In this document: in pieces, positions 1-64,000 of the stretch
Layout of the letters: the number at the start of each line of letters is the position of its first letter
How positions within the stretch are numbered: the first letter of the stretch is position 1
Sequence record: PZ452612.1
DNA: 64,000 bases
Direction: 5' to 3' (one strand)
Source: a phage
The notes under the pieces: generated by a model
Seen by the model: only the letters and a program-made list of their open reading frames with translations
Told to the model about the DNA's origin: nothing
Database searches by the model: none
Made by a program: the position numbers and the translations under genes

Positions 1-826
1 CTGTGCTACCTGTACGTCCTGAAACTTTGAATTGAGTGATACCAATATCATTATAAAGTTTCAAATCTTGAGGACGAACAAAACGAGTTCTCAACCAGTT
101 AAATGGGTCTGTATCACGAGCTTTAATACAGTGCTGCATAGGATATCCGTTTAAGGATTTAGCATCATCAGCTGTAACATCAGTACTATGGAAAATATAG
201 CAAGAGTCACGATAGCTACAATGTGTTGTATACCCTTTACCAGCATTAGAACAGAACTCATTTACAAGAACTTCAAATATTATATTGTTCTTATTGCAAA
301 ACTCTGCTGCACGCTTCAGGAAAGAAACTGAACGGTTCTTATGAATTCCACAGCAGACCTTTTTGATATTATACTGGTCATGCAAGTATTTGATTTGAGT
401 TACAGCATCGACATGTAGAATTGTTGAAACTTCAATCTCAATGTCTTTATTGACTTCACGAACAATTTCCATAACAACAGGGTTAGCGATAGTAATACGC
501 CATACGCCTATTGACCAAAGATACTGAACATAATCCTGAATAGCTTTCTTCTTCCACCCAACTAGTTCTCTTTTTGAACCAGGATTTATCGTGTTGAGTG
601 TATAGTTAAAGCAAATACCTAATTCGTTACAACGTTTAACGTAATCTTCTAACATCTTTTTGTCAACGTCAGGAAGCCTAAAATCAGGTCTGGCTGCTAC
701 AAAAGCCATTTCTCTTGTAGAGCCGTATACTTCGTTTATCAAGCTATTAGGATAAGTTTTATTGAGCTCTACGATTTTATCAAGAAGAGCTAAATCAAAA
801 TTCGTTCCAATTTTAAAAGTATTCAT
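1..826 (-). CDS. Peptidase-U32-family-like protein, N-terminal ~275 aa (3' end lies beyond window start)
   Basis: Minus-strand ATG at 826 with open frame to position 1 (MNTFKIGTNFDLALLDK...). Motifs resemble U32 family: YTLNTI, Cys-containing EVLVNEFCSNAGKGYTTHCSY, FKVSGRTGS. Called from memory only. Confidence 0.45.
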   Translation of the reverse strand, partial: MNTFKIGTNFDLALLDKIVELNKTYPNSLINEVYGSTREMAFVAARPDFRLPDVDKKMLEDYVKRCNELGICFNYTLNTINPGSKRELVGWKKKAIQDYVQYLWSIGVWRITIANPVVMEIVREVNKDIEIEVSTILHVDAVTQIKYLHDQYNIKKVCCGIHKNRSVSFLKRAAEFCNKNNIIFEVLVNEFCSNAGKGYTTHCSYRDSCYIFHSTDVTADDAKSLNGYPMQHCIKARDTDPFNWLRTRFVRPQDLKLYNDIGITQFKVSGRTGST

Positions 827-882
827 TTTTTTGCATCTCACGTTAATTGATGCGATGGTTTTTGCAGGTCTTACTTAAATTA

Positions 883-1269
883 TTATAGATTCGGTTTATA
901 TGATTTAAATGTTTCGAATTCGCCTTTATTCATAAGAGCTTTGAATTCGTCAGGACGCATAGCTTTGTCGTCGATAATCCAATCATATACTGGTTTATGT
1001 GTTAGCAAATTATGGTACTTCAAACCAATGTTTTCCAAGTTCTGAATCAGACTTGGGAGAATGTCAATTGCTATACGACCAGGACCTACTGACTTCATAC
1101 CGCGAGCAGTGTAAAGCGTTATGGTATGCCCTGCATCATACAGGGCATTAATAGCAGTCACCATTTCGACGTCTGGTTTGAAGTTCACGTAATCACGATT
1201 GTTATTCCACTCTGTTATACAATCATCGACATCAAAACAAAGATTAAGCATGTTTTCTACACGGTGCAT
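883..1269 (-). CDS. HAD-superfamily phosphatase (putative sugar-phosphate phosphatase)
   Basis: HAD motif I DxDxT (FDVDDCIT) near N-terminus; ATG at 1269 overlaps the stop of the upstream gene (TAATG). Track ORF 883..1284 trimmed to this ATG. Confidence 0.6.
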   Translation of the reverse strand: MHRVENMLNLCFDVDDCITEWNNNRDYVNFKPDVEMVTAINALYDAGHTITLYTARGMKSVGPGRIAIDILPSLIQNLENIGLKYHNLLTHKPVYDWIIDDKAMRPDEFKALMNKGEFETFKSYKPNL

Positions 1270-2954
1270 TAGATTCGTTCCCATTGATGAGTGATATCGC
1301 CACCGATTGGACGATAAGAAACACCAGTTTCTTTATCAGTTAGTACCCATTTACCAGGATTTTTTGTAATCAGAGTAGCCGTTACAGGTTCTGCTACGTC
1401 ATAACTAATAGAGCCGTCCTGAAGTACACGGCCCATGTTACGTAATTGCTTAGTCAGAAGTTCCATACCTTTATAATATGCGGCTACCGCTTTAAGTGGA
1501 TTATTCTTGAAATAACCACCTAATGCAATCCAGATAATTGCTACAGCCAAATGATGATACTCGTTAAACGAACTCATCTTTCCATATTTGTAAACTAATG
1601 GATTGATGTTAATAGTCACATTACAAGTTGTTTCGTCAATAGTAAACTGTCCCCAGGTCGGATTAGCGTTGAATTCATCATAACCTGAAACAGCATAAAG
1701 CACTTTAGCTTCATCATACAATTTTGGCCCGTAAATCTTGGTTTCGCCAAAATATCCACGAGGGTCGATAAACTTGACTTCGCCGTTATCAGTAATCATA
1801 GTATTACTGAAGTTCGGGTCACCGTGAATAACAGAGTACTGTCCCTGAGAACGGGTATGATAACGAATAAGATGTTCTAAAGCTTGCTTCAGCATTGGCT
1901 TCAGACGTCCAATCTTAGTGTAGTTCACGTGTGTGATTTTACCAAATGAATCAATCAATGGCTGAATGCTTTCACAACGATCAATAACTTTCGTATAGAA
2001 CTCTTTAGTGAAATCACGGCGAACAGTTTCAGGACTTACAAAATAAGTGTCTGTGCTGAATTTCAGTGCATCTAAAATTGCATCAACAATTTGTGGACGA
2101 GCAAGACTTGATTTGGATTTAATATATTCAAATGCTGGCTTACCTTTAATACGTTCCATTTCAAAATTATTTTCATTTACCGAAACTAACTGAGGAACTG
2201 AATCTGATTTCACTTTCAAATACCATGAAATCTCATCTTTTTGAAGAGCTCGACCTTGTTCGGTTAACGCGAATTTAGTTACAGTTTCTTCGCCAATTTC
2301 AACTGCATTAAAACTACGATTAAGTTCACGAACTTCATGAGCTTTTTCAAGTTTAGGCATATCACCTAAATCAATTAGATTCATAAGCTCTGATTTATTG
2401 AATGCACTGCCGTAAAGGAATTCTACGAAATCACGTCCTTTGCAGTATTCATGAATTTCCTCATCAGTAGAACCCATGTAGAATTCCCAGTCTTTGAACT
2501 GATAAATTCCTACAACATTACCGCCTGTTGAACCTACGTTAGTGATATTTTCACCATCGAAATTATATCGACATTCATCACCCTTAACATAGATTGCGTT
2601 AACATTCCAAGACCATGAACCAAAATCAGGAATAATATCACACCAGTTAACAATTACGTTATGGCCATCTAAATCTTTGTATAATTTAGCAAGAGCATAA
2701 GCAGAACCATACGCTTCATCAACTGTACGAATAGTCACATTGAACCCTTCTTGCTCGCAATAAGCTCGAACAGTTTCAGCAAATTTTGAATGAACTACTA
2801 CAATAATTTCATCTGCGCCAAGGTCAGAATAAATTGTATACAAATTGCTCAGAATAGTGTCTTGTTTATAGTTAACAAGAACTTTTGGAATATGATGCGT
2901 TATTGGATACAAACGAGTTGCCAGTCCAGCACCAAGAATAACAGCTTTTTTCAT
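1269..2954 (-). CDS. Bifunctional sugar-1-phosphate nucleotidylyltransferase (N-term) / APH-fold anomeric sugar kinase (C-term)
   Basis: 561-aa ORF. N-terminus MKKAVILGAGLATRLYPIT resembles RmlA-type G-x-G-T-R-L motif; C-terminus HGDPNFSNTMITDNGEVKFIDPRGYFG resembles APH/choline-kinase-like HGD..N...D motifs. SD GAGGA upstream. Confidence 0.7.
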   Translation of the reverse strand: MKKAVILGAGLATRLYPITHHIPKVLVNYKQDTILSNLYTIYSDLGADEIIVVVHSKFAETVRAYCEQEGFNVTIRTVDEAYGSAYALAKLYKDLDGHNVIVNWCDIIPDFGSWSWNVNAIYVKGDECRYNFDGENITNVGSTGGNVVGIYQFKDWEFYMGSTDEEIHEYCKGRDFVEFLYGSAFNKSELMNLIDLGDMPKLEKAHEVRELNRSFNAVEIGEETVTKFALTEQGRALQKDEISWYLKVKSDSVPQLVSVNENNFEMERIKGKPAFEYIKSKSSLARPQIVDAILDALKFSTDTYFVSPETVRRDFTKEFYTKVIDRCESIQPLIDSFGKITHVNYTKIGRLKPMLKQALEHLIRYHTRSQGQYSVIHGDPNFSNTMITDNGEVKFIDPRGYFGETKIYGPKLYDEAKVLYAVSGYDEFNANPTWGQFTIDETTCNVTININPLVYKYGKMSSFNEYHHLAVAIIWIALGGYFKNNPLKAVAAYYKGMELLTKQLRNMGRVLQDGSISYDVAEPVTATLITKNPGKWVLTDKETGVSYRPIGGDITHQWERI

Positions 2955-2995
2955 GTTGTGGTCCTCATTGGTAAGTAGGTGTATTGTACACTATT

Positions 2996-3139
2996 CTAGT
3001 TAAAGCATTCATACTTTGCTTGTAGTCCAATCATAATCCATCCAATTACAAGTGTTGGAATCATTACTGGAGCCGTTAAGCTCCAGTAGATAGTCATGAC
3101 AAGCATCAATAGTAAAAGTCCTATTGTTATTGCTTTCAT
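2996..3139 (-). CDS. Candidate small hydrophobic membrane peptide (47 aa), not in ORF track
   Basis: ATG at 3139 overlaps the isomerase stop (ATGA); translation MKAITIGLLLLMLVMTIYWSLTAPVMIPTLVIGWIMIGLQAKYECFN is strongly hydrophobic. Confidence 0.3.
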   Translation of the reverse strand: MKAITIGLLLLMLVMTIYWSLTAPVMIPTLVIGWIMIGLQAKYECFN

Positions 3140-3771
3140 TGTTCGCCTCGTAACATGGCACCTAGTGCACCGCCTGGATGGAACTTAAGAAAGTCATTAG
3201 AGGTAAATCCACGTTCAGACGAAAGGTTGATAGCAAACGTATCGATAAGCGCTAACAACAATGTAGTGGACATAGTCGGAGCCAGAGAATTCTCATCAAC
3301 CTCTACCGCGATGCCTGTACAGAAAGAGTAATCAAAAAGGGCTTCATTTTCTTGCGGAATGTCTGGGTTACAATGCAACAGAATCTGTTTGACATTTGGA
3401 CGAATCATTTTAAGATGCTTAGCCACGCCTATCATTTCTTCAGTCTTACCAGAACGACTAATATGAATCAACACATCATTAGGCGCAATGAATCCTGCAT
3501 CACCGTGAGAATAATGCCCAGTGTTCAAGTACATACTCGGGATACCGAGTGAAGCAAATGTCTCAGAAGCTTTAGTTGCAATATTAGCATTCTTACCAAC
3601 ACCTGTAATAATTACTCGGCTTTCATAATTACTAAGTCCAGGGCGTCGAAGAGTTTCTAGAATAGCATTATAACGAGCAGGGTTTTGACTAATTACTTTG
3701 GCCATAGCGGCCAAAGAAGAAGCTTGTTTTATGATTGCGTCAATAGCGATAGTAATAGGAGTAGTTTTCAT
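3136..3771 (-). CDS. SIS-domain sugar-phosphate isomerase, KdsD/GutQ-type (arabinose-5-phosphate isomerase-like, no CBS domains)
   Basis: 211 aa; motifs ITGVGKNANIATKASETFASLGIPS, HISRSGKTEE, LAPTMSTT and FHPGGALGAML resemble KdsD SIS domain; lacks the GNGGS pattern I associate with GmhA. Confidence 0.7.
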   Translation of the reverse strand: MKTTPITIAIDAIIKQASSLAAMAKVISQNPARYNAILETLRRPGLSNYESRVIITGVGKNANIATKASETFASLGIPSMYLNTGHYSHGDAGFIAPNDVLIHISRSGKTEEMIGVAKHLKMIRPNVKQILLHCNPDIPQENEALFDYSFCTGIAVEVDENSLAPTMSTTLLLALIDTFAINLSSERGFTSNDFLKFHPGGALGAMLRGEQ

Positions 3772-3811
3772 ATTTCTCTCATTTAATTAGTTTACCGTCC
3801 ATGACATTATA

Positions 3812-6523
3812 TCAAAAATCGAACATATCGAACAGAGATGCTTTCTTCTCGTAATCGAGTTTCGCTGCTGATGTGAATCCTTCAAGTGGTTTAATAAATG
3901 TCTTCTCAAGGAGAACAGTGTAGTCCATCCAATGAAGTACGTCATCTTTAATTAAATCTGTGATTTCAGTACCAGAAGGCCATGCGATACATTTATCACC
4001 GAACGGGTTTCCTTCACGTAAAGGCAGAACATATACTTTTTCACCTTCTACAACTTGTGGAGCATCAATATTACCTTTGATAGCTCTGTTATATGTCAGA
4101 ATTCCACGAATATGGAACGGACATTTAGGACCAGGGAATCCACCTACATCATATTTAGCAATGTTATTCGCAGAAGATACCGACGCGATGCTAATATAAT
4201 TCAATTGACGGAATTCTTTTTCAAACTCTTTAAAATATTCTTGTAATGATTCTTCACCTTCTTGAAGCATACGACGAATACATTCTTTAAGAGCTTTCTG
4301 TACTGCTTTAGGGGTCGAAGATTTCTGAGTCTCTAGACCCATGATTTTGAGTTTAGGCTCAGCGTAACGAGTACCTTCCATATCCCACACGTTTAATGCG
4401 TAACGTTTCTTACCAGTCCAGAATCCACCAATACCTTTAGAACCGAGCGGAGGACCAGCGATAGCTTCTCGGTCCATGAACATTAAGTGTTGTTTATTGT
4501 TCATGTATTCACACATTTCACGGAAACCTCTATCAATAGCAGGTTCCATACGTTCACGAGCGAACTTATCTAAGAAGTCTACCCAATGGTTGGTATCACG
4601 GAATTTAGATTCACCAACCTTATCGATAATTTTATCAGCAGATACGTAAATAGAGTCTGTATCACCATAAAGAACGAAAGCTTCACCTTCTGTACCACAA
4701 ACTTCGTTCAGATATTCATTAACTTTACGTTCAATCCACTGTAAAGCCATTTGACCAAATGTTGTGATTGCAGTAGCATTACGCAAATCGTAATAACGGA
4801 ACCAAACGTTGCCAAGTGCACCATAAAGTGAGTTGATAAGCAATTTACGGTTAATTTGTGCAGTCATACCTGCAACTTCAGTACGTTGAGCTCTAAACAA
4901 CATTTCATTAAGAGATTTAGCAGACAACTTTTTAATCTTTTCTTTAATCTCGTCAGTGAAGTCGAAACGATAATCAACATCTAATGGTTCGTCAACAGAA
5001 AGATTAGGATTATGCAACGCCTCTTTAATTATTTCACCATTACGTTGAGCCGCAAGCATATAACCTTTATGTTCTTTACGTTGATTAAAGACCTTAGTGA
5101 TTTCAGTTGGAACTACACCATCACGGTCTTTATAATACATCATGCCATTAGGAGAACAACTGTACACATCTGAAGGACGTTCAGCGATTGCGTTAATATA
5201 ATCATGCAGTGGAGCTACTTTAAACGTTCCTGCTATTGTTTCCGGGCTAATATTCACTTGGCGAATAATACTTGGATACAGAGATGTAAGGTCGAAACTC
5301 ATTACATATTTGTATCGATTTGGAATAGGTTCCTTAACAAAAGCGCCAGGATAAGGTTGAACCGGGTGAGAACGACCTTGTGGAATCACCTTGTTCTGCT
5401 CTTTAAGGCTATTAAAAATAATAGCATCCCATGTTTTAATTGGGCTAAACACAGATTGAATCTGTATCTTAGCATAATAACCCATGTCCAAACTCAAGTT
5501 GATGAACTGACGCTTAGCATCAATTTGCAATACACGATACACGTCGATAATGTTATAAGAAATATATCGTTGGTGATTGCTTTCACGAAGCTTAGAAATA
5601 GGGCCGTCATATTTCAGTTTACCAACGTTCAATTCAAATTCTGAAATGTAATCTAGAGAATACGACGGTTGATTGGTAAAAGAGAATTTTTTGTAAAGGT
5701 CGATATAATCAAGAACAGAGATACCGAACAATGTAATGATTTCACGAGAACCATACATGTTTTCGATAACTTTAACACGAGTTTTACGATGCGGTGATAA
5801 ACGTTTCGCAGTAGATTCGCCAAAAATATTCTTGATTCGGTTATACACATATGGAATATCAAATGACTCAACGTTCCATCCAGTCAAAATGACAGGAGTT
5901 TTCTGTTGCCAGAAGTTGAGATATTCCATCAACAATTCTTTTTCGTTATCGAACGGCATATAAATGATTTTATCGATAATTTCAGATGGAACTTCATCAC
6001 CGCCTTGTTCTTGAAGCTTAGCAGCGATTTCAATAGACCATTCTTCTACATTACCATATGGAGAATTCAATAGATCAAATACGTAGAACCTGTCGTCAAT
6101 TGAGTCATAATGGGTGATAGCATCAATCGGATGTTTTGCTTGTGATGGCTCAGGGAACCCATCCGGAGATGTTACTTCGATGTCGAAGTTAGCCACACGA
6201 ATTTTTGTATGGTCGTATTTGATTTCATAGTTATAAGTGTCAGACAAATACGCCAATTTGAAATCGTCCATGCCAAGTGCTTCAAGTCCGATATCTTCCA
6301 TGCGTTTAATCCATTGGGAGGCATCACGCATATTAGCGAACAACTTACGAGTACACGGCTTACCGTAGATATCGAAATATTTCGTAGCCTGACTTTCCGG
6401 ACAATGAGCAAACAGTGATGGTTTATATTCTACTTCACGAGTACGTTCACGGCCATTAGAATCGATGTAACGTTCAAAAATTGAATCACCAATCTGTTCA
6501 ACCGTTAAGTAAAATTCTTTCAT
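3812..6523 (-). CDS. 43: DNA polymerase gp43 (family B, with 3'-5' exonuclease)
   Basis: 903-aa ORF; motifs FDIEV (exo I), YGDTDS (pol motif C), KLLINSLYGALG; sequence matches my recollection of RB69 gp43. Confidence 0.97.
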   Translation of the reverse strand: MKEFYLTVEQIGDSIFERYIDSNGRERTREVEYKPSLFAHCPESQATKYFDIYGKPCTRKLFANMRDASQWIKRMEDIGLEALGMDDFKLAYLSDTYNYEIKYDHTKIRVANFDIEVTSPDGFPEPSQAKHPIDAITHYDSIDDRFYVFDLLNSPYGNVEEWSIEIAAKLQEQGGDEVPSEIIDKIIYMPFDNEKELLMEYLNFWQQKTPVILTGWNVESFDIPYVYNRIKNIFGESTAKRLSPHRKTRVKVIENMYGSREIITLFGISVLDYIDLYKKFSFTNQPSYSLDYISEFELNVGKLKYDGPISKLRESNHQRYISYNIIDVYRVLQIDAKRQFINLSLDMGYYAKIQIQSVFSPIKTWDAIIFNSLKEQNKVIPQGRSHPVQPYPGAFVKEPIPNRYKYVMSFDLTSLYPSIIRQVNISPETIAGTFKVAPLHDYINAIAERPSDVYSCSPNGMMYYKDRDGVVPTEITKVFNQRKEHKGYMLAAQRNGEIIKEALHNPNLSVDEPLDVDYRFDFTDEIKEKIKKLSAKSLNEMLFRAQRTEVAGMTAQINRKLLINSLYGALGNVWFRYYDLRNATAITTFGQMALQWIERKVNEYLNEVCGTEGEAFVLYGDTDSIYVSADKIIDKVGESKFRDTNHWVDFLDKFARERMEPAIDRGFREMCEYMNNKQHLMFMDREAIAGPPLGSKGIGGFWTGKKRYALNVWDMEGTRYAEPKLKIMGLETQKSSTPKAVQKALKECIRRMLQEGEESLQEYFKEFEKEFRQLNYISIASVSSANNIAKYDVGGFPGPKCPFHIRGILTYNRAIKGNIDAPQVVEGEKVYVLPLREGNPFGDKCIAWPSGTEITDLIKDDVLHWMDYTVLLEKTFIKPLEGFTSAAKLDYEKKASLFDMFDF

Positions 6524-6536
6524 TTAATTTCCTTTA

Positions 6537-6550
6537 GACGAGTTATTGTC
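6537..6550 (-). promoter_or_regulatory. Gene 43 translational operator-like hairpin (GAC-AAUAACUC-GUC) just upstream of SD AAGGAAA
   Basis: Minus-strand GACAATAACTCGTC, 3-bp stem with 8-nt loop AAUAACUC, about 10 nt upstream of SD. T4/RB69 gp43 autoregulates via a hairpin operator at this position. Confidence 0.4.
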
Positions 6551-6581
6551 TTTTGTTTGTTGATGAACTTATTATACTCCA

Positions 6582-6601
6582 AATGGGACCGAAGTCCCAT
6601 T
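6582..6601 (-). other. RNA stem-loop with UUCG tetraloop between regA and 43, followed by TATAAT
   Basis: 8-bp perfect inverted repeat AATGGGAC/GTCCCATT around cgaa (UUCG on minus strand), 3 nt after regA stop; no U-run follows. Confidence 0.45.
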
Positions 6602-6604
6602 GCT

Positions 6605-6973
6605 TTAATTACCAATTGTATATTTTGCTTTCAAAGTCCAGTCATCTTTCTGTTTAAAAGAGATAACACGGAAGTTATTAGTCAGGCCAAACAGATCTTC
6701 ACGAGCAGAGTCTTCAATAACAATCAATCCCCAGTCTTCAAGCAACTGAGCAATCGAATCACGTCGCTGATAGTCTTCACCATCAATATCAACCTGACGT
6801 CCGTCCATACGCAGCATTTCTTTAAAGTGGACGATGTAATATTTACCTTGCTTTTGGAGGATATGACAAGACTGGTAAAGGACTTTATCCTTGTTATTAG
6901 CGATGCCCATACGGGTTAGAGTCTCTTTGACTTTCAGAAAATCTTCAGGGTTCTTCAATTTAATTTCAATCAT
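6605..6973 (-). CDS. regA: RegA translational repressor
   Basis: 122 aa from internal ATG (MIEIKLKNPEDFLKVKETLTRMGIANNKDKVLYQSCHILQK...); position between 62 and 43; overlaps gp62 stop. Confidence 0.9.
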   Translation of the reverse strand: MIEIKLKNPEDFLKVKETLTRMGIANNKDKVLYQSCHILQKQGKYYIVHFKEMLRMDGRQVDIDGEDYQRRDSIAQLLEDWGLIVIEDSAREDLFGLTNNFRVISFKQKDDWTLKAKYTIGN

Positions 6974-6975
6974 TT

Positions 6976-7539
6976 TTACCATTCCAATGCTAATTTTTTA
7001 AATTGTTTTTGTTCTTTTACGTTTTTAGTAACTTCTTTGAGAAATTCATCAGTGACCATGGCCTTCAGTTCTTTAAGGACTATTGGCAGCTTGTTATTTT
7101 TTTCAAGGAGCCGCTTATACTCGGTAGCATCATTCATGTTGATTGTGTAATGTTTCATCAACAGTTTGATAACTAGTAACTCTGAAGTGTCTTCGACTAG
7201 TTTAGCCCATTTAGAGAATCGACGACCACGCGGAATTGCCGCCATCATATAGTTGAAGTGCGCTTCATCACTTAATTCAGAACCGACTAAGTTCATCATG
7301 TAAACGGCTGGCATACATTCTGGAAACTGGGATAACGAGTTCTCAACCATAAATTTTGAGTAGTCGACCTGAGCAATTGACATAGATTTCTTTTCATTAA
7401 TAGCATTAATGATTTTAAAGAATTCATTCTCAGGTTTTTCTTTAAACATATCAGCACATTTTTGAATCGCATCAGCGTCATTAGACTTCCATGCAATTTG
7501 GTGCTCGTTAAGCTGGACGTCATCATCGAATAAGTTCAT
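6976..7539 (-). CDS. 62: Clamp loader small subunit gp62
   Basis: 187 aa, T4 order 44-62-regA; start overlaps gp44 stop. Confidence 0.9.
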
Positions 7540-7540
7540 A

Positions 7541-8503
7541 TTATTTCCAAGTCAGTTCACAGGTCAGTTGAAGAAGCATATACATAACATGTAATTCAAT
7601 ATTACTTGCTAGTCCATGAAACTTATTATTTTCGCCTGCAATTTCGTAAAGCGAAATAATACTTTTACCAGGTGCAACTTGGTCATAACATTCTGAAACT
7701 AATTTATCTATGAACCATGAATAATCTGCAGCATATTTTGGAGCTAATGCACGAAGTTGTTTGATATCTTTGTTCTTCATTGCTTCGATAACATCAGAGA
7801 CTGTGCCACGGTCATTAGTTACGATAGACAGAATACCTGCATCAAGAACACCTTTAGACGAGTACTGGTCTAATTGGCCAATTGTACGACGAAAGTCTGG
7901 GAAGTTCTTTTTAACCAGAGCTGCAACAACTTTCATATCAGCGATTTCGATATTTTCGTTCTTACAGATTTCAACCATACGATGAATCATTTTCTTCATC
8001 ATCGAGATTTTATCTTCTTCAGTCGGACGACCGAATTCTATAACTCGACAACGGCTACGTAATGGTTCAATAATTCCATCAATGTTGTTGGCAGTAATAA
8101 TAATAGAACAGTTACTAGAGAATTCTTCCATAAACGTACGAAGGTGACGTTGTGATTCGGCGAGGCCACTACGGTCAAATTCATCAATAACAATAACTTT
8201 AGGCTTGCCTTCCATTGAGACTGAACGAGCGAATGCAGTTAACGGACCACGCACAAAATCAATCTTACAATCAGAACCGTTGACGAACATCATTTCGGCA
8301 TTGATATCATTACATAATGCTTTTGCTACGGTTGTTTTACCTGTACCAGGAGAAGGAGAGTGCAAAATAATATGAGGAAGTTTTCCTTTAGATACTAAAG
8401 ACTTGAATGTTTCATGGTCATACGCAGGCAGAATACATTCGTCAATGGAAGAAGGACGATATTTCTGTTCTAGAATGTGTTCTTTGGAATTGATAGTAAT
8501 CAT
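7541..8503 (-). CDS. 44: Clamp loader ATPase gp44 (AAA+)
   Basis: 320 aa; Walker [11 protein letters not shown], Walker [12 protein letters not shown] motif (LRSRC). Confidence 0.95.
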
Positions 8504-8578
8504 GTAATTTTCCTCATTATCATTAAACTGGAGGATTTCTCCTCCATAATCGTATCACATTAAACGTAAATCTTTGTC

Positions 8579-9265
8579 TTAGAAGTCGTGAGTAGAATCG
8601 GCTTCCATTGCAATAACATAACTTACTTGAGAGCTTTCAAACTTGGCTGCAACTTTATCACCAGCTCCCCACAACATTACTTTATAGTTACCTGGCTGGA
8701 TTTTCATATTAGCCATATTGATTACAAAGTTAAAGTTATTAGAACCATCATAATCGGTAAGAGTCAAAGAATACTTAGGACGAGTTAGTCCGGAATCTTC
8801 AACTTTATTGTAACCGTTGATAACAATTTTACCATCTTTATTTGTAATAGCAATTGTATCAATCTGGAGACCACGTGAAACTCGAAGCAATTGTTGAAGG
8901 TCTTCAGCTTTAATTTCAGTAATCACAGAAGCCACCGGGAATTGAATTGGCTTATTAGGAAAAACAATGGTGCTCTTGTCGGCAGCAGGCCAATAAACTG
9001 TGGAACGTGTATCTGCAATTTTAATATTGCCATCGGTGTGCATTGAAATTTCAGCATCATCAGACACTAGACTCAAAATGCTTAAGAAGCTATTCAAATC
9101 ATAAAGTGCTACGTCAAAATCAATTTCATCGGAGATATTTGCTTCTGCATAAGTGGTGCCATTAACTGCACGGGTCATAATAAATTTACCTTGACTCAGC
9201 AGAATGCCGGAGTTAATAGAGGCAAAGTTTTTCAGAATAGCGATAGTATCTTTAGACAGTTTCAT
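8579..9265 (-). CDS. 45: Sliding clamp gp45
   Basis: 228 aa from internal ATG (MKLSKDTIAILKNFASINSG...), ends ...EADSTHDF; T4 gp45-like. Confidence 0.95.
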   Translation of the reverse strand: MKLSKDTIAILKNFASINSGILLSQGKFIMTRAVNGTTYAEANISDEIDFDVALYDLNSFLSILSLVSDDAEISMHTDGNIKIADTRSTVYWPAADKSTIVFPNKPIQFPVASVITEIKAEDLQQLLRVSRGLQIDTIAITNKDGKIVINGYNKVEDSGLTRPKYSLTLTDYDGSNNFNFVINMANMKIQPGNYKVMLWGAGDKVAAKFESSQVSYVIAMEADSTHDF

Positions 9266-9307
9266 TTTATTTCCTTTCAAGACAATTCAAAGTTTATAAC
9301 AAATTTA

Positions 9308-9724
9308 TTATGCAGCAACCATCTGCTTTTTAATAGCTTCAGGCAGTGATTCAATATATTCTGGAATTTTAGAAGCAACAATTTCGCCAGCTGCAATTAA
9401 TTGTTCATCGGCATCAACACAGTAGAAATCTTCCAGACGCTCAGAACCATCTTTATCAAGAACGATTTTTCCACCTGCTTCAATAGAATCTTTATAGTGC
9501 TTACGCATCAGATGAATCCACATATCAGATACATCGTTATCAATAAAACCATAAATCATAAAACGAGTTTCTTGTGGCAAAGATTGAAGCTTTTTAGCAC
9601 TTGCGTCATCACAATGCAGGACCCATGCTTTACGAACACGATTATGGTTATGCGGGTTAGCGTCAGTACGGATAGAAGTAACTTTCAGATCAGCAGCAGT
9701 GAAACCTTTAGCAGTAGTAAACAT
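9308..9724 (-). CDS. rpbA: RNA polymerase-binding protein RpbA-like
   Basis: 138-aa ORF at the T4 rpbA position between 45 and 46; assignment by synteny and size. Confidence 0.55.
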   Translation of the reverse strand: MFTTAKGFTAADLKVTSIRTDANPHNHNRVRKAWVLHCDDASAKKLQSLPQETRFMIYGFIDNDVSDMWIHLMRKHYKDSIEAGGKIVLDKDGSERLEDFYCVDADEQLIAAGEIVASKIPEYIESLPEAIKKQMVAA

Positions 9725-9736
9725 ATTATTTCTCTC

Positions 9737-9937
9737 TTATTCGTAGAAGTCAGTAACTGTCCATGCGGAATTGCGATTAGACATTATTTTATTATACTCA
9801 TCTTTAAAAGCAGATTTGAGCATTTGTTCAGTAACAATATGTTCTTCACCTGAAAACGTATTGGTCAAAACATATTTTTTAATTTCAGGGACAACAAGAA
9901 GATGTTGTCCGGTTGAATACTCCATGTTGTTCTCCAT
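9737..9937 (-). CDS. Hypothetical small protein (45.2-like position)
   Basis: 66-aa ORF between rpbA and 46. Confidence 0.5.
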   Translation of the reverse strand: MENNMEYSTGQHLLVVPEIKKYVLTNTFSGEEHIVTEQMLKSAFKDEYNKIMSNRNSAWTVTDFYE

Positions 9938-9979
9938 TTAATTTGATGTGGTCATTATAACCACATCGTGTTAAAGCGT

Positions 9980-11668
9980 TTATGAAACAGTCATTACAGT
10001 AAATCGTCCAACTTTGCTCATTTGAAGATGTTGTCCATAACGTTGAGGGTCATGGTCTCTATGAGAAATAATGAACACGTTAGTATTTTGTAAACTTCCA
10101 AGAATGGTATCTATAGCCTTAACAGCCTCAGAATCTACAGCGCCGTCAAAAACTTCGTCAAGAATAAGAGTGTTGATTTTAACACCAGAGACCTTTTCAG
10201 CAATATCTCGCCATGTAAACAACAATGCGATATCGATACGTGCCTTTTCACCTTGACTAAATGAAGCATAACTAAAATCTTCACGACCACGTGATTTTAT
10301 AGATTCATTGAATTCTTCATCAATAGAAAACACGTAATCGGCTTCCATGATTTTAAGATAATGGTTAATCTGCTTGTTGAACAGAGGCACATATTTTTTA
10401 ATGATAGCACCTTTAATACCAGAATCTTTTAACATATCTGTGATAATACCACGATGGTATTTTTCAAGAACGATATCCGATTTTGTTTTAATGATTTTAT
10501 CAAGTTCTTTTTGAAGCAAAGCTATCTCATCGGCATGGTCGATAAATTCCGCCGAGGCTTGTTCTATTGCAGCTTTAACTTTCTTAGCTTTATCAATAGT
10601 GGCAATCATTGCTTGTTTCTTGGTACGAATATCAGATGCAAGGTCCTGCTTAGTCTTAACATTAGCTCTATATTCGTCCACTAGGACACTCAGATTATCT
10701 CTGTGGCAGGTAAGTTGCTCGAATGAGTGATTACATTCATGAAGCTTATCGGTAATCTTAGAGACAATAGGGTCACCCTGGTGCAACTGTGATGCGCAAG
10801 TAGGACATGTACCGCCATCATGATACATCTTAATAACTTTGTTATATGAGTCAATTTTAGATTTAATCAAGAATGCTTCTTGTCCTATCTTGTTGAATGC
10901 CTCAGTAGGGTCTTCGTCAAGAACGATATTAAGTAGACGCTCGTTAGCTTCTTCGATTTCTGCTTTTAATGACCGAGCTTCTTTGGCTAGGTCGTCGTAC
11001 ATATTCTGTAGACGCGCTACATTATCACCAGATAATTTCTTTTGACGTTCGATGTTCTCATTATAAATCTTAATTTGTTGGATAATACCATCTTTCTTGG
11101 CATCGAGAACTTGTCCCTGGGAATTAAGTTCTCGAACTTGAGACTTATTGATTTTATCCATTTCAGCGAGTGTGCCAACTTCTAATAAGTCTTCAACAAG
11201 CTTTCTGCGAGCAGGGGTGCTAAGAGCCATGAAAGGGGTATACCCTGCCGTCCCAAGCACAACGATTTGTTTAAAAGACGCGTATGACATTCCGATGCTA
11301 CGTTCAAATTCTTCTTGGAAGTCACGACTGCTGGCAGATTCATCAAGACGAACACCGTCAACGGAGATTTCGAAAATATTGGGCTTTTGGCCACGTTTAA
11401 TGAAGTATTTTTTACCATCGAATTCCATCCAAAGCTCAACTAAGAGCTCTTTCTTGTTCGTGCTATTAATGATTTGTCCTTTCTTAACATCACGAAATGG
11501 TTTACCGAAAAGTCCGAAAGTGATGGCTTCTAACATCGTAGATTTACCACCGCCGTTTTTACCAGTGATTAATGTCTTTTGGACTTTATCTAATTGGATA
11601 TCAATAGGATTCCCACCTACCGACATGATGTTTTGATAACGAACACGATTTAATTTAAATGATTTCAT
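9980..11668 (-). CDS. 46: Recombination endonuclease subunit gp46 (Rad50/SbcC-like ATPase)
   Basis: 562 aa; Walker A GKNGGGKST, central coiled coil, CPTC zinc hook-like motif, C-terminal ILDEVFDGAVD. Confidence 0.95.
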   Translation of the reverse strand: MKSFKLNRVRYQNIMSVGGNPIDIQLDKVQKTLITGKNGGGKSTMLEAITFGLFGKPFRDVKKGQIINSTNKKELLVELWMEFDGKKYFIKRGQKPNIFEISVDGVRLDESASSRDFQEEFERSIGMSYASFKQIVVLGTAGYTPFMALSTPARRKLVEDLLEVGTLAEMDKINKSQVRELNSQGQVLDAKKDGIIQQIKIYNENIERQKKLSGDNVARLQNMYDDLAKEARSLKAEIEEANERLLNIVLDEDPTEAFNKIGQEAFLIKSKIDSYNKVIKMYHDGGTCPTCASQLHQGDPIVSKITDKLHECNHSFEQLTCHRDNLSVLVDEYRANVKTKQDLASDIRTKKQAMIATIDKAKKVKAAIEQASAEFIDHADEIALLQKELDKIIKTKSDIVLEKYHRGIITDMLKDSGIKGAIIKKYVPLFNKQINHYLKIMEADYVFSIDEEFNESIKSRGREDFSYASFSQGEKARIDIALLFTWRDIAEKVSGVKINTLILDEVFDGAVDSEAVKAIDTILGSLQNTNVFIISHRDHDPQRYGQHLQMSKVGRFTVMTVS

Positions 11669-11913
11669 ATGTATTCTCTTCGAATGAAGTCCTCTACATA
11701 TTTTAACATGTCATCTCTATCAGCAAAATACTCATCTAGTTCTGCATACATAACAACACCCGGTGCGTACTCACAGGTAACATACATTGTTCCAAAGAAA
11801 CGAGGAGTTGTCTCCTCATAATTCTCAGTCCATTCAACGATACCAATATAACCGTCACCAATACTAAATTCGTGACGATGGATTTCATAGTCAGTCTTCG
11901 TCATTATACGCAT
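11665..11913 (-). CDS. Hypothetical protein (46.1-like position)
   Basis: 82-aa ORF overlapping the gp46 start; synteny. Confidence 0.55.
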   Translation of the reverse strand: MRIMTKTDYEIHRHEFSIGDGYIGIVEWTENYEETTPRFFGTMYVTCEYAPGVVMYAELDEYFADRDDMLKYVEDFIRREYI

Positions 11914-12148
11914 CCTCGATACATGCTTCAGCCATTTTAAGAATAGAGCCAGGAGTATCGTTGTCCATTATATTAAAGCTAAATTCAATAGCCCAGTCGG
12001 TACAGACATGAACGGCTTTAACTTCATTGCCTTCAACGCGTAATGGCTCAATCCAATACTTGATAGTGTTCTCGAATCCATCATCATCTTTAACGTCTAT
12101 TTCAACTTCAAGCCCAAGCCCGGCATTGTTAAATTCATCTAAAGTCAT
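11891..12148 (-). CDS. Hypothetical acidic protein (46.2-like position)
   Basis: 85-aa ORF between 46.1-like and 47. Confidence 0.55.
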   Translation of the reverse strand: MTLDEFNNAGLGLEVEIDVKDDDGFENTIKYWIEPLRVEGNEVKAVHVCTDWAIEFSFNIMDNDTPGSILKMAEACIEDAYNDED

Positions 12149-13164
12149 TGTGTTGCCTCAATATAAAGTTCGTTAGAATATTTGACCAGCGCTTCTCTGT
12201 CTTCGTCTGAGATATCTGGAATCGCGTCAATATATTCTTTAATGATATCTTGAAGTGATTTAATCTCGATTTCCTGGTCGTCATCAGATTCAACACTGTT
12301 ATCAACTTTAGAAACCATACGAAGAGAGTGAACTACTTTTTCAAGTTCAGATTCAAACTTAGTCAACTCTGAATCAATTTCTGATACTATAACACGTACG
12401 GCTAGATTAGTATAATCAGAATAATTGATTTTGCCTTTAAACGGATAAGTGATTCTTCGATGCCATGTTGTTTCATTAGGAATAAATTCCATACGTTCAA
12501 CATCAGTGTCAAATACCCAGAATCCACGCGGGTCGTTCTCATCACCTGCAGTAAGGGTCCACGGTGTTCCAATATATTTGACGTTAGCAGCTTCAGAGAT
12601 TGTGTGGAAGTGGCCTGACCAGACTTGTTTATAAGTCTTTAAGAAATCAGGTTCAAGCCCATGAGACTTCATCCCTTTATAGAAATAAAAGCCGTTCAGT
12701 TCCCAGTGCCCAACACAATACGCAGCAGAAGAAGTCTTGATGTGCTCTAAGATTTCACCTGTATTTTCTTCACACATCCATGGAACGATATCAATCAGAC
12801 ATCCGTCAAAATCTACAGTAGTCGGATGCTCATAAATAGTAAAGTTTTCAAATTGAGTTAACAATTCAGAAACAGTGTTAGGTGTTATTGTATTCTTAAA
12901 CGCCATGTCATGGTTTCCTATCGTGACATGAACGTGAATGCCTGCTTTAGAAATCATATCAACGATTTCACGATTGAATTCCATTGTACGATGTGTTATT
13001 GCTTTACGGACGTCAAACCAATCACCGTACTGAATCCAAGTTTTAATCCCGTGTTTCTTAGAGTATTCAATTGCTTGTCGAATACCATCACGTTGAATAT
13101 CTTGAACCCATGGGTCGTCTTGTTTGACTCCGATATGGAAGTCGCCTAAGTGCAAAATTTTCAT
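12145..13164 (-). CDS. 47: Recombination endonuclease subunit gp47 (Mre11/SbcD-like phosphoesterase)
   Basis: 339 aa; calcineurin-like motifs HLGDFH, GDWFD, GNHD, GHWE. Confidence 0.95.
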   Translation of the reverse strand: MKILHLGDFHIGVKQDDPWVQDIQRDGIRQAIEYSKKHGIKTWIQYGDWFDVRKAITHRTMEFNREIVDMISKAGIHVHVTIGNHDMAFKNTITPNTVSELLTQFENFTIYEHPTTVDFDGCLIDIVPWMCEENTGEILEHIKTSSAAYCVGHWELNGFYFYKGMKSHGLEPDFLKTYKQVWSGHFHTISEAANVKYIGTPWTLTAGDENDPRGFWVFDTDVERMEFIPNETTWHRRITYPFKGKINYSDYTNLAVRVIVSEIDSELTKFESELEKVVHSLRMVSKVDNSVESDDDQEIEIKSLQDIIKEYIDAIPDISDEDREALVKYSNELYIEATQ

Positions 13165-13208
13165 ATTATTTCCTCATTAGTTAATTCATTTTATCATCCG
13201 TTTATAAA

Positions 13209-13235
13209 GCAAAAAAGGAACTCCGAAGAGTTCCT
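13209..13235 (-). terminator. Rho-independent terminator (minus strand), UUCG tetraloop plus U6
   Basis: Stem AGGAACTC/GAGTTCCT around cgaa; minus strand reads hairpin followed by TTTTTTGC; lies between a small ORF and gene 47. Confidence 0.6.
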
Positions 13236-13407
13236 ATCCACATAGTACACCGTACAGAGGCTCATTTGAACTTTTAAATCGAATTGGCTTGTACGTAATA
13301 GTTCCTTCGGCTTTAGCTTTATCATAAGACTCTTTAAAACGTCTCATTCTTTCTGCTTTGCCTTTACGGATTTTATCGAAATTTTCAGAAGTCGGGATGT
13401 TCGTCAT
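13234..13407 (-). CDS. Candidate small basic protein (57 aa), not in ORF track
   Basis: ATG at 13407 preceded by GAGAGGTG SD-like; MTNIPTSENFDKIRKGKAERMRRFKESYDKAKAEGTITYKPIRFKSSNEPLYGVLCG; stop inside terminator stem. Occupies the T4 alpha-gt region. Confidence 0.35.
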   Translation of the reverse strand: MTNIPTSENFDKIRKGKAERMRRFKESYDKAKAEGTITYKPIRFKSSNEPLYGVLCG

Positions 13408-13446
13408 GCATAAGCACCTCTCAGAAAATGCCTAAATCAATTTCTC

Positions 13447-13653
13447 TCATCGTTTCCACCATTTCTTAACTTGAAATGAATCGGCCCACACGAGTTGTTT
13501 TGGGTCTGCCTTTACAATAGGCGGACAAATTTCTGTAATAGAACCGTCGTGATATTCCTTTTCAGAAATTTTAACACAAAGAGGACCTCCCAATTTAAGG
13601 GTGAACCCTGCGTTCAGCTTCAGACGTTTAAACTTTGTTTGAACTAGCGCCAT
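13447..13653 (-). CDS. Hypothetical small protein
   Basis: Track ORF 13447..13668 trimmed to second ATG; start uncertain. Confidence 0.4.
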   Translation of the reverse strand: MALVQTKFKRLKLNAGFTLKLGGPLCVKISEKEYHDGSITEICPPIVKADPKQLVWADSFQVKKWWKR

Positions 13654-13951
13654 TAATGATGTCCTCAATAGCCTGACGAGTAGTAACCCACTGGATTTTA
13701 ATTAACTTGTCATTGTATGGTTGTCGTAGAATATCCCGAGATTTCTTAATAGCATATTCGTAAGCTTCGAAGTTGTTTTGAATTGCTGCTTCTTGAGCAT
13801 GAGCATAAAGACGGTTTAGTTCAAAACGATTCTTTTTAAGAATCTTTTCGGATTTTTTACGTGCTTCAGCTTCATTTTTCTTTTGGATTTCTTGTAGCAT
13901 TTTAGCTACTGCATCTTCTGCTTCTTTATTTTCAATAATCTCGGTAGTCAT
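13628..13951 (-). CDS. Hypothetical protein (107 aa, Lys/Glu-rich)
   Basis: ORF track; located between 47 and 55 where T4 has alpha-gt. Confidence 0.5.
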   Translation of the reverse strand: MTTEIIENKEAEDAVAKMLQEIQKKNEAEARKKSEKILKKNRFELNRLYAHAQEAAIQNNFEAYEYAIKKSRDILRQPYNDKLIKIQWVTTRQAIEDIINGASSNKV

Positions 13952-13952
13952 A

Positions 13953-14168
13953 TTATCTCATTAAATTAAAATAAAAACGTCCATCCTCTTCAATACAGAA
14001 CTCATACTCAACTGGAGTCCCATTTATCGAAAATGACACGTCATGTGGGTTCAAAGGGTCGATGTCAAAATTAATTTTAAATTCACGACCCAACAGTTTT
14101 ACCAAATAAGGGATTGCTTCGTCAAAAGGTTCTTCTAAGTAGTTAGAGATGTCAATTGTCATCCTCAT
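13953..14168 (-). CDS. Hypothetical small protein downstream of gene 55
   Basis: Track ORF 13953..14246 overlapped gp55 by ~95 nt; trimmed to internal ATG just after the gp55 stop. Confidence 0.4.
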
Positions 14169-14709
14169 ATAAAAAATCCAAACTAGGCGAATCGCTAACA
14201 ACTTCCTTCTTTTCAGCCCCAGGAGCTTTATAAGCGGATTCTTCATAATGCGTCATTTTATCGTAGATGTCTTGAATAAACGTTTCATCTACTAACGCTA
14301 CCATATCATCGTCATGACTGTCGTAGACATTATGAACGAAGTAACTATATTTCTTTGCAACTTCCTTACGTTCTTTTTTGATACGTTGGACAAAAGCATT
14401 AAAACAAGCTCGAGTTATGTATGCATGTGGGTTATTGTACTTAGTTTCGTCGAAATTATGAAGTCCCTTAATAGAGGCTTCAATCCCATCTGCAATCATC
14501 TCCTGCTTCCAAGACTGGGTATATCCTGAAAAGTTGAAACGTTTGGACAGGCCTTCGGCGATAAGCATAATTGCTAAACCGATGGTATCATTCTGACGAA
14601 TAATTTTGTTTGGGTCTTTATTATTTAAGAGCTCCTTTTTCCACTCGATTATAGCGGCGAGAAGCTCTTTATTATTCACATAGTTATTTTTAGGTTTTTG
14701 TTCAGTCAT
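14152..14709 (-). CDS. 55: Late-transcription sigma factor gp55
   Basis: 185 aa from internal ATG ([35 protein letters not shown]...); T4 gp55-like. Confidence 0.95.
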
Positions 14710-14781
14710 AAGTACCTCTTGGCTCAATTCATAGGTCTATTATATCATAATATTTAGAGACCTATCTTAAAGCACGAGATA

Positions 14782-15051
14782 CTATCGGAGCAAACAATAA
14801 GCCTGAAACACTTTTTCCATTAAACGTTTGAACTCATGGATATCGATATAAAGCTCAGTAAGACCTGCATTATAAAGAAAATCTAAAAAGTTCTCATGTG
14901 TTTCGTTATAGTCGCCTTCGTTTAATTGAGATACATGAGTTTCCCAAAAACCAACACCTTTAACGAATGGAAAATACGTGACTTTCATGTATTCGTCAAC
15001 ATAAAATTCGCCCAGCTTTTCTTCAGTTATACTGATTCGAGTTAATTTCAT
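14782..15051 (-). CDS. Hypothetical protein
   Basis: 89-aa ORF in the 55-nrdH small-gene cluster. Confidence 0.5.
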   Translation of the reverse strand: MKLTRISITEEKLGEFYVDEYMKVTYFPFVKGVGFWETHVSQLNEGDYNETHENFLDFLYNAGLTELYIDIHEFKRLMEKVFQAYCLLR

Positions 15052-15275
15052 TCTAGTTCCTTTGCTGCTTCAAGAGCAGCATCCAGCGAATCAAATTGGT
15101 CAACGAAATCAATATTCAACGCATCGTCAACCGTAGCATATAACCACCATTGTTTGAATTCGTATTCAAGAATAAATCCAGGACCTTCAATCTGAGGAAG
15201 ACCTAGGCTATTTGTACCAACTTCGTAACCAGCTAGACGCAGGTCATTAATCAAAGTTTCTGTTAATACGCTCAT
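15048..15275 (-). CDS. Hypothetical protein
   Basis: 75-aa ORF, 4-nt overlap with neighbours. Confidence 0.5.
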   Translation of the reverse strand: MSVLTETLINDLRLAGYEVGTNSLGLPQIEGPGFILEYEFKQWWLYATVDDALNIDFVDQFDSLDAALEAAKELE

Positions 15276-15604
15276 TTTGCCGCCTTAACAATTTTCAGGT
15301 CAACGAATTTTTTCTTACGTTGATTTTTCATACGACGGATAGTCTTTTCAGAGATTTCATGTTTCTGATAAGCTTTAGATTCAACACCAAATGCAGCAAC
15401 GTCAAATTCAGAAAGAATATATTGTACTAGAATTTCACGAATAGAATTACGTCCAATTTTCTGGTCGTGTTTTTGCATGATTTCATAAAGACGGAATTCC
15501 CACGCATCAAGAACTTGAGGAGTAACAATATTGCCAGATTCCAGAAGAGCAACAACTTTATCGAAAGCGAAAGAATTAACTACGTTTTTGATTTTAGTAG
15601 ACAT
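15272..15604 (-). CDS. Hypothetical protein
   Basis: Track ORF 15272..15643 trimmed: its first ATG is part of the TATAATG promoter element; internal ATG (MSTKIKNVV...) has SD GAGGAAAA. Confidence 0.5.
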   Translation of the reverse strand: MSTKIKNVVNSFAFDKVVALLESGNIVTPQVLDAWEFRLYEIMQKHDQKIGRNSIREILVQYILSEFDVAAFGVESKAYQKHEISEKTIRRMKNQRKKKFVDLKIVKAAK

Positions 15605-15641
15605 ATTATTTTCCTCGGTTATTTTATTATCCAACGAGGGC

Positions 15642-15670
15642 ATTATACTCTGCTCTCAAGAGTCTGTACA
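15642..15670 (-). promoter_or_regulatory. Early (sigma70-type) promoter: TGTACA-17 nt-TATAAT on minus strand
   Basis: Minus strand reads TGTACAGACTCTTGAGAGCAGAGTATAAT about 37 nt upstream of the ATG at 15604. Confidence 0.5.
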
Positions 15671-15910
15671 CTATTTTTTAAGCATGAAAAGCAAGTAATT
15701 TGTATCGCGTGGGCTGATATCGACACCCATATCAAAGATACCTTTATATATTGGGTATTTGTTTTCGGTTGTATCGAAGCTGAAACTATTTCCATCACAA
15801 CTAACAGTAATAGCATCTGTTAAAATGTCATACTCAATCCTAACAATTGAATCCCCAATTTTAACGTCGAGGTGTTTTTTGAATTTGATAAAATCTAATT
15901 CTTGGGCCAT
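15671..15910 (-). CDS. Hypothetical protein
   Basis: 79-aa ORF. Confidence 0.5.
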   Translation of the reverse strand: MAQELDFIKFKKHLDVKIGDSIVRIEYDILTDAITVSCDGNSFSFDTTENKYPIYKGIFDMGVDISPRDTNYLLFMLKK

Positions 15911-15973
15911 GATATTTTCCTCATTTTAAGACGATAGGAAGTCATGTTATTATCTTCCTATCGTTGTATATTA

Positions 15974-16174
15974 TTAACCGAACTTTTTAGCGCCTTTCCA
16001 GCCTTCGTACATAACTGCGCAAGTCAATAGCACGGCATGTTGGCATTCTTTGTATTTGTAAATCCAGAACCAGCGTAAAAAGTCTTCATCCTCAACACCG
16101 TTGAGTTTCATATTGGCAAAGAATTCGGCACGTTCTTCACGAAGTTGCCATGACACAATATTTTCAGGATTCAT
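15974..16174 (-). CDS. Hypothetical protein
   Basis: Track ORF trimmed to internal ATG (MNPENIVSWQL...) that overlaps the upstream stop (ATGA). Confidence 0.45.
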   Translation of the reverse strand: MNPENIVSWQLREERAEFFANMKLNGVEDEDFLRWFWIYKYKECQHAVLLTCAVMYEGWKGAKKFG

Positions 16175-16305
16175 TTTGTGTTCCACGCCCCATTTTCATC
16201 GATGAACTTAATCCAGTCATTTACAGACCATTTAGTTGTATCACCCTTTGGATTAACATTTAAAGTATATAATCCCTGCTTAAAAAGCATTCGTTTGATA
16301 TTCAT
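16171..16305 (-). CDS. Hypothetical small protein (44 aa)
   Basis: Track ORF 16171..16398 trimmed to internal ATG after the upstream stop; weak. Confidence 0.3.
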   Translation of the reverse strand: MNIKRMLFKQGLYTLNVNPKGDTTKWSVNDWIKFIDENGAWNTK

Positions 16306-16312
16306 AATTTCC

Positions 16313-16606
16313 TCAACTGTAACGATAACATTCGTTAGCTTTACGTTTGGCTTCAGTATGAGAAGTATTATAATCATACTCTTCTTTACTGTAAACATCT
16401 TTTTTCAACTTACGAACTTCTTTGCGGAGTTGTCGATTCATTTCGTTCTTGACTTCAGAATCAACGCCTTTCATACGCTTCCATTTATCAGAGCGGAATA
16501 TGTTTTCAACCATGTCTTTGTGGCTAACACCGTCAGGAGCTTTACGTTTACCAAAATAGTCATAATCGCGAACTTTCAAATCTTTACGACGATACGTTTT
16601 ACCCAT
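16313..16606 (-). CDS. Hypothetical highly basic protein
   Basis: 97 aa from internal ATG; Lys/Arg-rich (MGKTYRRKDLKVRDYDYFGKRK...). Confidence 0.5.
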   Translation of the reverse strand: MGKTYRRKDLKVRDYDYFGKRKAPDGVSHKDMVENIFRSDKWKRMKGVDSEVKNEMNRQLRKEVRKLKKDVYSKEEYDYNTSHTEAKRKANECYRYS

Positions 16607-16613
16607 AAGTACC

Positions 16614-16862
16614 TCAGAGGTTGATTGATACAACGCGTTTGATAAAATTCACTTCACTTACTGAAAGGTCTTTAAGACCGATTGATTCTAAACGCTGAGT
16701 AAGCGTCAACATCGGGATATAATCCCAATGAGTTTTATTTGCTTGATAAGTACGAACGCCATTAGCAATTTCAACATGCAAATCGGAAATGGTAACGAAT
16801 ACCGGACGTTCGTCATTAACTTTAAGGGTTAGAACAACTTTCTTTGAATCTAAACTAATCAT
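16614..16862 (-). CDS. Hypothetical protein
   Basis: 82-aa ORF. Confidence 0.5.
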   Translation of the reverse strand: MISLDSKKVVLTLKVNDERPVFVTISDLHVEIANGVRTYQANKTHWDYIPMLTLTQRLESIGLKDLSVSEVNFIKRVVSINL

Positions 16863-17080
16863 GACTTAATTTCCTTCGCAATTGAACAGAAGATACCACG
16901 GTCACAAAGCATTTCACCAATTTCTGGATATTTGATTGAACGGTACCAAACATCCAGGCTTGAAACTCTGGTTATCTGTACTGCATTACCGTTGACAGAA
17001 TAGTACTGGTCAACCTTAATTTCTTTATCTTCAATTGTCATTTTATTTTCCTCTGTGGTAGATGGTGTTAATCTTAACAT
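16859..17080 (-). CDS. Hypothetical protein
   Basis: 73-aa ORF; GTTTAC...TAAGAT promoter-like element upstream at ~17085-17102. Confidence 0.5.
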   Translation of the reverse strand: MLRLTPSTTEENKMTIEDKEIKVDQYYSVNGNAVQITRVSSLDVWYRSIKYPEIGEMLCDRGIFCSIAKEIKS

Positions 17081-17191
17081 ATCTATCGAGGATGTAAACT
17101 GGTTTTATGAAAATATTTTTGATTTGAGAGGGGCACAAGGAGATAGTGAAGTGAAGATTCCAATGGATTATATTAGAAATGAGATAAAGAA

Positions 17192-17210
17192 GACCAGGCG
17201 GCACCTGGTC
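17192..17210 (-). terminator. Terminator-like hairpin overlapping nrdH-like stop
   Basis: GACCAGG-cggca-CCTGGTC 7-bp stem; minus strand is followed by a T-rich run (TTCTTTATCTCATTTC). Confidence 0.45.
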
Positions 17211-17532
17211 AATCTTCTATGATATCAGAGTCGTATCCTAATGAAATCAAGGACTTTTTAAACTCTGCAATATTCTTTTGTTTCTTATCATTTAAAAATA
17301 TGACAGGATAACGAATATTAAGTGAAGTGAATCCTGCACGTTTAGCAAGAGATACGATTAAAGGTCGGTCATATTCAATCTTACCATTATTAGTGAGGAC
17401 TTTATAAAATGTATAAGGAGCATTGAGCTCCTTTAAAAGTTTTGTAACAGTATAACATCCTGGACAACGTCCTACTTCTTCAGGGATGCCATAAATTTCA
17501 ATCTTGTTCTTTAAGTTCGAGTTTTGTTCCAC
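17209..17532 (-). CDS. nrdH: Glutaredoxin/NrdH-like redoxin
   Basis: CPGC active-site motif in KIEIYGIPEEVGRCPGCYTVTKLL; position upstream of nrdG; proposed GTG start at 17532 with SD AAGGAA; the track N-terminal extension is out-of-frame overlap. Confidence 0.55.
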   Translation of the reverse strand: MEQNSNLKNKIEIYGIPEEVGRCPGCYTVTKLLKELNAPYTFYKVLTNNGKIEYDRPLIVSLAKRAGFTSLNIRYPVIFLNDKKQKNIAEFKKSLISLGYDSDIIED

Positions 17533-17815
17533 GAGAAATAATTCCTTGGTAAGCCCAATAAGGAGGATTAACAGAATCCTCGCCAGAGTTTTCTTCAGGA
17601 AAATAAACCTGGATAACAAATCCAGATGCATCAAAGGTAAAATAAACCGTAGGCAGTTCACCTAACAATTCGGCACGAGCATTAATTTCTTCGAGATCTC
17701 GTTCACGTCCAGCCCAAAAACTAGGATTTAGATTACATTCGTAAAAATAATAGTCATTACCGAACATATCAAACCCCTTCCAACTCTCTACCACATACCG
17801 CTCAAAACTAATCAT
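17498..17815 (-). CDS. Hypothetical protein
   Basis: 105-aa ORF upstream of nrdH-like. Confidence 0.5.
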   Translation of the reverse strand: MISFERYVVESWKGFDMFGNDYYFYECNLNPSFWAGRERDLEEINARAELLGELPTVYFTFDASGFVIQVYFPEENSGEDSVNPPYWAYQGIISRGTKLELKEQD

Positions 17816-17817
17816 AA

Positions 17818-18033
17818 TTAAGCCTTTTTATCAAGAACAGAATTCAGTTTATTAGTAATTTTGTCCAAACGTTCATTGAATTCGCTGGAGGATAAACCCT
17901 TTTCCGGAGAAATTAAACTAATCACGAAAAATACACCAGTAAAAGGAATAAGAAAAATAGCTCCAACTGCCATAAACAAAAAGAACGTTACAGTTGTAAG
18001 AAAATCAGCTAAACCTTTACGAAATTTATACAT
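17818..18033 (-). CDS. Small membrane protein (predicted TM helix)
   Basis: 71 aa; hydrophobic stretch TVTFFLFMAVGAIFLIPFTGVFFVISLI. Confidence 0.5.
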   Translation of the reverse strand: MYKFRKGLADFLTTVTFFLFMAVGAIFLIPFTGVFFVISLISPEKGLSSSEFNERLDKITNKLNSVLDKKA

Positions 18034-18144
18034 ATTTACCCTTAATTAATTAACCAAGCATTGATAAGCAAACCATATTGCGAATAAAATTCTGGACCAA
18101 AATGAAAAATCATATCATTTATAGTATCCATAATGTAGTTCAAT

Positions 18145-18615
18145 TTAATCATGTTTCCACACCCCATTGGTATTCGACCAAAGTCGCTGATTATCTGATC
18201 CTCGCCACAGTTTTTTGGTCGGAAGATTTTTCTCATACTTCCCATCAATAATAACATCAACATATTTAAGCATTTCTAGTTGTTTAATATCTTCAAACTT
18301 ATATCCTGTCCACAACCAAATGCTTTTATTGGGATAAATATTTTTTACTGTTTGAACAATGCAATGAACAACATCTCTATTATCAGGATAGAGAGGGTCG
18401 CCTCCGGTTATAGTCAATCCTTCTATATAATCATTATTCAAACATTCAATTAATTGTTCTAGTGTCTCTCCAGTGAATGGAGCACCATTTCTAGCGTTCC
18501 ATGTTGATTTATTATAACACCCTTCACATTTATGCAAACAACCTGTAACGAAAAGAACGACCCTGCAACCAGGGCCATTCACAAAATCGCAAGGATAAAA
18601 TCTATCATAATTCAT
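18145..18615 (-). CDS. nrdG: Anaerobic ribonucleotide reductase activating protein NrdG (radical SAM)
   Basis: 156 aa; Cys cluster GCLHKCEGCYNK; immediately downstream of nrdD. Confidence 0.9.
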   Translation of the reverse strand: MNYDRFYPCDFVNGPGCRVVLFVTGCLHKCEGCYNKSTWNARNGAPFTGETLEQLIECLNNDYIEGLTITGGDPLYPDNRDVVHCIVQTVKNIYPNKSIWLWTGYKFEDIKQLEMLKYVDVIIDGKYEKNLPTKKLWRGSDNQRLWSNTNGVWKHD

Positions 18616-20429
18616 TGGTGTTTAACCCTATGCATGATTTCTTTATTTTTACCGAGATTAAATCCGCGTTCGTTCGGATTTCCCAAATAACCGCATGTTC
18701 TTCTTATGGTGTTCATCTTTTTAGGATCAGTTTCTCCGCAAACTGAACAAACAAATCCGTTTTCAGTAGGAGTCATTTCATGGGTACTTCCACATGTAAA
18801 ACATTTATCTACTGGCATATTAACACCAAAATAATCTAAATGTTGTGCAGCATAATCCCAGACAGCCTCAAGTCCCTTTAAATTGTTTTTCATATCTGGA
18901 AGTTCAACATAAGAAATGTGACCACCTGTCGCAATGAAATGATATGGCGCTTCACGAGAAATCTTTTCAAACGGAGTAATATTTTCTTCTACTGAAACAT
19001 GGAAACTATTAGTGTACCAGCCTTTATCTGTAACATCTTTTACACTTCCATATTTTTCTGTGTCTAGTTTACAGAAACGATAACAAAGGTTTTCAGCAGG
19101 TGTAGAATACAAGCTAAAAGCAAACCCAGTTCTTTCAGTCCATTGTTTAAGAAGAGCATTCATTTTAGTTAAAATTTCTTGTCCAATATCACGTCCGACA
19201 AGAATATTCAATTCGTGGATACCAATGTATCCTAAAGACACTGAACTTCTACCGTTTTTAAATAACTCAATTATGTCGTCATCAGGTTTAAGACGAACCC
19301 CGAATGCACCTTCTTGGTAAAGAATAGGAGCAACAGTCGCTTTAACTCCTTTTAAGGAACTAATTCTACACATCAAGGCTTCAAAACACAGATCCATACG
19401 TTCATTGAATAATTCAACAAATTTCTGTTCATTGAACTGTGTTCCAATATAAGAATCTAATGCGATACGAGGAAGATTCAGTGTTACAACACCGAGATTA
19501 TTACGTCCATCAAGAATTTCATTACCAGTCGAATCTTTCCATACGCTCAAGAAACTACGGCAACCCATTGGAGAAACTGGAACTGAAGAACCAGTAATAG
19601 CTTTATTATTCTTAGCTGAAATAATATCAGGATACATTCTTTTGCTTGCGCACTCTAGAGCAAGCTGCTTAATATCATAGTTCGGATCGTCTTTATAAAG
19701 ATTAACACCTTCTTCAACGAACATAACAAGCTTAGGGAAAATAGGAGTTATTCCATCACGACCAAGACCTTTAATGCGGTTTTTAAGAATTGCCTTCTGA
19801 ATCATTCGTTCAGTCCAATCGGCCCCCGTACCAAATGTAATTGTTACAAAAGGCGTTTGTCCGTTTGAACTAAAGAGAGTATTTACTTCATATTCATAAG
19901 CTTGGAACGCGTCATAGACATCTTTTTCTGTTTTGGATTGAGCATAATTCAACGCATCAGCGATTTGCCATTTTTCCGCATCTTCAACATGTTTAGCGTA
20001 TGTGCGTTTAACATAAGGAGAAAGAACTTTATCGACATTTGCAAATGTAGTTCCGCCATACTGATGTGAAGCAACTTGTGCAGTAATTTGTGCCATAATT
20101 GCAGTAGCAACACCAATCGATTTAGGCGTTTCAATTTGAGCATTGCCTAATTTAAATCCGTTCTCAAGCATCCCCTTTAAATCGACTAAACAACAATTAG
20201 TAAACGGAAGAGCAGGAGAATAATCAATATCATGCATGTGGATAATTCCACTTTCATGCGCATTCATAATAAAAGACGGGACCATATTTTTGGCAATGTG
20301 CTTAGACACAATACCAGCCATAAGGTCCCGTTGAGTTGGAAAAACACGAGAATCTTTATTAGCATTCTCGTTTAAAAGGTCTTTATTAGTTTTATGAATT
20401 AATCCTTCAATTTCTTTTTCAATTTTCAT
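18612..20429 (-). CDS. nrdD: Anaerobic ribonucleoside-triphosphate reductase NrdD
   Basis: 605-aa uninterrupted ORF; C-terminal Zn-ribbon cysteines (CFTCGS...CSVCG) and glycyl-radical motif RRTCGYLG. Confidence 0.95.
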   Translation of the reverse strand: MKIEKEIEGLIHKTNKDLLNENANKDSRVFPTQRDLMAGIVSKHIAKNMVPSFIMNAHESGIIHMHDIDYSPALPFTNCCLVDLKGMLENGFKLGNAQIETPKSIGVATAIMAQITAQVASHQYGGTTFANVDKVLSPYVKRTYAKHVEDAEKWQIADALNYAQSKTEKDVYDAFQAYEYEVNTLFSSNGQTPFVTITFGTGADWTERMIQKAILKNRIKGLGRDGITPIFPKLVMFVEEGVNLYKDDPNYDIKQLALECASKRMYPDIISAKNNKAITGSSVPVSPMGCRSFLSVWKDSTGNEILDGRNNLGVVTLNLPRIALDSYIGTQFNEQKFVELFNERMDLCFEALMCRISSLKGVKATVAPILYQEGAFGVRLKPDDDIIELFKNGRSSVSLGYIGIHELNILVGRDIGQEILTKMNALLKQWTERTGFAFSLYSTPAENLCYRFCKLDTEKYGSVKDVTDKGWYTNSFHVSVEENITPFEKISREAPYHFIATGGHISYVELPDMKNNLKGLEAVWDYAAQHLDYFGVNMPVDKCFTCGSTHEMTPTENGFVCSVCGETDPKKMNTIRRTCGYLGNPNERGFNLGKNKEIMHRVKHQ

Positions 20430-20899
20430 TTTAAACTCTTTCTAAGCTGCTTTTTGAATGAAGCTATTAATTGTGTTTTAGTATCAGATTCATTATATTC
20501 AAATCCTCTTTGAAGCATCTCAGTCATCATTTCCTCTTTACCTAGTCTTGAGAACTCTTTAGTTTTGTCTGGAACAAAATTAGGATGGATATTATTATCA
20601 GAATAATCTTGTTTCAAATAAGCAAGAAGAGCTTCAAGCCATTCGAGGTAATCAACGTTTTGACCTTTAAGACCAGAACGGTTGAACTTATGCTTCATTT
20701 GACCTTCTGCTGCATTGCACAGGTTACATAGTAAACCACGAACCTTACCAGCTTTTGGCCCGTTTAATTCATGGTCGTGGTCAAGATGGTTACCTTGAAC
20801 ATCAGGGTCTAATTCACGGTGGCAAATAGGACACTTACCATTCTGTGCATCATAAAATTTTTGTTTTTCTTCTTTATATTTTGCGCCTGATAATAACAT
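20426..20899 (-). CDS. 49: Endonuclease VII (Holliday junction resolvase) gp49
   Basis: 157 aa; MLLSGAKYKEEKQKFYDAQNGKCPICHRELD...HLDHDHELNG matches T4 endo VII as recalled. Confidence 0.95.
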   Translation of the reverse strand: MLLSGAKYKEEKQKFYDAQNGKCPICHRELDPDVQGNHLDHDHELNGPKAGKVRGLLCNLCNAAEGQMKHKFNRSGLKGQNVDYLEWLEALLAYLKQDYSDNNIHPNFVPDKTKEFSRLGKEEMMTEMLQRGFEYNESDTKTQLIASFKKQLRKSLK

Positions 20900-20928
20900 G
20901 ATAAACCCTTACCTTAAATAGATAAGGG

Positions 20929-20936
20929 TATTTATA
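20929..20936 (-). promoter_or_regulatory. T4-type late promoter TATAAATA (minus strand) upstream of gene 49
   Basis: Plus-strand tatttata = minus TATAAATA, ~30 nt upstream of the gene 49 ATG. Confidence 0.5.
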
Positions 20937-20938
20937 AT

Positions 20939-21031
20939 TTAGTAAACGTTATAAAAGTCTCGATGGAAACGCTTATACTGACGAATCATTCTTTTAGTAG
21001 GACGAGTTTCTGAAATAATTGAAGTCCTCAT
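20939..21031 (-). CDS. Candidate 30-aa basic peptide, paralogous to C-terminus of ORF 21542..21739
   Basis: MRTSIISETRPTKRMIRQYKRFHRDFYNVY; shares the RPTKR..R..KR.HR.FY..Y pattern with the other ORF. Confidence 0.3.
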   Translation of the reverse strand: MRTSIISETRPTKRMIRQYKRFHRDFYNVY

Positions 21032-21126
21032 ATTTGGATTGTTTGGGGCCCAATCATAATAAATTTCCAGGATTTTTGCCCATTTTTTCTTTCGCCATAA
21101 AATAGTTCAGTTTTCATAATAAGCCC

Positions 21127-21540
21127 TTAACTTAAACGTCTTTCTAAATATTCAATGTATTCCGCGGCGGCTTGCATCAGATTACCTTCATAACCGTCAT
21201 TATTTTCTTGACCGGCTAATTTAGCTAAAGCATAAGAAATACGTTCACCTTCGAATTCGCCAAGACCACCATCACAAACTACTTGGTCAATTTCTTCGAG
21301 TTCATCTATTGAATGGGATTCCCAGAAGCACCAAAGAGAAGTATCACGGTCATAGATGCAAAGTTTCTCACCTGTGTTCAACATCACTTCGATAATGCCA
21401 TGGTCGCCATAACCATCTTCGGTAGTAGTACCAATTACCTTGATGATTGTTCCTTTCTTTAATTCAGGAAACTTGACTTGTAGTTCTTCATCTTCTTTAA
21501 CAATCTTGAACCATTTACCGCGAGTTTCAGAAATATTCAT
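21127..21540 (-). CDS. Hypothetical protein (at the T4 pin position; identity not established)
   Basis: Track ORF 21127..21678 trimmed to internal ATG (MNISETRGKWFKIV...) adjacent to the upstream stop; acidic C-terminal half. Confidence 0.4.
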   Translation of the reverse strand: MNISETRGKWFKIVKEDEELQVKFPELKKGTIIKVIGTTTEDGYGDHGIIEVMLNTGEKLCIYDRDTSLWCFWESHSIDELEEIDQVVCDGGLGEFEGERISYALAKLAGQENNDGYEGNLMQAAAEYIEYLERRLS

Positions 21541-21541
21541 A

Positions 21542-21739
21542 TCAATATTCTCTATAAAAGTTACGATGAGAACGTTTAGCTTTGCGAAGCTGACGTTTAG
21601 TAGGACGAACTGTAAATGGTTGTCCAGAGAAAAAATTCGGATCGGTTTTAATAAGCAAATACCAATCATGTTTGCCATTTTTTAATAAACGGTACAATAA
21701 TTTAACTTGCATAATAATCTCTTCCCATTTCCATATCAA
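21542..21739 (-). CDS. Small basic protein
   Basis: 65-aa ORF ending ...RPTKRQLRKAKRSHRNFYREY; start may be the internal ATG (MQVKLLY...). Confidence 0.4.
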   Translation of the reverse strand: MIWKWEEIIMQVKLLYRLLKNGKHDWYLLIKTDPNFFSGQPFTVRPTKRQLRKAKRSHRNFYREY

Positions 21740-21840
21740 TTAATTCATTTATTGAAGGTTCATCATAACACGTTTCTTCGTCGTTGTAAACTGTTTCGAC
21801 GTCTGGCTCGACCGTCTCCCATCGAGCCGAATACCACGGT

Positions 21841-22197
21841 TTAACCGCGGAGTTTATTGATCTCTTCATAATCAACCCAGGATTCTAGCCCAGATGGCAA
21901 ATCAGATTCAATTTCCCAAAGAAGCTCTTCAATGGCTTGCAGGCGATTATATTCTTCAACGGTAATGGTAACCATTGGTGCAACCGGTTCTGCCTTTTTA
22001 ACAATCATATCGTTCATCAGGATGTAAAGGTCATCACGAACGACAGTGTCGTTCCAACCCCATGATTTGGCTTCATAAGCTAATGATGAAGGGAGCACAT
22101 TTAAAACTTCAATAATAGTTGGAGCATCAGGACCAAGTTCATTGGCACAAACTTCGTATACATCTTGGAAATCTTTAAGATTTAATGAATATGTCAT
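21841..22197 (-). CDS. Hypothetical acidic protein
   Basis: 118-aa ORF upstream of nrdC. Confidence 0.5.
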   Translation of the reverse strand: MTYSLNLKDFQDVYEVCANELGPDAPTIIEVLNVLPSSLAYEAKSWGWNDTVVRDDLYILMNDMIVKKAEPVAPMVTITVEEYNRLQAIEELLWEIESDLPSGLESWVDYEEINKLRG

Positions 22198-22457
22198 TTA
22201 AAATATTCTCGTAGTTGGTCAAAGCCACCGATCGAAGTTCCATCAGGAGCAAACACTTGAGGCATAGTCAATCCAACTTGTGATTCACGTCCAAGCTTAA
22301 CCAGAAGCTCAGCAATTTTCTCATCATCAAAAACACCTTTTTCTGGCATAACGTTAATGAATTCGAATGGTTGTTTCTTAACAGTCAGCAATCGTTTCGC
22401 ATTATCACAATAAATGCATTTATGAATAGTAGAGTCATACCCGTACACTTTAAACAT
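22194..22457 (-). CDS. nrdC: Thioredoxin/glutaredoxin NrdC
   Basis: 87 aa from internal ATG; MFKVYGYDSTIHKCIYCDNAKRLL with CxxC motif. Confidence 0.9.
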   Translation of the reverse strand: MFKVYGYDSTIHKCIYCDNAKRLLTVKKQPFEFINVMPEKGVFDDEKIAELLVKLGRESQVGLTMPQVFAPDGTSIGGFDQLREYFK

Positions 22458-22863
22458 TATTTTTCCTTTCATCGATTAAATATGCAACGCCAAATACAAT
22501 ACATGTAATAAAACCTGTGATACAGATAGAAACCAACAACACTGTACCAAAGAACCAAATCAGGTTATCTTTAGTAGTTTGTTTTATATCCATCTCACGA
22601 ATTTCTATAGCTATAGTATCACCTTTATTCAGAAGCGTATAAAACGACGGTGATACATGCCTGTCAAAAACTCGTCCTTGCTCATCTTTATAGACTGCAA
22701 TAAATTCTAATTTAGAATATTTTCCTGTAGATTGACCTGAGATTAATTCCACTACCTCCACAGGAATTACTTTAGTTTCCATGTAAGTATTCTGACTGTT
22801 CCAAATGAATGGAATAATAGCAAAAACTAAAGCTGCGATAAAACAACGAAGGCTATATCTCAT
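22450..22863 (-). CDS. Membrane protein (N- and C-terminal TM segments)
   Basis: 137 aa; hydrophobic N-terminus CFIAALVFAIIPFIW and C-terminus FFGTVLLVSICITGFITCIVFGVAYLI. Confidence 0.5.
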   Translation of the reverse strand: MRYSLRCFIAALVFAIIPFIWNSQNTYMETKVIPVEVVELISGQSTGKYSKLEFIAVYKDEQGRVFDRHVSPSFYTLLNKGDTIAIEIREMDIKQTTKDNLIWFFGTVLLVSICITGFITCIVFGVAYLIDERKNNV

Positions 22864-23168
22864 TATAATGTTCTCTCAAATTTGTGGAAGCATTTACGGC
22901 ATTTCAATTTCAAGTTATCACTGGTCCAGTTAACCAGTTGGACTTGGATAGTTCCACATTCCGGACATGGATGTTTTGCTGCCGATTTGGCAGCATTTTC
23001 ACGTCGTTCAACCATTTTCATGATTTCGTTCCATGCTGGAGGAACGAACTCTTCTTCACCGTGGATTTTATCTCGCTGAACAAATTCAATCTTTGAACTA
23101 TCGTCAATAAACTTAACCAAGCGGTGATTAGTGTTCATATCAATATCCTCTAAAAGACGTAGTTTCAT
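22863..23168 (-). CDS. Zinc-ribbon protein
   Basis: 101 aa; CPECG...CRKC four-Cys motif. Confidence 0.5.
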   Translation of the reverse strand: MKLRLLEDIDMNTNHRLVKFIDDSSKIEFVQRDKIHGEEEFVPPAWNEIMKMVERRENAAKSAAKHPCPECGTIQVQLVNWTSDNLKLKCRKCFHKFERTL

Positions 23169-24112
23169 TATAACACCTCAATGGCATTTCGTAAACCATC
23201 CGCTTTCGCATTCAGAGCTTTTAACGATTTAGTCTGTTCTTTAATCTGGGCTTCGACTTCTTTCAGACGAGATTTGAGATATTCGCGTTCTTCGGCCATG
23301 ATATCGACCTTTTCTGCTTTAGGTTCTTTAATAGGCTTAAACACATTAGGGTTCTTCAGTTTAATTTTAATTCGAGAACTGAATAACATTGAACCGTTAT
23401 CTTCGGTTTCGTCGAACATTTCAACAACATCCATAGTCTGTAACATCATGCGAAGTTTATAAGACAGAGAACGAATGGTTTTGTTGCGCTTATTAATTTC
23501 TTCGGCTTTCATGGTACCGAGATTACGTGAGTAATAATAAGGAACCTGGATATCAATTGATAACGATGCGTTACCATTACCAGTTGGTTTGAATACTGCA
23601 GTAACCCAATCTTTAACATGAACTTTATTTGTACGACCATCGCCGCCTGTGAATAATTTACGTGAATGTTTAAAAAGCATATTCACTTGGTTATTGAATT
23701 CACAAGCAAATTTATCAGCAAATTTAGTTTCAGGAATGGTGGAGAACCAATCAGCTAAATGAGTCTTTTTAACATCATTAACAATAGTGAATTCAACCAA
23801 ATCGGTTTTAGATGTCACAGATTTAATAAAGCTCGGTTTCATAAAGTTTTTAATGTTATCACGAGCCACAGTAGAAGATAATAAACGAGAACGTTTGAAC
23901 CATTGAAGCAACGTCCCTAATGAATGAGAATATGCATTTTGAGTATCTTTACAGATATGATTTTCTTGGCCTGTGTATGTACCAAAATCGCGAAGAATAC
24001 CACTTACTACATCTCGGTGTGGAACATCAAATCCTAATGAACCAGAAGCACGTTGGGCATGAACGTTAGCGATAAGACCTGCAAAGTATTCAATGTAATG
24101 TGAACGTGTCAT
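23168..24112 (-). CDS. Hypothetical protein with C-terminal coiled coil
   Basis: 314 aa; C-terminal ~60 aa heptad-like (EEREYLKSRLKEVEAQIKEQTKSLKALNAKADGLRNAIEVL); own promoter. Confidence 0.5.
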   Translation of the reverse strand: MTRSHYIEYFAGLIANVHAQRASGSLGFDVPHRDVVSGILRDFGTYTGQENHICKDTQNAYSHSLGTLLQWFKRSRLLSSTVARDNIKNFMKPSFIKSVTSKTDLVEFTIVNDVKKTHLADWFSTIPETKFADKFACEFNNQVNMLFKHSRKLFTGGDGRTNKVHVKDWVTAVFKPTGNGNASLSIDIQVPYYYSRNLGTMKAEEINKRNKTIRSLSYKLRMMLQTMDVVEMFDETEDNGSMLFSSRIKIKLKNPNVFKPIKEPKAEKVDIMAEEREYLKSRLKEVEAQIKEQTKSLKALNAKADGLRNAIEVL

Positions 24113-24140
24113 AATATTTTCCTCTCGTTAAGATAGATTC

Positions 24141-24170
24141 ATTATACTCCAACCATCCTTGGTTGTAAAC
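24141..24170 (-). promoter_or_regulatory. Early promoter GTTTAC/TATAAT with palindromic spacer CAACCAAGGATGGTTG
   Basis: Minus strand GTTTACAACCAAGGATGGTTGGAGTATAAT; 27-nt core identical to copy at 25161..25187. Confidence 0.55.
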
Positions 24171-24174
24171 TATT

Positions 24175-25134
24175 TTATGATTTTAACGCATTCATTGCGT
24201 TAAAAAGTTTAGAATACTGCAACTGGAGATTCGTTACAACACTTTGAGCATCACGAAGCTTAGCTTGTGCTTTGTCAAGTTCAACAGACAGTTGGTCCAT
24301 AGTGGCCTTGATTTGATTGTAATGGTAATCTTCGGCCGGAAGAAGGTCATTAGAAACATTTAGTTTTACTGCAGACAGTTTGCACACATTTGGCAAACCT
24401 TTAAACATTGATTTACCCGAAGTAGAATAAGCACTTAGGACTTCGGCCTGTTCAATTGGGGTCCCAGTAAGCGATGCTTCAAACAATGCATTTTCCTTTT
24501 TAAGATTTTGATAATATTCGGAGTCTTTGTGCCACCATGGCGCAGGAACCTTTTTACCAATAGATACACGAGCCTGGATAGCGATATGGCCCTTATTCTT
24601 GATAAGGTCGATAATATTAAGCTCACGAGAATAAATCGCTTTAATCTGGTGGATATTATCACCTAAAACTTCCAACGCTTGGTGGAATACACGAGCGACA
24701 TTATCATTCTTAGGTTTATACGTAAGAGTGAACTCATTCTCACTGATAACCATGATTTCCAACTTATCGTAAGTATATTTCAAATGTTTCATGTTAATTG
24801 CTTGAGGACGAATACGAGAAGCAATGGCCATCAGATTGTTAAGGTTATTCCGGAACTGCTTAGCGAAATATTGTCCTTCACCGCCAATACAAAAATTACG
24901 AAGTTTCTGTTTGGCCAATAAACGGCTGAACTCACCATTTTTAATGAACTCTTTAACGGGTGTGTTAGTAACGCATTCAAATTGAGTAAACTTACGAGAA
25001 GTAATCCCATAATATGAACAGATTTCCTCAATCTCTTCAGGAGTCTTTACAGGCATACGGATAGGATTAGGTCCTGGAGTATATGCGTTCGAGGTAAATT
25101 CTTTGATAAGTTCTCTACGTGTAATAAAAGCCAT
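24175..25134 (-). CDS. Hypothetical protein with C-terminal coiled coil
   Basis: 319 aa; coiled-coil-like C-terminus (MDQLSVELDKAQAKLRDAQSVVTNLQLQYSKLFNAMNALKS). Confidence 0.5.
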   Translation of the reverse strand: MAFITRRELIKEFTSNAYTPGPNPIRMPVKTPEEIEEICSYYGITSRKFTQFECVTNTPVKEFIKNGEFSRLLAKQKLRNFCIGGEGQYFAKQFRNNLNNLMAIASRIRPQAINMKHLKYTYDKLEIMVISENEFTLTYKPKNDNVARVFHQALEVLGDNIHQIKAIYSRELNIIDLIKNKGHIAIQARVSIGKKVPAPWWHKDSEYYQNLKKENALFEASLTGTPIEQAEVLSAYSTSGKSMFKGLPNVCKLSAVKLNVSNDLLPAEDYHYNQIKATMDQLSVELDKAQAKLRDAQSVVTNLQLQYSKLFNAMNALKS

Positions 25135-25160
25135 TTTATATTCCTCATGTTGAAAAATTT

Positions 25161-25190
25161 ATTATACTCCAACCATCCTTGGTTGTACAT
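25161..25190 (-). promoter_or_regulatory. Early promoter, second copy of the palindrome-containing 27-nt element
   Basis: Identical 27-mer attatactccaaccatccttggttgta (plus strand) as at 24141..24167. Confidence 0.55.
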
Positions 25191-26185
25191 CATTCCTTAA
25201 GAAGTTTTACTACCTGAATAAGATTAGCTCGTTCTGTTTTATTTTTACCGTTTAAGCCTGCTAATCGTGAGATTTCATCGTCAGTCTGTTGAATAGTTAC
25301 ATTAAGTTCGTTAATCAAAGCTTCAAAGTATTTGATTTGCTCAGCATGTTTTGATTCAAATTTCTGAACCGGAATAACGTCTTGGTTCAGTTCATCAATA
25401 AGGTCTTTAAGAGCATCTTCTTGGTTGATATCATATTCAACTTCTTTTATTTCTTCAACGAGCTCGTCTTTATATCTAACGTCTTTTAGTCCTGGAGCTG
25501 GTCCTGAAATCTCTTCTTTAAGAGTACAAACATACCCAATACGGTATCCAACGCCGTCTCGCTTGATATCAACTTCGTCGATAAATCCACAATGTTTAAG
25601 TCCAGAGCCGATTATGTCAAAATATCCTTGACGTCGTCCTTCAAACGTTACACGAACTACTAAGACGGTTTTGCCACCGACCTTTTGAAGCTCACATTTA
25701 TAAAAGTTTGTTGAACCTGAATAACATGGATGAGTTTTAAAGTTCATCTGACGATCTAGGCCCATTTGTAAACGTGCTGTTACGGCCATAAAACGTGTTT
25801 GGTTCTCGTTAAGATGAGCAACAATCCATTTCAAAGGCATTTTACCCTGTTCACGGCCGAACAAATCAGTACGTCCTAGATTACGCAGGATGTTGTTAGA
25901 GTTAATCATCGACAGAACGTTAAGTTTATTCAGCGCGCTGAAGATTCCATCAGCCATTGATTTTCCATAACCTTTACACGCTTTAATAAGTGCTCGCGGC
26001 AGATTAGTATAGATTTCAGACGGCATATGAAAATCAAATTTACTAGTCAGTAATTGATGAACTTGGATAGCAATTTGCTCATAATTAAGTGCTCTGCGAT
26101 CGTTATGGTCTTTAAACCATACTTTAATCTGTGAAGCACATAAACCGTTAATTTCATGTTTTACCGCATCAGATGTAATGCTCAT
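25190..26185 (-). CDS. Hypothetical protein with acidic coiled-coil C-terminus
   Basis: 331 aa; upstream element resembles a MotA-box (CGCTTTA) plus TATAAT middle promoter. Confidence 0.5.
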   Translation of the reverse strand: MSITSDAVKHEINGLCASQIKVWFKDHNDRRALNYEQIAIQVHQLLTSKFDFHMPSEIYTNLPRALIKACKGYGKSMADGIFSALNKLNVLSMINSNNILRNLGRTDLFGREQGKMPLKWIVAHLNENQTRFMAVTARLQMGLDRQMNFKTHPCYSGSTNFYKCELQKVGGKTVLVVRVTFEGRRQGYFDIIGSGLKHCGFIDEVDIKRDGVGYRIGYVCTLKEEISGPAPGLKDVRYKDELVEEIKEVEYDINQEDALKDLIDELNQDVIPVQKFESKHAEQIKYFEALINELNVTIQQTDDEISRLAGLNGKNKTERANLIQVVKLLKE

Positions 26186-26247
26186 AACTATTTCCTCGGA
26201 TTGAATTGGAACTCAAAACCATTATAACCCGTCCTTGGGTAAAGCGT

Positions 26248-26775
26248 TTATGCGTGAACCGACTTTAAACGTTCTTCAAATTTCCGAAGAGTACTAATAC
26301 GTTCTGCTTTCTGTTTTGTATAGTTTGCAATACGTTCTGAAGTGAGAGCGTATCGTTCGTTTACTGTTTCTTTCATGAAGTCAGGGATTTCACGAGAAGC
26401 TTTAATTTCATCAAACTTATCGAGTACTGCCTGGTCTTCAGCAATTAAATTTTCGTACATCTCGATATCTTTCTTGATGAAGTCGATATCTTCCTGGGTT
26501 ACTTTGGATAAACGAGATGCTTTATCCTTTTTGTACTGCTCGTTAGTTTCACGAGACCAGAATAATGTACGTTTTTTGTTAGTGTTTTTGTAGACTTCCA
26601 CAATTCCAACTGAATCGATGATAACAATCCAATTCCAGCGAGATTTGAAAATCTGACCTCCGTCCACGGTAATCTCGTTACCATAAGCAATGTCATTAAA
26701 GAACTTACTTTGTGCTTCGGATTTAAATTTACCGTCGTTATAATTTACCAGGTTGAAAATATCTTTAGCGTTCAT
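26248..26775 (-). CDS. Hypothetical protein
   Basis: 175-aa ORF. Confidence 0.5.
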   Translation of the reverse strand: MNAKDIFNLVNYNDGKFKSEAQSKFFNDIAYGNEITVDGGQIFKSRWNWIVIIDSVGIVEVYKNTNKKRTLFWSRETNEQYKKDKASRLSKVTQEDIDFIKKDIEMYENLIAEDQAVLDKFDEIKASREIPDFMKETVNERYALTSERIANYTKQKAERISTLRKFEERLKSVHA

Positions 26776-26833
26776 GTTTTACCTCCAGTAGTTGATAGGT
26801 CTATAATAACATAACCATAGACCTTGTAAACAA

Positions 26834-27121
26834 CTAAAAGAAACTTTTTTCGGTATTTTTTCCACTGAACCAAACAGACTTCGGGATTTTTTGTAATTTT
26901 TCAGATTTAAGTTTCTCTTCCTGTTCTTTCTTATATACACCCTTGTCGTACTGGAGCATCTCTATGACATTCTTTTGCAAACGATCTAAGGTAATTAAGG
27001 CTTTAGTTTTTCCTTTCAAGGAAGAGTCCTGGCGAACCTCCTCGCTATATTGCATTGTAGAACTAACCATACGATGAGCATAGAGTTCGACTGCGGCTTT
27101 AATTTTTTGCATAAAATCCAT
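26834..27121 (-). CDS. Hypothetical protein
   Basis: 95-aa ORF. Confidence 0.45.
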   Translation of the reverse strand: MDFMQKIKAAVELYAHRMVSSTMQYSEEVRQDSSLKGKTKALITLDRLQKNVIEMLQYDKGVYKKEQEEKLKSEKLQKIPKSVWFSGKNTEKSFF

Positions 27122-27259
27122 AACATATCCTCTTTGATTTGTACATCATTATTTTTAAATATTTCTATGCCCTCAGTAGGTTCCTGGTGTCCTTCTTTGA
27201 GGTAAGCCATATGATTATTCATCTTTATGGCTTTTGTTACCTCAGAACTTCCTATAAGC

Positions 27260-28261
27260 TTATTTCAGTAAAGTAACTTCCGAGATTTCTTCCCAACCAT
27301 CTTTATCAGTTGAAATAAAATCTGCTACATAAAGAGCCGTACGTAATGATACATTGCGAAGACGAGATACGTTAGCCTTCATCCAGGACAATGCTTTATA
27401 CGTTTCTGCATCCGTCAGACCACGTTTCTGCATCATGTCAGTAGATAATATTACATCTTCAACTCGAACCATAATCTCTTCATTAGAGTGTACTCCAAGG
27501 TCGAGATACACTGAACGAGATACTAAAGCTTGAAGGTGTGGAGCAAGTTTCGAACCCCGTTCTAACTCTTTATCGATATCAACGTTTGTAATGAAAACGA
27601 TAGTACCTTCAAACTCAAATTCTTTATCAATACCCTTATCCTCGAGATAAGATGACGCAGTGCTCCAACAAACTTTGCGTTTATCTCCGGTATCTAATGC
27701 TGCTTTAAGAAGGTTCAGGATGTCCATATCTGAGAATACGTCAACGTCATCGATTAAGAGAACGCTGTCTTCATCACGGTTGAGCCAAAGTTGTTCGTAA
27801 AGGCCAATACCAGAGATTTTACCATTAATGCTTTTGTATTTGATGAAACCATTATCATTAGCATTATTAAGTGCTTTATCCAGAGAATACGTCTTACCAA
27901 TACCAGCTGCACCTGAAATAATGAGTGAACGAATTTTGCCATCGATAATGCCATTCGTCATCATGTTCATTACTTTAAAGCGTTTGTTGATACGGGTTTT
28001 CATATCTTCAGTGCTTTCAACAACTGCAACTGGTGATGTCTCAACTCCTTCCATTACGATGTCTGATTTGAAGACCCATACTCCACGTTCAGAACCATCA
28101 ATCATAACGAAAATTTTACCATCACCTAAGTGGGAACATTCAGGATTAAGCTTTGCCGGGAACCAGGTCTTTGTGGCAACATAAGAACCAGAGATTTCGT
28201 TATTACGATAGATACCTTTTTTGATTTGAACGTTGAACATTTTATTCTCCAATTTACTCAT
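27260..28261 (-). CDS. P-loop NTPase (Walker A/B) of unknown function
   Basis: 333 aa; Walker A GAAGIGKTYS, Walker B VLLIDDVD. Confidence 0.6.
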   Translation of the reverse strand: MSKLENKMFNVQIKKGIYRNNEISGSYVATKTWFPAKLNPECSHLGDGKIFVMIDGSERGVWVFKSDIVMEGVETSPVAVVESTEDMKTRINKRFKVMNMMTNGIIDGKIRSLIISGAAGIGKTYSLDKALNNANDNGFIKYKSINGKISGIGLYEQLWLNRDEDSVLLIDDVDVFSDMDILNLLKAALDTGDKRKVCWSTASSYLEDKGIDKEFEFEGTIVFITNVDIDKELERGSKLAPHLQALVSRSVYLDLGVHSNEEIMVRVEDVILSTDMMQKRGLTDAETYKALSWMKANVSRLRNVSLRTALYVADFISTDKDGWEEISEVTLLK

Positions 28262-28337
28262 TTCGTTTCGATAGGTCTATAGTATCATATCCTAAAAGCA
28301 TGTACACTACTTTTTAAAAATATTTTAACCCCCTAAA

Positions 28338-28353
28338 GGGACCCGAAGGTCCC
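28338..28353 (-). terminator. UUCG-tetraloop hairpin downstream of the secreted-protein gene (minus strand)
   Basis: GGGACC-cgaa-GGTCCC perfect 6-bp stem; U-containing tail on minus strand. Confidence 0.45.
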
Positions 28354-28358
28354 CACAT

Positions 28359-28625
28359 TTACTTATCACACTTAGCAACATAATTAGGCATATCACAGAA
28401 TACAGAGCGAGTAACTACTCGACCCTTTGACCATGCTTCAGTTGCTTGTCCGGCCGTGCTATTAATATAGCTTGATTTAATGTTCTCAATACCCTGAGAA
28501 TGTGATGCATTTACCGAACCGTTAGAAGGCCCAGAAGACTGGTTACCACCAGCTCCTGCGCCCGTGGTAGCACCAACAGAGAATGCCATCATTACTGCGA
28601 ATAAACCAATTACTAATTTTTTCAT
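28359..28625 (-). CDS. Small secreted protein (signal peptide, Gly/Ser/Asn-rich, C-terminal Cys pair)
   Basis: 88 aa; MKKLVIGLFAVMMAFSVGA signal-like N-terminus; late promoter TATAAATA immediately upstream. Confidence 0.55.
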   Translation of the reverse strand: MKKLVIGLFAVMMAFSVGATTGAGAGGNQSSGPSNGSVNASHSQGIENIKSSYINSTAGQATEAWSKGRVVTRSVFCDMPNYVAKCDK

Positions 28626-28656
28626 ATTTACCTCAAGTTAATGGTTATTTATCTAT

Positions 28657-29646
28657 TTATTTATAGTAAGAATTATGATTTTCGAGATAGACTTGCTCAA
28701 GGAAGTCATCCCAGAAACTCATATCTACTTTTTGTTGCATACCGTTCTTAGCGGCTTGTTCTGACGCATGTTCAACTTGGTCAACGATATCTTCTAGGAA
28801 TTCTTGCACAGTTTTAAACGTATGTTTACCAAGCTTAACATCGAGAATAAATGGAGCATCCTGAAGTGGGTAAACCAGGTCGCCGGTTTTGTAAATTTCC
28901 AATAATTGAAGTCCACCACGACATGCATGACTCAATGCTTTCCAGTCAATACCTTCGTTAGCTTCTGCCTTACGAGCACGTTCGCCATAGTTCTCTTCCA
29001 GTTTAACCAGGATGGCATTGAACTCTTTATTGGTTAACGTATCTTGGAATTTACGGTCTAACAGATTATAGAATGTTTGCTTACCTGTTTTCTCGTTTTC
29101 GGTTTCAACCCATGAAGCAAATTCACCTACAGGCAGAACATTCTTCATATGTGATAAACGAATTACTGCACCATTATCAAAGTATTGTCCCCATTCATTA
29201 GAACGTTTAAGGGCTTGACGAAGAACAGCCAGTCGAGAACCCTTGACACCGTATTTAGAAGCTTGCTTACGGACATACCCTAAATAAGATTTCATGTTAG
29301 TGGTATAGAAACGAGACCTGTTATCTTGAATATACTTCCATACATCAGGCAAATCAGATTTAACTACTAGACTTTGTGGAGTGTGAAGCATATCTAATGC
29401 GACGGTTTCACCATCTGCAGCTAGTTTAAAGAAATATTTGAGACTATATAACTCATGGTCCACGTCGTCTTTTGTGTTCTTAGAAGATGTGTTATTAGTG
29501 TTCTTGCTCATGTGTTCTTTAACGTTACCGGTCAAGATATCACGAGCATGAGGGACATAAATTTCTTTAAAATCGACGTCAGATTCAGGAGTAGACGTTC
29601 CATAAAGGTGGCTACCAAAGTAGCCTTTCATAATTGTTTTCATCAT
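28657..29646 (-). CDS. Pol-beta-superfamily nucleotidyltransferase-fold protein
   Basis: 329 aa; N-terminal GSHLYGTSTPESDVDF fits the G[SG]x9-13Dx[DE] nucleotidyltransferase signature. Confidence 0.5.
   Translation of the reverse strand: MMKTIMKGYFGSHLYGTSTPESDVDFKEIYVPHARDILTGNVKEHMSKNTNNTSSKNTKDDVDHELYSLKYFFKLAADGETVALDMLHTPQSLVVKSDLPDVWKYIQDNRSRFYTTNMKSYLGYVRKQASKYGVKGSRLAVLRQALKRSNEWGQYFDNGAVIRLSHMKNVLPVGEFASWVETENEKTGKQTFYNLLDRKFQDTLTNKEFNAILVKLEENYGERARKAEANEGIDWKALSHACRGGLQLLEIYKTGDLVYPLQDAPFILDVKLGKHTFKTVQEFLEDIVDQVEHASEQAAKNGMQQKVDMSFWDDFLEQVYLENHNSYYK
28658..28665 (-). promoter_or_regulatory. T4-type late promoter TATAAATA (minus strand)
   Basis: Plus tatttata = minus TATAAATA, ~33 nt upstream of the ATG at 28625. 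Confidence 0.45.
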
Positions 29647-30116
29647 TTAGCCTTATATTCAAGAGTAGGACAGACTTTTTCTTTACGAGCTTTAAGGTAT
29701 TCGCCTATTAATGATTTCTTACGTTCAATAGGCTCAAGTCCATTTTTAATTCGTTCTTGGTTTTGCGCAATGAGCTCAATTTCTTTATAATATTTTCTGT
29801 CGTTATATTTGTCTAACAACCAAGACGGACCAATTACCAACCCGGTAGCAATAAAAGCCATGACTGCTACAATTAAAATGCCTACACCAATTGAGGCTGG
29901 AACTAATGTCCATAGACTGCTAAAAACAAAGAATTTAGTTAAAATTTCCTGGCCAATGATTGTGACTGCTGCTAAAATCGCAAATCCAATAATTGAAACA
30001 GCCAATACCGGGATTAACGTTTTCCAAAAATAAGCACACAACGTTTTCGGACGATTCCATGTACTATTGAACGCGGCATAAATTTTAAAGTGCCAAGAGT
30101 TTTCATTGATAATCAT
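29643..30116 (-). CDS. Integral membrane protein
   Basis: 157 aa with two long hydrophobic segments. Confidence 0.5.
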   Translation of the reverse strand: MIINENSWHFKIYAAFNSTWNRPKTLCAYFWKTLIPVLAVSIIGFAILAAVTIIGQEILTKFFVFSSLWTLVPASIGVGILIVAVMAFIATGLVIGPSWLLDKYNDRKYYKEIELIAQNQERIKNGLEPIERKKSLIGEYLKARKEKVCPTLEYKAK

Positions 30117-30125
30117 AATAATTCC

Positions 30126-30656
30126 TTATTTCAAAGTTGGGATAATAGAATCGAGATAAGCTTTAAGAGCAACTGCTTCATCTTTGTCTAATGTAACGAT
30201 ATGTTGACGAAGGTCATCAATTTGACGAATAACTACAACATCGCCATCTTCATAAGAAGGATTAACGCCTAGGACCGTTGTATAGTCAGGGCGGTCCTGA
30301 TTTGTAATAAAAGCATTACGGCATTTAGCCCATTGAAGTTTGGCCTTTTTGGCTATTTCAGATTCCATTAATTCTTTCACCTTAGTGACGAATGTTTTCC
30401 AATTATTGATAGAAAGGCATTCATCTTCTGTTTCGATATTAACCCCACTATAAAGACCGTGATAAAAACGAACTTGAAGGTCTTCATCGATGTTAATTAC
30501 AGATGCATGGCCTGGCGGATTGAGTTTCAAAATCTTGTCCAGTTCCATAGGAAGAATAGTAACAGAATCATCTTCTTGTGTCAGAACGTAAGCATAACCA
30601 CGTTTTTCGATACATAAATCACCAAACAACTCGGTTGTTTCAATTACAATTTTCAT
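30126..30656 (-). CDS. Hypothetical protein
   Basis: Track ORF begins with TTG; trimmed to ATG (MKIVIETTELFG...). Confidence 0.5.
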   Translation of the reverse strand: MKIVIETTELFGDLCIEKRGYAYVLTQEDDSVTILPMELDKILKLNPPGHASVINIDEDLQVRFYHGLYSGVNIETEDECLSINNWKTFVTKVKELMESEIAKKAKLQWAKCRNAFITNQDRPDYTTVLGVNPSYEDGDVVVIRQIDDLRQHIVTLDKDEAVALKAYLDSIIPTLK

Positions 30657-30657
30657 A

Positions 30658-30837
30658 TTATTCACCAATTAAAGTTTCAACAAAATTCACCAAAGCATTC
30701 TGGCACGCATCAACCTGATTTTCATAAAAGTCTCCGTTATCATTTACCGCGTGATAAGCTACATCATTCAAATCTGAATCGGCTTCACGTAGGTCACGGA
30801 TAAGGTCCATCAATTTATTAGCTTGTTCACGGGTCAT
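30658..30837 (-). CDS. Candidate small acidic protein (59 aa), not in ORF track
   Basis: MTREQANKLMDLIRDLREADSDLNDVAYHAVNDNGDFYENQVDACQNALVNFVETLIGE; stop abuts the next ATG. Confidence 0.35.
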   Translation of the reverse strand: MTREQANKLMDLIRDLREADSDLNDVAYHAVNDNGDFYENQVDACQNALVNFVETLIGE

Positions 30838-30944
30838 TTTACCATACTCGTTTCAATAAGATTCACTATGCCGTTTACCATGTTATAAGTAAACATCGGA
30901 TAATTGTATTGTACTACAACATAAGCGATAAGCAAAAGTTTCAT
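30834..30944 (-). CDS. Candidate 36-aa hydrophobic peptide
   Basis: MKLLLIAYVVVQYNYPMFTYNMVNGIVNLIETSMVK; SD GGAGAA; ATGA overlap with the next ORF. Confidence 0.25.
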   Translation of the reverse strand: MKLLLIAYVVVQYNYPMFTYNMVNGIVNLIETSMVK

Positions 30945-30963
30945 TTTGTTCTCCGTTTGTTTT

Positions 30964-31002
30964 GGTAGGACTACTATAACATAGTCCTACCAAGATGTAA
31001 AC
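30964..31002 (-). promoter_or_regulatory. Early promoter GTTTAC...TATAGT embedded in palindrome GGTAGGACT/AGTCCTACC
   Basis: One of three copies of the core aggactactataacatag (others at 41046 and 41374). Confidence 0.5.
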
Positions 31003-31208
31003 TACCGATTGTGTTTTAAATGTTGATAAAGTTCTTCAACTTGTTTTGGGTCTAAAACAATTAGGTCATTTTCTTGGCGAAGATAAATCCATCCCTTATC
31101 CCCAGGACCATTTTTACAAAACATTGCCACCATATCATCATCTTCAGCGCTTTCAGGTAAAAGTTCAAGCACACCGTCTTCAGATTTTCTAGTATAATCG
31201 TAAAGCAT
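31002..31208 (-). CDS. Hypothetical acidic protein (rI.-1-like position)
   Basis: Track ORF trimmed to internal ATG (MLYDYTRKSEDGV...). Confidence 0.45.
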   Translation of the reverse strand: MLYDYTRKSEDGVLELLPESAEDDDMVAMFCKNGPGDKGWIYLRQENDLIVLDPKQVEELYQHLKHNR

Positions 31209-31215
31209 AATATCC

Positions 31216-31395
31216 TCACATAATCTCGTTAACATACATTTGCAATTCAGTGTGGGCGTCGGCCATCTTTTTCATAGCTCTGTTAATGTCGATGTCTCCA
31301 TCTTCGCACCCATGAGCATTTTCCCAATCAGATACCGCATTAGCATACTCTTCAATCAAAAACATCAACTTAGAAATCTTTTCTTTACGTGTCAT
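31216..31395 (-). CDS. Candidate small protein (59 aa), not in ORF track
   Basis: MTRKEKISKLMFLIEEYANAVSDWENAHGCEDGDIDINRAMKKMADAHTELQMYVNEIM; SD AGGAGAA; GTTTAC-17 nt-TATAGT promoter at ~31411-31455. Confidence 0.35.
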   Translation of the reverse strand: MTRKEKISKLMFLIEEYANAVSDWENAHGCEDGDIDINRAMKKMADAHTELQMYVNEIM

Positions 31396-31460
31396 AGCGT
31401 TCTCCTATAGTAAGTAAGGACTACTATAACACAACCTGAGGAGAAGTAAACTGATAGATG

Positions 31461-31490
31461 CCAAAAAGCCCCAACCATAAGGAAGGGGCT
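31461..31490 (-). terminator. Rho-independent terminator after rI (minus strand)
   Basis: AGCCCC-12 nt loop-GGGGCT followed by TTTTTGG on minus strand. Confidence 0.55.
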
Positions 31491-31496
31491 AGTAAA

Positions 31497-31799
31497 TTAG
31501 ATAGATGTAGGCTCTAATTTTATTTTCATGAACTCGGCAAATTGTCTGGCAGTTTTTATGCCTTGTTCATGACATTCAAATGCATCATCACAGGGACTAT
31601 TTTTGTAATGCTTTGCCATATACTTATAGAATTTTTCAGAATTCTCGACATTTTGAATTTCAAACAAAGTATATACGTTTTTAATCCCTGATTCCATAAA
31701 GTTATCAAAATATGGGTCGATATATGCAGTACCAACGATAGGAGTTGTTGCTGCAAAAAACCCCAGCATCGCCATGACAGCTATCGCTCTTAAGGCCAT
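31497..31799 (-). CDS. rI: Antiholin RI (lysis inhibition)
   Basis: 100 aa; signal-anchor N-terminus and motifs DPYFDNFMESGIKNVYTLFE, SPCDDAFEC match T4 RI as recalled. Confidence 0.8.
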   Translation of the reverse strand: MALRAIAVMAMLGFFAATTPIVGTAYIDPYFDNFMESGIKNVYTLFEIQNVENSEKFYKYMAKHYKNSPCDDAFECHEQGIKTARQFAEFMKIKLEPTSI

Positions 31800-31811
31800 A
31801 TAGGCCTCCTG

Positions 31812-32024
31812 TTAATTTTGGCCAGTATTTATTTTTCGCCTTTGGACGGCCTTAACATCTGTGAGGTATTTTTCCAGCTTGCGCTTGCGTGTATAATCAG
31901 CTTTAGAACCAGTTTGACGGATATCCTCGTTTAAATGAGAAATAGAATGTCCTAATTCTCTTCGGATTTCATCCAATTGGGTTACAGTAAGATTACGAAG
32001 TTGTCTTTCGTTTAATTGCTGCAT
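31812..32024 (-). CDS. Hypothetical basic protein (rI.1-like position)
   Basis: 70-aa ORF between tk and rI. Confidence 0.5.
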
Positions 32025-32051
32025 ATATACCTCTTGGTTAGATATTAGTAT

Positions 32052-32633
32052 TTATAACAACCCTGTCAAATCATTCCAATGCTTCCGGCATAATGACACG
32101 TATCTATCGGTATCACCAATTTCAATTTGACTGCCATCTGTAATTGGAAGTCCGTCTTCCGTGACTCTAGCTACCATTGTGGCCTTTTTACCGCAATGAC
32201 AGACACCTTTAAGTTCAACAAGCTTATCGGCAATAGCCATTAATGCTTGAGAACCTTCAAATAGATTACCTTTAAAATCTGTTCGTAGTCCATATGCCAT
32301 TACTGGCACATTGTATACGTCAACAATACGACTAAGTTGATACACCTTTTCAGTAGTTAAGAACTGAGCTTCGTCAACAAATACACAGTGAATATCCTTT
32401 TGTGCTGCAGCCCATTTATAGAATTCAAAGATATCCATGTCTTTTGTAATTATATTGGCATCCTGACGAATACCAATACGAGAGACTATTTCACCTTTTG
32501 AATCACGAGTATCAATAGCCGGTTTAAGAACTAATACACCCATGCCACGTTCTTTATAGTTATGTGCGGCAGTAAGTAATGAAGAAGACTTACCAGCGTT
32601 CATAGCGGCATATGTAAAAATTAAACTAGCCAT
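32052..32633 (-). CDS. tk: Thymidine kinase
   Basis: 193 aa; P-loop NAGKSS, zinc-ribbon cysteines, typical TK length. Confidence 0.95.
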   Translation of the reverse strand: MASLIFTYAAMNAGKSSSLLTAAHNYKERGMGVLVLKPAIDTRDSKGEIVSRIGIRQDANIITKDMDIFEFYKWAAAQKDIHCVFVDEAQFLTTEKVYQLSRIVDVYNVPVMAYGLRTDFKGNLFEGSQALMAIADKLVELKGVCHCGKKATMVARVTEDGLPITDGSQIEIGDTDRYVSLCRKHWNDLTGLL

Positions 32634-32642
32634 AAGAGTCCC

Positions 32643-32825
32643 TTATAGTGAATTCACGTAGTCAATGAGTTCTTGTTCTTTCCTGTCAAATGATTCCAAC
32701 AATGCTTGATATTCTTCATCTGTTAAAGGAGCATATTCATCGTACGCATTGGTGGCTGCTTGCTCATCCAATAGGTCATGGATAAGTTCGAATAGTTTAG
32801 CTTTCTCTTCTTTAGTTAATTTCAT
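32643..32825 (-). CDS. Hypothetical small acidic protein
   Basis: 60-aa ORF. Confidence 0.45.
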   Translation of the reverse strand: MKLTKEEKAKLFELIHDLLDEQAATNAYDEYAPLTDEEYQALLESFDRKEQELIDYVNSL

Positions 32826-33049
32826 TTAGGTTCACCTTCTTTAACGAAATCTGGGTAAGGGTAAAATCCTGAGTAAAACCCTTCACCTTTATGATTGCTA
32901 CAACCTTTGTTCGAACAGTAACACCAATAATCAAAATCACAAGCCATTTCGTCATTGCATAAAGCAAAAACTACAGGCCATTCGCATTTTTCGCATTTAG
33001 CACCTGTAAGAATTTTTGTTTGACTCATAACCATGTCACCTTTAAGCAA
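32822..33049 (-). CDS. Cys-rich small protein
   Basis: 75 aa with 9 Cys (CEKCEW...CNDEMACDFDYWCYCSNKGC). Confidence 0.5.
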   Translation of the reverse strand: MLKGDMVMSQTKILTGAKCEKCEWPVVFALCNDEMACDFDYWCYCSNKGCSNHKGEGFYSGFYPYPDFVKEGEPK

Positions 33050-33252
33050 TATTCTTCTACATGTTGTTTACGGCCTTTCTTATCAATAAAGGTATATTCA
33101 ACGAATGTTCCGATGTAGTCTTTATCTACATCATGTGGACTATTAATTGGACATTTGGTACGACAAATGCGTTCCCATTGACGAATAATTACTGCCTTAT
33201 TCTTTGGGTCATATGGATGTGGATAATGTATATTCATAATAACGGTTCCCAA
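33025..33252 (-). CDS. Hypothetical small protein
   Basis: 75-aa ORF. Confidence 0.45.
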   Translation of the reverse strand: MGTVIMNIHYPHPYDPKNKAVIIRQWERICRTKCPINSPHDVDKDYIGTFVEYTFIDKKGRKQHVEEYCLKVTWL

Positions 33253-33731
33253 TCAACAATCACAATTTCTAGTTTAGTGGAATACGTATCTAAAATCTCT
33301 TCGATGACATCCCAGTTTCCGCCACCGATACCTGCACCAATTCTTGGCATATAAATTACAGGCTTTGTTATCTTATTCTTTCCGAATTCATTTAATTCTA
33401 TTATACAATTCATTAAAGCAGAGTACTCAAAATTAGGTCCCGGCTCAAACTGCGTATAAAGATTAAAGCAATAAGCTTTATGGGTCTTAAAATATTTTTC
33501 ATAAACCGAATAAGTCCCGAGTTTAGACTCGTCTCCGAATTCGGTTTGAAGTTTATCGGCTTCCAGAATTTTTGGATAAGCCTTTGCTAATTGTCCTGCC
33601 ACACCGGCGCCCATTGTATGAAAACAATTACACCCATGAGCAATATTATTACCTTTAGAAAACAGGGCGACAATATCGCCCTTGATATAGTTTTTAATCA
33701 CTTGCTGCAAGTCCTCTAGTATAAGAGTCAA
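33234..33731 (-). CDS. Macrodomain protein (putative ADP-ribose binding / ADP-ribosyl hydrolase)
   Basis: 165 aa; GDI...NIAHGCNCFHTMGAGVAGQLAKAYP and PRIGAGIGGGNW resemble macrodomain motifs (cf. YmdB-like NAAN..GGGV and ISTGVYGYP). Confidence 0.6.
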   Translation of the reverse strand: MTLILEDLQQVIKNYIKGDIVALFSKGNNIAHGCNCFHTMGAGVAGQLAKAYPKILEADKLQTEFGDESKLGTYSVYEKYFKTHKAYCFNLYTQFEPGPNFEYSALMNCIIELNEFGKNKITKPVIYMPRIGAGIGGGNWDVIEEILDTYSTKLEIVIVDWEPLL

Positions 33732-34041
33732 CTAGACGGTCCACCATAGAATTGCATGCTGCCTTATCTTTAGGTTCCGCCACCGAGCATTCTAATATTT
33801 GCCATTTTTTATAGTATCTTTTAATTAAGGTAGACGCCTTGAACCTACTAGACGCCCCATCTTTTTCTCCGTCTTTATACGCGTATAACAATTTTTGTGA
33901 AAAATCTACTTTACACTCTTGACTTTTACCACAATAATCAGACGCCGTTCTGTTTGTATACTCCGTTACATCAGTATATGTAGTATTAGCAAGAGCGTTA
34001 AATGAAACCAAGCTAACTATTAAAGCCAACATTTTGGTCAT
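33694..34041 (-). CDS. Small secreted/periplasmic Cys-containing protein
   Basis: 115 aa; signal-like N-terminus MTKMLALIVSLVSFNALA; 4 Cys; ATGA-coupled to the upstream transglycosylase gene. Confidence 0.5.
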   Translation of the reverse strand: MTKMLALIVSLVSFNALANTTYTDVTEYTNRTASDYCGKSQECKVDFSQKLLYAYKDGEKDGASSRFKASTLIKRYYKKWQILECSVAEPKDKAACNSMVDRLVDSYTRGLAASD

Positions 34042-34580
34042 TCTTTTATTTCCAGTAGTTTATTTGATTTAAGGTAATTAGCCTTTTCTAGGACTTCAGA
34101 AGCATATTTACTTCCAGCACTTGTCTTCCATCCCGCATTATATGAGGATATGGCTTTTCTTATATCCCCGTTATGTATATTTAACCAATAAGAAAATTCG
34201 ATATAAGCCCATCTGGCTGAATTAGACCGCTTAGATAGCATTTTCTTAATTTGGGCATCAGTCATATTATAACCAAGCTGGTTAATTCTTGCCCTCATTG
34301 TTGGTAGATAGTTTTGGAACATTCCATACGCATGGTGACCTTTCTTATCTTTAAGATTAATACCGGCAGATGATTCTTGCCATAGTATTGCGGCCATTAT
34401 GTATCCAAGTCCTTTCTTATGCATATTTTCATGCGTTTTAAATTTTCCATCCTTAGAAAACTGTTCCCCAAACTGATAAGCATAATTCAAGTTATCGAGT
34501 TGGACATTACTAAAAGTATGCTCGGAGCTATGTGCTGATAACGAAAGAGCAAATAGACCAGCGAGTAGTGCTTTTCTCAT
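34038..34580 (-). CDS. Secreted lytic transglycosylase (SLT-domain)-like protein
   Basis: 180 aa; signal peptide MRKALLAGLFALSLSAHS; motifs LWQESS, GMFQ, SSYNAG resemble SLT family. Confidence 0.55.
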   Translation of the reverse strand: MRKALLAGLFALSLSAHSSEHTFSNVQLDNLNYAYQFGEQFSKDGKFKTHENMHKKGLGYIMAAILWQESSAGINLKDKKGHHAYGMFQNYLPTMRARINQLGYNMTDAQIKKMLSKRSNSARWAYIEFSYWLNIHNGDIRKAISSYNAGWKTSAGSKYASEVLEKANYLKSNKLLEIKE

Positions 34581-34588
34581 GTTTACCT

Positions 34589-35047
34589 CTAGATTTTAAT
34601 CACTGCTTTAGAAGCTTTTCCTGGTAGTCGTTTACTGTTAATAATAGCCATTCTGCATTGAAGAGTCTTCATTTTGAATGCTGGATTTTCGCGACAAACT
34701 GTAAGTCCTAACCAAAGATTTCCATCAGTTATTTCTAAACGGCCTGGGCGATATTCGACACCTTCGACAAAATCTTCATCAACATCTGGACGGGCTGGCA
34801 TTGATAAAAATTCTGCAACTTCTTTAACATGATTTTTTACTTTATGAAATAATTCAAAAACGTAATTCTCATCTATTTCTCTCTGGATGGCACGATCTAA
34901 GAGATGTTGAGAATACTTGATATGAAAGCCTGGTAGTCCAAGAGACTTTGCAGCATCTTTTATACTGGCATTTATTTTGCGGAACTCCGTTTCAAAGATT
35001 CGACGGAGTTTATTGCGGCGGATAAAAACGTCTGAATTGATAGTCAT
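34589..35047 (-). CDS. regB: Endoribonuclease RegB
   Basis: 152 aa; MTINSDVFIRRNKLRR...HIKYSQHLLDRAIQREID...RPGRLEITDGNLWLG matches T4 RegB as recalled. Confidence 0.85.
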   Translation of the reverse strand: MTINSDVFIRRNKLRRIFETEFRKINASIKDAAKSLGLPGFHIKYSQHLLDRAIQREIDENYVFELFHKVKNHVKEVAEFLSMPARPDVDEDFVEGVEYRPGRLEITDGNLWLGLTVCRENPAFKMKTLQCRMAIINSKRLPGKASKAVIKI

Positions 35048-35055
35048 TTTGATTT

Positions 35056-35104
35056 CTCCTCTAGTTGACAGGTCTATAGTAACACAACTAGAGGAGAAGT
35101 AAAC
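35056..35104 (-). promoter_or_regulatory. Early promoter (GTTTAC...TACTAT) inside a 12-bp inverted repeat whose 3' arm contains the regB SD
   Basis: Arms ctcctctagttg (35056-35067) and caactagaggag (35085-35096) are perfect reverse complements; gtaaac at 35099-35104. Confidence 0.5.
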
Positions 35105-35403
35105 TACTCTTTGAAAGGAATTAACTTTTTAACTGCTTTAGATACTTCGTCACGAACCTGGTGGAAGTTCTTGAGCTGTTCAAGGCGTTGTTCGTAATAC
35201 GCAATCTCATCTTCTTCAAGACAATCGTCAGCGTCTTCTTTCAGATATGCCTTGTACTCATTAAAGAGGGCCCATAGGCGGTTCTCAAAGTCATCAAGGC
35301 TTTGAATTTTCTTGTGCTTCGGAACAAGGCCAAAAGGATTGCTTTCAGTTATGCGTCGAGATGCTTCATAATGAGTTCCAAAGCCTGATAGGATTTGAGC
35401 CAT
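35104..35403 (-). CDS. Hypothetical protein
   Basis: Track ORF trimmed to internal ATG ([13 protein letters not shown]...) overlapping the upstream stop. Confidence 0.45.
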
Positions 35404-35648
35404 TAGTATTTTTCCTCTGGTTGAAATACCGCACGACAAGCCCACATACTAGCTTCCTTTAGGCGTTCTTTAGCACAGTTCAATTGGGACAAAGCTGTCA
35501 AAGCTTCAGGAGTATTCGCAGACAACGCTTCTTCCGCCAAGGCATCGAAAATAAGCCCTAATCGAACTTCTGCATCTTTAATAGCGTTCACTTTACCGAT
35601 TTTATCATCGGTATGCGGCTTGTAGCCTTTGATGTCTTCAATCGACAT
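35403..35648 (-). CDS. Hypothetical protein
   Basis: Track ORF 35403..35816 trimmed to internal ATG ([12 protein letters not shown]...) just past the upstream stop. Confidence 0.45.
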
Positions 35649-35862
35649 AAGGAATTTCCTCATCGGTGGCAAGGTCATATTCGACCAATTGGATAGGCTC
35701 ATTAATACCATATCCACGTACAGTGATATCGGTTGTCGGATATTTTCCAGTAATATCACCCATTCTAAATGCTTCAGTGAATGATTGCTCGCCTGAGCAA
35801 CTAAACCAGGCGGCAAAACATTTTAAAACATCTTCAGACCCTTCTATAATCAATTTAGCCAT
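35638..35862 (-). CDS. Hypothetical small acidic protein
   Basis: 74-aa ORF. Confidence 0.45.
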   Translation of the reverse strand: MAKLIIEGSEDVLKCFAAWFSCSGEQSFTEAFRMGDITGKYPTTDITVRGYGINEPIQLVEYDLATDEEIPYVD

Positions 35863-36224
35863 TATAGACTCTCAGTAAAGGTACGAGCGATAACGTCGCG
35901 CTGCTGTTCCGGGGTCAGAGAGTTAAAGCGAACTGCATAACCGGATACACGGATGGTCAGCTGTGGATATTTTTCCGGATGCTTAACTGCATCTTCCAGA
36001 GTTTCGCGACGCAGAACGTTAACGTTCAGATGTTGACCACCTTCAATTTTAACTTTAGGTTGATGTTCAATTTCAATTTCACGGGCATTCAAACCGTAGA
36101 AAATTTCCGGGTCTACAATAGCGTCTTCTTTAAAAGTCTTAGAGACGATAATCCGGGCTTGAGTACCGTCTTCAAAATAAATAGTGCCTTTATGTGCACC
36201 TTCAAGAATTTGATATGCTTTCAT
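35862..36224 (-). CDS. Autonomous glycyl radical cofactor GrcA/YfiD-like protein
   Basis: 120 aa; C-terminal ~64 aa ([61 protein letters not shown]) carries the RVSGY glycyl-radical motif and matches E. coli GrcA as recalled; this part is visibly GC-rich. Confidence 0.8.
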
Positions 36225-36230
36225 ATAACC

Positions 36231-36539
36231 TCAATTAGAAAATAAATTTATCCAAGTTTTTTCTTTAATCAAAAATGGGTCAGAACTAAACGCCATTAAA
36301 CTTTGAGTGATTAATCCCTTAAATGGCCCATCAATAAATTCCATTTTGAAATGCGGAATACTAGTCATCAACCGTGCGTTAGGAGCAGTACAAAGAACCT
36401 GCTGCCCTGCGAACGGACCTTTAGTCAAACGGTATCGTTTAGGTTTAAAATGGTAAATCTCGTAATTTTCTACAAGAGCCCTTTTATTGCATACTGGGCT
36501 GTTATAACAATATTCAAAAACTTCAATAGTGGTCATCAT
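36231..36539 (-). CDS. Hypothetical protein
   Basis: 102-aa ORF. Confidence 0.45.
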   Translation of the reverse strand: MMTTIEVFEYCYNSPVCNKRALVENYEIYHFKPKRYRLTKGPFAGQQVLCTAPNARLMTSIPHFKMEFIDGPFKGLITQSLMAFSSDPFLIKEKTWINLFSN

Positions 36540-37075
36540 TGCATTCCAATCACAAAAAATTGAGGACGAGCATTACCGCCGATGCAATATTTGCTTTTGC
36601 AGCAGTACTGTACTGTTTTAATATGGACATTGTAAATCTTATCCATATCAGGAGCTTTAATAGGCTCGTCAATTATATACAGAATACGAGAAAGCGTTAA
36701 TCCACGGAATTTAGAACCTTCATTGCCAATAAAACTACGAACAGAATCAGTAAATAAACGGAATCGAATATCATCGCTAGAATAACGAGAAAATTCTTTT
36801 TCAATGTTACCAGCAGAAATTTTAGCATAAGCTGAAGTATTAGAAAGAACAATAACTGTTCCGCCATCATACAGCCAATTAGCAGCAAAGTTAGTCACAG
36901 CAATTGATTTACCGGATTGTCTGCCACCGTCTAAACGAAGTGTACAGTACTGCTTGAGTACGTCTTCAAACGGTGGGATATAACCGTTCTTACAAATTTC
37001 TTCTACTCTAGCATCAGAATGGTGTGTAAAAGCATTCATCAGGGATAGATAAGGTCCAGTTAAAAATGTTCTCAT
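36536..37075 (-). CDS. Hypothetical protein
   Basis: 179-aa ORF. Confidence 0.5.
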   Translation of the reverse strand: MRTFLTGPYLSLMNAFTHHSDARVEEICKNGYIPPFEDVLKQYCTLRLDGGRQSGKSIAVTNFAANWLYDGGTVIVLSNTSAYAKISAGNIEKEFSRYSSDDIRFRLFTDSVRSFIGNEGSKFRGLTLSRILYIIDEPIKAPDMDKIYNVHIKTVQYCCKSKYCIGGNARPQFFVIGMQ

Positions 37076-37248
37076 TTAGTTTCTCTTTTATGTTGGGCCA
37101 TTCCGTGGCACATGTTAGGTCCTTCGACTCGCTATGTAAACCCATTACCGCACTTGGGCTCGACATTATTACAGGTTGGAAAAGGTACATCACTCAGAGG
37201 ACTCGACGTTCATGAGGAGAGGTTGCGTTTCCCTTTATTAGGCAAGAA

Positions 37249-37578
37249 TTATACTCTAGGCTTTTGAGCTTGTTTGGTATTGGATTCCCATGCGGCTTTG
37301 GTAATTTTGTTAGTGGCATAACCAAAGGCATTAGATAGAACACCTTTAGAGTTGAATACATCCAATCCAATAAGTACACCGGCTGTGTTAAATTTAGGAG
37401 CAAAGTACGCATTAGTTTTAGAAAGAGCTTTTTTCAATTCAGGGTCTTGAACCAAACCATCAAAAACGCCTTTACTATTTACTTTATATGTTACTTTGGG
37501 ATTTTTACCTTCTTCGATAGCAGCTTTCTGTTCCGCAGATAATGTAACTTCAGTGATAAACTCCTGATATGTTTTCAT
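37249..37578 (-). CDS. Internal-protein-like (capsid-targeted) protein, ipII position
   Basis: 109 aa; N-terminal MKTYQEFITE matches the T4 internal-protein capsid-targeting leader; Lys/Ala-rich. Confidence 0.6.
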   Translation of the reverse strand: MKTYQEFITEVTLSAEQKAAIEEGKNPKVTYKVNSKGVFDGLVQDPELKKALSKTNAYFAPKFNTAGVLIGLDVFNSKGVLSNAFGYATNKITKAAWESNTKQAQKPRV

Positions 37579-37586
37579 TTTGTTCC

Positions 37587-38000
37587 TTAGTAAATTGATT
37601 TACCATAGTATTTGTACCAAGTCGGACGTTGAGCAATTTTTTCATCTAAGCGTGCTTGACTTATCGCAATGGACGCTTCGGACGGGACGTAATTATTACG
37701 AAATTCTACAGGAATGTCGGAAATATCCTGGACTGTCGTGTCCTTGATTTTGAAACCACGTTTCAAGCATTCGGCGATTAGCTCGATTTGACGTAAACGT
37801 AAAAATTCGAGTTTGTCGTAAAAGAATGTTACGTGACCTGTGCCTAAGATAAATGTTGGAGAGATTTTAAAATCCTTTACACGTTTACCGTTTTGAACAT
37901 GTTTACGGACTGCACCAAATACGCGTGGTAATTCACGATACTCAGCCATAAGATGTTGGTCGGACAGTTCAGAAACAAGTGTTAAATTGATACGAGTCAT
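37587..38000 (-). CDS. denV: Endonuclease V (pyrimidine-dimer DNA glycosylase) DenV
   Basis: 137 aa from internal ATG; [35 protein letters not shown] matches T4 DenV as recalled. Confidence 0.9.
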
Positions 38001-38005
38001 AATTT

Positions 38006-38057
38006 CCTCCAAGTAGTTGATGAATGTATAGTATCAAAACTCTTGGAGGAAGTAAAC
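38006..38057 (-). promoter_or_regulatory. Early promoter GTTTAC with inverted repeat CCTCCAAG/CTTGGAGG; 3' arm contains the denV SD
   Basis: Arms at 38006-38013 and 38042-38049 are perfect reverse complements; gtaaac at 38052-38057; the -10 lies in the loop. Confidence 0.45.
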
Positions 38058-38058
38058 A

Positions 38059-38340
38059 CTATTTTTCTGAAGCGCCTGAAATATATTTTTCAAGACGTTG
38101 TTTCATCAGCGAGCCGTTCTTAGCGATTTCTTCCGGTTTATCGCACATACGCAACAAGGCTTCAAGCTTAACGATATCACTGGTGCGCTCAAATTTGCGA
38201 GTATCTATCTTACTGGCAAGTTCAGAAATACGTGCTAATAGACTTTCAGCTTCAACCAAAGCTGCACCTAGCTTAGTTGCAAATGTGTCAGTAGCTTCGT
38301 TAAGAATAGATTCTGATAAAAATTCACTATATGTTTTCAT
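38059..38340 (-). CDS. Internal-protein-like protein, ipIII position
   Basis: 93 aa from internal ATG; [10 protein letters not shown] leader; ATGA overlap with the e stop. Confidence 0.55.
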
Positions 38341-38825
38341 ATATACGCTTTCCAAGTTCCTGTTTTAAATGTTGAGATTACGCGTTTCGCTCGATTAGGT
38401 GTCTGACGGTACCATTTAGATTGGGCTAGATTTACTGCCGCTTCATCCCAACGTTTCTGTTGAAGCATACGAAGAGAATTAGTAAAACCAGCGACGCCTG
38501 CTACACCCATTTGGAAGACCATATTGACCAATGCACATCGACGAACCGCATCTAAAGAATCATATACCGGTTTAAGTTTAGCATTACCCAAGATTCCGCG
38601 AACGGCTTTATCAACGTCTTCATTAAATAGCTTTTCAGCCTCATCAAGGGTAATTGTACCGTTGCATTTACGTCCGATCATTCTGTCAAGTTCAGCTTTA
38701 GCTACGGCTAAAGACGGGTTCTTTGTTACTAAATGGCCTATGCCAATCGTCCAAAAGCCTTCAGTGTCTTTGTATAAAGTCAGTCTAAGACCTTCGTCAT
38801 TACGAAGCATTTCAAATATATTCAT
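38337..38825 (-). CDS. e: Endolysin (T4 lysozyme, gene e)
   Basis: 162 aa from internal ATG; [32 protein letters not shown] with catalytic E/D/T context as in T4 lysozyme. Confidence 0.95.
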
Positions 38826-38828
38826 AAT

Positions 38829-38857
38829 ACCTCCCACGTTTATAGGAGGTATTTATT
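38829..38857 (-). promoter_or_regulatory. SD-sequestering hairpin upstream of e (ACCTCC-10 nt-GGAGGT) with adjacent late-promoter-like AATAAATA
   Basis: 3' arm GGAGGT is the SD; mirrors the known T4 e arrangement. The AATAAATA (minus 38857-38850) deviates from TATAAATA at position 1. Confidence 0.45.
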
Positions 38858-38859
38858 AC

Positions 38860-39318
38860 TTATAGGATGGTAGTGAGCACCTTATATAATGATTTACCCA
38901 TTACATATTCCCATTGAGAAGGTTTAATTAAAGCGAATGCATCAAATTCAGGAATCTGTCGTCCGTCTGGGAATGTATGATAGGAATTACAAACACTGTT
39001 TCTGAATTGCTCGTGCTCTACAGGGATGGTATATAGGAACAGATGAATATTCTTATTGTCTGAGTAATGATGTTCACCTAGGTCTTTCAGGAAGGCAGGG
39101 TCATATTGTGTAAACCCAGTTTCTTCTTCGCATTCACGAATAGCGGCTTCAATAGGAGATTCGCCAGGTTCGACACGGCCTTTAGGAATATCCCACCGAT
39201 GAGTTAATGCACCTTTAGGACGAGAACCAGTTACACGCCCCATGAATAACTCTTTATCTTCGGTAAGGAAAATAATACCGGCTGATAGCTCTTTCACTTT
39301 ATTTTTCTTACTCATCAT
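38860..39318 (-). CDS. nudE: Nudix hydrolase NudE
   Basis: 152 aa; Nudix box GRVEPGESPIEAAIRECEEETGF. Confidence 0.85.
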   Translation of the reverse strand: MMSKKNKVKELSAGIIFLTEDKELFMGRVTGSRPKGALTHRWDIPKGRVEPGESPIEAAIRECEEETGFTQYDPAFLKDLGEHHYSDNKNIHLFLYTIPVEHEQFRNSVCNSYHTFPDGRQIPEFDAFALIKPSQWEYVMGKSLYKVLTTIL

Positions 39319-39559
39319 CTCGGTCCCATGATTTGGCCATTAATTCGGACATAAATTCTTCAATGCGCGTTTCTTTAGATGGACTTTCACTATTAGAGAC
39401 CGCAAGTTTGTAATCTGCAATAGGACAGAACATATCAAGGTCCGTATTAAGGTCGTCTTTGATTTTTTCTTCTGACACATCTTTATCGTATGTGTACAGA
39501 TAACTATCACATGATTCTGATTTAATGTAAATTGCTATACTCATCTCAAATTCCTGCAT
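39308..39559 (-). CDS. Hypothetical acidic protein
   Basis: 83-aa ORF. Confidence 0.45.
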   Translation of the reverse strand: MQEFEMSIAIYIKSESCDSYLYTYDKDVSEEKIKDDLNTDLDMFCPIADYKLAVSNSESPSKETRIEEFMSELMAKSWDRDDE

Positions 39560-40032
39560 TCGGTAATAAAACGTTCAACTTCATTATTCTTGGCCTTTAT
39601 CTTGTCTTTATGTTCTTGTAAACTACTTTTAATAAGATTAATAATGATGGCGGCGGTACCGCCGCCAATGATGCCACCAACAACACTTATGATACTAGAT
39701 GCTAATAAGATAGCAATAATATCAACAAAACTGAAAGAACTCACCTTAGTACTAAAAAACCATACCGACGGTGCAAATATAATCCATCCTGTTATCCATT
39801 GGCACTTATTGAAAAACTTTTCAAGATCAGCTTGAGTTGTTCGTATTACTTCATCGATAGGTTGATATCCATTAATGTATCTGTTCACAATAATACCTGC
39901 TGGCTGGTCGATTTTAAATTCTTGGCAAATACGTTTCACTAAGTAGGATGGACATCCTGTCCAATCTACTGAATAGTATGAAATACCTTCATTGCCATCG
40001 TCTATATTAGACCAATATGTTTTGTTAATCAT
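39541..40032 (-). CDS. Membrane protein (C-terminal TM helices)
   Basis: 163 aa; hydrophobic WITGWIIFAPSVWFF and IIAILLASSIISVVGGIIGGGTAAIIINLI. Confidence 0.5.
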   Translation of the reverse strand: MINKTYWSNIDDGNEGISYYSVDWTGCPSYLVKRICQEFKIDQPAGIIVNRYINGYQPIDEVIRTTQADLEKFFNKCQWITGWIIFAPSVWFFSTKVSSFSFVDIIAILLASSIISVVGGIIGGGTAAIIINLIKSSLQEHKDKIKAKNNEVERFITECRNLR

Positions 40033-40718
40033 TACCAGCCTTCCATAGGGAATTCCAGATAAACTTGGGTATTGACACGAATTTCATTGGTAATCTTTTT
40101 AACTCGGTCTGTATTACGAGATACACGTCCGAACCAACGCCATCCATTACTAATTGCACGAGAACCAGTGTGCCATGTTTGCCAATCAAACTGAAGAAGA
40201 GTACGATCTGGAGCTTCCCATTTCTCTAGTTCGCCTTTTTCGATTTTTTCGAGGACTTCTTTGTGCCACTGGCGATAGATAAGTTCGCCATCAGGAATCT
40301 GACTGAACTCTGCAGTTCCTGTTGCAAAATGAGTAGGACACACATCAGCGTTAACAAGACCAAGAATATGTTCAGACAAATAGCGAGGATTGTCATAGTC
40401 AGGTTGTCCTGCAGTAATAAAATGTTGACCAACCGGAATATCCGGGCGTGGTACGTCATCATGGTGATAACCAGGAATAGCAGGATACCAACCAGGCATC
40501 AGCATATGGACTCGTGAATCAAATACTACATCCGAGTCTTTCCAATCGTCAGGGAGATTTTGGATAAAGCTACGAGTAATTGGACCGCCGTTATCAAAAG
40601 CAAAATTCAAATCGCAATTAAAGAACATAGGCTCGTTTTTAATCTGGTCATTTTTAATCGCATGAGCAAAACCACCTACTGCACGAGCTTGACTATTAAA
40701 CACTTTAGAACTATTCAT
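40032..40718 (-). CDS. Hypothetical protein (228 aa), His/Trp-rich
   Basis: ORF track; GYHHDD and later His residues; no confident family assignment. Confidence 0.5.
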   Translation of the reverse strand: MNSSKVFNSQARAVGGFAHAIKNDQIKNEPMFFNCDLNFAFDNGGPITRSFIQNLPDDWKDSDVVFDSRVHMLMPGWYPAIPGYHHDDVPRPDIPVGQHFITAGQPDYDNPRYLSEHILGLVNADVCPTHFATGTAEFSQIPDGELIYRQWHKEVLEKIEKGELEKWEAPDRTLLQFDWQTWHTGSRAISNGWRWFGRVSRNTDRVKKITNEIRVNTQVYLEFPMEGW

Positions 40719-40719
40719 A

Positions 40720-41025
40720 TTATTTTCCTCGACATTCTTTAATGAAATTTTCTAGATTGGTAGATTCAATAGCTTTTTTACGAGCTTCTGCGTGTTCTTC
40801 TTCAGACAATTTACATTTATAATTGACCCAGACGTTATGGTCGAAACTAGTCGTGGCATATAATAACAATGCTCCAACGAATAGCAAAAACGGCGATAAG
40901 AATACAAAACCAGGAACACCATCCATACTGTAAGCCTTTTGTAATACTGCAACAGAAAGAGCTGCGTAAAAAAGTGATACAAATATTGTTAAAAGACCAA
41001 TTCGGTTGGTTTCGCCTAATTTCAT
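40720..41025 (-). CDS. Small membrane protein
   Basis: 101 aa with two hydrophobic helices; own GTTTAC promoter upstream. Confidence 0.5.
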   Translation of the reverse strand: MKLGETNRIGLLTIFVSLFYAALSVAVLQKAYSMDGVPGFVFLSPFLLFVGALLLYATTSFDHNVWVNYKCKLSEEEHAEARKKAIESTNLENFIKECRGK

Positions 41026-41045
41026 AATATTCTCCTCATGTTTTA

Positions 41046-41083
41046 ATAGGACTACTATAACATAGTCCTATCATCATGTAAAC
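41046..41083 (-). promoter_or_regulatory. Early promoter GTTTAC...TATAGT within palindrome ATAGGACTA/TAGTCCTAT
   Basis: Repeat copy 2 of core aggactactataacatag. Confidence 0.5.
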
Positions 41084-41085
41084 TA

Positions 41086-41349
41086 TTAAATACCAGCTTC
41101 GCGTTTAACATAATCGACGTAAGCTTGGATAGCTTTCTTGCTGGTAATTTTTACCTGGCCACGACCATTGCCTTCTTTAGAGTTTTTCTTAACAACTACA
41201 TTACCATCTTTAACACCCCATACATGGACGTAAGTACCGATGTTTCGGTCGTAGAACATTGCATGGTCATTGTTGTAAGAGAATGATTCATAGTTCTCTG
41301 TCAAAGCAAAAGATTCGGATTCTGCGATAAATTCTTTATACGTTTTCAT
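41086..41349 (-). CDS. Internal-protein-like (capsid-targeted) protein
   Basis: 87 aa; MKTYKEFIAE leader; own promoter. Confidence 0.55.
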   Translation of the reverse strand: MKTYKEFIAESESFALTENYESFSYNNDHAMFYDRNIGTYVHVWGVKDGNVVVKKNSKEGNGRGQVKITSKKAIQAYVDYVKREAGI

Positions 41350-41373
41350 TTATTTTTCCGTTTGGTTGTTTTG

Positions 41374-41411
41374 ATAGGACTACTATAACATAGCCCTATC
41401 AAGATGTAAAC
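41374..41411 (-). promoter_or_regulatory. Early promoter, repeat copy 3 (one mismatch)
   Basis: ataggactactataacatagccctat plus gtaaac at 41406-41411. Confidence 0.5.
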
Positions 41412-41414
41412 TAC

Positions 41415-41702
41415 TTACAGAAGAGTTTTTGCAATAATTTTAAGCTGAGCTACAGAAATATGCTTAGCTTTAAACAGTGCGGTCTCTTCAGCCGGAGAGA
41501 TAACAATAGTAGCGCCATCTTTCTTAGCAGACCATCCATCCCCTAAGTAAACAGTACCTTTTACTTCTTCGCCGTCAACCAGACTAATCATTGGTTTACC
41601 CTCACGTCCTTTATTTGCTTTAATAACTTCGGAAGTAAGGGTTGCTTCGGTCAGAGTAGAAACGTTAGCAACAGGTGATATAAATTCTTTATAGGTTTTC
41701 AT
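41415..41702 (-). CDS. Internal-protein-like (capsid-targeted) protein
   Basis: 95 aa; MKTYKEFISP leader; own GTTTAC promoter upstream. Confidence 0.55.
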   Translation of the reverse strand: MKTYKEFISPVANVSTLTEATLTSEVIKANKGREGKPMISLVDGEEVKGTVYLGDGWSAKKDGATIVISPAEETALFKAKHISVAQLKIIAKTLL

Positions 41703-41779
41703 TTTATTTCCTTGAGGTTGTTTATTTGATAGGATGATAGTATCACACCATCATACTTATGTAAACTGTTTTGTGAAAA

Positions 41780-42465
<686 letters not shown>

Positions 42466-42469
42466 TTTA

Positions 42470-43204
42470 TTACCTTAAGATTGTTTCAATTTTAGAATAA
42501 AGCTCTTCTAAAGAGCCGTCGTTTGTAATAACTAAATCGCCTTCTTCAATAGGCAACCCAGCTTCTGTAATATGTTTATCAGTGGATTCCGTACCAGAGC
42601 GAACCACATGAATAACTGTAGCACCCATCGCTCTAGCGGTTTCCATTTCATGGACTTGGCGTGTATCGGTTACAACATAGTAATCGAAATCACTTCCAAT
42701 ATAATCCATATAGTTTAATGCAAAAAGTTTAACCCAATACATACGGTCAAATAAATTAACGACAACATCCGTACCGAGGGCTTGCATAAGACGGCGGATT
42801 GACCATGTGTCGTTGATATTATTTATAGCTTCACGCAGGGCTTCATACGGTTTAATATCTAGATATGAATACCCACCTTCTAAGGATGATAATACTTTAA
42901 CATTATTAATTGGTAAATATTGACTTTGTAAATAAATTAGCGCTTCTTCCAATAATTCAATAACATCCAACTTATTGAGATTTAATGGTGTTTCACGGTC
43001 ATATCCGACACCTTCAAAGTATTCGTATTTCAACTCTGTGAATACATTAGGGTTTTCGGCATGTTTACGTCCCCAGGCTATTGCTAGAGCGTCTTTAATC
43101 GGATATGCCAATTGGTATTTTACGGATTTAAAGTTTGAATTGATGTAATCAGCAGTGGTGTCTTTACCACTACGTTTGACGCCACTTAAAAAGATTAGCT
43201 CCAT
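42470..43204 (-). CDS. 1: Deoxynucleoside monophosphate kinase gp1
   Basis: 244 aa; P-loop FLSGVKRSGKDT. Confidence 0.9.
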   Translation of the reverse strand: MELIFLSGVKRSGKDTTADYINSNFKSVKYQLAYPIKDALAIAWGRKHAENPNVFTELKYEYFEGVGYDRETPLNLNKLDVIELLEEALIYLQSQYLPINNVKVLSSLEGGYSYLDIKPYEALREAINNINDTWSIRRLMQALGTDVVVNLFDRMYWVKLFALNYMDYIGSDFDYYVVTDTRQVHEMETARAMGATVIHVVRSGTESTDKHITEAGLPIEEGDLVITNDGSLEELYSKIETILR

Positions 43205-43257
43205 AGGTTTTCCTCATATAATTTATGAGTGATTATAACATACGGAGCTAGAAGCGA

Positions 43258-43848
43258 TTAACGCAAGGAAGGGTGTCTAGAAATGGATTTAGATTCGACT
43301 GCTTGACGTGGTTGTTGAGATACAATGACTTCACCATCCTTTTCTATCGTCATATACGCATAGTGAATAGTTGCTACGCACGTAACGGCAGGGTCAGAAT
43401 CTTCAGTGTAACTAAATTCAATTTCGCTCAGATCGGAAATCCATGGTTTATAGAAATTTGCCGTCAAAACTACTTCTGTCTTATTGTTATTTAAAATGTG
43501 CAAAGTAACAAACTCAGGACCATCGGAGTGGGCAGTATTATGTCCGGTTATATAGTTATTAGTGCTGAGCATCCATTTATACATGTTCATCCAGGACGTC
43601 ATGTCTTCATCAACTATAAATCGTACAATAAAAGGGTCGTATTCAAATGTGGTGCCTGCACGCATTGCACGTCCTAACCCCATTGTGCCTGTCACAGTTT
43701 CAACAACAGGAATTCTCACACCTGGCAACGGTGCCGTTTGAGCATTGAGCACAAAACCCGAAGTTCGTGTACTATCTGGGATATCCACAACAAAGTTTGT
43801 TATATTTGTTTGGTTAAAAATCTGTCTCGTTGGACGAGTCATAAGCAC
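43258..43848 (-). CDS. 3: Tail completion / sheath stabilizer gp3
   Basis: 196-aa ORF at the T4 gene 3 position; start may be slightly internal. Confidence 0.7.
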   Translation of the reverse strand: MLMTRPTRQIFNQTNITNFVVDIPDSTRTSGFVLNAQTAPLPGVRIPVVETVTGTMGLGRAMRAGTTFEYDPFIVRFIVDEDMTSWMNMYKWMLSTNNYITGHNTAHSDGPEFVTLHILNNNKTEVVLTANFYKPWISDLSEIEFSYTEDSDPAVTCVATIHYAYMTIEKDGEVIVSQQPRQAVESKSISRHPSLR

Positions 43849-43944
43849 CTCAAAAACGCTTTAATAAAAATGCAGTATAATGGTTTTAGGTCTCTTCCAT
43901 TAATCTGGTTCAACAGAATATCAGAAGAACGGAAGAGAATAGAA

Positions 43945-44766
43945 TTAAGATTTCCAAACAGTATTCGCAGAGAAACGTTTTCCTTTTGACATAAATTGCT
44001 GAGTAGGTAACATGATTATGTTAGCCCAGTCTTTAGGAGCTATTTCTGTTATTGTTCCTCTAATGTGGCCTGGCAGGTATGCTTTAATCATTTTGTCCGC
44101 ACCTTGAAATCCTTTCACCTTGCTCCAGTCTATCTTCAACTTTGTGTTATTAGTAATAGTAGTTGTGCTAGCATATTGCTTCAGCAATTCTTCAAGAAAC
44201 TGTTGTCGTGCTTTAGGTGGGATATAGTGCAAGTTTAACCCATACATCAAATTATGTTTACCTAATCCTAAATAAATAATCAAAGGATATCTGTCCCAAT
44301 ACGGCAGAGTATCTTTATGTTTAGCATCATACACGTAAGTATAAATTTTGCCTGGCGTAGGCTTGACTACTTTATGACCTTTTACACTTTTCTTAATTGT
44401 TTCAACAAACCACTTAGATGATTTGTTGTTTACTGCTGCGCCTTCATTTCTAATCTTTTCTCGTATTGAACTGCGAAACGAGTTTATCATCAGAAGTTGA
44501 CGTTCTTGCTTATTGAGTTTATTTTTAGGTTTAGATTCAAGCGTTTCAATTTTCTGTGCAGTCTTAATAGATGATGCATATCTAGACATTGCAGATGTAA
44601 ACGACGAGTATTTTATTCCTTTTGATTCTGCAAATGCTTTTGCAGTGATTCCTTTCTCTTTAGCTTTCTTGTATTCTAATCCTATCTCAATCCATTTTCT
44701 TTCATTCATAGACTGAGCAATCTTAGGGGCTTGTACGCCTTCAGATATAATTTGGAATATGCTCAT
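43945..44766 (-). CDS. 2: DNA end protector protein gp2
   Basis: 273 aa; size and position match T4 gp2. Confidence 0.8.
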
Positions 44767-44768
44767 AA

Positions 44769-45218
44769 TTACCCCTTGTATCCGAGTTTTCTAAGACCAT
44801 CTTCGGTTAGAACTCGAAATTTTATATTTCTCTTTTCAGCAACAGCTGAGGCAGCTTTCCATTTGTCACAGTTCACAGACCAGGTATATATTTCATTCAT
44901 ATAACGTTTCTTTGCTGCGGTAGTAAGATTTGCGGGCTTAATAGGTGGTTGAGTTTCTTTCTTTGGTTTTATTTCTACAAAGAACTCTTGACCTGATGCA
45001 TCTTTCATCCATATGTCCATATAGTATCGACGTTTCTTACCTTCAGCATTACAAAAATATGGAATTACTGCTGTTTCACTACCCCATGCAATAATTTCTG
45101 GATTTTTATCCAACCATTCGAAAAAGAATTTTTCCCAGTTTGAACGATACGTTATTTTGGTATGGTCTCCACGGTATTTTTTTAAATTTTTTGGGACCCA
45201 TTTACCAGAGTAGGCCAT
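44769..45218 (-). CDS. 4: Head completion protein gp4
   Basis: 149 aa from internal ATG ([18 protein letters not shown]...); minus-strand late promoter upstream. Confidence 0.85.
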
Positions 45219-45229
45219 GTTGTCCTCCT

Positions 45230-45237
45230 TATAAATA
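45230..45237 (+). promoter_or_regulatory. Late promoter TATAAATA for gene 53 (plus strand)
   Basis: Exact TATAAATA ~43 nt upstream of the gp53 start. Confidence 0.55.
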
Positions 45238-45244
45238 GTATTAT

Positions 45245-45252
45245 TATTTATA
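45245..45252 (-). promoter_or_regulatory. Late promoter TATAAATA for gene 4 (minus strand)
   Basis: Plus tatttata; divergent from the gene 53 promoter 8 bp away. Confidence 0.55.
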
Positions 45253-45279
45253 CCAATTTCATATTGGAAGGAGACTATC

Positions 45280-45855
45280 TTGTTATTTACATTCTTCGAC
45301 CCAATAGGATATAGTGCTAAAACAGTTGATAAGAATGCACCTACTATTCCTATGACAGACATATTTCGTAACTATAAAGAGTACTTTAAGCGTGTGGCTG
45401 CCAATTATAGATTACGTTCTTATTATATTAAAGGCTCTCCGCGTCCTGAAGAACTAGCGAATATCATTTATGGCAACCCTCAATTATACTGGGTCCTTTT
45501 GATGTGCAACGATAACTACGACCCGTATTATGGTTGGATTACATCTCAGGAAGCAGCGTATCAAGCTTCTATTCAGAAATATGCTAATGCTGGCGGCGAC
45601 CAAGTTCTTTATCATATTAATGAAAATCGTGAGAAATTTTACAATTTGGTTTCATATCCGGACGAGCCTTTAGTGTGGTATGATAAAGGTGATGAAGCTC
45701 GTAAGTATCCGCAATATAAAGGACCTTTAGCTGCAGTAGATACTTATGAAGCTGCAGTATTAGATAATGAAAAACTTCGTAAAATAAAAATTGTTGCAAA
45801 AGAAGATATAAACTCGTTTATCACAGATTTGATTCGTGAGATGGAGATTGCATAA
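45280..45855 (+). CDS. 53: Baseplate wedge protein gp53
   Basis: 191-aa ORF; apparent TTG start with SD GGAAGGAG 7 nt upstream (first in-frame ATG is at codon 25). Confidence 0.8.
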   Translation: MLFTFFDPIGYSAKTVDKNAPTIPMTDIFRNYKEYFKRVAANYRLRSYYIKGSPRPEELANIIYGNPQLYWVLLMCNDNYDPYYGWITSQEAAYQASIQKYANAGGDQVLYHINENREKFYNLVSYPDEPLVWYDKGDEARKYPQYKGPLAAVDTYEAAVLDNEKLRKIKIVAKEDINSFITDLIREMEIA

Positions 45856-47588
45856 TGGAAATGATTAGCAGTAGCCTTAATTGGTTCGTGGGTGTTGTCG
45901 AGGACAGAATGGACCCATTAAAACAAGGGCGAGTTCGAGTTCGAGTCGTTGGTCTTCATCCAGCACAGAGAGCACAAGGTGATGTACAAGGTATTCCTAC
46001 AGAAAAACTTCCATGGATGACTGTTATTCAACCTATTACGTCTGCATCAATGTCAGGTATTGGTGGTTCTGTTACAGGTCCTGTTGAAGGAACTCGAGTA
46101 TATGGTCATTTCTTAGACAAATGGAAAACAAACGGGATTGTACTTGGTACATACGGCGGAATCGTACGTGAAAAGCCTAATAGACTTGAAGGTTTTTCAG
46201 ACCCGACAGGCCAGTATCCGCGACGTTTAGGTAATGATACGAACGTATTAAACCAAGGTGGTGAAGCTGGTTATTATTCAAACTCTAACGTAATTCAAGA
46301 TAACAACTTGGATTATGGTATAAACCCGGATGATACAGATTTAGCAAATATTCCGGAAGATGATGACCCTAATTTTACAATAACAGAAATGTTACGTCGT
46401 GACGAAGGTCTTCGTGATAAAGTGTATTGGGACCATCTCGGATATCCTACCGTAGGTATTGGACACCTTATAGTAATGGAAAAAACCCGAGATATGTCTA
46501 GAATTAATAAATTGTTATCCGATCAAGTAGGGCGTGAAGTAACAGGAAATCCTGGGACTATTACATTAGAAGAAGCAACAGCGTTATTTGAGAAAGACCT
46601 TGCTAAGATGCAGAAAGACATTCGTTCTAATTCTAAAGTAGGTCCTGTTTATGCTAAAATGAACAGATCTCGCCAAATGGCATTAGAAAACATGTGCTTC
46701 CAAATGGGCGTTGGTGGTGTAGCAAAATTCAATACTATGCTTAAAGCAATGGCCGAAGGCGATTGGAAAACTGCATACAAATCTGGACGCGATTCATTAT
46801 GGTTCCAACAGACTAAAGGGCGTGCTTCACGTGTAACAACAATTATTTTAACCGGTAACATGGAATCATACGGTGTTCCTGTTAAAACACCGCCTTCACC
46901 AGGAGTTGGTGCTGATTTAGTTACTAGAAATACCGATCCGGAAGACCCTGCTGGTCCTCCTGTTCCATTAGATTCACGTATCCTTTTTAAAGAACCTGAA
47001 TCAAGTTATCGTGGTGAGTATCCATACGTTCATGCTATGGAAACAGAAAGTGGTCATATCCAAGAGTTTGACGATACTCCAGGTAATGAACGTTATCGCT
47101 TAGTTCATCCAACAGGGTCATATGAGGAAGTTTCTCCGTCTGGGCGTCGTACTCGTAAAACTGTAGAAGACCTTTTTGACATCACTAATGGTGATGGGAA
47201 CTTCTTGATTTCTGGCGATAAGCTTGTTAACGTTGGTGCTAATGAAATATATTATAACATGGCAGACCGCCTCCATCAAATAGACGGCAATGACACAATC
47301 TTTATTCGTGGTAACCAATCTAAAACTGTTGAAGGCGATGGAACTCTTTACGTTAAGGGTAATATCAAAATAGTTGTTGACGGAAATGCAGATATTCTTG
47401 TTAAAGGTGATGCTAAAACTCAGGTCGAAGGGAATCATGATTACACCGTCAACGGAAACGTTAAATGGACTGTTAATGGTAATGTTGATATGACTGTTGC
47501 CGGTGATTGGGCAGAAAGAATGTCTACAATGAGCTCAGTAGCTTCAGGACAATACACTGTTGACGGATCTCGTATTGATATTGGGTAA
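45855..47588 (+). CDS. 5: Baseplate hub / tail lysozyme gp5
   Basis: 577 aa; OB-fold N-terminus, central lysozyme domain resembling gene e (MLRRDEGLRDKVYWDHLGYPTVGIGHL), C-terminal VxGxxxxx beta-helix repeats. Confidence 0.95.
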   Translation: MEMISSSLNWFVGVVEDRMDPLKQGRVRVRVVGLHPAQRAQGDVQGIPTEKLPWMTVIQPITSASMSGIGGSVTGPVEGTRVYGHFLDKWKTNGIVLGTYGGIVREKPNRLEGFSDPTGQYPRRLGNDTNVLNQGGEAGYYSNSNVIQDNNLDYGINPDDTDLANIPEDDDPNFTITEMLRRDEGLRDKVYWDHLGYPTVGIGHLIVMEKTRDMSRINKLLSDQVGREVTGNPGTITLEEATALFEKDLAKMQKDIRSNSKVGPVYAKMNRSRQMALENMCFQMGVGGVAKFNTMLKAMAEGDWKTAYKSGRDSLWFQQTKGRASRVTTIILTGNMESYGVPVKTPPSPGVGADLVTRNTDPEDPAGPPVPLDSRILFKEPESSYRGEYPYVHAMETESGHIQEFDDTPGNERYRLVHPTGSYEEVSPSGRRTRKTVEDLFDITNGDGNFLISGDKLVNVGANEIYYNMADRLHQIDGNDTIFIRGNQSKTVEGDGTLYVKGNIKIVVDGNADILVKGDAKTQVEGNHDYTVNGNVKWTVNGNVDMTVAGDWAERMSTMSSVASGQYTVDGSRIDIG

Positions 47589-47591
47589 TAT

Positions 47592-48107
47592 ATGGCACAA
47601 ATACTTCCTTTAAATACCGACTTAGGAGAAGACATGGAAGGGGCGTCTATTGACGTCCTTTTTACTCCACAGTTAGAAACAACCGAAACTTTAGTGTCAA
47701 TAAATATAACAGATTATGAACCGACACAAGGCATTACGGTAGACGGCAATCGTTTATATGGAACATATGAAAGTGTGTTTAGCTTTTCTTCGGATGCATT
47801 GAAATACCGATTAAATGATGATTTTGAAACAGCATCTTCATGGGATGATTTACCAAAAGATGAATCCACACAGTTATATTTGTGGAGAGCTCCTCAGAAT
47901 CTTCGTAAAGTGTTTAGTTATACGGTTGAAATGATTTATAACTACCAAGAAGAAAGTTCATCAGGCGGTTCTAGAAGTGACTCTGGTACAGAACCTCCAC
48001 CGGCTCCAGTACAAAAAACTCTTACTAAGGTTTATACAAAAACTATAGTAGGAAATTGGAGCAAATGGGCTCATCAATTACGAAACTATGTTTATGTGAG
48101 GCCGTGA
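47592..48107 (+). CDS. 5.1: gp5.1 baseplate-associated protein
   Basis: 171 aa; synteny after gene 5. Confidence 0.7.
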
Positions 48108-48109
48108 AA

Positions 48110-48403
48110 ATGTCTGGCTTAAGTTACGACAAGTGCGTTACAACAGGTCATGAAGCATGGCCTCCTACTGTAATAAATGCTTCCCAATCTAAAGTATTCA
48201 CCGGCGGTATTCCTGTTCTTGTAGCAGGAGACCAAATAACACCTCATACAGAAATTAAAAAACCATACGAGACTCATGGAGGTGTTACTGAACCTCGTAC
48301 ATCTAAAGTATACGTCACCGGTAAAAAGGCCGTTCAAATGGCTGACCCAATTTCATGCGGGGATACTGTTTCTCAGGCCTCGTCAAAAGTCTTTATAAAA
48401 TAG
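48110..48403 (+). CDS. 5.4: gp5.4 PAAR-repeat spike tip protein
   Basis: 97 aa from internal ATG ([14 protein letters not shown]...); conserved Cys/His; synteny. Confidence 0.75.
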
Positions 48404-48411
48404 GAATTAAA

Positions 48412-50385
48412 ATGGCAAACACTCCTGTAAATTATCAATTAACCCGAACAGCGAATGCTATTCCCGAGATTTTTATCGGGGGCACATTTGCCGAAATCAA
48501 ACAGAACATTATCGAATGGCTCCATGGACAGAATGAATTTCTTGACTATGATTTTGAAGGTTCACGCTTAAACGTATTGTGCGACCTTTTAGCATATAAC
48601 ACTCTTTACATCCAACAGTTCAGTAATAGTGCAGTGTATGAAAGTTTTATGCGCACTGCAAACTTGCGTAGCTCTGTTGTACAAGCGGCTCAAGATAACG
48701 GATATCTGCCTTCATCTAAATCAGCAGCACAAACAGAAATTATGCTCACATGTACGGATGCGTTAAATAGAAACTATATCACCATTCCACGTGGCACTCG
48801 TTTCTTAGCATATGCTAAAGATACTTCTGTTAACCCATATAACTTTGTTTCTACTGAAGATGTCATTGTAGTTAAAGACAAAAATAACCAATATTTCCCA
48901 CGTCTTAGATTAGCTCAGGGACGTATTGTTCGTACTGAATTAACATTTGATAAATTAAAACCTATCATTATTCGTGATAAGAACATTGACCGTAATTTAG
49001 TTAAGTTGTACGTTGATGGAGCAGAATGGATTAACTGGACTCGTAAGTCGATGGTTCACGCTGGTTCTACGTCAACAATCTATTATATGCGTGAAACAGT
49101 TGATGGGAACACCGAATTTTATTTTGGTGAAGGCGAAATCTCTATTAACACATCAGAAGGTGCGTTAACATCCAACTATATTGGTGGCCTTAAACCTGTT
49201 CAGGGTTCTAAAATCGTAATTGAGTATATTTCTACTAATGGCGCAGATGCTAACGGTGCTGTAGGATTTTCTTATGCTGATACATTAGCTAATATCACGG
49301 TAATCGATATTAATGAGAACCCTAGCAATAACCCAGACTTTGTCGGGGCCGATGGCGGCGGCGACCCTGAAGATATTGAACGTATTCGAGAATTAGGCAC
49401 AATTAAACGCGAAACTCAACAACGTTGTGTAACCGCTTCCGACTATGACACATTCGTCTCTGAGCGGTTTGGTTCTATTATTCAAGCAGTTCAAACATTC
49501 ACAGATTCGTCTAAACCTGGGTATGCATACATTGCTGCTAAGCCTAAATCTGGATTGTATTTGACTTCTGTCCAACGTGATGATATCAAAAACTATTTGA
49601 ATGATTATAACTTAGGGACTATTACACCTGTTGTTATTTCGCCTGATTATTTGTTTATCAAAATGAATATCAAAGTTACGTACGCGTTGAATAAACTCCA
49701 AGAATCAGAACAATATCTTGAAGGGCAAATTATTAATAAAATTGACCGATATTATATTGAAGATGTAGAAATTTTTAACTCATCGTTTGCAAAATCTAAA
49801 ATGCTAACTTATGTCGATGATGCAGATATTTCTATTATTGGTTCTTCAGCTACTATTCAAATGGTTCGCGAAGTACAGAACTTTTATAAAACGCCTGAGG
49901 CCGGTATTAAATACAATAATCAGATTAAAGATAGATCGATGGAATCTAATATATTCTCGTTTGATTCGCACAGACCTAATCCAGAAAATGCAAACGAAAC
50001 TATTAAATACGGTGTTCGCATAGTATCTTCTGACCGTAATGACCGTGGCATAGGTCAAGTTATTATTGGTCCATTTGCAGATGGCGATGTTGTTGAAAAC
50101 GAAAATATACAACCTTATACAGGTAATGATTTTAATAAACTTACTGTTACTGACGGACGAAACAAATACTATTCAATTGGTGAGGTGAATTATCCTGCCG
50201 ATTCGATTTATTGGAACATTGCTAAAATTGACCTCACTTCAGACCGTTTTGAAGTTCAGACAATTGAACTTTATTCCGACCCTGCAGATGATATTATTTT
50301 TACAAAGGATGGTTCTTTAATCGTATTCGAAAATGACTTACGTCCTCAGTACTTAACTATAGATTTGGAGCCTATTTCACAATGA
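48412..50385 (+). CDS. 6: Baseplate wedge protein gp6
   Basis: 657 aa from ATG at 48412 (MANTPVNYQL...). Confidence 0.9.
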   Translation: MANTPVNYQLTRTANAIPEIFIGGTFAEIKQNIIEWLHGQNEFLDYDFEGSRLNVLCDLLAYNTLYIQQFSNSAVYESFMRTANLRSSVVQAAQDNGYLPSSKSAAQTEIMLTCTDALNRNYITIPRGTRFLAYAKDTSVNPYNFVSTEDVIVVKDKNNQYFPRLRLAQGRIVRTELTFDKLKPIIIRDKNIDRNLVKLYVDGAEWINWTRKSMVHAGSTSTIYYMRETVDGNTEFYFGEGEISINTSEGALTSNYIGGLKPVQGSKIVIEYISTNGADANGAVGFSYADTLANITVIDINENPSNNPDFVGADGGGDPEDIERIRELGTIKRETQQRCVTASDYDTFVSERFGSIIQAVQTFTDSSKPGYAYIAAKPKSGLYLTSVQRDDIKNYLNDYNLGTITPVVISPDYLFIKMNIKVTYALNKLQESEQYLEGQIINKIDRYYIEDVEIFNSSFAKSKMLTYVDDADISIIGSSATIQMVREVQNFYKTPEAGIKYNNQIKDRSMESNIFSFDSHRPNPENANETIKYGVRIVSSDRNDRGIGQVIIGPFADGDVVENENIQPYTGNDFNKLTVTDGRNKYYSIGEVNYPADSIYWNIAKIDLTSDRFEVQTIELYSDPADDIIFTKDGSLIVFENDLRPQYLTIDLEPISQ

Positions 50386-53300
50386 CAGTAAAAGCGCCAG
50401 CAGTCACAAGTCTCAGAATATCCAAGTTGTCCGCTAACCAAGTTCAAATACGCTGGGATGACGTTGGTGCTAATTTCTACTATTTCGTAGAAATCGCTGA
50501 GACTAAAACGGCAGACGGGGAAATAATTCCCCCTGCCAGCTACAGATGGATAAATTTAGGATATACCCCTAATAACAACTGGTTCGAAAGTAGCTTAGAC
50601 CCATTAACTTCTTATATTATTCGTGTATCAACTGCCGCTGAAGGCTTCGAGAGATCTGATTGGGTATATACCGAAATATTTGAATCATTTCAGACTAACG
50701 CGTATACATTTCAACATATGATTGAAATGCAATTGGCTAACACTTTTATTAGAGAAAAATTTACAAATAACAACATGGCTTATGTCGATTTTAATAACGA
50801 CACTATAATGGCAGCTCTAATGAATGAATCGTTCCAATTTAGCCCTGCTTATGCAGATATTTCATCTATTAAAAATTTCATTATTGGCGAAAATGAGTAT
50901 CATGAAATTCAAGGTTCGATTCAACAGGTGTGTCATGATATAAACCGTGTTTATTTGATGGAATCCGAAGGAATTCTTTATTTGTTTGAACGGTATCAGC
51001 CTGTGGTTAAAGTCTCTAATGATAAGGGACAAACCTGGAAATCGGTTAAATTGTTTAATGACCGTGTAGGGTACCCTGTATCAAGAACAGTGTATTACCA
51101 GACAGATTACACCACGTATGTTCTTGGGTATGATAAATTATTTTACGGCCGTAAATCAACTGACGTTCGTTGGTCTGCTGATGATGTGAGATTTAGTTCT
51201 CAAGATATAACATTTGCTAAAATTGGTGACCAGTTAAATTTAGGATTTGATGTAGAAATATTTGGTAACTACGCATCATTACCTGCTAACGTGTCACGTA
51301 TTGCAGAAGCTATCGTTTGCAATGACGATTATGTGTACGTCGCTGCTCGAGATAAAGTTCGTTTTATTAAAACTAGTAATGCCCCTATCGATTCAGACCC
51401 GTTATCTCCGACGTATTCCGAACGTTTGTTTGAACAAGAAACATTTAACATCACAGGTAACCCTAAGGCAGTTTGTTATAAAATGGATTCTGTCGGCGGT
51501 AAAATATTTGCACTGATTATCGGTGAAGTTGTTAATCTTAATGACGACCCGAGGACCACTCCTATTGTTGATTCTGCTGATAAGGGTATTTACGTTCTAG
51601 ACCATGATGCTGGCACATTTAAACGTGTGTTTGGTAATACTGAAGAAGAACGCCGTCGTATTGAACCTGGGTACACCAGTATGTCTACTGATGGTGTTGA
51701 GTTATCTATTTCATCTAGTAATTTTAAATTTCTAGAATCGGATATTGTTGATGACCCAAAAACGCAAATCAAGTACGGTTTAATCGGTGCTGTTAAATAT
51801 GAGTATCCTCGCGAATGGTTGGCTGATAAACATTATCATATGATGGCATTTATTTCAACTGAAGACTCTCAATGGGAATCGTTCACTCCTCAACCGATGG
51901 AATACTATGCTGAGCCATTCTTTAGTTATTCTAGAAAGTCTGGTACTCGTTGTTGGATTAATAACTCAGACAAGGCCGTTGTAATTTATTCTGATTTACT
52001 TTACACTAAGGTTATTGAGAATCATCCACTTAGTTCTTCAGACCGTGAAGTTCATGAATATTGGAAGGACGGTGACTGTACAATAGTGATGCCTAACGTG
52101 GATTTCACCGGATTTAAAAAATATGCATCCGGCATGATTTTCTATAAATCATCAGGTGAGATTATTTCTTATTATGATTTTAGTTATCGTGTTAGAGATA
52201 ATGTTTCTATAATTTGGAAGCCTACTAATATATTCTTAACAGCATCATTACAAAACCAAGAAAAAGATACCACATGGACTCCTGTAGAAGAGAATGGTAT
52301 TGCAGACCCAGATTTACGTCCATTGCTCACTACAATGATGCCGGAGTCTTATCTTTTAGATAATACAAACTTTGAAGCGTTCTGCGAGGCTTATATTCAG
52401 TATCTTTCTGACGGTTATGGGACCCATTATAACAACCTTTTGAATCTTATTAAAAATCAATATCCGCGCGAAGAACATGCGTGGGAATACTTATGGTCTG
52501 AGATTTATAAACGAAACATTTACTTAAACGCCGAAAAACGCGATTTAGTGTCTCGTTTCTTTGAATCAAGAAGTTATGACTTCTATTCAACTAAAGGAAC
52601 TGAAGCATCATATAAATTCTTGTTTAAAGTGCTTTATAACGAAGATGTTGAAATTGAAATTGAATCTAGTTCCGGGACCGAATATGATATCATCATTGAA
52701 TCTGATTCGTTGACAGAAGATTTGGTCGGACAAACCATATACACCGCTACAGGACGTTGTAATGTGACGTATATCGAGAGAAGTTACTCTAAAGGTAAAT
52801 TACAATGGACTGTAACAATTCACAACCTCTTAGGTCGTTTAATCCAAGGACAGGAAGTTAAAGCTGAAAGACTCCCTGGTTTTGAAGGTGAAATTGTTCG
52901 TGGTATTAAAGGTAAAGAGCTTTCTCAGAACAACATCGATTACATAAATCGTGGTAGAGCATACTACGTAATGAAGATTAAATCTAAACTTCCGTCATCT
53001 CGTTGGAAATCAGACGTATTACGTTTTGTTCATCCGGTTGGATTTGGATTTATCGCAATTACCCTTCTCACAATGTTTATTAACACCGGATTAACACTTA
53101 AACATGTTGAAACCATTATTAATAAATACAAAAACTATAAGTGGGATTCTGGATTACCGACTAAATATGCAGACCGAGTGGCTAAATTAGACCCACAAGG
53201 AAATGTTGAGTTTGACCCTATTACAGGTAAAGCGATATATGAAATAGGCCCTATGGCTGGTCAAGATTATCCATTGCCTGAAGATTATAACGCTGAAAAC

Positions 53301-53480
53301 AATAACTCCATATTTCAAGGTCAACTTCCATCGGAACGACGTAAACTGATGAGCCCATTATTTGATGCGTCCGGAACAACATTCTCTAGATTTAGAGATT
53401 TGGTTGAACAACGGTTAATCGATAATGTAGGAAATCCAAGAGACCCCGTGAATCCACCACAGGTTAAATTAGATGAATGA
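50382..53480 (+). CDS. 7: Baseplate wedge initiator gp7
   Basis: 1032 aa, same length as T4 gp7; synteny. Confidence 0.9.
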   Translation: MTVKAPAVTSLRISKLSANQVQIRWDDVGANFYYFVEIAETKTADGEIIPPASYRWINLGYTPNNNWFESSLDPLTSYIIRVSTAAEGFERSDWVYTEIFESFQTNAYTFQHMIEMQLANTFIREKFTNNNMAYVDFNNDTIMAALMNESFQFSPAYADISSIKNFIIGENEYHEIQGSIQQVCHDINRVYLMESEGILYLFERYQPVVKVSNDKGQTWKSVKLFNDRVGYPVSRTVYYQTDYTTYVLGYDKLFYGRKSTDVRWSADDVRFSSQDITFAKIGDQLNLGFDVEIFGNYASLPANVSRIAEAIVCNDDYVYVAARDKVRFIKTSNAPIDSDPLSPTYSERLFEQETFNITGNPKAVCYKMDSVGGKIFALIIGEVVNLNDDPRTTPIVDSADKGIYVLDHDAGTFKRVFGNTEEERRRIEPGYTSMSTDGVELSISSSNFKFLESDIVDDPKTQIKYGLIGAVKYEYPREWLADKHYHMMAFISTEDSQWESFTPQPMEYYAEPFFSYSRKSGTRCWINNSDKAVVIYSDLLYTKVIENHPLSSSDREVHEYWKDGDCTIVMPNVDFTGFKKYASGMIFYKSSGEIISYYDFSYRVRDNVSIIWKPTNIFLTASLQNQEKDTTWTPVEENGIADPDLRPLLTTMMPESYLLDNTNFEAFCEAYIQYLSDGYGTHYNNLLNLIKNQYPREEHAWEYLWSEIYKRNIYLNAEKRDLVSRFFESRSYDFYSTKGTEASYKFLFKVLYNEDVEIEIESSSGTEYDIIIESDSLTEDLVGQTIYTATGRCNVTYIERSYSKGKLQWTVTIHNLLGRLIQGQEVKAERLPGFEGEIVRGIKGKELSQNNIDYINRGRAYYVMKIKSKLPSSRWKSDVLRFVHPVGFGFIAITLLTMFINTGLTLKHVETIINKYKNYKWDSGLPTKYADRVAKLDPQGNVEFDPITGKAIYEIGPMAGQDYPLPEDYNAENNNSIFQGQLPSERRKLMSPLFDASGTTFSRFRDLVEQRLIDNVGNPRDPVNPPQVKLDE

Positions 53481-54477
53481 TTCAAGTGTTATCTATCGTG
53501 CAATAGTTACATCAAAATTTAGAACAGAGAAAATGCTGAATTTTTATAATTCAGTTGGGGATGGAGATGATAAGAACTCCATTTATATTACGTTTGGACG
53601 TTCAGAGCCTTGGGCGTCAAATGAAAATGAGGTGGGCTTCGCCCCACCTTATCCTACAGATTCTGTTCTTGGTGTTACTGATATGTGGACCCATATGATG
53701 GGTACCGTTAAAGTTTTACCTTCAATGTTAGATTCTGTTATTCCTAGACGTGATTGGGGAGATGTGCGATATCCAGACCCTTACACGTTTAGAATTAACG
53801 ATATAGTCGCATGTAATACTGCTCCGTACAACGCGACAGAAGTTGGAGCTGGTTGGTTAATTTACCGTTGTTTAGATGTCCCTGACGTAGGGCTCTGTTC
53901 AATAGAATCTTTAGATAATAAAGATGAATGTCTTAAATTAGGTGGTAAATGGACTCCGTCTGTTCGTTCTATGTCTCCTCCTGAAGGCAGAGGCGATGCT
54001 AATGGGGTCATCGAAACAGGTGATGGATATATTTGGGAATATCTTTATGAGATTCCTGCTGATGTGTCAATTAACCGTTGCACTAACGAATATCTTGTAG
54101 TTCCATGGCCGGAAGAAATTAAAGAAGACCCCACCCGTTGGGGATATGAAAATAACTTAACTTGGCAACAAGATGACTACGGTTTGATTTACCGTGTTAA
54201 AGCTAATACGATGCGGTTTAAAGCATATTTTGATTCTGTTTATTTCCCTGAGGCAGCTTTGCCTGGTAACAAGGGTTTTAGACAGATATCAATTATCGCA
54301 AACCCGTTAGAAGCTAAGAAAAATCCAAATGACCCTAATGTTAAAGCAGAAAAGGATTATTACGACCCTAGAGACCTGCAACGTCATTCCGGTGAAATGA
54401 TTTATATGGAAAACCGACCACCTGTTATTATGGCAATGGACCAAACAGAAGAAATTAACATTTTGTTTATGTTTTAA
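53473..54477 (+). CDS. 8: Baseplate wedge protein gp8
   Basis: 334 aa, same length as T4 gp8. Confidence 0.9.
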   Translation: MNDSSVIYRAIVTSKFRTEKMLNFYNSVGDGDDKNSIYITFGRSEPWASNENEVGFAPPYPTDSVLGVTDMWTHMMGTVKVLPSMLDSVIPRRDWGDVRYPDPYTFRINDIVACNTAPYNATEVGAGWLIYRCLDVPDVGLCSIESLDNKDECLKLGGKWTPSVRSMSPPEGRGDANGVIETGDGYIWEYLYEIPADVSINRCTNEYLVVPWPEEIKEDPTRWGYENNLTWQQDDYGLIYRVKANTMRFKAYFDSVYFPEAALPGNKGFRQISIIANPLEAKKNPNDPNVKAEKDYYDPRDLQRHSGEMIYMENRPPVIMAMDQTEEINILFMF

Positions 54478-54480
54478 TTA

Positions 54481-54504
54481 GGGAGCCTTCGGGCTCCCAT
54501 TTTT
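54481..54504 (+). terminator. Rho-independent terminator after gene 8 (UUCG tetraloop)
   Basis: GGGAGCC-ttcg-GGCTCCC followed by ATTTTTG. Confidence 0.6.
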
Positions 54505-54509
54505 GTATC

Positions 54510-54517
54510 TATAAATA
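54510..54517 (+). promoter_or_regulatory. Late promoter TATAAATA for gene 9
   Basis: Exact TATAAATA ~33 nt upstream of the gp9 ATG. Confidence 0.55.
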
Positions 54518-54549
54518 GAATATAATATCGGACAACAAAAGGCAGAATT

Positions 54550-55422
54550 ATGGCATTTTTTAAGCAAACTCCTAAACAATTAATCGATACCGGCGAAATT
54601 GGTAATGCCTCAACAGGTGATATCTTATTCGACGGTGGTAATAAAATAAATGACGATATCAACGCTATTTACAATGCATTTGGCGATCAACGTAAAATGG
54701 CCGTAGCAGATGGAACCGGACCTACAGGTCAAACTATTCATGCCACAGGTTATTATCAAAAAGGAAAGGCAGCCGATTATCAAACTCCTATTAAACCCGG
54801 CACCATGCATGATATTGATGCTTCTGATGGCGGTGTGATTGTTATTATTGACCGTCCTGAATTAGGTGACTCTGTAGAATTCATAAACTCTAATGGGTCT
54901 ATTTCTGTTAACAATCCTTTAAGTATCCAAGTAACTGATGGTTCGATTAAAGGTGTTCTTAATAATCTTGTTATTTCCACCCCTTATACCCATGTTGTTC
55001 TTCGTTGTGTTGAACTTAATGGGCCAACTTCAGTATGGAATTATTCTACTGATAGCATGTTTGGGCAGAAAGAATCTCCTGTCGATGGGACTTGGAGTCT
55101 TACAGGAAACACAGTTTCTATTCCTCTGTTTTATCGCACGGATTATAACATGGCCAAATTGCTTGTTACATGCCAATCCGCCGACGGTAGAAAAATAAAA
55201 ACATGCGAAATAAATATTCTAATAGATACAATTAACTCAGAAGTTCTTTCTACCGAATTTGCAGTAATGCGAGTTGGTAATGTAGATGAAACCGACGAGA
55301 TTGCTAATATTAGCTTTAGTATTATTAACAACTTTGCTACTATGACGATTACATCCGATATTATTGGATTACGTTCGGCAGTTAAAATTATCTCAACTCA
55401 GAAAATTGGGGTCGCTCAATAA
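54550..55422 (+). CDS. 9: Baseplate wedge / long-tail-fiber socket protein gp9
   Basis: 290 aa; synteny. Confidence 0.9.
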   Translation: MAFFKQTPKQLIDTGEIGNASTGDILFDGGNKINDDINAIYNAFGDQRKMAVADGTGPTGQTIHATGYYQKGKAADYQTPIKPGTMHDIDASDGGVIVIIDRPELGDSVEFINSNGSISVNNPLSIQVTDGSIKGVLNNLVISTPYTHVVLRCVELNGPTSVWNYSTDSMFGQKESPVDGTWSLTGNTVSIPLFYRTDYNMAKLLVTCQSADGRKIKTCEINILIDTINSEVLSTEFAVMRVGNVDETDEIANISFSIINNFATMTITSDIIGLRSAVKIISTQKIGVAQ

Positions 55423-57227
55423 TGAAACAAAATATTAAAATTGGTAACGTCGTTGATGACGGACAAGGCGATTACCTTCGTCGAGGTGGTGAAAAAATAA
55501 ATGAGAACTTTGACGAAATCTATTATGAATTAGGTGATGGTGAAGTTCCTTATGCAGCTGGTGCATGGAAGACTTATGATGCGGCTGATGGTCTTAATCT
55601 TAAGGCTGCTTGGGGTAAATCTTATGCAATTAATACTACTTCTGGGCGAGTTTCGGTAAATCTTCCTAAAGGGACAATTGCAGACTATAATAAAGTTATT
55701 CGTGCTCGTGACGTATTTGCAACTTGGAACATTAACCCTGTTACTTTAATTCCGGCAAACGGAGACACGATTAAAGGTTCTTCATCTCCGGTAGAAATTA
55801 ACGTTCAGTTCTCTGATTTAGAATTAGTTTATTGTGCTCCTGGACGTTGGGAATACATCAAGAACAAACAAATTGATAAAATAGTTAGCTCTGACATTAG
55901 TAATGTTGCTCGTAGAGAATATCTTGTTGAAACCCAAGGTCAGACCGATTTCATGGATGTTTTTAACGGGACCTCTTATAACGTTAACAACATTCGCGTA
56001 AAACATCGTGGCAACGAATTGTATTATGGTGATGTATTCAGTGATAATAGTGATTTTGGTTCTCCGGGCGCTAATCCTGGTGAACTGGTTGCACTCGATG
56101 GATTTAATATTAGATTACGCCAACCATGTAATGTTGGGGACACTGTACAAATTGAGACATTCCTAGACGGTGTTTCTCAGTGGCGTAGTTCATATACTCG
56201 TCGCCAAGTTCGCATTTTAGATAGTAAATTGACTGCTAAAAAGTCTATTGACGGAAGTATTTACGTCACTGATTTGAGTACGTTCAGGTCTATTCCATTT
56301 ACAGCATTTGGTATTAATCCTACGGAACCACCTAACCCGAATTCATTAGAAGTTCGCTTCAATGGTATTCTCCAAGAATTAGCTGGTACTGTTGGAACTC
56401 CTATTTTCCGTTGTGAAGGTGTGGATGCTGATTCTGAAGAGTCATGCGCTAATCTCGGTGGGACATGGACTCAATCGTATACAGATTATGCGATTGAATA
56501 TACTGATAATATCCCTAGCGCAATTCTGTTTGACCGTCAATTTGAAGACCAAGACATTATTACCATAACATGGTTTAATAACGATTTAGGAACTCTTCTT
56601 GAAATGGAAGAAATTCTTGATGTCGCTGATGAGAAATATGTTTCTCAAGGGTCTAACATTGAAATTACTGGTGACGTTGCATTAACCGATTTCGATAAAA
56701 TTGGATGGCCTAATGTAGAACCTGTTCCTAAGTATGAACGTGAATTCTCGACTATCTCAGCAATATTTGACACAATTTATCCTGTTGGGACTATTTACGA
56801 AAATGCTGTTAACCCTAATAATCCGGCCACTTATTTAGGTTTTGGTTCATGGAAAATTTGGGGGCAAGGCAAAGTATTAGCAGGTTGGAATGACGACGCG
56901 TCGGATCCTAATTTTGCATTAAATAATAATGACCTTGACGTCAATGGTAACCCTACTCATACCGCAGGTGGTACCGTTGGTGTAACAACCATCACATTAG
57001 AAAATGCTGATTTACCGGCTACACAAACCGATGAAAAGGTTCTTATTTCTGATGATAATGGTACAGTAATTATAGGCGGCTGCCAATATGACCCGGATGA
57101 AGAAGGTCCTATTTACACTAAATATCGTGAAGACCATGCAAAGACTAATGGATCTCATGTTCCAGCGCGTTCTATAACTAATATTCAGCCATCTATAACT
57201 GTATACCGTTGGGTAAGGATTGCATAA
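55422..57227 (+). CDS. 10: Baseplate wedge protein gp10
   Basis: 601 aa; TAATG coupling with gp9. Confidence 0.9.
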
Positions 57228-57886
57228 TGACTGTACTTAATACAAAGGCGGGAGTTATTTCCCGTCATGCTGATTTTTTGAATTACAGAAAAAATCCAGA
57301 TCAAATTGATGTTTTAAACAACCAAGCTGTAGGTTCCGTGACTATTTCTCAGTTAGCTCGCGGTTTTTATGATGCTAACGTAGAATCTGCAATAAATGAT
57401 GTCCATAATATGGCACGAGCTGATATTGGTACTGTTGTCACAAACACTTCAGGCGTATCGCCTGAAGGTACAGCACAAGTTGATTATTGGACTTTTTCTG
57501 GTGATGTTCTCGACGATACTTTGGCCCCTGGAACGCCGGTCGTTATTAACGTATTTGGACTTGCTGTTAAAGCAACAATCGGTATGACTGATAACGAATT
57601 AACGGCACAAGTTCGTATAGCTTTACAAGAAGCCATTGCTAATCAAATCGCTATTTCTTCTTATAAAGACCATCCGTCCGAAGGTAATAAACTTCAGGTG
57701 ACATATTTAGATAACCAACGTCATGTGTTGCCAACATATGCTTCGTTTGGTGTAACAATTTCGCAAGAAATTTTGTCTGAAGCAAAATCCGGATACGGAA
57801 CATGGAATTTACTGGGTGCCCAAACGGTTACTCTTGATAACCATAATACTCCTACCGTTTTCTACCACTTTGTGAGAGCCTCATGA
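57227..57886 (+). CDS. 11: Baseplate wedge / short-tail-fiber-associated protein gp11
   Basis: 219 aa from ATG at 57227, matching T4 gp11 length; the track start 57209 is a TTG extension. Confidence 0.9.
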
Positions 57887-59466
57887 GTAATAACAATACA
57901 TACCAACACGTTTCAAACGAATCCATTTACGTTGAATTCGACCCTACGGGGTCGAATTTTCCAGATACAGTCACTAATGTCCAAGCCGCATTAGCTGCTA
58001 TTTCTCCTTCAGGTGTTAATGGTGTACCGGAAGCAACAACTACTACACCAGGAATTATTCAAATAGCTACTCCACAAGAAGTTATTGATGGACTAGATAA
58101 TAGTAAAGCTGTTACTCCGGCATCACTGAATGCTCGTCTACAATATCCTAATGCAACCGAAACTCAATATGGCTTAACTCGTTATGCTACTGAAGATGAA
58201 GCAGTAACAGGAACTATTGACGATGCATCAATTACTCCGCTTAAATTGAATCAAAAAATAGACAATGTATTCCAGACAAAAGTGTCAACAGAAGCATCAA
58301 ATGGTGTAATTAAAATTTCGACTTCTGCTGCGGCATTAGCCGGTTCTGACGATACGACGGCAATGACTCCGTTAAAAACGCAACAATTGGCAATTAAACT
58401 TATTTCGCAAATTGCTCCAAATAATAGTGACGCCACTGAATCTATTACCGGTGTTGTTCGTTTGGCTACAGTTGCTCAAGCGCAACAAGGCACCCTGCGT
58501 GAAGGCTATGCAATTTCACCTTATACCTTTATGAATTCAGTAGCATCAGAAACTAATAAAGGTGTCGTTAAACTAGGGACACAGACTGAAGTAAATAGTA
58601 ACAACTCTTCAGTTGTAGTGACCGGCGCAACATTAAACGGGCGTGGGGCTACAACTTCTTTACGTGGAGTTGTTCGTTTAACTACACAAGCTGGTAGCCA
58701 ATCAGGTGGTGATGGTTCTTCTGCCCTTGCTTGGAATGCTGATGTTATCCACCAACGAGGCGGACAAACTATTAATGGCACGCTTCGCATTAATAATACG
58801 TTGACTGTTGGTTCTGGTGGCGCTAATATAACGGGTAATGTCAATATGACCGGTGGTTATATTCAAGGCAATCGTATTGTGACTCAAAATGAATTAGACC
58901 GAATTCTCCCAGTTGGCGCTATTACAATGTGGGCTGCAGATAGTTTACCGAGTTCTGACTGGCGCTTCTGTCACGGTGGGACCGTTTCTGCTTCAGAATG
59001 TCCGGTATATGCTTCCAGAATTGGGACACGATATGGCGGTAGTTCTTCTAACCCAGGCTTGCCTGATATGCGTGGATTATTTGTTCGCGGCTCAGGTCGT
59101 GGCTCTCACTTAACAAATCCAAATGTTAATGGTAATGACCAGTTTGGTAAGCCTAGATTAGGTGTAGGTTGTACCGGTGGATATGTCGGTGAAGTGCAAA
59201 AACAACAGATGTCATATCATAAGCATGCTGGCGGTTTTGGTGAACATGATGATTCTGGAGCATTCGGTAATACCCGTAGATCAAATTTTGTTGGTACACG
59301 TAAAGGACTTGACTGGGATAACCGTTCATACTTCACCAATGACGGATATGAAATTGACCCGGCATCACAACGAAATTCCAAATATACATTAAATCGTCCT
59401 GAATTAATTGGAAATGAAACACGTCCATGGAACATTTCTTTAAACTATATCATTAAGGTAAAATAA
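57883..59466 (+). CDS. 12: Short tail fiber gp12
   Basis: 527 aa, same length as T4 gp12; Ala/Thr/Gly-rich repeats. Confidence 0.9.
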
Positions 59467-60914
59467 TGGCTGATATAACTCTGGTAGATTTACCATATGT
59501 TGACGGCCCGCCAGACGCGGGTCAGAGTCGTATTGAATGGATTAAAAACGATGAAGAAATAACAGGTGCTGACACAAAATACGGTTCTGAAGGTGTAATG
59601 AACCGTCCTATTGTTGAAGTTCAACGTAACGTAGAAGCGTTAGATGTTAATATTAAAACTATAGCATCTTCTTTGAATACGGCCAATGAAGATATCAAAG
59701 CTATTCAAGGTATTTTAGATGTTTCTGGGGATGTTGATGCTCTTGCACAGATAGGCCAGAACACCCAAGATATTGATGTCATTAAAGTCACAGTTCAAAC
59801 CCATGCTAGTGAATTGAATGATTTGAATGAACATATTGATGCGAATACTGATGATATTGGTGTTTATAATCAGGAAAAAGATTCAGTTTATAGAACGGTT
59901 CGTAACGACCTGCTTTGGATTAAAAATGAATTAGGACAATATACTGGTCAAGATATTAATGGGGTTCCTACTCCAGGAAATGATAGCACTGGTATGAAAC
60001 GCCGTATTATGACTAATAGCTCCGTAATTGTTGACCACGGTGTTCGATTAACTGATCTAGAAACTAAATTTGCTGATTCTGACGTCGGCTCTTTAACTAC
60101 TGAAGTCGAACACTTGCGCGAAGAAATGGGACCTCGCACTTCTTTCACTACTCCAGTGTTTAGTCGTCTTTCCAGTATTGATTTAACTTTGTCGCGTCAA
60201 AATGCTGACTTGGATGGCATTAAACAGTCTATTGGGTATCCTAATACGACTTCTATTATTACTACCACTAATGCAAATAGTTCAGCAATAAACGACATTA
60301 ATCTTGAGCTCAATCAATCAGGTGGTATTAAACCTCGTTTGACTACAGTAGAAACTGCCATTGGCGCTGATGATTTGCCTACTACAATCCAAGGACGTAT
60401 TAAACTCAATACTGATGCTATCGGAGCATTGAACACTGTTGTCGGCTCTGATTCTTCGTCAGGACTGCGTTTTAATGTGTCATGGTTAAATAACGTAGTT
60501 GGTGTTGACGCTTCAGGCGGAAAACCGGAACCAGACGGCTCTTTGCTTTATCGTACTCGAGAGCTTGAAGGAACTATCAGTGGGATGAGTAATGACATTC
60601 AGAACATTCAAACTGATGTTGGGACTACTTCCACAGGAATTAAGGGTTCTGTAAACACATTAAATACTCTTATAAATGGCACCAACCCAAATGGTTCGAC
60701 TGTTGAAGAACGCGGTATATTGCCTACAGTTAAAAGTCATGATACGACAATTAATGGTTTAACTTCTAGAATTGCTACTCTTGAAACTGACTTGGCCGCT
60801 GCAGAAGCTGAAATCCAAACTCTTAAGGACGCTGGATATATTGAAGATGCTCCTTCAGACGGTAAATTCTATGTTCGCAAAGATGGTGCATGGGTTGAAC
60901 TTCCTACAGCTTAA
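59466..60914 (+). CDS. wac: Fibritin (whisker antigen control, wac)
   Basis: 482 aa; long segmented coiled coil; C-terminal foldon-like GYIEDAPSDGKFYVRKDGAWVELPTA. Confidence 0.9.
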   Translation: MADITLVDLPYVDGPPDAGQSRIEWIKNDEEITGADTKYGSEGVMNRPIVEVQRNVEALDVNIKTIASSLNTANEDIKAIQGILDVSGDVDALAQIGQNTQDIDVIKVTVQTHASELNDLNEHIDANTDDIGVYNQEKDSVYRTVRNDLLWIKNELGQYTGQDINGVPTPGNDSTGMKRRIMTNSSVIVDHGVRLTDLETKFADSDVGSLTTEVEHLREEMGPRTSFTTPVFSRLSSIDLTLSRQNADLDGIKQSIGYPNTTSIITTTNANSSAINDINLELNQSGGIKPRLTTVETAIGADDLPTTIQGRIKLNTDAIGALNTVVGSDSSSGLRFNVSWLNNVVGVDASGGKPEPDGSLLYRTRELEGTISGMSNDIQNIQTDVGTTSTGIKGSVNTLNTLINGTNPNGSTVEERGILPTVKSHDTTINGLTSRIATLETDLAAAEAEIQTLKDAGYIEDAPSDGKFYVRKDGAWVELPTA

Positions 60915-60920
60915 TGAAAA

Positions 60921-60934
60921 GGGCCTTCGGGCCC
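60921..60934 (+). other. UUCG-tetraloop hairpin after wac
   Basis: GGGCC-ttcg-GGCCC, 6 nt after the wac stop; no U-run. Confidence 0.4.
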
Positions 60935-60946
60935 TAAAGGATTTAT

Positions 60947-61873
60947 ATGTCAGGTTATAATGCACAAAACCCTAAAGAATTAAAGGATGTAATATTACGT
61001 CGTTTAGGCGCTCCTATTGTAAATGTTGAATTAACTACGGACCAAATTTATGATTGTATTTCACGAGCGTTAGAACTTTATGGCGAATACCATTTTGACG
61101 GGTTGAATAAAGGTTTCCATGTATTTTTTGTTGATGACGAAGAAAAATACCGTCACGGCGTATTTGATATGCGTGGTTCTAATGTATTTGCCGTAACAAG
61201 AATTATAAGAACAAATGTTGGCTCTATTACTTCAATGGATGGTAATGCAACTTATCCATGGTTCACCGATTTCCTTTTAGGAATGGCTGGTGTTTCAGGT
61301 GGTATGGGTAGTAATTGTGGTAAATTCTACGGTCCGAACGCTTTTGGCGCTGACCTCGGGTATTATTCTCAATTAGTATCTTATATGGGTATGCTTCAAG
61401 ATATGATTGCTCCTCTTCCAGATTTTTGGTTTAACTCTGCAAACGAGCAATTAAAAGTAATGGGTAACTTTAGACAAAAAGATGTCATTATCGTTGAATC
61501 GTATGTTCGCTCTTATATCGAGACCCATAAGATGGTAGGAAATACAGTAGGGTACGGACAGGTCGGTCCTCGTGATTCATGGTCTATTTCTGAACGTTAT
61601 GATAATCCAGACCATAATTTGGTCGGACGTCGAGTTGGTGAAGATCCTGCAACTAAACAAGGCGCATATAACAACCGCTGGGTTAAAGATTATGCAACTG
61701 CATTAGCTAAAGAGCTTAATGGACAAATTCTTGCTAAACATCAAGGTATGATGTTACCGGGTGGCGTCACTGTTGATGGTGTTCGATTAATTGAAGAAGC
61801 TCGTTTAGAGAAAGAAGCTTTACGAGAAGAGTTATATTTACTGGACCCTCCTGCAGGTATTTTGGTAGGTTAA
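60947..61873 (+). CDS. 13: Neck protein gp13
   Basis: 308 aa; synteny. Confidence 0.9.
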
Positions 61874-61874
61874 T

Positions 61875-62639
61875 ATGGCAACTTATGATAAAAATCTTTT
61901 CGCCAAACTAGAAAATCGTGGTGGGTATTCTAAAACTAATGAAACCGAGATTTTAAACAAATATGTGAATTTTAATAATTACGAGAATAGTCAGACATTA
62001 GCTGATGTTCTAGTGGCAGAAAGCATACAGATGCGCGGTATTGAATGTTTTTATGTTCCACGTGAATATGTTGCCGTGGACCTTATCTTTGGTGAGGACC
62101 TTAAAAATAAATTTACTAAAGCATGGAAATTTGCTGCATATCTGAACTCTTTTGAAGGTTATGAAGGAGCGAAATCGTTCTTCAGCAACTTCGGAATGCA
62201 AGTTCAAGACGAAGTTACATTATCTATTAACCCAGGTCTTTTCAAACACCAGGTCAACAATCAGGAGCCCAAGGAAGGTGATTTAATATACTTCCCAATG
62301 GACAACAGTTTGTTTGAGATTAACTGGGTTGAACCATATGACCCATTCTATCAAGTAGGTAAAAATGCGATTCGTAAAATTACTGCAGGCAAGTTTATTT
62401 ACTCTGGCGAAGAAATCAATCCGGTGCTTCAGAAAAATGAAGGTATCAATATACCTGAATTTAGTGACTTGGAACTTAACCCTGTTAGAAATCTTGACGG
62501 TATCCATGACATTAATATCGATGAATATTCTGAAGTTGAGCAAATCAATTCAGAGGCAAGTGAATACGTTGAGCCGTATGTAGTAGTTAACAACCGTGGT
62601 AGACAAAATTCACCATTTGACGATGGGTTTATGAATTAA
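61875..62639 (+). CDS. 14: Neck protein gp14
   Basis: 254 aa; synteny. Confidence 0.9.
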
Positions 62640-62691
62640 TAAATAGATAAGATAAAGCAAACACCGGTCGAAAGGCCGGTTAGGAGAAATG

Positions 62692-63513
62692 ATGTTTGGT
62701 TATTTTTACAACTCGTCGTTCAGGCGATATATCACAATGATGGGCGATTTGTTTTCAAATATCCAAGTTAACCGTCAATTGTCTACAGGCAATAAATTAA
62801 TTAGAGTTCCTATCACGTATGCATCTAAAGAGCACTTTATGATGAAACTTAATAAATGGACCTCTATAAACTCACAAGAAGATGTGGCTAAAGTCGAAAC
62901 TATCCTACCACGTATAAATCTCCAAATGGTAGATTTCGTTTATAACCCGACGTTTAAAACGAATATATTGAATAACTCTCTTTTGAGTAAATCGACTAAG
63001 GATATTGTAGACCAATACAACCCATCACCAATTAAAATGATTTTTGAACTGAGCATCTTTACTCGTTATGAAGATGATATGTTCCAAATCGTTGAGCAAA
63101 TTATTCCATATTTTCAGCCACATTTTAATACGACTATGATTGAGCAATATGGGCAGGATATTCCATTTGAAAGGGATATTAAGGTCGTATGGATGGCTGC
63201 GGCAATGGATGAACAAATAGATGGTGATAATTTATCCCGTAGACGTTTAGAGTGGTCATTAACATTTGAAGTAAATGGATGGATGTATCCTCCGGTAGGC
63301 GCAGCAGAAGGTCTTATTAAAACGACTTATCTTGATTTTCATGCTAATGAACGAGACCTTCAAACAGCCGAAAGCGTTTTTGAATCAGTTGATACAGAAA
63401 TTAAACCGAGAGACGTTGAAGTACAAGATTGGAATGGTGAAGTTGAACAAACTTATACTCATGATATTCCAATTCCGACTCCACCAACCCCTCCTGGTCC
63501 TAGAAAACAATAA
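62692..63513 (+). CDS. 15: Tail sheath stabilizer / tail terminator gp15
   Basis: 273 aa from second ATG (MFGYFYNSSFRRY...); synteny. Confidence 0.9.
   Translation: MFGYFYNSSFRRYITMMGDLFSNIQVNRQLSTGNKLIRVPITYASKEHFMMKLNKWTSINSQEDVAKVETILPRINLQMVDFVYNPTFKTNILNNSLLSKSTKDIVDQYNPSPIKMIFELSIFTRYEDDMFQIVEQIIPYFQPHFNTTMIEQYGQDIPFERDIKVVWMAAAMDEQIDGDNLSRRRLEWSLTFEVNGWMYPPVGAAEGLIKTTYLDFHANERDLQTAESVFESVDTEIKPRDVEVQDWNGEVEQTYTHDIPIPTPPTPPGPRKQ

Positions 63514-64000
<487 letters not shown>

Follow-up and report, generated by a model that had tools for sequence, protein, structure and literature searches.

Three separate genes in the nrdC-tk region of a Mosigvirus: a probable long-form RlaP-type tRNA-repair nucleotidyltransferase, an AAA+ ATPase and a lineage-specific, predicted periplasmic protein

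The polynucleotide kinase and RNA ligase of phage T4 were the first RNA-repair system to be discovered, and together they undo the cutting of tRNA-Lys by the host nuclease PrrC. Nucleases of the RloC type also excise the wobble nucleotide, which has been proposed to make T4 repair futile. The paper defining the RlaP nucleotidyltransferases (NTases) is said to be that of Burroughs and Aravind from 2016, and RlaP has since been predicted to restore the nucleotides removed by RloC ahead of ligation (PMC7824862). In an unreviewed preprint on two short-form Pseudomonas enzymes, RlaP was found to add 1-2 NMPs to RNA 3'-OH ends with a preference for Mn2+ and damaged-tRNA mimics, to yield products suited to 5'-P ligases, and not to act on DNA or protein (PMC12776372). 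That T4 NrdC.11 is a nucleotidyltransferase was noted in 2006 (PMC1524935), and in 2025 it was assigned by name to the RlaP NTases of RNA repair (PMC12776372); T4 NrdC.10 was noted to be AAA-like, also in 2006. T4 mutants deleted for nrdC.11-mobD.3 are viable (PMC9825161), so nrdC.11 is dispensable on laboratory hosts.

The locus analysed here occupies positions 27,260 to 29,646 of a 64,000-nucleotide stretch of phage DNA (sequence record PZ452612.1), referred to below as the window. The source phage is a Mosigvirus (an RB69-like T-even phage); the locus shares 100% identity with E. coli O157 typing phages 3, 6 and 13, and its gene order is syntenic with T4 nrdC.8 to nrdC.11. Three ORFs of 329, 88 and 333 aa were recovered on the minus strand exactly where the original prediction had placed them (Table 1), and the region that it had called hyperplastic corresponds to the nrdC-tk region of T-even phages. 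Genes that it had described as unexplained proved to be catalogued already, the NTase being the ortholog of T4 NrdC.11 and the P-loop protein that of T4 NrdC.10. The locus consists of three independent genes in the plastic nrdC-tk early region; these are ordinary T4-family genes, mostly known already, and not a new kind of system. Taken jointly, a long-form RlaP-type tRNA-repair NTase, an AAA+ ATPase and a lineage-specific periplasmic protein, encoded by three separate genes, are the best explanation of the locus and a fairly probable one. Searches of NCBIfam and PADLOC gave no meaningful match for any of the three proteins, Rfam returned nothing at E ≤ 1 over 26500-30500, and a generic sigma-70 and terminator scan of the region gave counts not meaningfully above shuffled controls.

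Table 1. Positions of the genes, residues and sequence elements described in the text (window coordinates)
Feature	Position	Strand	Details
NrdC.10 ortholog, AAA+ ATPase, 333-aa ORF	27260..28261	-	
Walker B, D171-D172	27746-27751	-	
Walker A, G117-x4-G122-K123-T124	27890-27913	-	
T4-early-type promoter-like site before NrdC.10 ortholog (GTGTAC, 17 nt, TACTAT)	28279..28307	-	read from sequence
UUCG-tetraloop hairpin (GGGGACC-UUCG-GGUCCCU)	28337..28354	-	predicted -12.9 kcal/mol
ORF88, small exported protein (predicted)	28359..28625	-	ORF, phrog_2243 match
ORF88 signal peptide, residues 1-19	28569-28625	-	predicted cleavage between VGA and T
NTase, NrdC.11 ortholog, long-form RlaP-family Pol-beta nucleotidyltransferase, 329 aa	28657..29646	-	
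T4-type late-promoter-like TATAAATA	28658..28665	-	exact match, overlaps NTase stop codon
NTase catalytic core	29452..29616	-	conservation in 113 homologs, predicted model, codons verified
E65	29452-29454	-	
D63	29458-29460	-	
D25	29572-29574	-	
D23	29578-29580	-	
G11-S12	29611-29616	-	

The sequence-based claim of a Pol-beta-fold NTase with a GS...D.D signature was upheld with respect to both the fold and the acidic residues, which are intact. G11, S12, D23 and E65 were invariant and D25 was at least 90% conserved in an alignment of 113 homologs, and a confident AF2 model mapped the core residues to a helix (12-15) and two strands (24-31 and 62-68). Sequence and model thus both carry the Pol-beta signature (hG[GS], DxD and a third carboxylate on an adjacent strand), and the acidic triad on which the claim had been made to hinge is probably D23, D25 and E65, at the expected elements of the predicted model. 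The third catalytic carboxylate is likely E65 (or D63), both of which lie on the strand predicted at 62-68, next to that of the DxD; of E65, all 113 homologs have a copy. D85 was also considered for this position and set aside, as it is predicted to be helical and is conserved among close relatives only, not in the wide alignment. An alternative start at 29643 would give a protein of 328 aa. By predicted secondary structure, the NTase domain is followed by a largely helical C-terminal region, which in the model ends in a long terminal helix (309-328). The crystal structure of PfRlaP contains a C-terminal helical domain, the terminal helix of which packs back onto the NTase domain (PMC12776372).

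Family membership was determined from profile comparisons. The RlaP Pfam family PF10127 was matched with 49.5 bits against a gathering cutoff of 23 (E 5.9e-13), at profile positions 23-148 of 249 only, and the same family is precomputed for most NTase homologs. Comparison with canonical short RlaPs using hhalign gave a probability of 92.5% (E 4.9e-7) that was confined to the NTase core, and neither hhalign nor the Pfam model aligned the C-terminal halves. The NTase core is homologous to that of the RlaP family, and relatives lie in RtcB and Pnkp/Hen1 operons. Compared with the short RlaPs of P. fluorescens and P. aeruginosa (~255-280 aa; PMC12776372), the long form is larger (~310-335 aa) and has an extra insertion at 33-60 in the core and a three-stranded beta insert at 177-201. 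The C-terminal domain probably binds substrate, and since it is not alignable to that of the short RlaPs, the substrate or product of the long form could differ.

A genome scan with a 10-sequence alignment located 80 bacterial or MAG loci with full-length relatives of the NTase (26-52% identical), and 69 loci were analysed for neighbours within 6 kb. RNA-repair genes were present within this distance in at least 14 of the 69, including a canonical RlaP directly downstream on the same strand (8-10 loci), RtcB (5), Ro60 (4) and Pnkp (4); approximately 80% of the bacterial loci had no RNA-repair neighbour. At three bacterial loci the long and short RlaPs are fused into one protein. The Asticcacaulis solisilvae chromosome carries a clean Hen1-Pnkp-longRlaP-RlaP operon, and in Nitrosospira the order is Ro60-RtcB-RtcA-longRlaP-RlaP-Hen1. 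Among phages, the homolog in Vibrio phage RYC lies three genes away from a CCA-adding enzyme. Rnl1, PseT and Rnl2 are encoded by the same phage genome as the NTase, none of them adjacent to its gene.

Based upon the biochemistry of the family and the gene neighbourhoods of these bacterial relatives, the NTase most likely serves to restore nucleotides trimmed from broken tRNA before the phage kinase and ligase reseal it. Two metal ions would be held by D23, D25 and E65 (or D63), and one or two NMPs would be added, untemplated, to broken RNA at its 3'-OH, chiefly to tRNA halves left by a host anticodon nuclease and subsequently trimmed. In such a pathway PseT (polynucleotide kinase/phosphatase) would first make the 3'-OH and 5'-P ends, the NTase would then put back the nucleotide that had been lost, and the full-length tRNA would be resealed by RNA ligase 1 of the phage. 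The NTase would thus assist the classical RNA-repair counter-defence known from T4. Of the roles originally proposed for this enzyme, RNA modification fits the evidence, whereas making or destroying nucleotide signals and modifying proteins are unsupported.

T4-like phages carry the long form alone, with no short RlaP, but its bacterial counterparts usually have a short RlaP as neighbour or fusion partner; the role of the long form may therefore differ from the characterised activity. A stronger version, that NrdC.11-type proteins are a functionally distinct long-form RlaP class which in bacterial Hen1-Pnkp and Ro60-RtcB-RtcA operons is obligately paired with, or fused to, the short RlaP and divides labour with it, and which T4-like phages kept alone against RloC-type nucleases, is tentative and on the unlikely side. 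Under such a division, recognition of the trimmed anticodon loop, selection of the nucleotide or formation of a ligase-compatible end might, for instance, fall to one of the two enzymes.

The 333-aa protein had been predicted to be a P-loop NTPase with Walker A and B motifs, and this was confirmed, the protein being of the AAA+ type. An alpha-beta-alpha core and helical lid, both Walker motifs, sensor-1 and sensor-2 and an arginine finger were all found, along with an insertion ahead of the sensor-1 strand; in order, the protein consists of an N-terminal beta domain (9-70), a long helix (84-106), the AAA+ core (112-254) and the lid (260-331). The true start codon is almost certainly the second ATG (28240), to give 326 aa, because a GGAG Shine-Dalgarno sequence is present there, all homologs begin at M8 and RefSeq agrees. 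The protein is 78% identical to its ortholog, T4 NrdC.10 (NP_049708). The closest AAA+ groups are MCM, MoxR, NtrC, Hda, DnaA, Cdc6 and RFC, and the protein is not assignable to a single clade. The clamp-loader and initiator clades (RFC, DnaA, Cdc6) are marked by an SRC motif or initiator-specific helix and by no insertion before sensor-1. The N-terminal beta domain of the NrdC.10 ortholog is unique and variable, and is absent or replaced in jumbo-phage homologs; no Pfam family scored above threshold. In metagenomic phage contigs and distant phages, a search for a conserved partner of NrdC.10 turned up nothing but small ORFs that varied, or genes of replication and nucleotide metabolism. The protein is probably an oligomeric remodelling or translocating ATPase that would be expressed early, and NrdC.10 should be annotated as an AAA+ ATPase.

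The 88-aa protein (ORF88) had been called secreted, and its sequence pattern bears out a Sec-type signal peptide: a positive n-region, an h-region of 10-15 residues and small residues at -3/-1 can be read as MKK, LVIGLFAVMMAFS and the VGA-T junction, and the pattern is kept in the VR25 homolog. Cys is missing at the cleavage site, so ORF88 is not a lipoprotein. Beyond the signal peptide, a Gly/Ser-rich linker that varies in length leads to a conserved C-terminal part, in which C77 and C86 are possibly disulfide-bonded. ORF88 matched phrog_2243 with E 1.6e-38, and tblastn recovered it from Mosigvirus and Gaprivervirus (61% identical) with in-frame linker indels, and found no homologs outside these two groups. 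The small ORFs that occupy the ORF88 slot in WG01 and Roth76 were compared and are unrelated to it. ORF88 is thus predicted to be a lineage-specific periplasmic protein. It can be compared with small T4 periplasmic proteins such as the RI antiholin (encoded ~3 kb away, at 31497-31799), which are likewise short, with an N-terminal hydrophobic segment (cleavable or anchor-type) and a TATAAATA-type site nearby; ORF88 is unlike RI or any named protein in sequence and differs by its low-complexity Gly/Ser linker and two C-terminal cysteines.

Late promoters of the T4 type have TATAAATA at -10, no -35 element and gp55-dependent transcription. The exact TATAAATA reported upstream of ORF88 was verified and is a plausible late promoter, its last base lying 32 nt before the ORF88 ATG. 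Read-through from nrdC.11 probably accounts for transcription of ORF88, with this promoter as a probable second source in Mosigvirus. A competing explanation, which we regard as possible but somewhat doubtful, is that the motif is a by-product of conserved Tyr-Tyr-Lys codons followed by TAA and that ORF88 is transcribed by nrdC.11 read-through only. The motif is indeed formed by TAC TAT AAA TAA; T4 and WG01, which lack ORF88, have the same YYK end with a TGA stop, which turns the site into TATAAATG; and in VR25 an ORF88 homolog is present without the motif. Its count in the window is also at chance level (7 found versus 8.3 expected). Against this explanation, the exact 8-mer was present at the same 32-nt distance in the ORF88-bearing Mosigvirus sequences examined, AV117 and pEB20 among them, and has been kept in three Mosigvirus sequences though nearby bases were substituted. 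The geometry is the same as at the sites before gene 49 and rI.1: three of the seven sites, these two and that of ORF88, lie 24-32 nt upstream of annotated same-strand starts, a placement unlikely by chance (binomial p ~1.4e-4).

Downstream of ORF88, the UUCG-tetraloop hairpin would end the nrdC.11/ORF88 transcription unit, either as a terminator or as an RNA-stabilising stem-loop. The same hairpin is located 3' of nrdC.11 or ORF88 in T4, WG01 and VR25, with compensatory changes in the stem; here it is followed by three U only. From sequence we infer an early-type promoter between the hairpin and the NrdC.10 ortholog; T4 and WG01 have equivalent GTTTACA/TACTAT and GTGTACA/TATTAT blocks in the same place. 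This site was not listed by the generic sigma-70 scan of the region.

With respect to the activity of the NTase, an alternative to tRNA repair is nucleotidylylation of a protein or small molecule rather than RNA by an enzyme of the KNTase/MNT type (AMPylation of a host toxin or factor, for instance), which we consider improbable. KNTase-type enzymes rank second among the solved folds closest to the model, in a PDB set without the PfRlaP structure; a KNTase_C helical domain accompanying the NTase and a sequence-family match, as expected of KNTase/ANT proteins, were not found.

It is very unlikely that the NTase, the AAA+ protein and the secreted protein form one module, such as an AAA+-assisted RNA-repair machine echoing the MoxR genes of bacterial operons. 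The terminator-like hairpin and a separate early-type promoter stand between the two large genes, and these two genes differ in phyletic pattern (1574 phage records for the NTase, 1312 for the AAA+ protein). Each was found without the other at loci examined: NrdC.11 without NrdC.10 in the flanks of Pm5461, avDM3 and Miro (5 kb each side) and of VR25 (1.5 kb), and NrdC.10 among replication or nucleotide-metabolism genes of Vibrio and Xanthomonas phages, where NrdC.11 was missing. ORF88 is limited to 103 records, and in VR25 it occurs without NrdC.10 (1.5 kb flanks). NrdC.10 was considered as a relative of the MoxR AAA+ gene in two bacterial RNA-repair operons and rejected, as there is no sequence similarity. 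Because the phage distributions differ, the three genes do not make up one functional unit; the NrdC.10 ortholog is not functionally tied to the NTase, and there is no support for a module of three genes or for a role in nucleotide signalling.

The leading idea of the original prediction, synthesis or destruction of a nucleotide second messenger by the NTase (as a CD-NTase-like or Gad2-like enzyme, or as an anti-CBASS/anti-Thoeris one), draws on the generic Pol-beta fold and GS...DxD motif common to the NTase and CD-NTases and on other anti-signalling genes elsewhere in the same phage, but is highly improbable, as none of the suggested CD-NTase, Gad2-like or tRNA-NT (CCA) affinities gave a family or fold match: neither a SMODS or CD-NTase profile with a cGAS/DncV-type fold, nor a PF01743 head with the neck and body domains of CCA-adding/PolyA_pol enzymes, was found. 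An equally remote reading casts the NTase as a phage HalB-like synthase of oligo-dA (or similar) that would keep a Hailong-type channel (HalA) closed as an anti-defence decoy maker; HalB is the closest solved fold in the same PDB set, but profile searches detected no sequence homology to it, the bacterial family members lie in RNA-repair operons and not beside HalA-like channels, and short-form RlaP did not extend DNA (PMC12776372).

The locus can thus be placed against the systems that resemble it most. HalB (PDB 9dbh) is a 217-aa oligodeoxyadenylate-synthesising enzyme of an anti-phage system, 16% identical to the NTase, that works with the HalA channel; a HalA-like partner adjoining the NTase gene was found neither here nor near its bacterial relatives, and PDB single-sequence and profile searches with the NTase and the 333-aa protein, on the set without PfRlaP, gave nothing significant. 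T4 NrdC.11 (NP_049709) is the ortholog, 78% identical over its full length, and occupies the same slot between y05I-like/membrane-protein genes and nrdC.10, with the UUCG hairpin and early promoter again lying after it. T4 differs in that mobD is inserted upstream of nrdC.11, in that nrdC.11 ends in TGA without TATAAATA, and in that no ORF88 lies between nrdC.11 and the hairpin. The comparison corrects a widespread "thioredoxin" mislabel on all three genes, inherited from the 'nrdC.x' names, and is of value in that it gives an orphan gene known for a long time a clear function that can be tested. Should NrdC.11 put back the missing nucleotide, T-even phages would already hold an answer to the RloC-type escalation, and NrdC.11 would be a conserved third component, in ~1,570 sequenced phages, of the textbook counter-defence.

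Over 27000-30200 the window matched the E. coli O157 typing phages 3, 6 and 13 (Mosigvirus, RB69 group) at 100% identity and many further Mosigvirus genomes at 98-99%. This is the nrdC-tk region, with every gene on the window minus strand (RefSeq annotation). The 329-aa and 333-aa ORFs were each 78% identical to their T4 counterparts (nrdC.11 and nrdC.10, respectively), and comparison with T4 placed nrdC.9 and nrdC.8 next downstream. ORF88, an 88-aa signal-peptide protein encoded between the two large genes, had no counterpart in T4, where the corresponding place is only a 114-bp spacer. The three ORFs and every motif cited in the original prediction were found in the window, and its interpretation was right in part: the genes it called unexplained are orthologs of T4 genes already catalogued (Nolan et al. 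2006, PMC1524935, had a nucleotidyltransferase COG match for nrdC.11 and an AAA motif match for nrdC.10), and the nucleotidyltransferase (NTase) family and its predicted role are in print.

Orthologs of NrdC.10 and NrdC.11 are labelled 'thioredoxin' in many phage GenBank records, as apparently is a third gene of the stretch in the mobillu record. No thioredoxin similarity was found in NrdC.10 or NrdC.11, and the label appears to be an annotation error that spread because of the nrdC.10 and nrdC.11 gene names. Elsewhere in the window, a 151-aa gene annotated as 'RNA ligase' lies beside the tail-fiber chaperone gene in the position of T4 57B, which is the 2H-phosphoesterase Acb1, an anti-CBASS protein; this annotation is therefore probably misleading.

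Coordinates of features in the window and in compared loci
Feature	Position	Strand	Remark
NrdC.11 ortholog (NTase)	28657-29646	-	329 aa
TATAAATA upstream of ORF88	28658-28665	-	
ORF88	28359-28625	-	88 aa
NrdC.10 ortholog (P-loop protein)	27260-28261	-	333 aa
N-terminal beta domain, P-loop protein	residues 9-70		model
Long helix, P-loop protein	residues 84-106		model
AAA+ core, P-loop protein	residues 112-254		model
Helical lid, P-loop protein	residues 260-331		model
TATAAATA, AAGGAGG and ATG	45208-45252	-	within 197-aa ORF, 44769-45362
TATAAATA and ATG	54510-54552	+	within gp5-like baseplate hub gene
'RNA ligase' gene	about 49950-50410		NC_041863.1 74305-74760
WG01 duplicated GTGTACATCTGCTTTAAACATGTTATTATAGACCTATCA block	L003 6040-6400		
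VR25 nrdC.11 locus	L015 216-2400		
Vibrio phage RYC locus	L010 2520-5912		tRNA cluster 10081-10322
MoxR-like AAA_5 gene at end of Ro60-to-Hen1 string	L036 9201-12060 (with DUF2201/VWA-like gene); L060 8730-9782		
Long/short RlaP fusions	about 5910-7780		L080, L084, L087

The NTase core of the 329-aa protein belongs to the RlaP family: residues 7-152 matched RlaP (PF10127) at 49.5 bits against a Pfam gathering score of 23, and the whole protein was assigned to phrog_388 ('nucleotidyltransferase', PHROGs). An AlphaFold2 model built from an alignment of 113 diverse homologs was confident (pLDDT 88.5, pTM 0.79), with a core formed by a strand, the G11-S12 helix and the D23-x-D25 strand. Beyond this core lie an insertion (33-60), the E65 strand, and a mainly helical C-terminal half that includes a three-stranded beta insert (177-201). 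In a Foldseek comparison of the model with the PDB, every match listed was a Pol-beta NTase carrying a helical C-domain (3c18, ANT(4')/KNTase, Hailong HalB, LinB, AAD(9) and MNT). Neither CD-NTase/cGAS nor CCA-adding enzymes were among the matches listed; of the original interpretation, the NTase was upheld and the signalling enzyme rejected. The residues of the acidic triad, whose absence would have spoken against the original prediction, are present and conserved. The third catalytic acid is likely E65 (or D63): E65 sits on predicted strand 62-68 and does not vary in the 113-sequence alignment (25-33% identity). D85 was rejected for this role, being located in a predicted helix and conserved among close relatives only.

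The Sec signal read in the ORF88 sequence was typical (MKK, a 13-residue hydrophobic stretch and VGA|T), consistent with the predicted secretion. The linker is Gly/Ser-rich and varies in length among phages by in-frame indels, and the C-terminal part is conserved with two cysteines. ORF88 was confined to 103 phage records from Mosigvirus plus Gaprivervirus (61% identity). In T4, WG01 and VR25 the nrdC.11 unit is closed by a UUCG hairpin with compensatory stem changes; ORF88 sits upstream of this hairpin, and read-through from nrdC.11 is therefore possible. The Mosigvirus NTase stop codon is TAA instead of TGA, which creates an exact TATAAATA, a T4-type late-promoter-like 8-mer, 32 nt before the ORF88 ATG; this copy, reported in the original prediction, was kept in all three Mosigvirus sequences examined and is a plausible candidate late promoter. 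No enrichment of TATAAATA was seen across the whole window (7 sites vs 8.3 expected). For three of these sites, however, an annotated start on the same strand (that of gene 49, rI.1 or ORF88) follows 24-32 nt downstream, far more often than expected by chance (p about 1.4e-4). The VR25 homolog has a sigma-70-like site upstream in place of TATAAATA. The copy inside the 197-aa ORF is followed by AAGGAGG and an ATG, and the true protein, expressed late, may begin there, at Met49, and not at the start of the longest ORF. Another exact copy lies inside the gp5-like baseplate hub gene with an ATG 32 nt downstream, out of frame with that gene, and may be chance or belong to a small embedded ORF. In Escherichia phage WG01, the early-promoter block GTGTACATCTGCTTTAAACATGTTATTATAGACCTATCA occurs twice, flanking an unrelated 76-aa ORF between nrdC.11 and nrdC.10 that looks like a promoter-flanked gene cassette inserted in the plastic region.

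For the P-loop ORF, ATG 28240 is the most likely start (326 aa), because this codon has a GGAG Shine-Dalgarno, the equivalent Met starts every homolog, and RefSeq uses the same start; this start and the corrected third catalytic residue of the NTase are part of the added value of the analysis. The predicted P-loop NTPase was recovered as an AAA+ core in a very confident model (pLDDT 94.6). Walker A (G117/G122/K123/T124), Walker B (D171-D172), sensor-1 N226, R249 ('SRS' motif) and lid R307 were invariant across 90 homologs. An insertion of roughly 30 residues precedes the sensor-1 strand, in keeping with MCM, MoxR and NtrC-type proteins ranking higher; any clade assignment is tentative. Homologs were present in 1312 phage records, among them jumbo phages, whose copies lack the N-terminal domain. 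The gene lies amid replication and nucleotide-metabolism genes, distant from any NrdC.11, in Vibrio and Xanthomonas phages, and among small unknown ORFs in metagenomic phage contigs. We read the protein as a probable ATP-driven oligomer with a remodelling or translocating function, expressed from its own early-type promoter.

A functional unit of all three genes was rejected: a hairpin and a promoter stand between the two large genes, phyletic distributions differ, and each gene was seen without the others in loci examined. Gaprivervirus VR25 carries NrdC.11, an extra 74-aa ORF and an ORF88 homolog, with no NrdC.10 gene in the nrdC.11-nrdC.9 interval. In two bacterial operons, a MoxR-like AAA+ gene comes after the two RlaP genes; its product had no sequence similarity to NrdC.10. 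This AAA_5 ATPase closes a Ro60-RtcB-RtcA-RlaP-RlaP-Hen1 string, followed in one locus (L036) by a DUF2201/VWA-like protein.

NrdC.11 was detected by tblastn in 1574 phage records (Straboviridae and some jumbo phages), and among 185,579 species genomes scanned, 80 loci encoded full-length relatives (26-52% identity), several on complete or megabase-scale bacterial chromosomes. RNA-repair genes were the sole recurrent neighbours in the 69 loci whose neighbouring ORFs were clustered. Canonical short RlaP (254-278 aa, full-length PF10127) lay directly downstream of the long form on the same strand in 8-10 loci, with gene ends overlapping in those inspected; RtcB was a neighbour in five loci, and Ro60 (TROVE plus vWA) and Pnkp in four each. 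Hen1 was near the long form five times and RtcA twice; three of these loci (L054, L061 and L062) come on top of the 14 already counted with RNA-repair neighbours. Gene order was Hen1-Pnkp-long RlaP-short RlaP in Asticcacaulis solisilvae (4-nt overlaps) and Ro60-x-RtcB-RtcA-long RlaP-short RlaP-Hen1 on a Nitrosospira contig. Three Desulfovibrio/Adiutrix MAG loci encode fusions (about 604-624 aa) of an N-terminal long form with C-terminal canonical RlaP (PF10127 250 bits on the latter). Vibrio phage RYC carries its homolog three genes after that for a CCA-adding tRNA nucleotidyltransferase, with a tRNA-Pro/Asn/Glu cluster roughly 4 kb away. Beyond the window, the Mosigvirus genome co-encodes the partner enzymes RNA ligase 1, polynucleotide kinase and RNA ligase 2.

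According to Iyer et al. 2021 (PMC7824862), RlaPs in phages show the same distribution as RNA ligases and are predicted to replace, before ligation, nucleotides lost to nucleases such as RloC. Two Pseudomonas RlaPs added 1-2 NMPs/dNMPs to RNA 3'-OH ends, preferred Mn2+ and damaged-tRNA mimics, did not use DNA or protein, and improved aminoacylation of tRNA repaired after one-nucleotide loss; the 3'-OH product is compatible with 5'-phosphate ligases (Carruthers, Fatma and Huang, bioRxiv, December 2025, PMC12776372). The family assignment is already known, since that study explicitly places T4 NrdC.11 in the RlaP family (SSN cluster 5), and the role prediction is likewise published. Family membership of the core, the conserved catalytic residues, the RNA-repair surroundings of relatives and the partner enzymes in the same genome are shown here, whereas substrate, product and biological role are inferred. 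In the most likely mechanism, a host anticodon nuclease would cleave a tRNA and trim its 5' half, phage PseT would make 3'-OH and 5'-P ends, the ortholog would restore one or two nucleotides, and Rnl1 would seal the break, leaving a fraction of the tRNA functional. Caveats to this mechanism are that the C-terminal domain is divergent, that T4-like phages lack the short partner, and that T4 in the laboratory can do without the nrdC.11-mobD.3 region (PMC9825161). In profile-profile comparison with the short form, the NTase core alone was significant (probability 92.5%, E 4.9e-7, 88 columns). What is added here is genomic evidence that links the NrdC.11 clade directly to RNA-repair operons of bacteria, and the finding that it is a distinct long form, paired or fused with canonical RlaP.

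What the first reader, a model, noticed from the sequence alone, without database searches (positions are those of the whole stretch)
33234..33731. Macrodomain protein in the tk-regB accessory region: candidate ADP-ribosylation eraser
Macrodomains bind or hydrolyse ADP-ribose adducts. A phage copy could counter host ADP-ribosylating defences such as DarT-type DNA ADP-ribosylation, or modulate phage-imposed ADP-ribosylation. Not a gene I associate with T4 itself.
Basis: inference. Interest (0 to 1): 0.6.

Follow-up and report, generated by a model that had tools for sequence, protein, structure and literature searches.

The report
Phage macrodomain Tk.4/AdfM, anti-DarTG2 factor
This is the ordinary T-even phage gene tk.4, a small macrodomain enzyme; its T4 copy was recently shown to protect the phage from the bacterial DarTG2 defence, which blocks phage DNA by attaching ADP-ribose.

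Summary
The ORF is real, but its start is misplaced. The true CDS is 33234..33701 (-), 155 aa, with a GTG start. The TTG at 33731 is only the mechanical ORF limit and lies inside vs.

The window is identical to E. coli O157 typing phage 3 (Mosigvirus), where the gene is already annotated 'macro domain protein'. It is the syntenic orthologue of T4 tk.4 (85% identity), so T4 does carry it. GenBank has long labelled it 'A1pp phosphatase motif'.

The protein passes Pfam Macro. It models at pLDDT 95.9 as a TARG1/DarG/SCO6735-class macrodomain.

A 2025 preprint (HIDEN-SEQ) showed that T4 Δtk.4 becomes sensitive to DarTG2, and renamed the gene adfM. The DarT hypothesis is therefore supported and already known.

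One detail is added here. The catalytic lysine of DarG (K80) and TARG1 (K84) is an invariant glutamine (Q84, 120/120 homologues). S. coelicolor SCO6735 has the same glutamine, is proven to cleave thymidine-linked ADP-ribose from DNA, and loses activity on Q85A. PhiKZ gp104, also named AdfM, is a separate lysine-type lineage.

Hydrolysis by the T-even protein has not been demonstrated biochemically. Interest is low.

The parts
33234..33701 (-). tk.4 / adfM coding sequence: 155 aa, GTG start, single macrodomain
   Evidence: ORF list. GenBank CDS of the identical record KP869101. 85% identity over 155/155 residues to T4 Tk.4. Pfam Macro above threshold. AF2 pLDDT 95.9.
33712..33716 (-). Shine-Dalgarno GAGGA, 10 nt upstream of the GTG start, lying inside the 3' end of vs
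   Evidence: Read directly from the sequence. T4 has the same GAGGA 11 nt before its ATG.
33702..33731 (-). Upstream extension of the mechanical ORF (TTG at 33731). Not part of the gene; it encodes the C-terminus of Vs in another frame.
   Evidence: vs ORF is 33694..34041. Homologues align only from residue 11 of the long ORF.
33597..33638 (-). Codons 22-35, HGCNCFHTMGAGVA: first ADP-ribose-binding loop. Contains invariant H22, N25 and G33.
   Evidence: Conservation over 120 homologues. Aligns to SCO6735 H24/N27 and DarG N22. PhiKZ AdfM N23A has reduced activity (PMC13309987).
33450..33452 (-). Codon 84, CAG = Gln. Occupies the position of the catalytic Lys of DarG (K80) and TARG1 (K84) and equals SCO6735 Gln85.
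   Evidence: HMM and hhalign alignments. Q in 120/120 homologues. SCO6735 Q85A is inactive (PMC9411070).
33312..33347 (-). Codons 119-130, PRIGAGIGGGNW: second (diphosphate-binding) glycine-rich loop. Gly126 stands where TARG1 has catalytic Asp125.
33664..33682 (-). 8-bp hairpin followed by a U-run, inside codons 7-13 of the gene. Significance unknown.
   Evidence: Terminator-like scan. Fold -13.8 kcal/mol, z -2.3. Nucleotide-identical in T4 and EP01, absent in Klebsiella phage EI.

Best explanation
The gene is the Mosigvirus orthologue of T4 tk.4 (adfM). It encodes a stand-alone, 155-residue macrodomain of the ALC1/TARG1-like class, lying in the tk-regB gene block (timing of expression was not examined here).

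Proposed mechanism: the host's DarTG2 system is triggered, and DarT2 attaches ADP-ribose to N3 of thymidine in single-stranded TNTC motifs of replicating phage DNA. The macrodomain binds the ADP-ribose through its two glycine-rich loops and hydrolyses the ribose-thymine bond. This restores replicable DNA, so the protein acts as an 'orphan antitoxin'.

Chemistry: the catalytic lysine of DarG and TARG1 is an invariant glutamine here. The reaction is therefore most likely the SCO6735 type, in which Gln84 (with His22 and Asn25) positions the distal ribose and an activated water. The lysine-dependent chemistry of TARG1 and DarG is not available.

Basis of each step:
- Shown here: orthology, fold, and active-site make-up.
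- Shown elsewhere for T4: the gene is required for resistance to DarTG2.
- Inferred: that protection is by hydrolysis, that the substrate is thymidine-ADPr on DNA, and that the Mosigvirus copy behaves like the T4 copy.
For: - Orthology: 85% identity and full-length colinearity with T4 Tk.4, with identical synteny.
- Domain and fold: Pfam Macro above threshold. AF2 model pLDDT 95.9. Best structural matches are TARG1, Poa1p, DarG (Taq, Mtb, Thermosipho DarTG), BT1257 and SCO6735.
- Profile against PDB sequences: BT1257 1e-17, TARG1 5e-17, SCO6735 3e-15, Mtb DarG 1.5e-13.
- Defence and annotation libraries: the only hit in both NCBIfam and PADLOC is DarG, and only over its macrodomain part.
- Active site: Q84 aligns with DarG K80, TARG1 K84 and SCO6735 Q85, and is invariant in 120/120 homologues. 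H22 and N25 correspond to SCO6735 H24 and N27.
- Precedent for a Gln-type enzyme: SCO6735 cleaves thymidine-linked ADPr-DNA, Q85A abolishes activity, and it protects against DarT (PMC9411070).
- Genetics in T4: tk.4 was the sole hit of a T4 transposon screen on DarTG2, and a clean deletion is sensitised (10.1101/2025.11.20.689424).
- Independent expectation: T2 and T4 lacking adfA and adfN remain DarTG2-resistant, which predicted a further factor (PMC11825919).
Against: - No biochemical assay of any T-even Tk.4 was found. The preprint itself says only that hydrolysis 'seems likely'.
- The catalytic Lys of DarG, whose K80A mutant is inactive, is absent. TARG1's Asp125 is Gly/Ala here.
- ALC1, a non-catalytic ADP-ribose reader of the same class, also has Gln at this position.
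- The protein is acidic (pI 5.6). It lacks SCO6735's longer, lysine-bearing mobile loop and SCO6735 K34, both implicated in DNA binding. However, PhiKZ gp104 is also acidic (pI 5.05) and is active on DNA.
- The phenotype is known for T4, not for this Mosigvirus.
Confidence: 0.75

Rival explanations
1. Stoichiometric inhibitor or reader rather than enzyme. The macrodomain would protect by binding DarT2 directly, or by binding ADP-ribosylated DNA, without hydrolysing the adduct.
For: Catalytically dead SCO6735, DarG and TARG1 all still inhibit DarT in vitro by 'interaction-inhibition', and SCO6735 does so most strongly (PMC9411070). The catalytic Lys is missing here. ALC1's non-catalytic macrodomain carries the same Gln.
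Against: H22, N25 and Q84 are invariant across 120 homologues down to about 40% identity, and they match the residues SCO6735 needs for catalysis. The protein lacks the C-terminal DarT-binding domain of DarG: it has 155 aa, and the NCBIfam and PADLOC DarG models are matched only over positions 4-146 of 338 and 4-145 of 329. Merely binding a replication-blocking adduct would not restore replication.
Confidence: 0.1
2. Small-molecule ADP-ribose metabolite processing, which is the historical annotation. The protein would act as an ADP-ribose-1''-phosphate phosphatase or O-acetyl-ADP-ribose deacetylase, for example clearing by-products of RNA repair or host signalling.
For: T4 tk.4 is annotated 'phosphatase; A1pp phosphatase motif', and PHROG 335 is labelled 'phosphatase'. 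Yeast Poa1p, an Appr1p phosphatase, is among the best sequence and structure matches and shares the H-x-C-N-C...G-x-G motif. JGI names many homologues 'O-acetyl-ADP-ribose deacetylase'.
Against: These labels are transferred by homology and were not tested. This activity does not explain why tk.4 becomes conditionally essential specifically on DarTG2 hosts. T4's own RNA repair (Pnk/Rnl1) does not generate Appr1p (own knowledge). Such side activities are common in macrodomains and need not be the selected function.
Confidence: 0.07
3. Eraser of a different ADP-ribose mark. Candidates are uracil-ADPr or phosphate-linked ADPr on RNA, Asp/Glu-linked ADPr on protein, or tuning of the phage's own Alt/ModA/ModB modifications. 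DarT2 reversal would then be one activity among several.
For: SCO6735 and TARG1 also hydrolyse protein Glu-ADPr and uracil-ADPr on RNA (PMC9411070; PMC13036486). T-even phages carry their own ADP-ribosyltransferases (own knowledge).
Against: Alt, ModA and ModB modify arginine. TARG1-class macrodomains are not known to reverse that linkage (own knowledge). The only phenotype on record is specific to DarTG2, and tk.4 is dispensable on plain K-12.
Confidence: 0.08

Closest known systems
Phage T4 Tk.4 = AdfM (anti-DarT factor Macrodomain; NP_049723; bioRxiv 10.1101/2025.11.20.689424)
   Same: Orthologue. 131/155 identical residues with no gaps. Same neighbours (tk.3 downstream, vs upstream, overlapping reading frames). 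Same SD position. Same H22/N25/Q84 and glycine loops.
   Different: GTG instead of ATG start. Gly127 (the family consensus) where T4 has Lys. Host phage is a Mosigvirus, and the anti-DarTG2 phenotype has not been tested for this copy.
Streptomyces coelicolor SCO6735 (PDB 5E3B) and its Bacteroides homologue BT1257 (2FG1/2AFC)
   Same: Stand-alone ALC1/TARG1-class macrodomain with Gln in place of the catalytic Lys and a conserved His...Asn in loop 1. SCO6735 cleaves thymidine-ADPr DNA and protects against DarT. This is the best mechanistic model.
   Different: Only 20-29% identity. The mobile loop after the Gln is shorter. There is no equivalent of SCO6735 K34 or K89. The protein is acidic (pI 5.6) rather than basic (pI 9.85). 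It is a phage counter-defence gene rather than a bacterial DNA-damage-inducible gene.
DarG antitoxin macrodomain (T. aquaticus 5M31/5M3E, M. tuberculosis 5M3I)
   Same: Same fold and class, the same target system (DarT2 thymidine ADP-ribosylation), and the conserved Asn of loop 1.
   Different: DarG has catalytic Lys80 where this protein has Gln. DarG has a C-terminal DarT-binding domain and sits next to darT. NCBIfam DarG equivalog score is 31.9 bits against a cutoff of 250.
PhiKZ gp104, also named AdfM (Cell Rep 2026, PMC13309987)
   Same: A phage-encoded stand-alone macrodomain that counters DarTG2. De-ADP-ribosylation of DNA is shown in vitro for gp104.
   Different: A separate lineage. 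About 20% identity to this protein but 32-36% to DarG, and it retains the DarG 'FPTK' catalytic lysine. It is imported into the phage nucleus. The two proteins share only a name.
Human TARG1/OARD1 (4J5R)
   Same: Top Foldseek hit (E 3.7e-10). Same loops. Also reverses thymidine-ADPr DNA.
   Different: TARG1 uses a Lys84/Asp125 dyad. Here these positions are Gln84 and Gly126.
T4 AdfN (gene 30.3, NADAR; PMC11825919)
   Same: The same strategy: an orphan antitoxin-like hydrolase in T-even phages that erases DarT marks.
   Different: Unrelated fold. Specific for guanine-ADPr (DarTG1) and inactive against DarTG2.

Membership tests
Macrodomain (Pfam PF01661) | Sequence score above the curated gathering threshold | tested here: met
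   28.1 bits against a cutoff of 22, covering positions 2-117 of the 118-position model.
Macrodomain (Pfam PF01661) | Three-layer alpha/beta/alpha macro fold | tested here: met
   AF2 pLDDT 95.9, pTM 0.91. 140 PDB matches at E<=1e-3; every top-ranked match listed is a macrodomain or a designed protein built on one.
Macrodomain (Pfam PF01661) | Two glycine-rich ADP-ribose-binding loops | tested here: met
   M30-G-A-G33-V-A35 and P119-R-I-G-A-G-I-G-G-G128 are conserved in the family and align to the TARG1, DarG and SCO6735 loops. Binding itself was not tested.
ALC1/TARG1-like macrodomain class | Closest sequence and structure relatives are TARG1, DarG, SCO6735, Poa1p and ALC1, rather than MacroD/YmdB or PARG types | tested here: met
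   Profile-PDB ranking and Foldseek ranking. Viral MacroD-type domains (coronavirus Mac1) score only about 5e-4.
T-even Tk.4/AdfM orthologous group | High full-length identity and conserved gene order between tk.3 and vs | tested here: met
   85% identity over 155 aa with no gaps. Synteny in T4, T6, RB69-like and this phage.
T-even Tk.4/AdfM orthologous group | Required for phage growth on DarTG2-expressing hosts | not testable with these tools
   Shown only for T4 Δtk.4.
DarG antitoxin (NCBIfam NF048014 equivalog) | Catalytic lysine (TaqDarG K80) after the beta-strand 'FPTK' | tested here: not met
   Gln84 at this column, in 120/120 homologues.
DarG antitoxin (NCBIfam NF048014 equivalog) | Two-domain architecture with a C-terminal DarT-binding domain, and a score above the equivalog cutoff | tested here: not met
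   155 aa, macrodomain only. 31.9 bits against a cutoff of 250, matching model positions 4-146 of 338. PADLOC DarG matched over 4-145 of 329.
DarG antitoxin (NCBIfam NF048014 equivalog) | Adjacent darT toxin gene | tested here: not met
   The neighbours are tk.3 (DUF7202) and vs.
SCO6735-type (Gln-type) thymidine-ADPr DNA hydrolase | Gln at the catalytic-Lys position, plus His and Asn in loop 1 (SCO6735 Q85, H24, N27) | tested here: met
   Q84, H22 and N25 aligned by hmmsearch and hhalign and invariant.
SCO6735-type (Gln-type) thymidine-ADPr DNA hydrolase | Extended, lysine-bearing mobile loop and an electropositive DNA-binding channel (K34, K89) | tested here: not met
   The loop is 5 residues shorter in the hhalign alignment. 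Ala32 stands at the K34 position. pI is 5.6 against 9.85.
SCO6735-type (Gln-type) thymidine-ADPr DNA hydrolase | Hydrolysis of thymidine-linked ADP-ribose on ssDNA | not testable with these tools
   No assay of a T-even Tk.4 was found in the literature searched.
TARG1 | Lys84/Asp125 catalytic dyad | tested here: not met
   Gln84 and Gly126 at the aligned columns.

The most novel reading that the evidence does not exclude
T-even Tk.4/AdfM would be a lineage of glutamine-type, lysine-independent DNA de-ADP-ribosylases that phages acquired independently of the lysine-type DarG-like AdfM of chimalliviruses. If so, the two 'AdfM' proteins are convergent co-options with different chemistry. The T-even enzyme would use the water-activating SCO6735 mechanism on an acidic, short-loop scaffold. 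It might then have a broader substrate range, for example uracil-ADPr on RNA or other DarT variants.
Probability: 0.35. Interest if true: 0.4.

Novelty: already known. Interest (0 to 1): 0.2.

Why it matters
The finding adds little on its own. The gene is annotated as a macrodomain in the identical GenBank record, it has been flagged in T4 for many years, and its anti-DarTG2 role in T4 was published as a preprint in November 2025.

Three points from this analysis are useful:
2. The T-even protein should be compared with SCO6735 (Gln-type), not with DarG (Lys-type). This matters when designing catalytic-dead controls: Q84A, N25A or H22A should be used, not a 'K80A-like' mutant.
3. Two unrelated phage macrodomain lineages now carry the same name, AdfM.

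Homologues occur in about 2,800 of 50,697 phage records. The family is therefore a very widespread counter-defence candidate.

Tried and rejected
- The sigma-70 promoter scan of 31800-36300 found 13 sites against 14.3 expected, so it is uninformative. T4 early, middle and late promoters are not modelled by the tool.
- A small MAFFT alignment of nine reference macrodomains shifted the SCO6735/BT1257 strand by several residues relative to Tk.4. I discarded that region and relied on the hmmsearch and hhalign alignments, which agree with each other and with the published SCO6735 Q85 = TARG1 K84 = DarG K80 equivalence.
- I rejected the long TTG-initiated ORF (33731) as the gene start.
MacroD-type domains score far worse than the TARG1 class.
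- I considered whether the gene is a true DarG. It fails three defining features.
- The literature search found no assay of Tk.4 activity and no mention of T4 in the PhiKZ AdfM paper.
- I did not use the large representative-protein search or the genome and metagenome scans. The answer did not depend on them.

Full report
**What is there**

The minus strand carries an ORF ending at 33234.

Bases 32000-35100 of the window are 100% identical to E. coli O157 typing phage 3 (KP869101 / NC_041863; Straboviridae, Tevenvirinae, Mosigvirus). There the CDS is 33234..33701 in window coordinates, annotated 'macro domain protein' (GenBank) or 'phosphatase' (RefSeq).

The shorter CDS is correct, for four reasons:
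- The GTG at 33701 is colinear with the ATG of T4 tk.4.
- Both phages have a GAGGA 10-11 nt upstream.
- Both products are 155 aa.
- All T-even homologues align only from residue 11 of the long ORF.

The start overlaps the end of vs (33694..34041) by 8 nt. The stop overlaps the start of the tk.3 homologue by 4 nt. This packing is typical of T-even gene clusters.

**Is it a macrodomain?**

Yes.
- Pfam Macro scores 28.1 bits against a gathering threshold of 22 and covers nearly the whole model.
- PHROG 335 matches at E 7e-67.
- A 60-sequence alignment (A1) gave an AlphaFold2 model with mean pLDDT 95.9 and pTM 0.91.
- Foldseek against the PDB returned, at probability 1.00: human TARG1, yeast Poa1p, the DarG macrodomains of T. 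aquaticus, M. tuberculosis and Thermosipho, Bacteroides BT1257, and S. coelicolor SCO6735.
- The family profile against PDB sequences gives the same ranking: BT1257 1e-17, TARG1 5e-17, SCO6735 3e-15, Mtb DarG 1.5e-13. Coronavirus Mac1 scores only about 5e-4.

The protein therefore belongs to the ALC1/TARG1-like class, not the MacroD/YmdB class.

**Is it absent from T4?**

No. T4 (NC_000866) has tk.4 (NP_049723; 'phosphatase; contains A1pp phosphatase motif') in the same order: tk, tk.1, tk.2, tk.3, tk.4, vs, vs.1, regB. The two proteins are 85% identical with no gaps. T6 and RB69-like phages have it too. tblastn finds relatives in 2,801 of 50,697 phage records.

**What is known about its function**

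- A T4 strain lacking both known anti-DarT factors (AdfA and the NADAR AdfN) stays fully resistant to DarTG2. This led Laub and colleagues to predict a further factor (PMC11825919).
- The HIDEN-SEQ preprint (10.1101/2025.11.20.689424, November 2025) then infected a DarTG2 host with a T4 transposon library and obtained tk.4 as the single significant hit.
- The same preprint showed that a clean tk.4 deletion is sensitised, and renamed the gene adfM. It states only that enzymatic removal of ADP-ribose from DNA 'seems likely'.
- I found no biochemical assay of a T-even Tk.4.

**Active site: the one point that goes beyond the literature I could read**

I recovered the true PDB sequences of DarG, TARG1, BT1257 and SCO6735 from the tool's alignments. 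I then mapped the catalytic positions.

| Position in this protein | Motif here | Aligned residue elsewhere |
|---|---|---|
| Gln84 | NLYTQ | TARG1 Lys84 (LITK) |
| Gln84 | NLYTQ | DarG Lys80 (FPTK) |
| Gln84 | NLYTQ | SCO6735 Gln85 (NMIGQ) |
| His22, Asn25 | loop 1 | SCO6735 His24, Asn27 |
| Gly126 (Ala in most relatives) | loop 2 | TARG1 Asp125 |

Gln84 is present in 120 of 120 homologues, and His22 and Asn25 are also essentially invariant.

For SCO6735, the authors showed cleavage of thymidine-linked ADP-ribose from DNA, protection from DarT, and complete loss of activity in Q85A and Q85E. They proposed a water-initiated mechanism distinct from TARG1 and DarG (PMC9411070). So the missing lysine does not argue against hydrolase activity. 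It points to SCO6735-type chemistry.

There are differences from SCO6735:
- The loop after the Gln is shorter.
- There is no K34 or K89 equivalent.
- The pI is acidic: 5.6 against 9.85.

The acidic PhiKZ gp104 (pI 5.05) is nevertheless active on ADP-ribosylated DNA.

**Two different 'AdfM' proteins**

The Cell Reports 2026 paper names PhiKZ gp104 AdfM and shows in vitro de-ADP-ribosylation. Translating the sequence given there shows that gp104 keeps the DarG 'FPTK' lysine. It is 32-36% identical to DarG but only about 20% identical to the T-even protein. That paper does not mention T4. The two are separate lineages of the same class that share a name.

**Not a DarG**

- The NCBIfam DarG equivalog scores 31.9 bits against a cutoff of 250.
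- PADLOC's DarG model is matched only over its macrodomain part.
- There is no C-terminal DarT-binding domain and no neighbouring darT.

'Orphan antitoxin-like macrodomain' is the accurate description.

**Rival explanations**

1. Stoichiometric inhibition of DarT2, or mere binding of the adduct. This is possible because dead SCO6735, DarG and TARG1 still inhibit DarT in vitro, and because ALC1's reader macrodomain also has Gln at this position. The invariance of the catalytic-site residues argues against it.
2. The old 'Appr1p phosphatase' label. It rests on homology to Poa1p-type domains and does not explain the DarTG2-specific phenotype.
3. Other ADP-ribose marks on RNA or protein. These are plausible side activities, because SCO6735 and TARG1 have them.

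**Verdict**

Novelty is 'already known'. Interest is low (0.2). The residual novel angle is the Gln-type chemistry and the independent origin relative to PhiKZ AdfM. It is modest and needs biochemistry.

Noticed in passing
window 33664..33682 (-), inside codons 7-13 of tk.4: An 8-bp GC-rich hairpin (AGGGCGAT-ATT-GTCGCCCT) followed by a U-run. It folds at -13.8 kcal/mol with z about -2.3. It is nucleotide-for-nucleotide identical in T4 and in phage EP01, whose protein is only 58% identical, but it is absent in Klebsiella phage EI. It could be an attenuator or RNA-processing site between vs and tk.4, or simply conserved KGDIVAL codons.
   Followed up: partly
window 33694..34041 (-) vs, and 34038..34580 (-) vs.1: Both products begin with signal-peptide-like hydrophobic N-termini (MTKMLALIVSLVSFNALA; MRKALLAGLFALSLSAHS). 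That is unexpected for Vs, which is annotated as a modifier of cytoplasmic valyl-tRNA synthetase. vs.1 has a sub-threshold SLT lytic-transglycosylase hit (18.8 bits against 21.3). The HIDEN-SEQ preprint reports that vs is conditionally important in minimal medium.
   Followed up: no
window 34038..34580, 36231..36539 and 36536..37075 (as annotated in KP869101): The GenBank record spreads the label 'Endoribonuclease RegB' onto vs.1 and two further ORFs. Only 34589..35047 (-) matches the RegB family (PF10715, E 2e-69). This is an annotation error in the public record.
   Followed up: partly
window 38860..39318 (-): A Nudix hydrolase ORF (PF00293, E 2.5e-16) lies about 5 kb from tk.4, next to the lysozyme gene (38337..38837). 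This is the position of T4 e.1/nudE. From my own knowledge, that enzyme hydrolyses ADP-ribose among other substrates, so it could dispose of the ADP-ribose released by the macrodomain. This was not tested.
   Followed up: no
literature: PMC13309987 versus bioRxiv 10.1101/2025.11.20.689424: Name clash. 'AdfM' was coined independently for PhiKZ gp104 (Lys-type, DarG-like) and for T4 Tk.4 (Gln-type, SCO6735-like). The two proteins are only about 20% identical.
   Followed up: yes
window 35862..36224 (-): A 120-aa ORF is annotated as the autonomous glycyl radical cofactor GrcA. This is a stand-alone glycyl-radical 'spare part' domain in the accessory region downstream of regB.
   Followed up: no
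window 32822..33049 (-) and 33025..33237 (-): The small genes between tk and tk.4 now have Pfam families. One is a phage zinc-binding domain (PF23895, E 5e-29). The other is DUF7202 (PF23832, E 2e-38), which is the tk.3 homologue. The function of both is unknown.
   Followed up: no

Follow-up and report, generated by a model that had tools for sequence, protein, structure and literature searches.

Promoter-embedded hairpins predicted to block ribosome binding at regB, denV and e on read-through RNA in a Mosigvirus

The genes regB, denV and e (lysozyme) of the phage studied here are each preceded, on the minus strand, by an inverted repeat whose 3' arm contains the Shine–Dalgarno sequence (SD) and whose 5' arm lies within or abuts the promoter. 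We consider it probable that these leaders are translational masks built from promoter DNA and specific to read-through RNA; the anatomy of the repeats, their predicted energetics, and the covariation of their arms are what we observe. For e the mechanism is already established, from T4 lysozyme, and a review includes related phages in it (PMC3014915). At regB and denV, our analysis suggests newly added cases in which an internal promoter, here an early one, relieves an SD-masking hairpin. The sequence analyzed, a stretch of 64,000 nucleotides (PZ452612.1; referred to as the window), is that of an RB69-like Mosigvirus, and the E. coli O157 typing phage 3/6 is 100% identical.

Anatomy of the three leaders

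A preliminary description of this DNA had proposed inverted repeats upstream of regB, denV, and e, and all three were found in place on the minus (coding) strand (table 1). Its range of 8–12 bp for perfect repeats at the two early genes fits denV (10 bp perfect, 28-nt loop) but not regB, whose hairpin is longer (14 bp perfect, 17-nt loop) and is the longest perfect inverted repeat of the window; similarly, the GGAGG expected in the 3' arm is present at denV, whereas the SD of regB reads GGAG. The −10 hexamer TACTAT is flanked by the arms at both genes, as described. Each of the two early promoters has the form GTTTAC-N17/18-TACTAT, with TGn before the −10. The −35 hexamer of regB matches GTTTAC, the T4-type early −35 at positions −36 to −31 (PMC1524935); it is overlapped by the stop codon of the upstream ORF and is conserved in 28 regB relatives. 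RegB itself is 77% identical to T4-type RegB. Upstream of denV lies an ORF for an internal head protein, and an ATGA overlap couples this ORF to e.

Table 1.— Features of the regB, denV, and e leaders (positions in the window).
Gene	Feature	Positions	Strand	Basis
regB	−35 hexamer GTTTAC, early promoter	35099..35104	-	sequence
regB	5' arm TTCTCCTCTAGTTG, in −35/−10 spacer	35085..35098	-	sequence, folding; covaries with 3' arm across lineages
regB	extended −10 TGt TACTAT, in hairpin loop	35076..35084 (TACTAT 35081-35076)	-	sequence, promoter geometry
regB	predicted transcription start site (TSS) G35069, 7th nt after −10	35068..35070	-	inferred from consensus spacing
regB	3' arm CAACTAGAGGAGAA, with SD GGAG (35056-35059)	35054..35067	-	sequence, folding
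regB	CDS, 152 aa, start codon 35047	34589..35047	-	annotated regB in ATK47
denV	−35 GTTTAC, early promoter	38052..38057	-	sequence
denV	5' arm TTCCTCCAAG, in 18-nt spacer	38042..38051	-	sequence, folding, covariation
denV	extended −10 TGa TACTAT, in loop	38028..38036 (TACTAT 38033-38028)	-	sequence
denV	predicted TSS A38021	38020..38022	-	inferred from consensus spacing
denV	3' arm CTTGGAGGAA, with SD GGAGG (38006-38010)	38004..38013	-	sequence, folding
denV	CDS, 137 aa + stop, ATG at 38000	37587..38000	-	gene call/annotation
e	late-promoter-like AATAAATA	38850..38857	-	T4 consensus TATAAATA at −13..−6
e	5' arm AATACCTCCTA, overlapped by AATAAATA	38843..38853	-	sequence, folding
e	3' arm TGGGAGGTATT, with SD GGAGG (38830-38834), adjoins ATG 38825	38826..38836	-	sequence, folding
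e	CDS (lysozyme), start codon 38825	38337..38825	-	gene call/annotation

The e hairpin comprises 9 bp of perfect pairing, or 11–12 bp counting G.U, and the predicted late TSS (T38844/A38843) falls at the 3' end of its 5' arm. The overlap of this arm with a late-promoter-like element bears out the earlier analogy to T4 lysozyme, for which the mechanism is published. RB69-type phages carry A or T at late-promoter position −13, and (A/T)ATAAATA abuts the e 5' arm in every T4-like e locus examined. At all three genes the stop codon of the upstream ORF lies 6–7 nt before the 5' arm, so that a ribosome terminating there may briefly melt the outermost pairs, a point against the mask.

Folding of read-through and promoter-initiated RNA

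When leaders were folded as read-through or as promoter-initiated RNA, a comparison that the preliminary description had suggested, the SD was predicted to be masked only in read-through at regB, denV, and e alike. The probability that the SD is unpaired is ~0.000 in 100–500 nt of read-through RNA versus 0.2–0.34 in RNA from the predicted TSSs, and opening the region from −18 to +10 costs 16.4–19.7 kcal/mol in the former versus 4.4–5.8 kcal/mol in the latter. The hairpins themselves (minimum free energy −16 to −22 kcal/mol) have z-scores of −3.4 (regB), −4.8 (denV), and −4.2 (e) against dinucleotide shuffles, with none of 200 shuffles folding as well as any of them; for leaders cut at the predicted TSS, z is ~0. 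Among 106 crude gene calls in the window (median probability of an unpaired SD 0.34), the three genes occupy ranks 1–3 when ordered by how strongly read-through RNA is predicted to mask the SD.

These predictions point to a simple mechanism. RNA entering one of the genes from an upstream promoter would contain both arms and fold into a 10–14 bp hairpin burying the SD, so that 30S subunits could not bind, whereas RNA from the gene's own promoter would begin 3' of the 5' arm and leave the ribosome site open, because the promoter DNA itself includes this arm (within the −35/−10 spacer at regB and denV, overlapping the late-promoter box at e). The predicted early start sites, placed by consensus spacing, do lie 3' of the arm, as the earlier proposal needed. 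At e, lysozyme synthesis would be delayed until late transcription; at regB and denV the logic would be reversed, with protein made only during the 2–3 min in which the early promoter fires and none from later polycistronic RNA. At denV, late transcripts from the e promoter would be among this later RNA; they would have to cross denV to express the flanking internal-head-protein genes. This would offer a simple way to keep RegB, a potentially harmful RNase, and DenV low later in infection although late transcripts for neighboring head-protein genes would cross both genes. The start sites, the read-through RNA, and the effect on translation are predictions in this scheme; the accessible literature yielded no 5'-end mapping or translation assay on T4 read-through RNA for regB or denV. 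The idea that translation is coupled to promoter choice stands for e, through T4, and for the two early genes it survived all computational tests that could have refuted it.

The short distance between the upstream stops (TAG 35104–35106, TAG 38059–38061, and TAA 38860–38862 for regB, denV, and e, respectively) and the 5' arms could also be read as a gate for translational coupling, such that translation of the three genes on polycistronic RNA needs a ribosome terminating at the upstream ORF, which melts the outer pairs, exactly those over GGAG, so that (re)initiation can occur. Beyond a stop codon a terminating ribosome occupies roughly 10 nt, and in the regB relatives the upstream stop always lies 0–7 nt before the −35. 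We nevertheless judge a gate of this kind quite unlikely: just 4–5 of the 10–14 pairs would melt, close spacing of stop and promoter is expected anyway in a compact genome, and T4 e, with the same layout, is still repressed ~100-fold on read-through RNA, indicating that upstream termination gives no relief there.

Masking by RNA structure was also weighed against the extremely improbable reading that the repeats are chance palindromes, or DNA-level elements such as a protein operator or a cruciform, with no role in RNA. Perfect inverted repeats of at least 9 bp are only mildly enriched in the window, with 19 seen versus 12.4 ± 3.5 in shuffles; three of the window's inverted repeats fall exactly on an SD, however, and with z-scores this low such a placement is not expected by chance. 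Both strands of a perfect palindrome fold equally, and a strand test on G.U versus A.C leaves structure in sense RNA and structure in DNA or antisense undivided, although the G.U pairs in the stems of T4 regB, T4 e, and the window e would be mismatches on the other strand. Finally, stem sequences vary by locus and lineage while pairing is kept, which excludes a common operator.

An intrinsic (Rho-independent) terminator was considered at regB, denV, and e and set aside as improbable from the sequence: none of the stems is followed by a U-tract, A-rich sequence taking its place, and a terminator scan called neither the stems themselves nor any terminator-like site between the upstream genes and regB, denV, or e. 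No Rfam covariance model reached its gathering score anywhere in the window. The annotation of ATK47 places an ARNold "terminator" on the e stem, in conflict with the T4 early RNA that extends into e; such stems, that of ATK47 e for example, should not be labeled terminators.

Conservation and covariation of the stems

Among T4-like relatives, ~10 distinct regB stems and ~8 distinct denV stems each pair promoter DNA with the SD, and the 5' arm matches the SD variants (GGAGA/TCTCC, GAGGA/TCCTC, and GGAGG/CCTCC; at e, GGGGG/CCCC). In a swap control, self-pairing was stronger than cross-lineage pairing both for regB (−16.0 vs. −10.5 kcal/mol) and for denV (−13.8 vs. −8.4 kcal/mol). An alignment of T4-like phages guided by a covariance model (CM) is 85.2% paired versus 71.7% in shuffles, with a covariation score of 0.341 versus 0.128 that none of 500 shuffles reached, although these shuffle statistics are inflated by the fitting of the alignment to the structure and by the relatedness of the sequences. 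In this alignment 13 of the 14 pairs are altered on both sides; slid registers score 0.02–0.05, and the 40 sense-strand cassettes alone are 83% paired versus 68.9% in shuffles. Judging from these alignments, the stems at both early promoters, regB and denV, are kept by compensatory change.

A second geometry occurs in many denV relatives, where the 5' arm runs over and beyond the −10 hexamer and ends at −3 to +2, which still places it outside the promoter's own transcript; nowhere in the T4-like relatives does the arm extend beyond about +2. The SD is predicted to be masked (P≤0.01–0.02) in 23 of 28 regB leaders and in 24 of 28 T-even-type denV leaders. A weak mask or an inner hairpin is found in regB lineages L157-160, L171, and L178/179 (P unpaired 0.04–0.39), and several distant relatives (regB L184-187; denV L042, L045, L049, and L050) have an intrinsic terminator immediately before the promoter and no comparable mask.

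The SD variants also bear on whether the stem might instead guard GGAG from cleavage by RegB on long transcripts, preserving the integrity of polycistronic RNA, with any effect on translation a by-product. RegB does cut early SDs at GGAG, and RNA structure inhibits it (PMC3014915); in T4 and RB69 its targets include the SD of regB itself. Yet the stem persists in relatives whose SD is GAGGA or GGGGG and contains no GGAG, the T4 denV SD is RegB-resistant through its 3' context with no need of structure, and e and gene 49 share the design with a proven translational purpose, all of which makes such a shield a very improbable explanation.

Comparison with early-promoter stem-loop cassettes and internal-promoter hairpins

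The preliminary description had missed that the regB and denV leaders belong to a repeated family of early-promoter stem-loop cassettes. These resemble the IP-locus elements (Repoila et al. 1994) and the PeSL (promoter-early stem-loop) cassettes known from RB49/phi1, PST/T4, and nt-1/KVP40 (Arbiol et al. 2010, PMC2839356; Comeau et al. 2014, PMC4122927). In all of them an AT-rich stretch is followed by an early promoter (in T4/PST, TTTACW-N17-TAYWAT; PMC2839356; PMC4122927), a stem-loop at or around the −10, the SD, and ATG; they are intergenic and repeated, with signs suggestive of exchange between loci. The regB and denV cassettes fit this layout according to CM R1, a model from these two cassettes, and to a census of the window's 14 strong early-promoter-like sites, six of which have a spacer-to-downstream helix with z≤−3. 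The window regB cassette is nearly the same as that of T4 denV and the regB cassette of L164-type phages, T4 regB being different, and this likeness is suggestive of exchange between loci or phages.

This kinship raises the alternative that the stem has a function common to all such cassettes, for example attenuation or termination of upstream transcription, processing or stability of the 3' end of the mRNA from upstream, or a stretch of homology at which cassettes recombine, and that inclusion of the SD at regB and denV is secondary. Three of the six helices leave the SD uncovered, and equally strong hairpins at 41411, 41083, 31002, 26831, 15964, and T4 ipII/ipIII bracket the −10 with the SD uncovered, which suggests a stem role that does not need the SD; masking may therefore not be the sole or primary role. 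CM R1 also matches 26831, 31451, 41766, 17099, 28307, and T4 ipII/ipIII, and its scores (window regB 75 bits, T4 denV 77, T4 regB 39) suggest cassette exchange. PeSL stems occupy either the interval from −35 to −10 or the −10 itself, and one RB49 stem has measured terminator activity (PMC2839356; PMC4122927). Against this, the regB, denV, and e stems have neither U-tract nor terminator call, T4 early RNA runs through the e stem, the 5' arm changes along with the SD variant of each lineage, and among denV relatives its position in the promoter shifts while it still pairs with the SD; the last two observations are hard to explain if SD pairing is incidental, and we regard a purely generic stem as unlikely.

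It is possible, and we propose it tentatively, that each T-even-type early-promoter cassette is an expression module complete in itself, translational insulation included. If so, an SD-masking arm would be hidden in the −35/−10 spacer or the −10/+1 discriminator as interchangeable geometries, and translation of the gene would be confined to RNA from its own promoter and to the first minutes, regardless of later transcription into it. At least some PeSL stem-loops would then be translational insulators rather than terminators, which would help to explain why cassettes can move from one genomic context to another while regulation of the gene inside is preserved, and would suggest a function for some promoter-associated stem-loops hitherto described mainly as terminators or recombination sites.

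Valerie et al. in 1986 (NAR), sequencing 58.3–65.5 kb of T4, reportedly noted stem-loops before ipIII, ipII, denV, and orf61.9, the last of which we take to be regB, and are said to have described them as potential structures without testing a mechanism. The T4 sequence does carry stems before all four genes: those of denV and regB are orthologues of the window stems, whereas those of ipII and ipIII leave the SD uncovered. In the PeSL papers the stem is a terminator or attenuator and a recombination substrate, and "translation" or "ribosome" has 0 occurrences (PMC2839356); at regB and denV, by contrast, the SD itself serves as the 3' arm, with no U-tract after it.

The window e leader is orthologous to that of T4, with a late box abutting the 5' arm, a 3' arm made of the SD GGAGG together with the bases between it and AUG, a stem of 11–12 bp, and few base differences, partly compensated. 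The upstream box is AATAAATA in the window and TATAAATA in T4, whose second late promoter, in the loop, has a degenerate counterpart here (TATAAACG). McPheeters et al. reportedly described the T4 hairpin with its embedded late promoters in 1986. On T4 early read-through RNA, which is known to extend through the stem, the hairpin blocks lysozyme translation ~100-fold, and transcripts from the embedded late promoter are free of it (PMC3014915). The e leader confirms this textbook biology in a Mosigvirus, nothing more.

Hairpins that sequester a ribosome-binding site, with relief coming from a late or middle promoter inside them, are further documented for T4 49, soc, I-TevI/II/III, and segB and for Aeh1 mobE (PMC3014915; PMC2988022), and the window's gene 49 homologue has one as well. 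In those cases only RNA initiated upstream can form the hairpin, whose interior holds the promoter, which is the logic we propose for regB and denV; in the documented cases, however, expression is delayed, and a review of homing-endonuclease genes found "no occurrences of early promoters" among those genes' own promoters. The regB and denV leaders differ in their sigma-70-type early promoters, in the placement of the 5' arm in the spacer, and in a predicted restriction of translation to the earliest minutes, and would extend a known phage trick from late and middle to early promoters, with the opposite temporal effect.

Leader anatomy and predicted start sites

The leaders of regB, denV and e each carry an inverted repeat on the minus strand whose 3' arm holds the Shine-Dalgarno (SD) sequence, as the preliminary description had read from the sequence. 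At regB the repeat itself stands, but it is longer (14 bp, perfect) than the 8-12 bp described and holds GGAG, not GGAGG; its 5' arm fills the 17-nt promoter spacer. The denV repeat is perfect over 10 bp, and that of e over 9 bp, or 11-12 bp with G.U pairs, the last four bases of tAATAAATA being the start of its 5' arm. Over the surrounding 4.9 kb, identity is 100% with E. coli O157 typing phages 3 and 6, and ~98% with other Mosigvirus (RB69-like) phages. Every gene of the region is on the minus strand, and denV lies between the internal-head-protein gene and a second ORF of internal-protein (IP) type, which differs from the T4 order e, ipIII, ipII, denV. Between this ORF and the vs.8 homologue lies a gap for which Rfam gave no match. 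Its folding does not exceed that of shuffles (z +2.1), and a TTTACA-17-TAACAT element in it is a weak promoter-like match.

Features of the regB-denV-e region in order of transcription, followed by other loci with leader hairpins
Feature	Position	Strand	Details
nudE		minus	
e leader	38857-38850 (tAATAAATA)	minus	tAATAAATA, 5' arm AATACCTCCTA, loop taaacg, 3' arm TGGGAGGTATT, then ATG
e (lysozyme)	ATG 38825	minus	
Internal-head-protein gene	38062-38340	minus	phrog_3499; ATGA overlap with e stop (38337-38340)
denV leader	38057-38052 (GTTTAC), 38033-38028 (TACTAT)	minus	GTTTAC-TTCCTCCAAG-agttttga-TACTAT-acattcatcaacta-CTTGGAGGAA-att-ATG
denV	ATG 38000	minus	
ORF with IP-type N-terminus	37252-37578	minus	
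Gap without ORF	37076-37248		~170 nt
vs.8 to vs.3 homologues		minus	
regB leader	35104-35099 (GTTTAC), 35081-35076 (TACTAT)	minus	GTTTAC-TTCTCCTCTAGTTG-tgt-TACTAT-agacctgt-CAACTAGAGGAGAA-atcaaa-ATG
regB	ATG 35047	minus	
Gene 49 homologue (endonuclease VII)	20429-20899	minus	phrog_423; leader hairpin at 20905-20936
60-aa ORF	16862-17041	minus	phrog_2283; cassette at 17041-17099
Gene 55 (late sigma factor)	14155-14709	minus	nested hairpins at 14712-14783

T4-type early promoters have GTTTAC at -36 to -31, a -10 extended by TGn and a T at -7; late promoters have TATAAATA at -13 to -6, where RB69-type phages accept either A or T at -13 (PMC1524935). By consensus spacing, transcripts are predicted to start at G35069 (regB), A38021 (denV) and T38844/A38843 (e); each start lies beyond the 5' arm on its 3' side, or on the last two bases of that arm. 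The regB and denV promoters were absent from the output of a sigma-70 consensus scan, TTGACA being poorly matched by GTTTAC; early promoters were sought with the T4-type pattern instead. No genome-wide study of T4 transcription start sites was found in the accessible literature.

Folding of read-through RNA and the proposed mask

Compared with dinucleotide shuffles the hairpins reach z values of -3.4, -4.8 and -4.2 (regB, denV and e; none of 200 shuffles as good), and leaders cut at the predicted starts give z of about 0. The folding comparison proposed in the preliminary description came out as expected: in read-through RNAs of 100-500 nt, which enter from an upstream promoter and carry both arms, the SD is paired with probability about 1, versus P(unpaired) of 0.2-0.34 in RNA from the predicted starts, and opening positions -18 to +10 costs 16.4-19.7 versus 4.4-5.8 kcal/mol. 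Among 106 crude gene calls in 100-nt read-through context (window median P(unpaired) 0.34), denV, e and regB have the three most strongly masked SDs. Perfect inverted repeats are in mild excess in the window (19 versus 12.4 +/- 3.5 in shuffles), the regB repeat being the longest, and three repeats exactly on SDs are not expected by chance. An Rfam search of the window gave 0 matches.

A mask specific to read-through RNA is the best-supported reading for the three leaders. For e, the parallel drawn earlier with T4 lysozyme holds, as this is the established T4 mechanism, which represses lysozyme translation on early RNA ~100-fold; a 2010 review notes that related phages have comparable leaders, likewise with late promoters (PMC3014915). 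For regB and denV, judged from sequence comparison, we regard masking as rather probable. Long RNA with both arms would leave the cistron untranslatable, and RNA from the embedded promoter would lack the 5' arm. Since the regB and denV promoters are early, the effect predicted for them is the reverse of that at e: RegB and DenV synthesis would be limited to the few minutes of early-promoter firing. Such early-only synthesis would suit the local gene order and the control of RegB production, which is said to be tight. The ATGA overlap implies that the head protein is translationally coupled to lysozyme. The e late promoter would feed this gene too, and its RNA would have to cross denV before entering the IP-like gene beyond; the terminator scan found no terminator-like site from the e promoter through denV to that gene. 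The mask would let transcription through while DenV translation stays off.

The PeSL papers, on the promoter-early stem-loop cassettes of T4-like phages, favour a role of the stems in termination (PMC2839356, PMC4122927), but the regB, denV and e stems are followed by A-rich, not U-rich, sequence and were not scored by the terminator scan; without a U-tract they were rejected as intrinsic terminators. A common protein operator was likewise rejected, as stem sequences vary between the loci. In phage ATK47 the e hairpin (5835-5871, corresponding to about 38815-38851 of the window) is annotated in GenBank as an ARNold-predicted terminator; this is probably a mis-annotation, because T4 early RNA reads into e (PMC3014915). 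Translational coupling could also lift the mask: in all three leaders the stop codon of the upstream ORF precedes the 5' arm by 6-7 nt, and the outer pairs could be opened by a ribosome that terminates there, but by analogy the T4 e precedent would argue for little relief of the block.

Variation of the stems among relatives and within the window

T4 has hairpins at the same three loci with other stem sequences. Among the distinct T-even-type leaders obtained from IMG/VR, masking (P<=0.01-0.02) was found in 23 of 28 at regB and in 24 of 28 at denV. About ten different stems occur at regB, each joining the SD region to the nucleotides that directly follow GTTTAC: besides TTCTCCTCTAGTTG/CAACTAGAGGAGAA these include TTTTCCTCTTGACTG/CAGTTAAGAGGAGAA (two G.U pairs), TTTCTCCTCTTTATG/CATAAAGAGGAGAAA, ATCTCCTTTTAGT/ACTAAAAGGAGAT, ATCTCCTGTAG/CTACAGGAGAT, TCTCCTGTAAG/CTTACAGGAGA, ATCCTCATTTG/CAAATGAGGAT (the SD itself altered), CCTCCTTT/AAAGGAGG and CTCCTCTTG/CAAGAGGAG. 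At denV, several stems share this spacer geometry (e.g., CTCCGTTTG/CAAACGGAG and TCTCCTGTG/CACAGGAGA), and others have a second one with the 5' arm over and after the -10 hexamer (ATGTCCTCCTA/TAGGAGGACAT, GATGTCTTCC/GGAGGACATC and AGTGTTCTC/GAGAACACT); here the paired 5' arm ends at -3 to +2 and would thus be absent from the promoter's own RNA. At e, (A/T)ATAAATA adjoins the 5' arm in all T4-like loci examined, and the stems vary with compensation, CCCC/GGGG replacing CCTCC/GGAGG or the stem being shifted loop-ward in one group of phages (L110-type). The stems might alternatively shield the leaders from RegB, which is possible but not sufficient, given that the T4 denV SD is RegB-resistant for sequence reasons and that stems are also kept with SDs other than GGAG.

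A plain MAFFT alignment, in which stems and loops of unequal length threw the 3' arms out of register, was dropped for pair counts; we used a swap control and an alignment guided by a covariance model (CM) of the regB and denV cassettes. In the swap control, promoter segments paired with their own initiation regions at -16.0 (regB) and -13.8 (denV) kcal/mol, and with those of other lineages at -10.5 and -8.4 kcal/mol; in strong-stem lineages no cross-pair matched the self-pair. The control covered regB and denV, since at e the T4-type loop TATAAATA was mistaken for the promoter; for e, the evidence consists of the stems listed and the literature. In the CM-guided alignment 85.2% of cells are paired (shuffles: 71.7%), both sides have changed in 13 of 14 pairs, and the covariation score is 0.341 versus 0.128 (reached by 0/500 shuffles; 0.02-0.05 in slid registers). 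With only the 40 distinct sense-strand regB and denV cassettes, 83% of cells are paired versus 68.9% in shuffles. These statistics are inflated because the sequences are related and the alignment is fitted to the structure. The list of distinct stems is independent of this inflation, and the comparisons provide good evolutionary support for the predicted masking at regB and denV. As an indicator of a sense-strand RNA structure, interior G.U pairs number ~9-11 versus 4 A.C, counts that are few and confounded by the TTTAC and A-rich flanks, into which the helices were extended.

By visual reading and P(unpaired) values, no comparable mask is found where an intrinsic terminator directly precedes the promoter (regB in L184-187; denV in L042, L045, L049 and L050); this pattern in distant relatives fits a 'terminate or mask' alternative but is confounded by phylogenetic distance. 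The four denV loci belong to jumbo phages of 345-380 kb, where a composite terminator-promoter precedes the denV homologue: a G+C-rich hairpin with -35 TTGAC in its 5' arm (GGGTTGACTTCGGTCAGCCC), then TTTTT, then TATAAT. This is another way to isolate denV from upstream transcription than the mask proposed for the window.

The CM also matches the window at 26831, 31451, 41766, 17099 and 28307, and sites upstream of T4 ipII and ipIII; it scores the window regB cassette at 75 bits, T4 denV at 77 and T4 regB at 39. The window regB cassette (35054-35104) differs very little from the T4 denV cassette (5364-5414), with which it shares TACTATAGACCT[G/A]TCAACTA[G/C]AGGAGA, or from the one at regB in L164-type phages; the T4 regB cassette is divergent. 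This suggests that cassettes may have moved between loci by exchange or gene conversion; exchange has also been proposed for PeSLs and elements of the T-even IP locus (PMC2839356, PMC4122927).

A census gave 14 strong early-promoter-like sites in the window, all on the minus strand, of which six have significant spacer-to-downstream helices. Three of these cover the SD (denV, regB and the 60-aa ORF) and three bracket only the -10 (41411, 41083 and 31002), as do the stems at 26831, 15964 and T4 ipII/ipIII. The SD of the 60-aa ORF, GAGGA, pairs with ATCCTC... in the spacer of its cassette (z = -3.1 versus spacer shuffles; P(SD unpaired) 0.001 in read-through RNA). In the cassettes at 41411, 41083, 31002, 26831 and 15964 (minus strand; positions are those of the -35 or the stem), strong hairpins of 9-13 bp join a 5' arm located in the spacer to a 3' arm that immediately follows the -10; two of these cassettes precede IP-like genes beginning MKTYKEF. 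The -10-bracketing stems form only on read-through RNA and leave the SD uncovered; since they cannot mask it, another stem function (attenuation, processing/stability or recombination) is likely to exist, and it may operate at regB and denV too. Tentatively, translational insulation might be an integral part of early-promoter cassettes, achieved in either of two interchangeable geometries, with some 'PeSL' stems being insulators and not terminators.

Comparison with documented masks

The T4 denV and regB stem-loops were reportedly pointed out in 1986, when the region was sequenced, and the e element is already known. The window's gene 49 leader, a documented case in T4, follows the e design: TATAAATA is directly followed by a hairpin (ACCCTTATC.../...GGTAAGGGT) masking the SD, with P(SD unpaired) of 0.001 in read-through RNA versus 0.59 in the short leader. 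Upstream of gene 55, the SD is enclosed in the outer of two nested helices (AGTATCTC/GAGGTACT; P unpaired 0.001 versus 0.40), and the inner one (GATAGGTCT/AGACCTAT) brackets TATAAT, with a MotA-box-like TGCTTTA just upstream. The documented promoter-choice masks (e, soc, 49, I-TevI/II/III, segB and mobE) all involve late or middle promoters (PMC3014915, PMC2988022), and SD masking is not proposed for early-promoter cassettes in the accessible reviews and PeSL papers (PMC3014915, PMC2839356, PMC4122927). The putative masks of regB and denV, which unlike these belong to early promoters, would thus be additions to a known mechanism.

Follow-up and report, generated by a model that had tools for sequence, protein, structure and literature searches.

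The window analysed here, a 64,000-nucleotide stretch of phage DNA (sequence record PZ452612.1), belongs by match to a T4-like Mosigvirus. Nucleotides 35862–36224 of its minus strand hold an open reading frame of 120 amino acids (ATG at 36224–36222, TAA at 35864–35862), which is the Mosigvirus ortholog of T4 vs.6/Y06I, an autonomous glycyl-radical cofactor of the GrcA/YfiD type. This grcA gene has a counterpart of 100% identity in Escherichia coli O157 typing phage 3 (KP869101, Mosigvirus) and is 92–93% identical in nucleotide sequence to the T2/T4-type copies. Its product shares 112 of 120 amino acids (93%, eight differences) with T4 vs.6, which occupies the same locus between vs.7 and vs.5, and the order vs.7 homolog, grcA, vs.5 homolog within the tk-to-regB region agrees with that of both KP869101 and T4. 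A GAGG motif on the minus strand (36229–36232), located 4 nt upstream of the ATG, was read from the sequence as the Shine-Dalgarno element of grcA and presumably acts as its ribosome-binding site; the TGA stop codon of the upstream vs.7 homolog overlaps this motif (36229–36233). At the other end of the gene, the ATG of the downstream vs.5 homolog (35638–35862, minus strand) overlaps the grcA stop codon (TAATG, 35860–35864). In KP869101, each of four different open reading frames of the vs/regB region bears the label 'endoribonuclease RegB', which looks like annotation carry-over.

Pfam Gly_radical (PF01228) matches residues 60–101 of the window protein with 67 bits against a cut-off of 22 (E = 2e-18). 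The match includes the RVSGY motif of the translation (residues 92–96; 35937–35951, minus strand) and, within this motif, the radical-bearing Gly95 (35940–35942, minus strand). The best NCBIfam model is that of GrcA (TIGR04365, IPR011140), which aligns to residues 18–120 with 159.1 bits, a score that stays under the equivalog cut-off of 170 because the N-terminus of the window protein is divergent. Compared with E. coli GrcA (YfiD), the window protein is 7 residues shorter. Its residues 61–120 are identical to residues 68–127 of the E. coli protein at 60 of 60 positions, RVSGY included, while identity within the N-terminal 60 amino acids amounts to 33% over 40 residues (13/40, E = 9e-6 in a single BLASTP comparison). 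The identity of the C-terminal residues and the Pfam match bear out the assignment as GrcA-like made in an earlier note on this DNA, which had been derived from the letters alone. Gene identity and biochemical role are already known, and the annotation as such is ordinary.

The gene is a mosaic, whose segments all lie on the minus strand: (i) the 5′ half (codons 1–60; 36045–36224) is AT-rich and of phage type, with a GC content of 0.356; (ii) a patch of 171 nt, which we take to be host-derived (codons 61–117, gene nt 181–351; 35874–36044), encodes the glycyl-radical domain at a GC content of 0.497; and (iii) the last three codons GAG AGT CTA together with TAA (35862–35873) show phage-type synonymous states and form the 3′ edge of the patch. 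In a codon alignment with grcA of E. coli K-12, the patch contains 3 differences in 171 nt (98.2% identity), all of them synonymous. Each of the last three codons, on the other hand, is unlike K-12 grcA at its third position, and the states G, T and A at patch positions 174, 177 and 180 are common to the non-converted T4-like homologs L014 and L019 and not to E. coli. These phage-type last codons (GAGAG) may also be the ribosome-binding site of the vs.5 homolog, although T4 has GAA there.

Within the 5′ half, the first 180 nt gave no BLASTN match to E. coli, and this half clusters with those of other T4-like phages. The N-terminal half of the protein on its own is a weak match to the TIGR04365 model (13.8 bits, E = 0.054), and the phage forms L021–L026 bridge, as judged by eye, the window-type and the GrcA-type N-termini. 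The 5′ half thus appears to be old phage-type sequence that encodes a remote homolog of the GrcA N-terminus.

We compared the base composition of the gene with that of its surroundings. The whole window has a GC content of 0.375; only 0.11% of the 171-nt windows across the 64 kb reach the value of the patch, and the contrast between the two gene halves falls within the top 0.3% of positions. The gene is therefore compositionally chimeric, as the earlier note had proposed, and its GC profile departs from that of the rest of the window. The same note had ascribed host-like, GC-rich codons to the 3′ half. The raised GC content is there, but GC3 is only 0.42, so that the host-like signal lies mainly in the choice of codons (CTG, CGT/CGC, ACC, CCG) and not in extreme GC. 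By BLASTN, every one of the 5,426 complete E. coli genomes matched grcA, at best with 96.7% over 183 nt, and megablast of the whole 64 kb against the same genomes returned the grcA patch as the sole matching segment. GC content peaks elsewhere in the window, reaching 0.52 at 58618–59100 within a plus-strand open reading frame of 539 amino acids (57847–59466). This peak at about 58.6–59.1 kb had no megablast match to the 5,426 E. coli genomes and is therefore not a recent host patch.

The boundaries of the patch were determined from those sites at which E. coli and the non-converted phage homolog L014 differ. E. coli-type states are found in the window gene at 21 of 53 such sites in the 5′ half, at all 27 in the patch and at none of the 3 in the last three codons, and the best breakpoint falls at gene nt 177–180 (Fisher p = 6.5e-9). 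The 5′ edge coincides with the point where the similarity between host and phage collapses, immediately upstream of an invariant stretch of 10 residues. The 3′ edge is placed a few codons before the stop, and homology ceases past the stop, where the downstream gene begins. The order of old phage sequence, host block and old phage sequence is, as far as base patterns can tell, the signature of homologous gene conversion. Recent capture of host sequence had been suggested in the earlier note. Its origin from the host, E. coli, is upheld; since the 5′ half is devoid of a nucleotide match and the last codons are of phage type, however, the segment represents an internal conversion patch instead of a captured gene end.

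Comparison with more than 80 host species places the donor of the window patch in E. coli, from which it differs at 3 positions, as against at least 16 for non-Escherichia genera; coliphage patches are 1–3 positions away from E. coli and 13 or more away from non-Escherichia genera. The three differences of the window patch are private synonymous changes (T15/A81/C132). Among the 5,426 E. coli genomes, no allele with these phage-specific states was found and none closer to the window patch than the K-12-type allele that gives the best match of 96.7% over 183 nt. The last conversion of the window patch appears recent on the scale of phage-genus divergence and is not brand new; the recency claimed in the earlier note holds on that scale, and is qualified by the three private changes and by the distance to the nearest allele. 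Two further sources were considered and rejected: (i) pflB or tdcE as donor, as their amino acid sequence differs and the DNA of the E. coli pflB 3′ end is about 80% identical; and (ii) a donor other than E. coli for the divergent coliphage patches of FP43, mar005 and PD112, to which E. coli is still nearest. The extra differences of FP43, mar005 and PD112 are private and mostly GC-to-AT, and these patches are therefore older ones and do not point to other donors. In FP43 and mar005, every private change runs from GC to AT, which fits a decay toward phage composition after transfer from host to phage.

The patch is not specific to this phage. The 3′ region of E. coli grcA (nt 200–384) recurs at 95–99% identity in 633 T-even phage records, and the comparison with the T4-family Y06I genes that the earlier note had proposed reveals the patch in T4 itself (97.8%). 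In nearly all records listed, the alignments of the E. coli-type patch start at nt 200. Non-converted homologs, found in other T4-like genera (L009–L020) and in T5-like phages (L045–L071), encode near-identical C-terminal amino acids; the DNA of their radical domains is 65–85% identical to that of any of more than 80 enterobacterial and Pasteurellaceae host species. The 98.2% identity of the window patch to host grcA thus exceeds the level of divergent homologs. L014 is identical to E. coli GrcA at 60 of 60 amino acids and yet differs from it by 30 synonymous changes, from which it follows that protein constraint alone cannot explain a DNA identity of 98%. Among more than 70 other IMG/VR phage homologs from T4-like genera, T5-like phages and jumbo phages, none exceeded about 85% identity to the 80 hosts, with the exception of one contig. 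This contig (L031, IMGVR_UViG_2706794630_000006, 19 kb) contains at 1291–1797 a complete grcA of host type, in which a bacterial N-terminus is joined to a patch that is 91% identical to Yersinia; the contig probably represents bacterial DNA and not a phage gene. No match of at least 90% to a Salmonella-type or Enterobacter-type patch was found in 50,697 phage records, and conversion is therefore not universal among T4-like phages. As far as sampled, the phenomenon is limited to the Tequatrovirus/Mosigvirus and Jiaodavirus lineages. Tequatroviruses from Yersinia (PYps32T), Salmonella (Manna) and Citrobacter (CrRp10) carry the E. coli-type patch, which hints that these phages either infect Escherichia as a rule or switch hosts faster than their patches are converted.

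Jiaodavirus, a sister genus of Klebsiella/Raoultella phages, has the same gene architecture, in which phage-type 5′ halves are combined with a Klebsiella-type patch. Klebsiella grcA DNA was taken for this comparison via the protein cluster that bears the name K. variicola / K. pneumoniae. In 108 records of Klebsiella/Raoultella phages, the patch is 95–99% identical to that of Klebsiella grcA, compared to an identity of 84–87% between the Klebsiella-type and the E. coli/coliphage-type patch. Jiaodavirus patches depart from Klebsiella alleles at 2–5 positions, compared to 19 for E. coli; the Klebsiella phages adopt Klebsiella-specific synonymous states at about 19 sites, and the Klebsiella amino acid signature ETLLDAVEH (ETLEDAVKH in E. 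coli) moves with the patch. The correspondence extends to single alleles. The patch of KPV15 agrees with one K. pneumoniae allele at all but 2 of 162 nt, against 19 differences for E. coli, Raoultella phage M21a is nearest another K. pneumoniae allele and shares its 102T/114G/126C, and JD18 has a Ser codon in common with a K. variicola allele.

The site-by-site inspection covered some 15 phage sequences and some 10 host alleles. Between Mosigvirus and Tequatrovirus, whose flanking DNA is about 74% identical, dS amounts to 0.35–0.52 in the 5′ half and to 0–0.15 in the patch. For T4 and L004, 11.5 synonymous differences in the 5′ half compare with 0 in the patch (p = 4e-5). L004 and L006, which belong to different genera, differ at 19 of 180 nt in the 5′ half and at 0 of 171 nt in the patch (p = 2.6e-6); for the window phage and FP43, both Mosigvirus, the corresponding counts are 0 of 180 and 9 of 171 (p = 0.0014). 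Judged by these counts, the genealogy of the patch is decoupled from that of the rest of the gene. The L006 patch equals a common E. coli allele with zero differences over about 172 nt, and the 5′ half of the same phage is up to 10 nt off those of other Tequatroviruses. L008 carries T39 and A102 in its patch, as does E. coli RM10809, and the patch of Escherichia phage OES_C-2 differs from the E. coli allele SK1144 at 1 position in 183 nt. The states of the last codons vary by phage: in OES_C-2 host-type states continue almost to the stop, and in T4 position 174 is of host type, as if conversion tracts had ended at different points. Repeated sampling of E. coli alleles is traced by few single sites (positions 12, 39 and 102), at which parallel mutation could have led to the same states. 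Among the hosts themselves, divergence of the patch follows taxonomy, with 0 differences for E. coli, 3 for Escherichia sp., 14 for Citrobacter and 30 for Salmonella.

We infer from these patterns that the patch most likely stems from recurrent homologous recombination from host to phage. In such a process, the amino acid sequence of the radical domain, which tolerates hardly any change, would have kept an ancient phage homolog at about 75–85% nucleotide identity to host grcA over this domain. In the infected cell, a piece of host chromosome would recombine homologously with the phage gene and swap its nt 181–351 for E. coli sequence, the 5′ edge of the conversion being set where the homology between host and phage collapses and the 3′ edge a few codons before the stop. 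Once converted, the patch would be 98–100% identical to the host over about 170 bp and therefore a good substrate in later infections, which would render the process self-reinforcing. The patch would thus decay from GC to AT and be copied anew time and again, with the Escherichia or Klebsiella allele that the phage happens to encounter as the source. In T-even phages, host DNA is degraded and cytosine is replaced by hydroxymethyl-cytosine, so that recombination from host to phage is expected to be rare; this counts against the proposed origin. We see about an even chance that the patch is in ongoing concerted evolution with host grcA, in which the allele of whatever host genus, or even strain, is currently infected replaces it repeatedly. 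Strictly virulent T-even phages with modified cytosine would then have to exchange DNA with the host chromosome fairly often in nature. If this is the case, the patch constitutes a built-in molecular record of the recent hosts of the phage, and the spare part supplied by the phage stays exactly matched to host pyruvate formate-lyase (PFL) and PFL-activase.

The main rival to recurrent copying is one capture per host genus (Escherichia, Klebsiella), followed only by spread from phage to phage among the T-evens. T-even phages recombine intensely and the flanks of the gene are mosaic; spread among phages would also account for the decoupled genealogies. It agrees as well with the one 5′ edge that the E. 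coli-type copies of the 633 records share in nearly all records listed, although a shared edge is expected anyway because the homology between host and phage ends there. What makes this scenario unlikely, if still the strongest of the alternatives, is that phage polymorphisms match host alleles in both position and state (L008 and RM10809; M21a, KPV15 and JD18, each of which is nearest a different allele), that the agreement with Klebsiella alleles includes a three-site match and a Ser/Pro codon, and that L006 combines a patch identical to an extant E. coli allele with a 5′ half set apart from other Tequatroviruses. A single ancient capture, kept by purifying selection and a low substitution rate with no later exchange, is far less probable still. 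The 60 C-terminal residues do indeed vary little or not at all among hosts, phages and PflB, and L014-like homologs keep all 60 residues of E. coli GrcA. However, the synonymous differences of L014 arose under the same protein constraint, dS drops several-fold from the adjacent 5′ half to the patch, and the Klebsiella phages carry the synonymous states of Klebsiella at the sites described above.

A phage-to-host or two-way transfer, by which host grcA alleles would have been patched from phage copies, has a precedent in the bidirectional exchange proposed for cyanophage psbA (PMC1484495), and a single shared site, A102 for example, does not reveal the direction of change. This direction is hardly compatible with the stepwise divergence of the host patch along host taxonomy, with the host-like composition and codon choice of the patch or with the decay of private phage changes toward AT; in addition, infection by a T-even phage kills the cell. 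We hold it to be very improbable. Nothing specific speaks for an artefact due to contamination with host DNA or chimeric assembly, and its probability is negligible, given that 633 phage genomes, sequenced independently and with the T4 reference among them, show the same junctions, that the patch is in frame and that phage-type codons resume before the stop.

For recurrent recombination from host to phage, the closest precedent of the mosaic is found in the psbA and psbD genes of cyanophages. Intragenic recombination between host and phage copies of these genes was reportedly described by Zeidner in 2005. Patchy G+C content and segments that cluster with the host have been documented for this intragenic recombination (Sullivan 2006, PMC1484495). 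As in the cyanophages, grcA is a phage copy of a conserved host metabolic gene for which an exchange of gene segments is proposed, and the mosaic features of psbA, namely supported breakpoints, a host-clustering segment and patchy base composition, are all present in grcA. The two systems differ in several respects: the phages concerned here are enterobacterial T-even phages with modified cytosine that degrade host DNA; grcA contains a single patch of about 170 nt with fixed edges; the patch is 98–100% identical to living host alleles; the direction can be polarised from host to phage; and sister phage genera carry patches specific to host genus and host allele. A literature search for grcA, phage and gene conversion together, or for a host-tracking patch in vs.6/grcA, returned no paper, which is not proof that the case is unpublished. 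The vs.6/Y06I papers, in their passages on this gene, discuss domain and function only (PMC8683613, PMC1524935).

The case is of interest beyond this gene. It offers a clean, polarisable example of a host chromosome segment that would have entered strictly lytic T-even phages, T4 included, apparently more than once. T-even phages break down host DNA and are generally regarded as rare recipients of host sequence. With its known donor alleles, the block of about 170 bp may serve as a natural assay of homologous recombination from host to phage and as an enterobacterial counterpart to the debated psbA exchanges of cyanophages. It may also mark the genus, and sometimes the allele, of the recent host of a phage.

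The functional context is that of anaerobic and micro-oxic metabolism. T4 Y06I and E. coli YfiD/GrcA are activated by PFL-activase and restore pyruvate formate-lyase that has been cleaved by O2 (Wagner et al. 2001, as presented in PMC8683613), and vs.6 is conserved across T4-like genomes (PMC1524935). By analogy to T4 Y06I, the window protein would play the same role: host PFL-activase would install the radical on phage GrcA, and phage GrcA would dock onto host PFL that oxygen has cut at its own radical glycine and thereby restore its activity. Production of acetyl-CoA and formate would continue in micro-oxic infected cells. The patch encodes exactly the part that would fit the PFL core and the activase of the host, and a host-identical sequence would be at least harmless and is possibly favoured.

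The window also codes for an anaerobic ribonucleotide reductase, located about 15 kb from grcA. Both genes lie on the minus strand: nrdD (18612–20429; Pfam NRDD, E = 1e-170, and Gly_radical) encodes the reductase and nrdG (18145–18615; Pfam Fer4_12 and Radical_SAM) its activase. Megablast against the 5,426 E. coli genomes detected no E. coli-like patch in the nrdD/nrdG region. Formate, the product of PFL, is the reductant of class III ribonucleotide reductase (PMC4390871), and a link between GrcA and NrdD is therefore biochemically sensible. The earlier note had combined grcA with nrdD/nrdG to an 'anaerobic toolkit'; both nrd genes are present, and the functional connection from GrcA via PFL and formate to NrdD is a reasonable inference. 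It yields a testable chain, in which phage GrcA keeps PFL working, PFL supplies formate and formate feeds the anaerobic ribonucleotide reductase of the phage.

Several of the records compared show peculiarities of their own. The vs.6 gene of the T4 reference (NC_000866) carries a private nonsynonymous change inside the patch, R73H (CGT to CAT), which neither E. coli nor any other phage examined shares. In OES_C-2, vs.6 is 357 nt long (29–385 of locus L177) due to a deletion of two codons in the EIEIE repeat of the 5′ half. The grcA of KPV15 (NC_055715, listed as both L166 and L029; 225–586) comprises 362 nt with a deletion of 1 nt compared to JD18 and is annotated as two short coding sequences; it represents either a pseudogene or a sequencing error. 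A genome labelled in GTDB as the Firmicute 'Vagococcus sp. WN89Y' contains an Enterobacteriaceae grcA whose protein falls into the Klebsiella cluster, which is probably the result of contamination or mislabelling. Finally, the 275-kb 'Klebsiella sp. WOUb02 plasmid unnamed4' carries grcA, a gene that is normally chromosomal.
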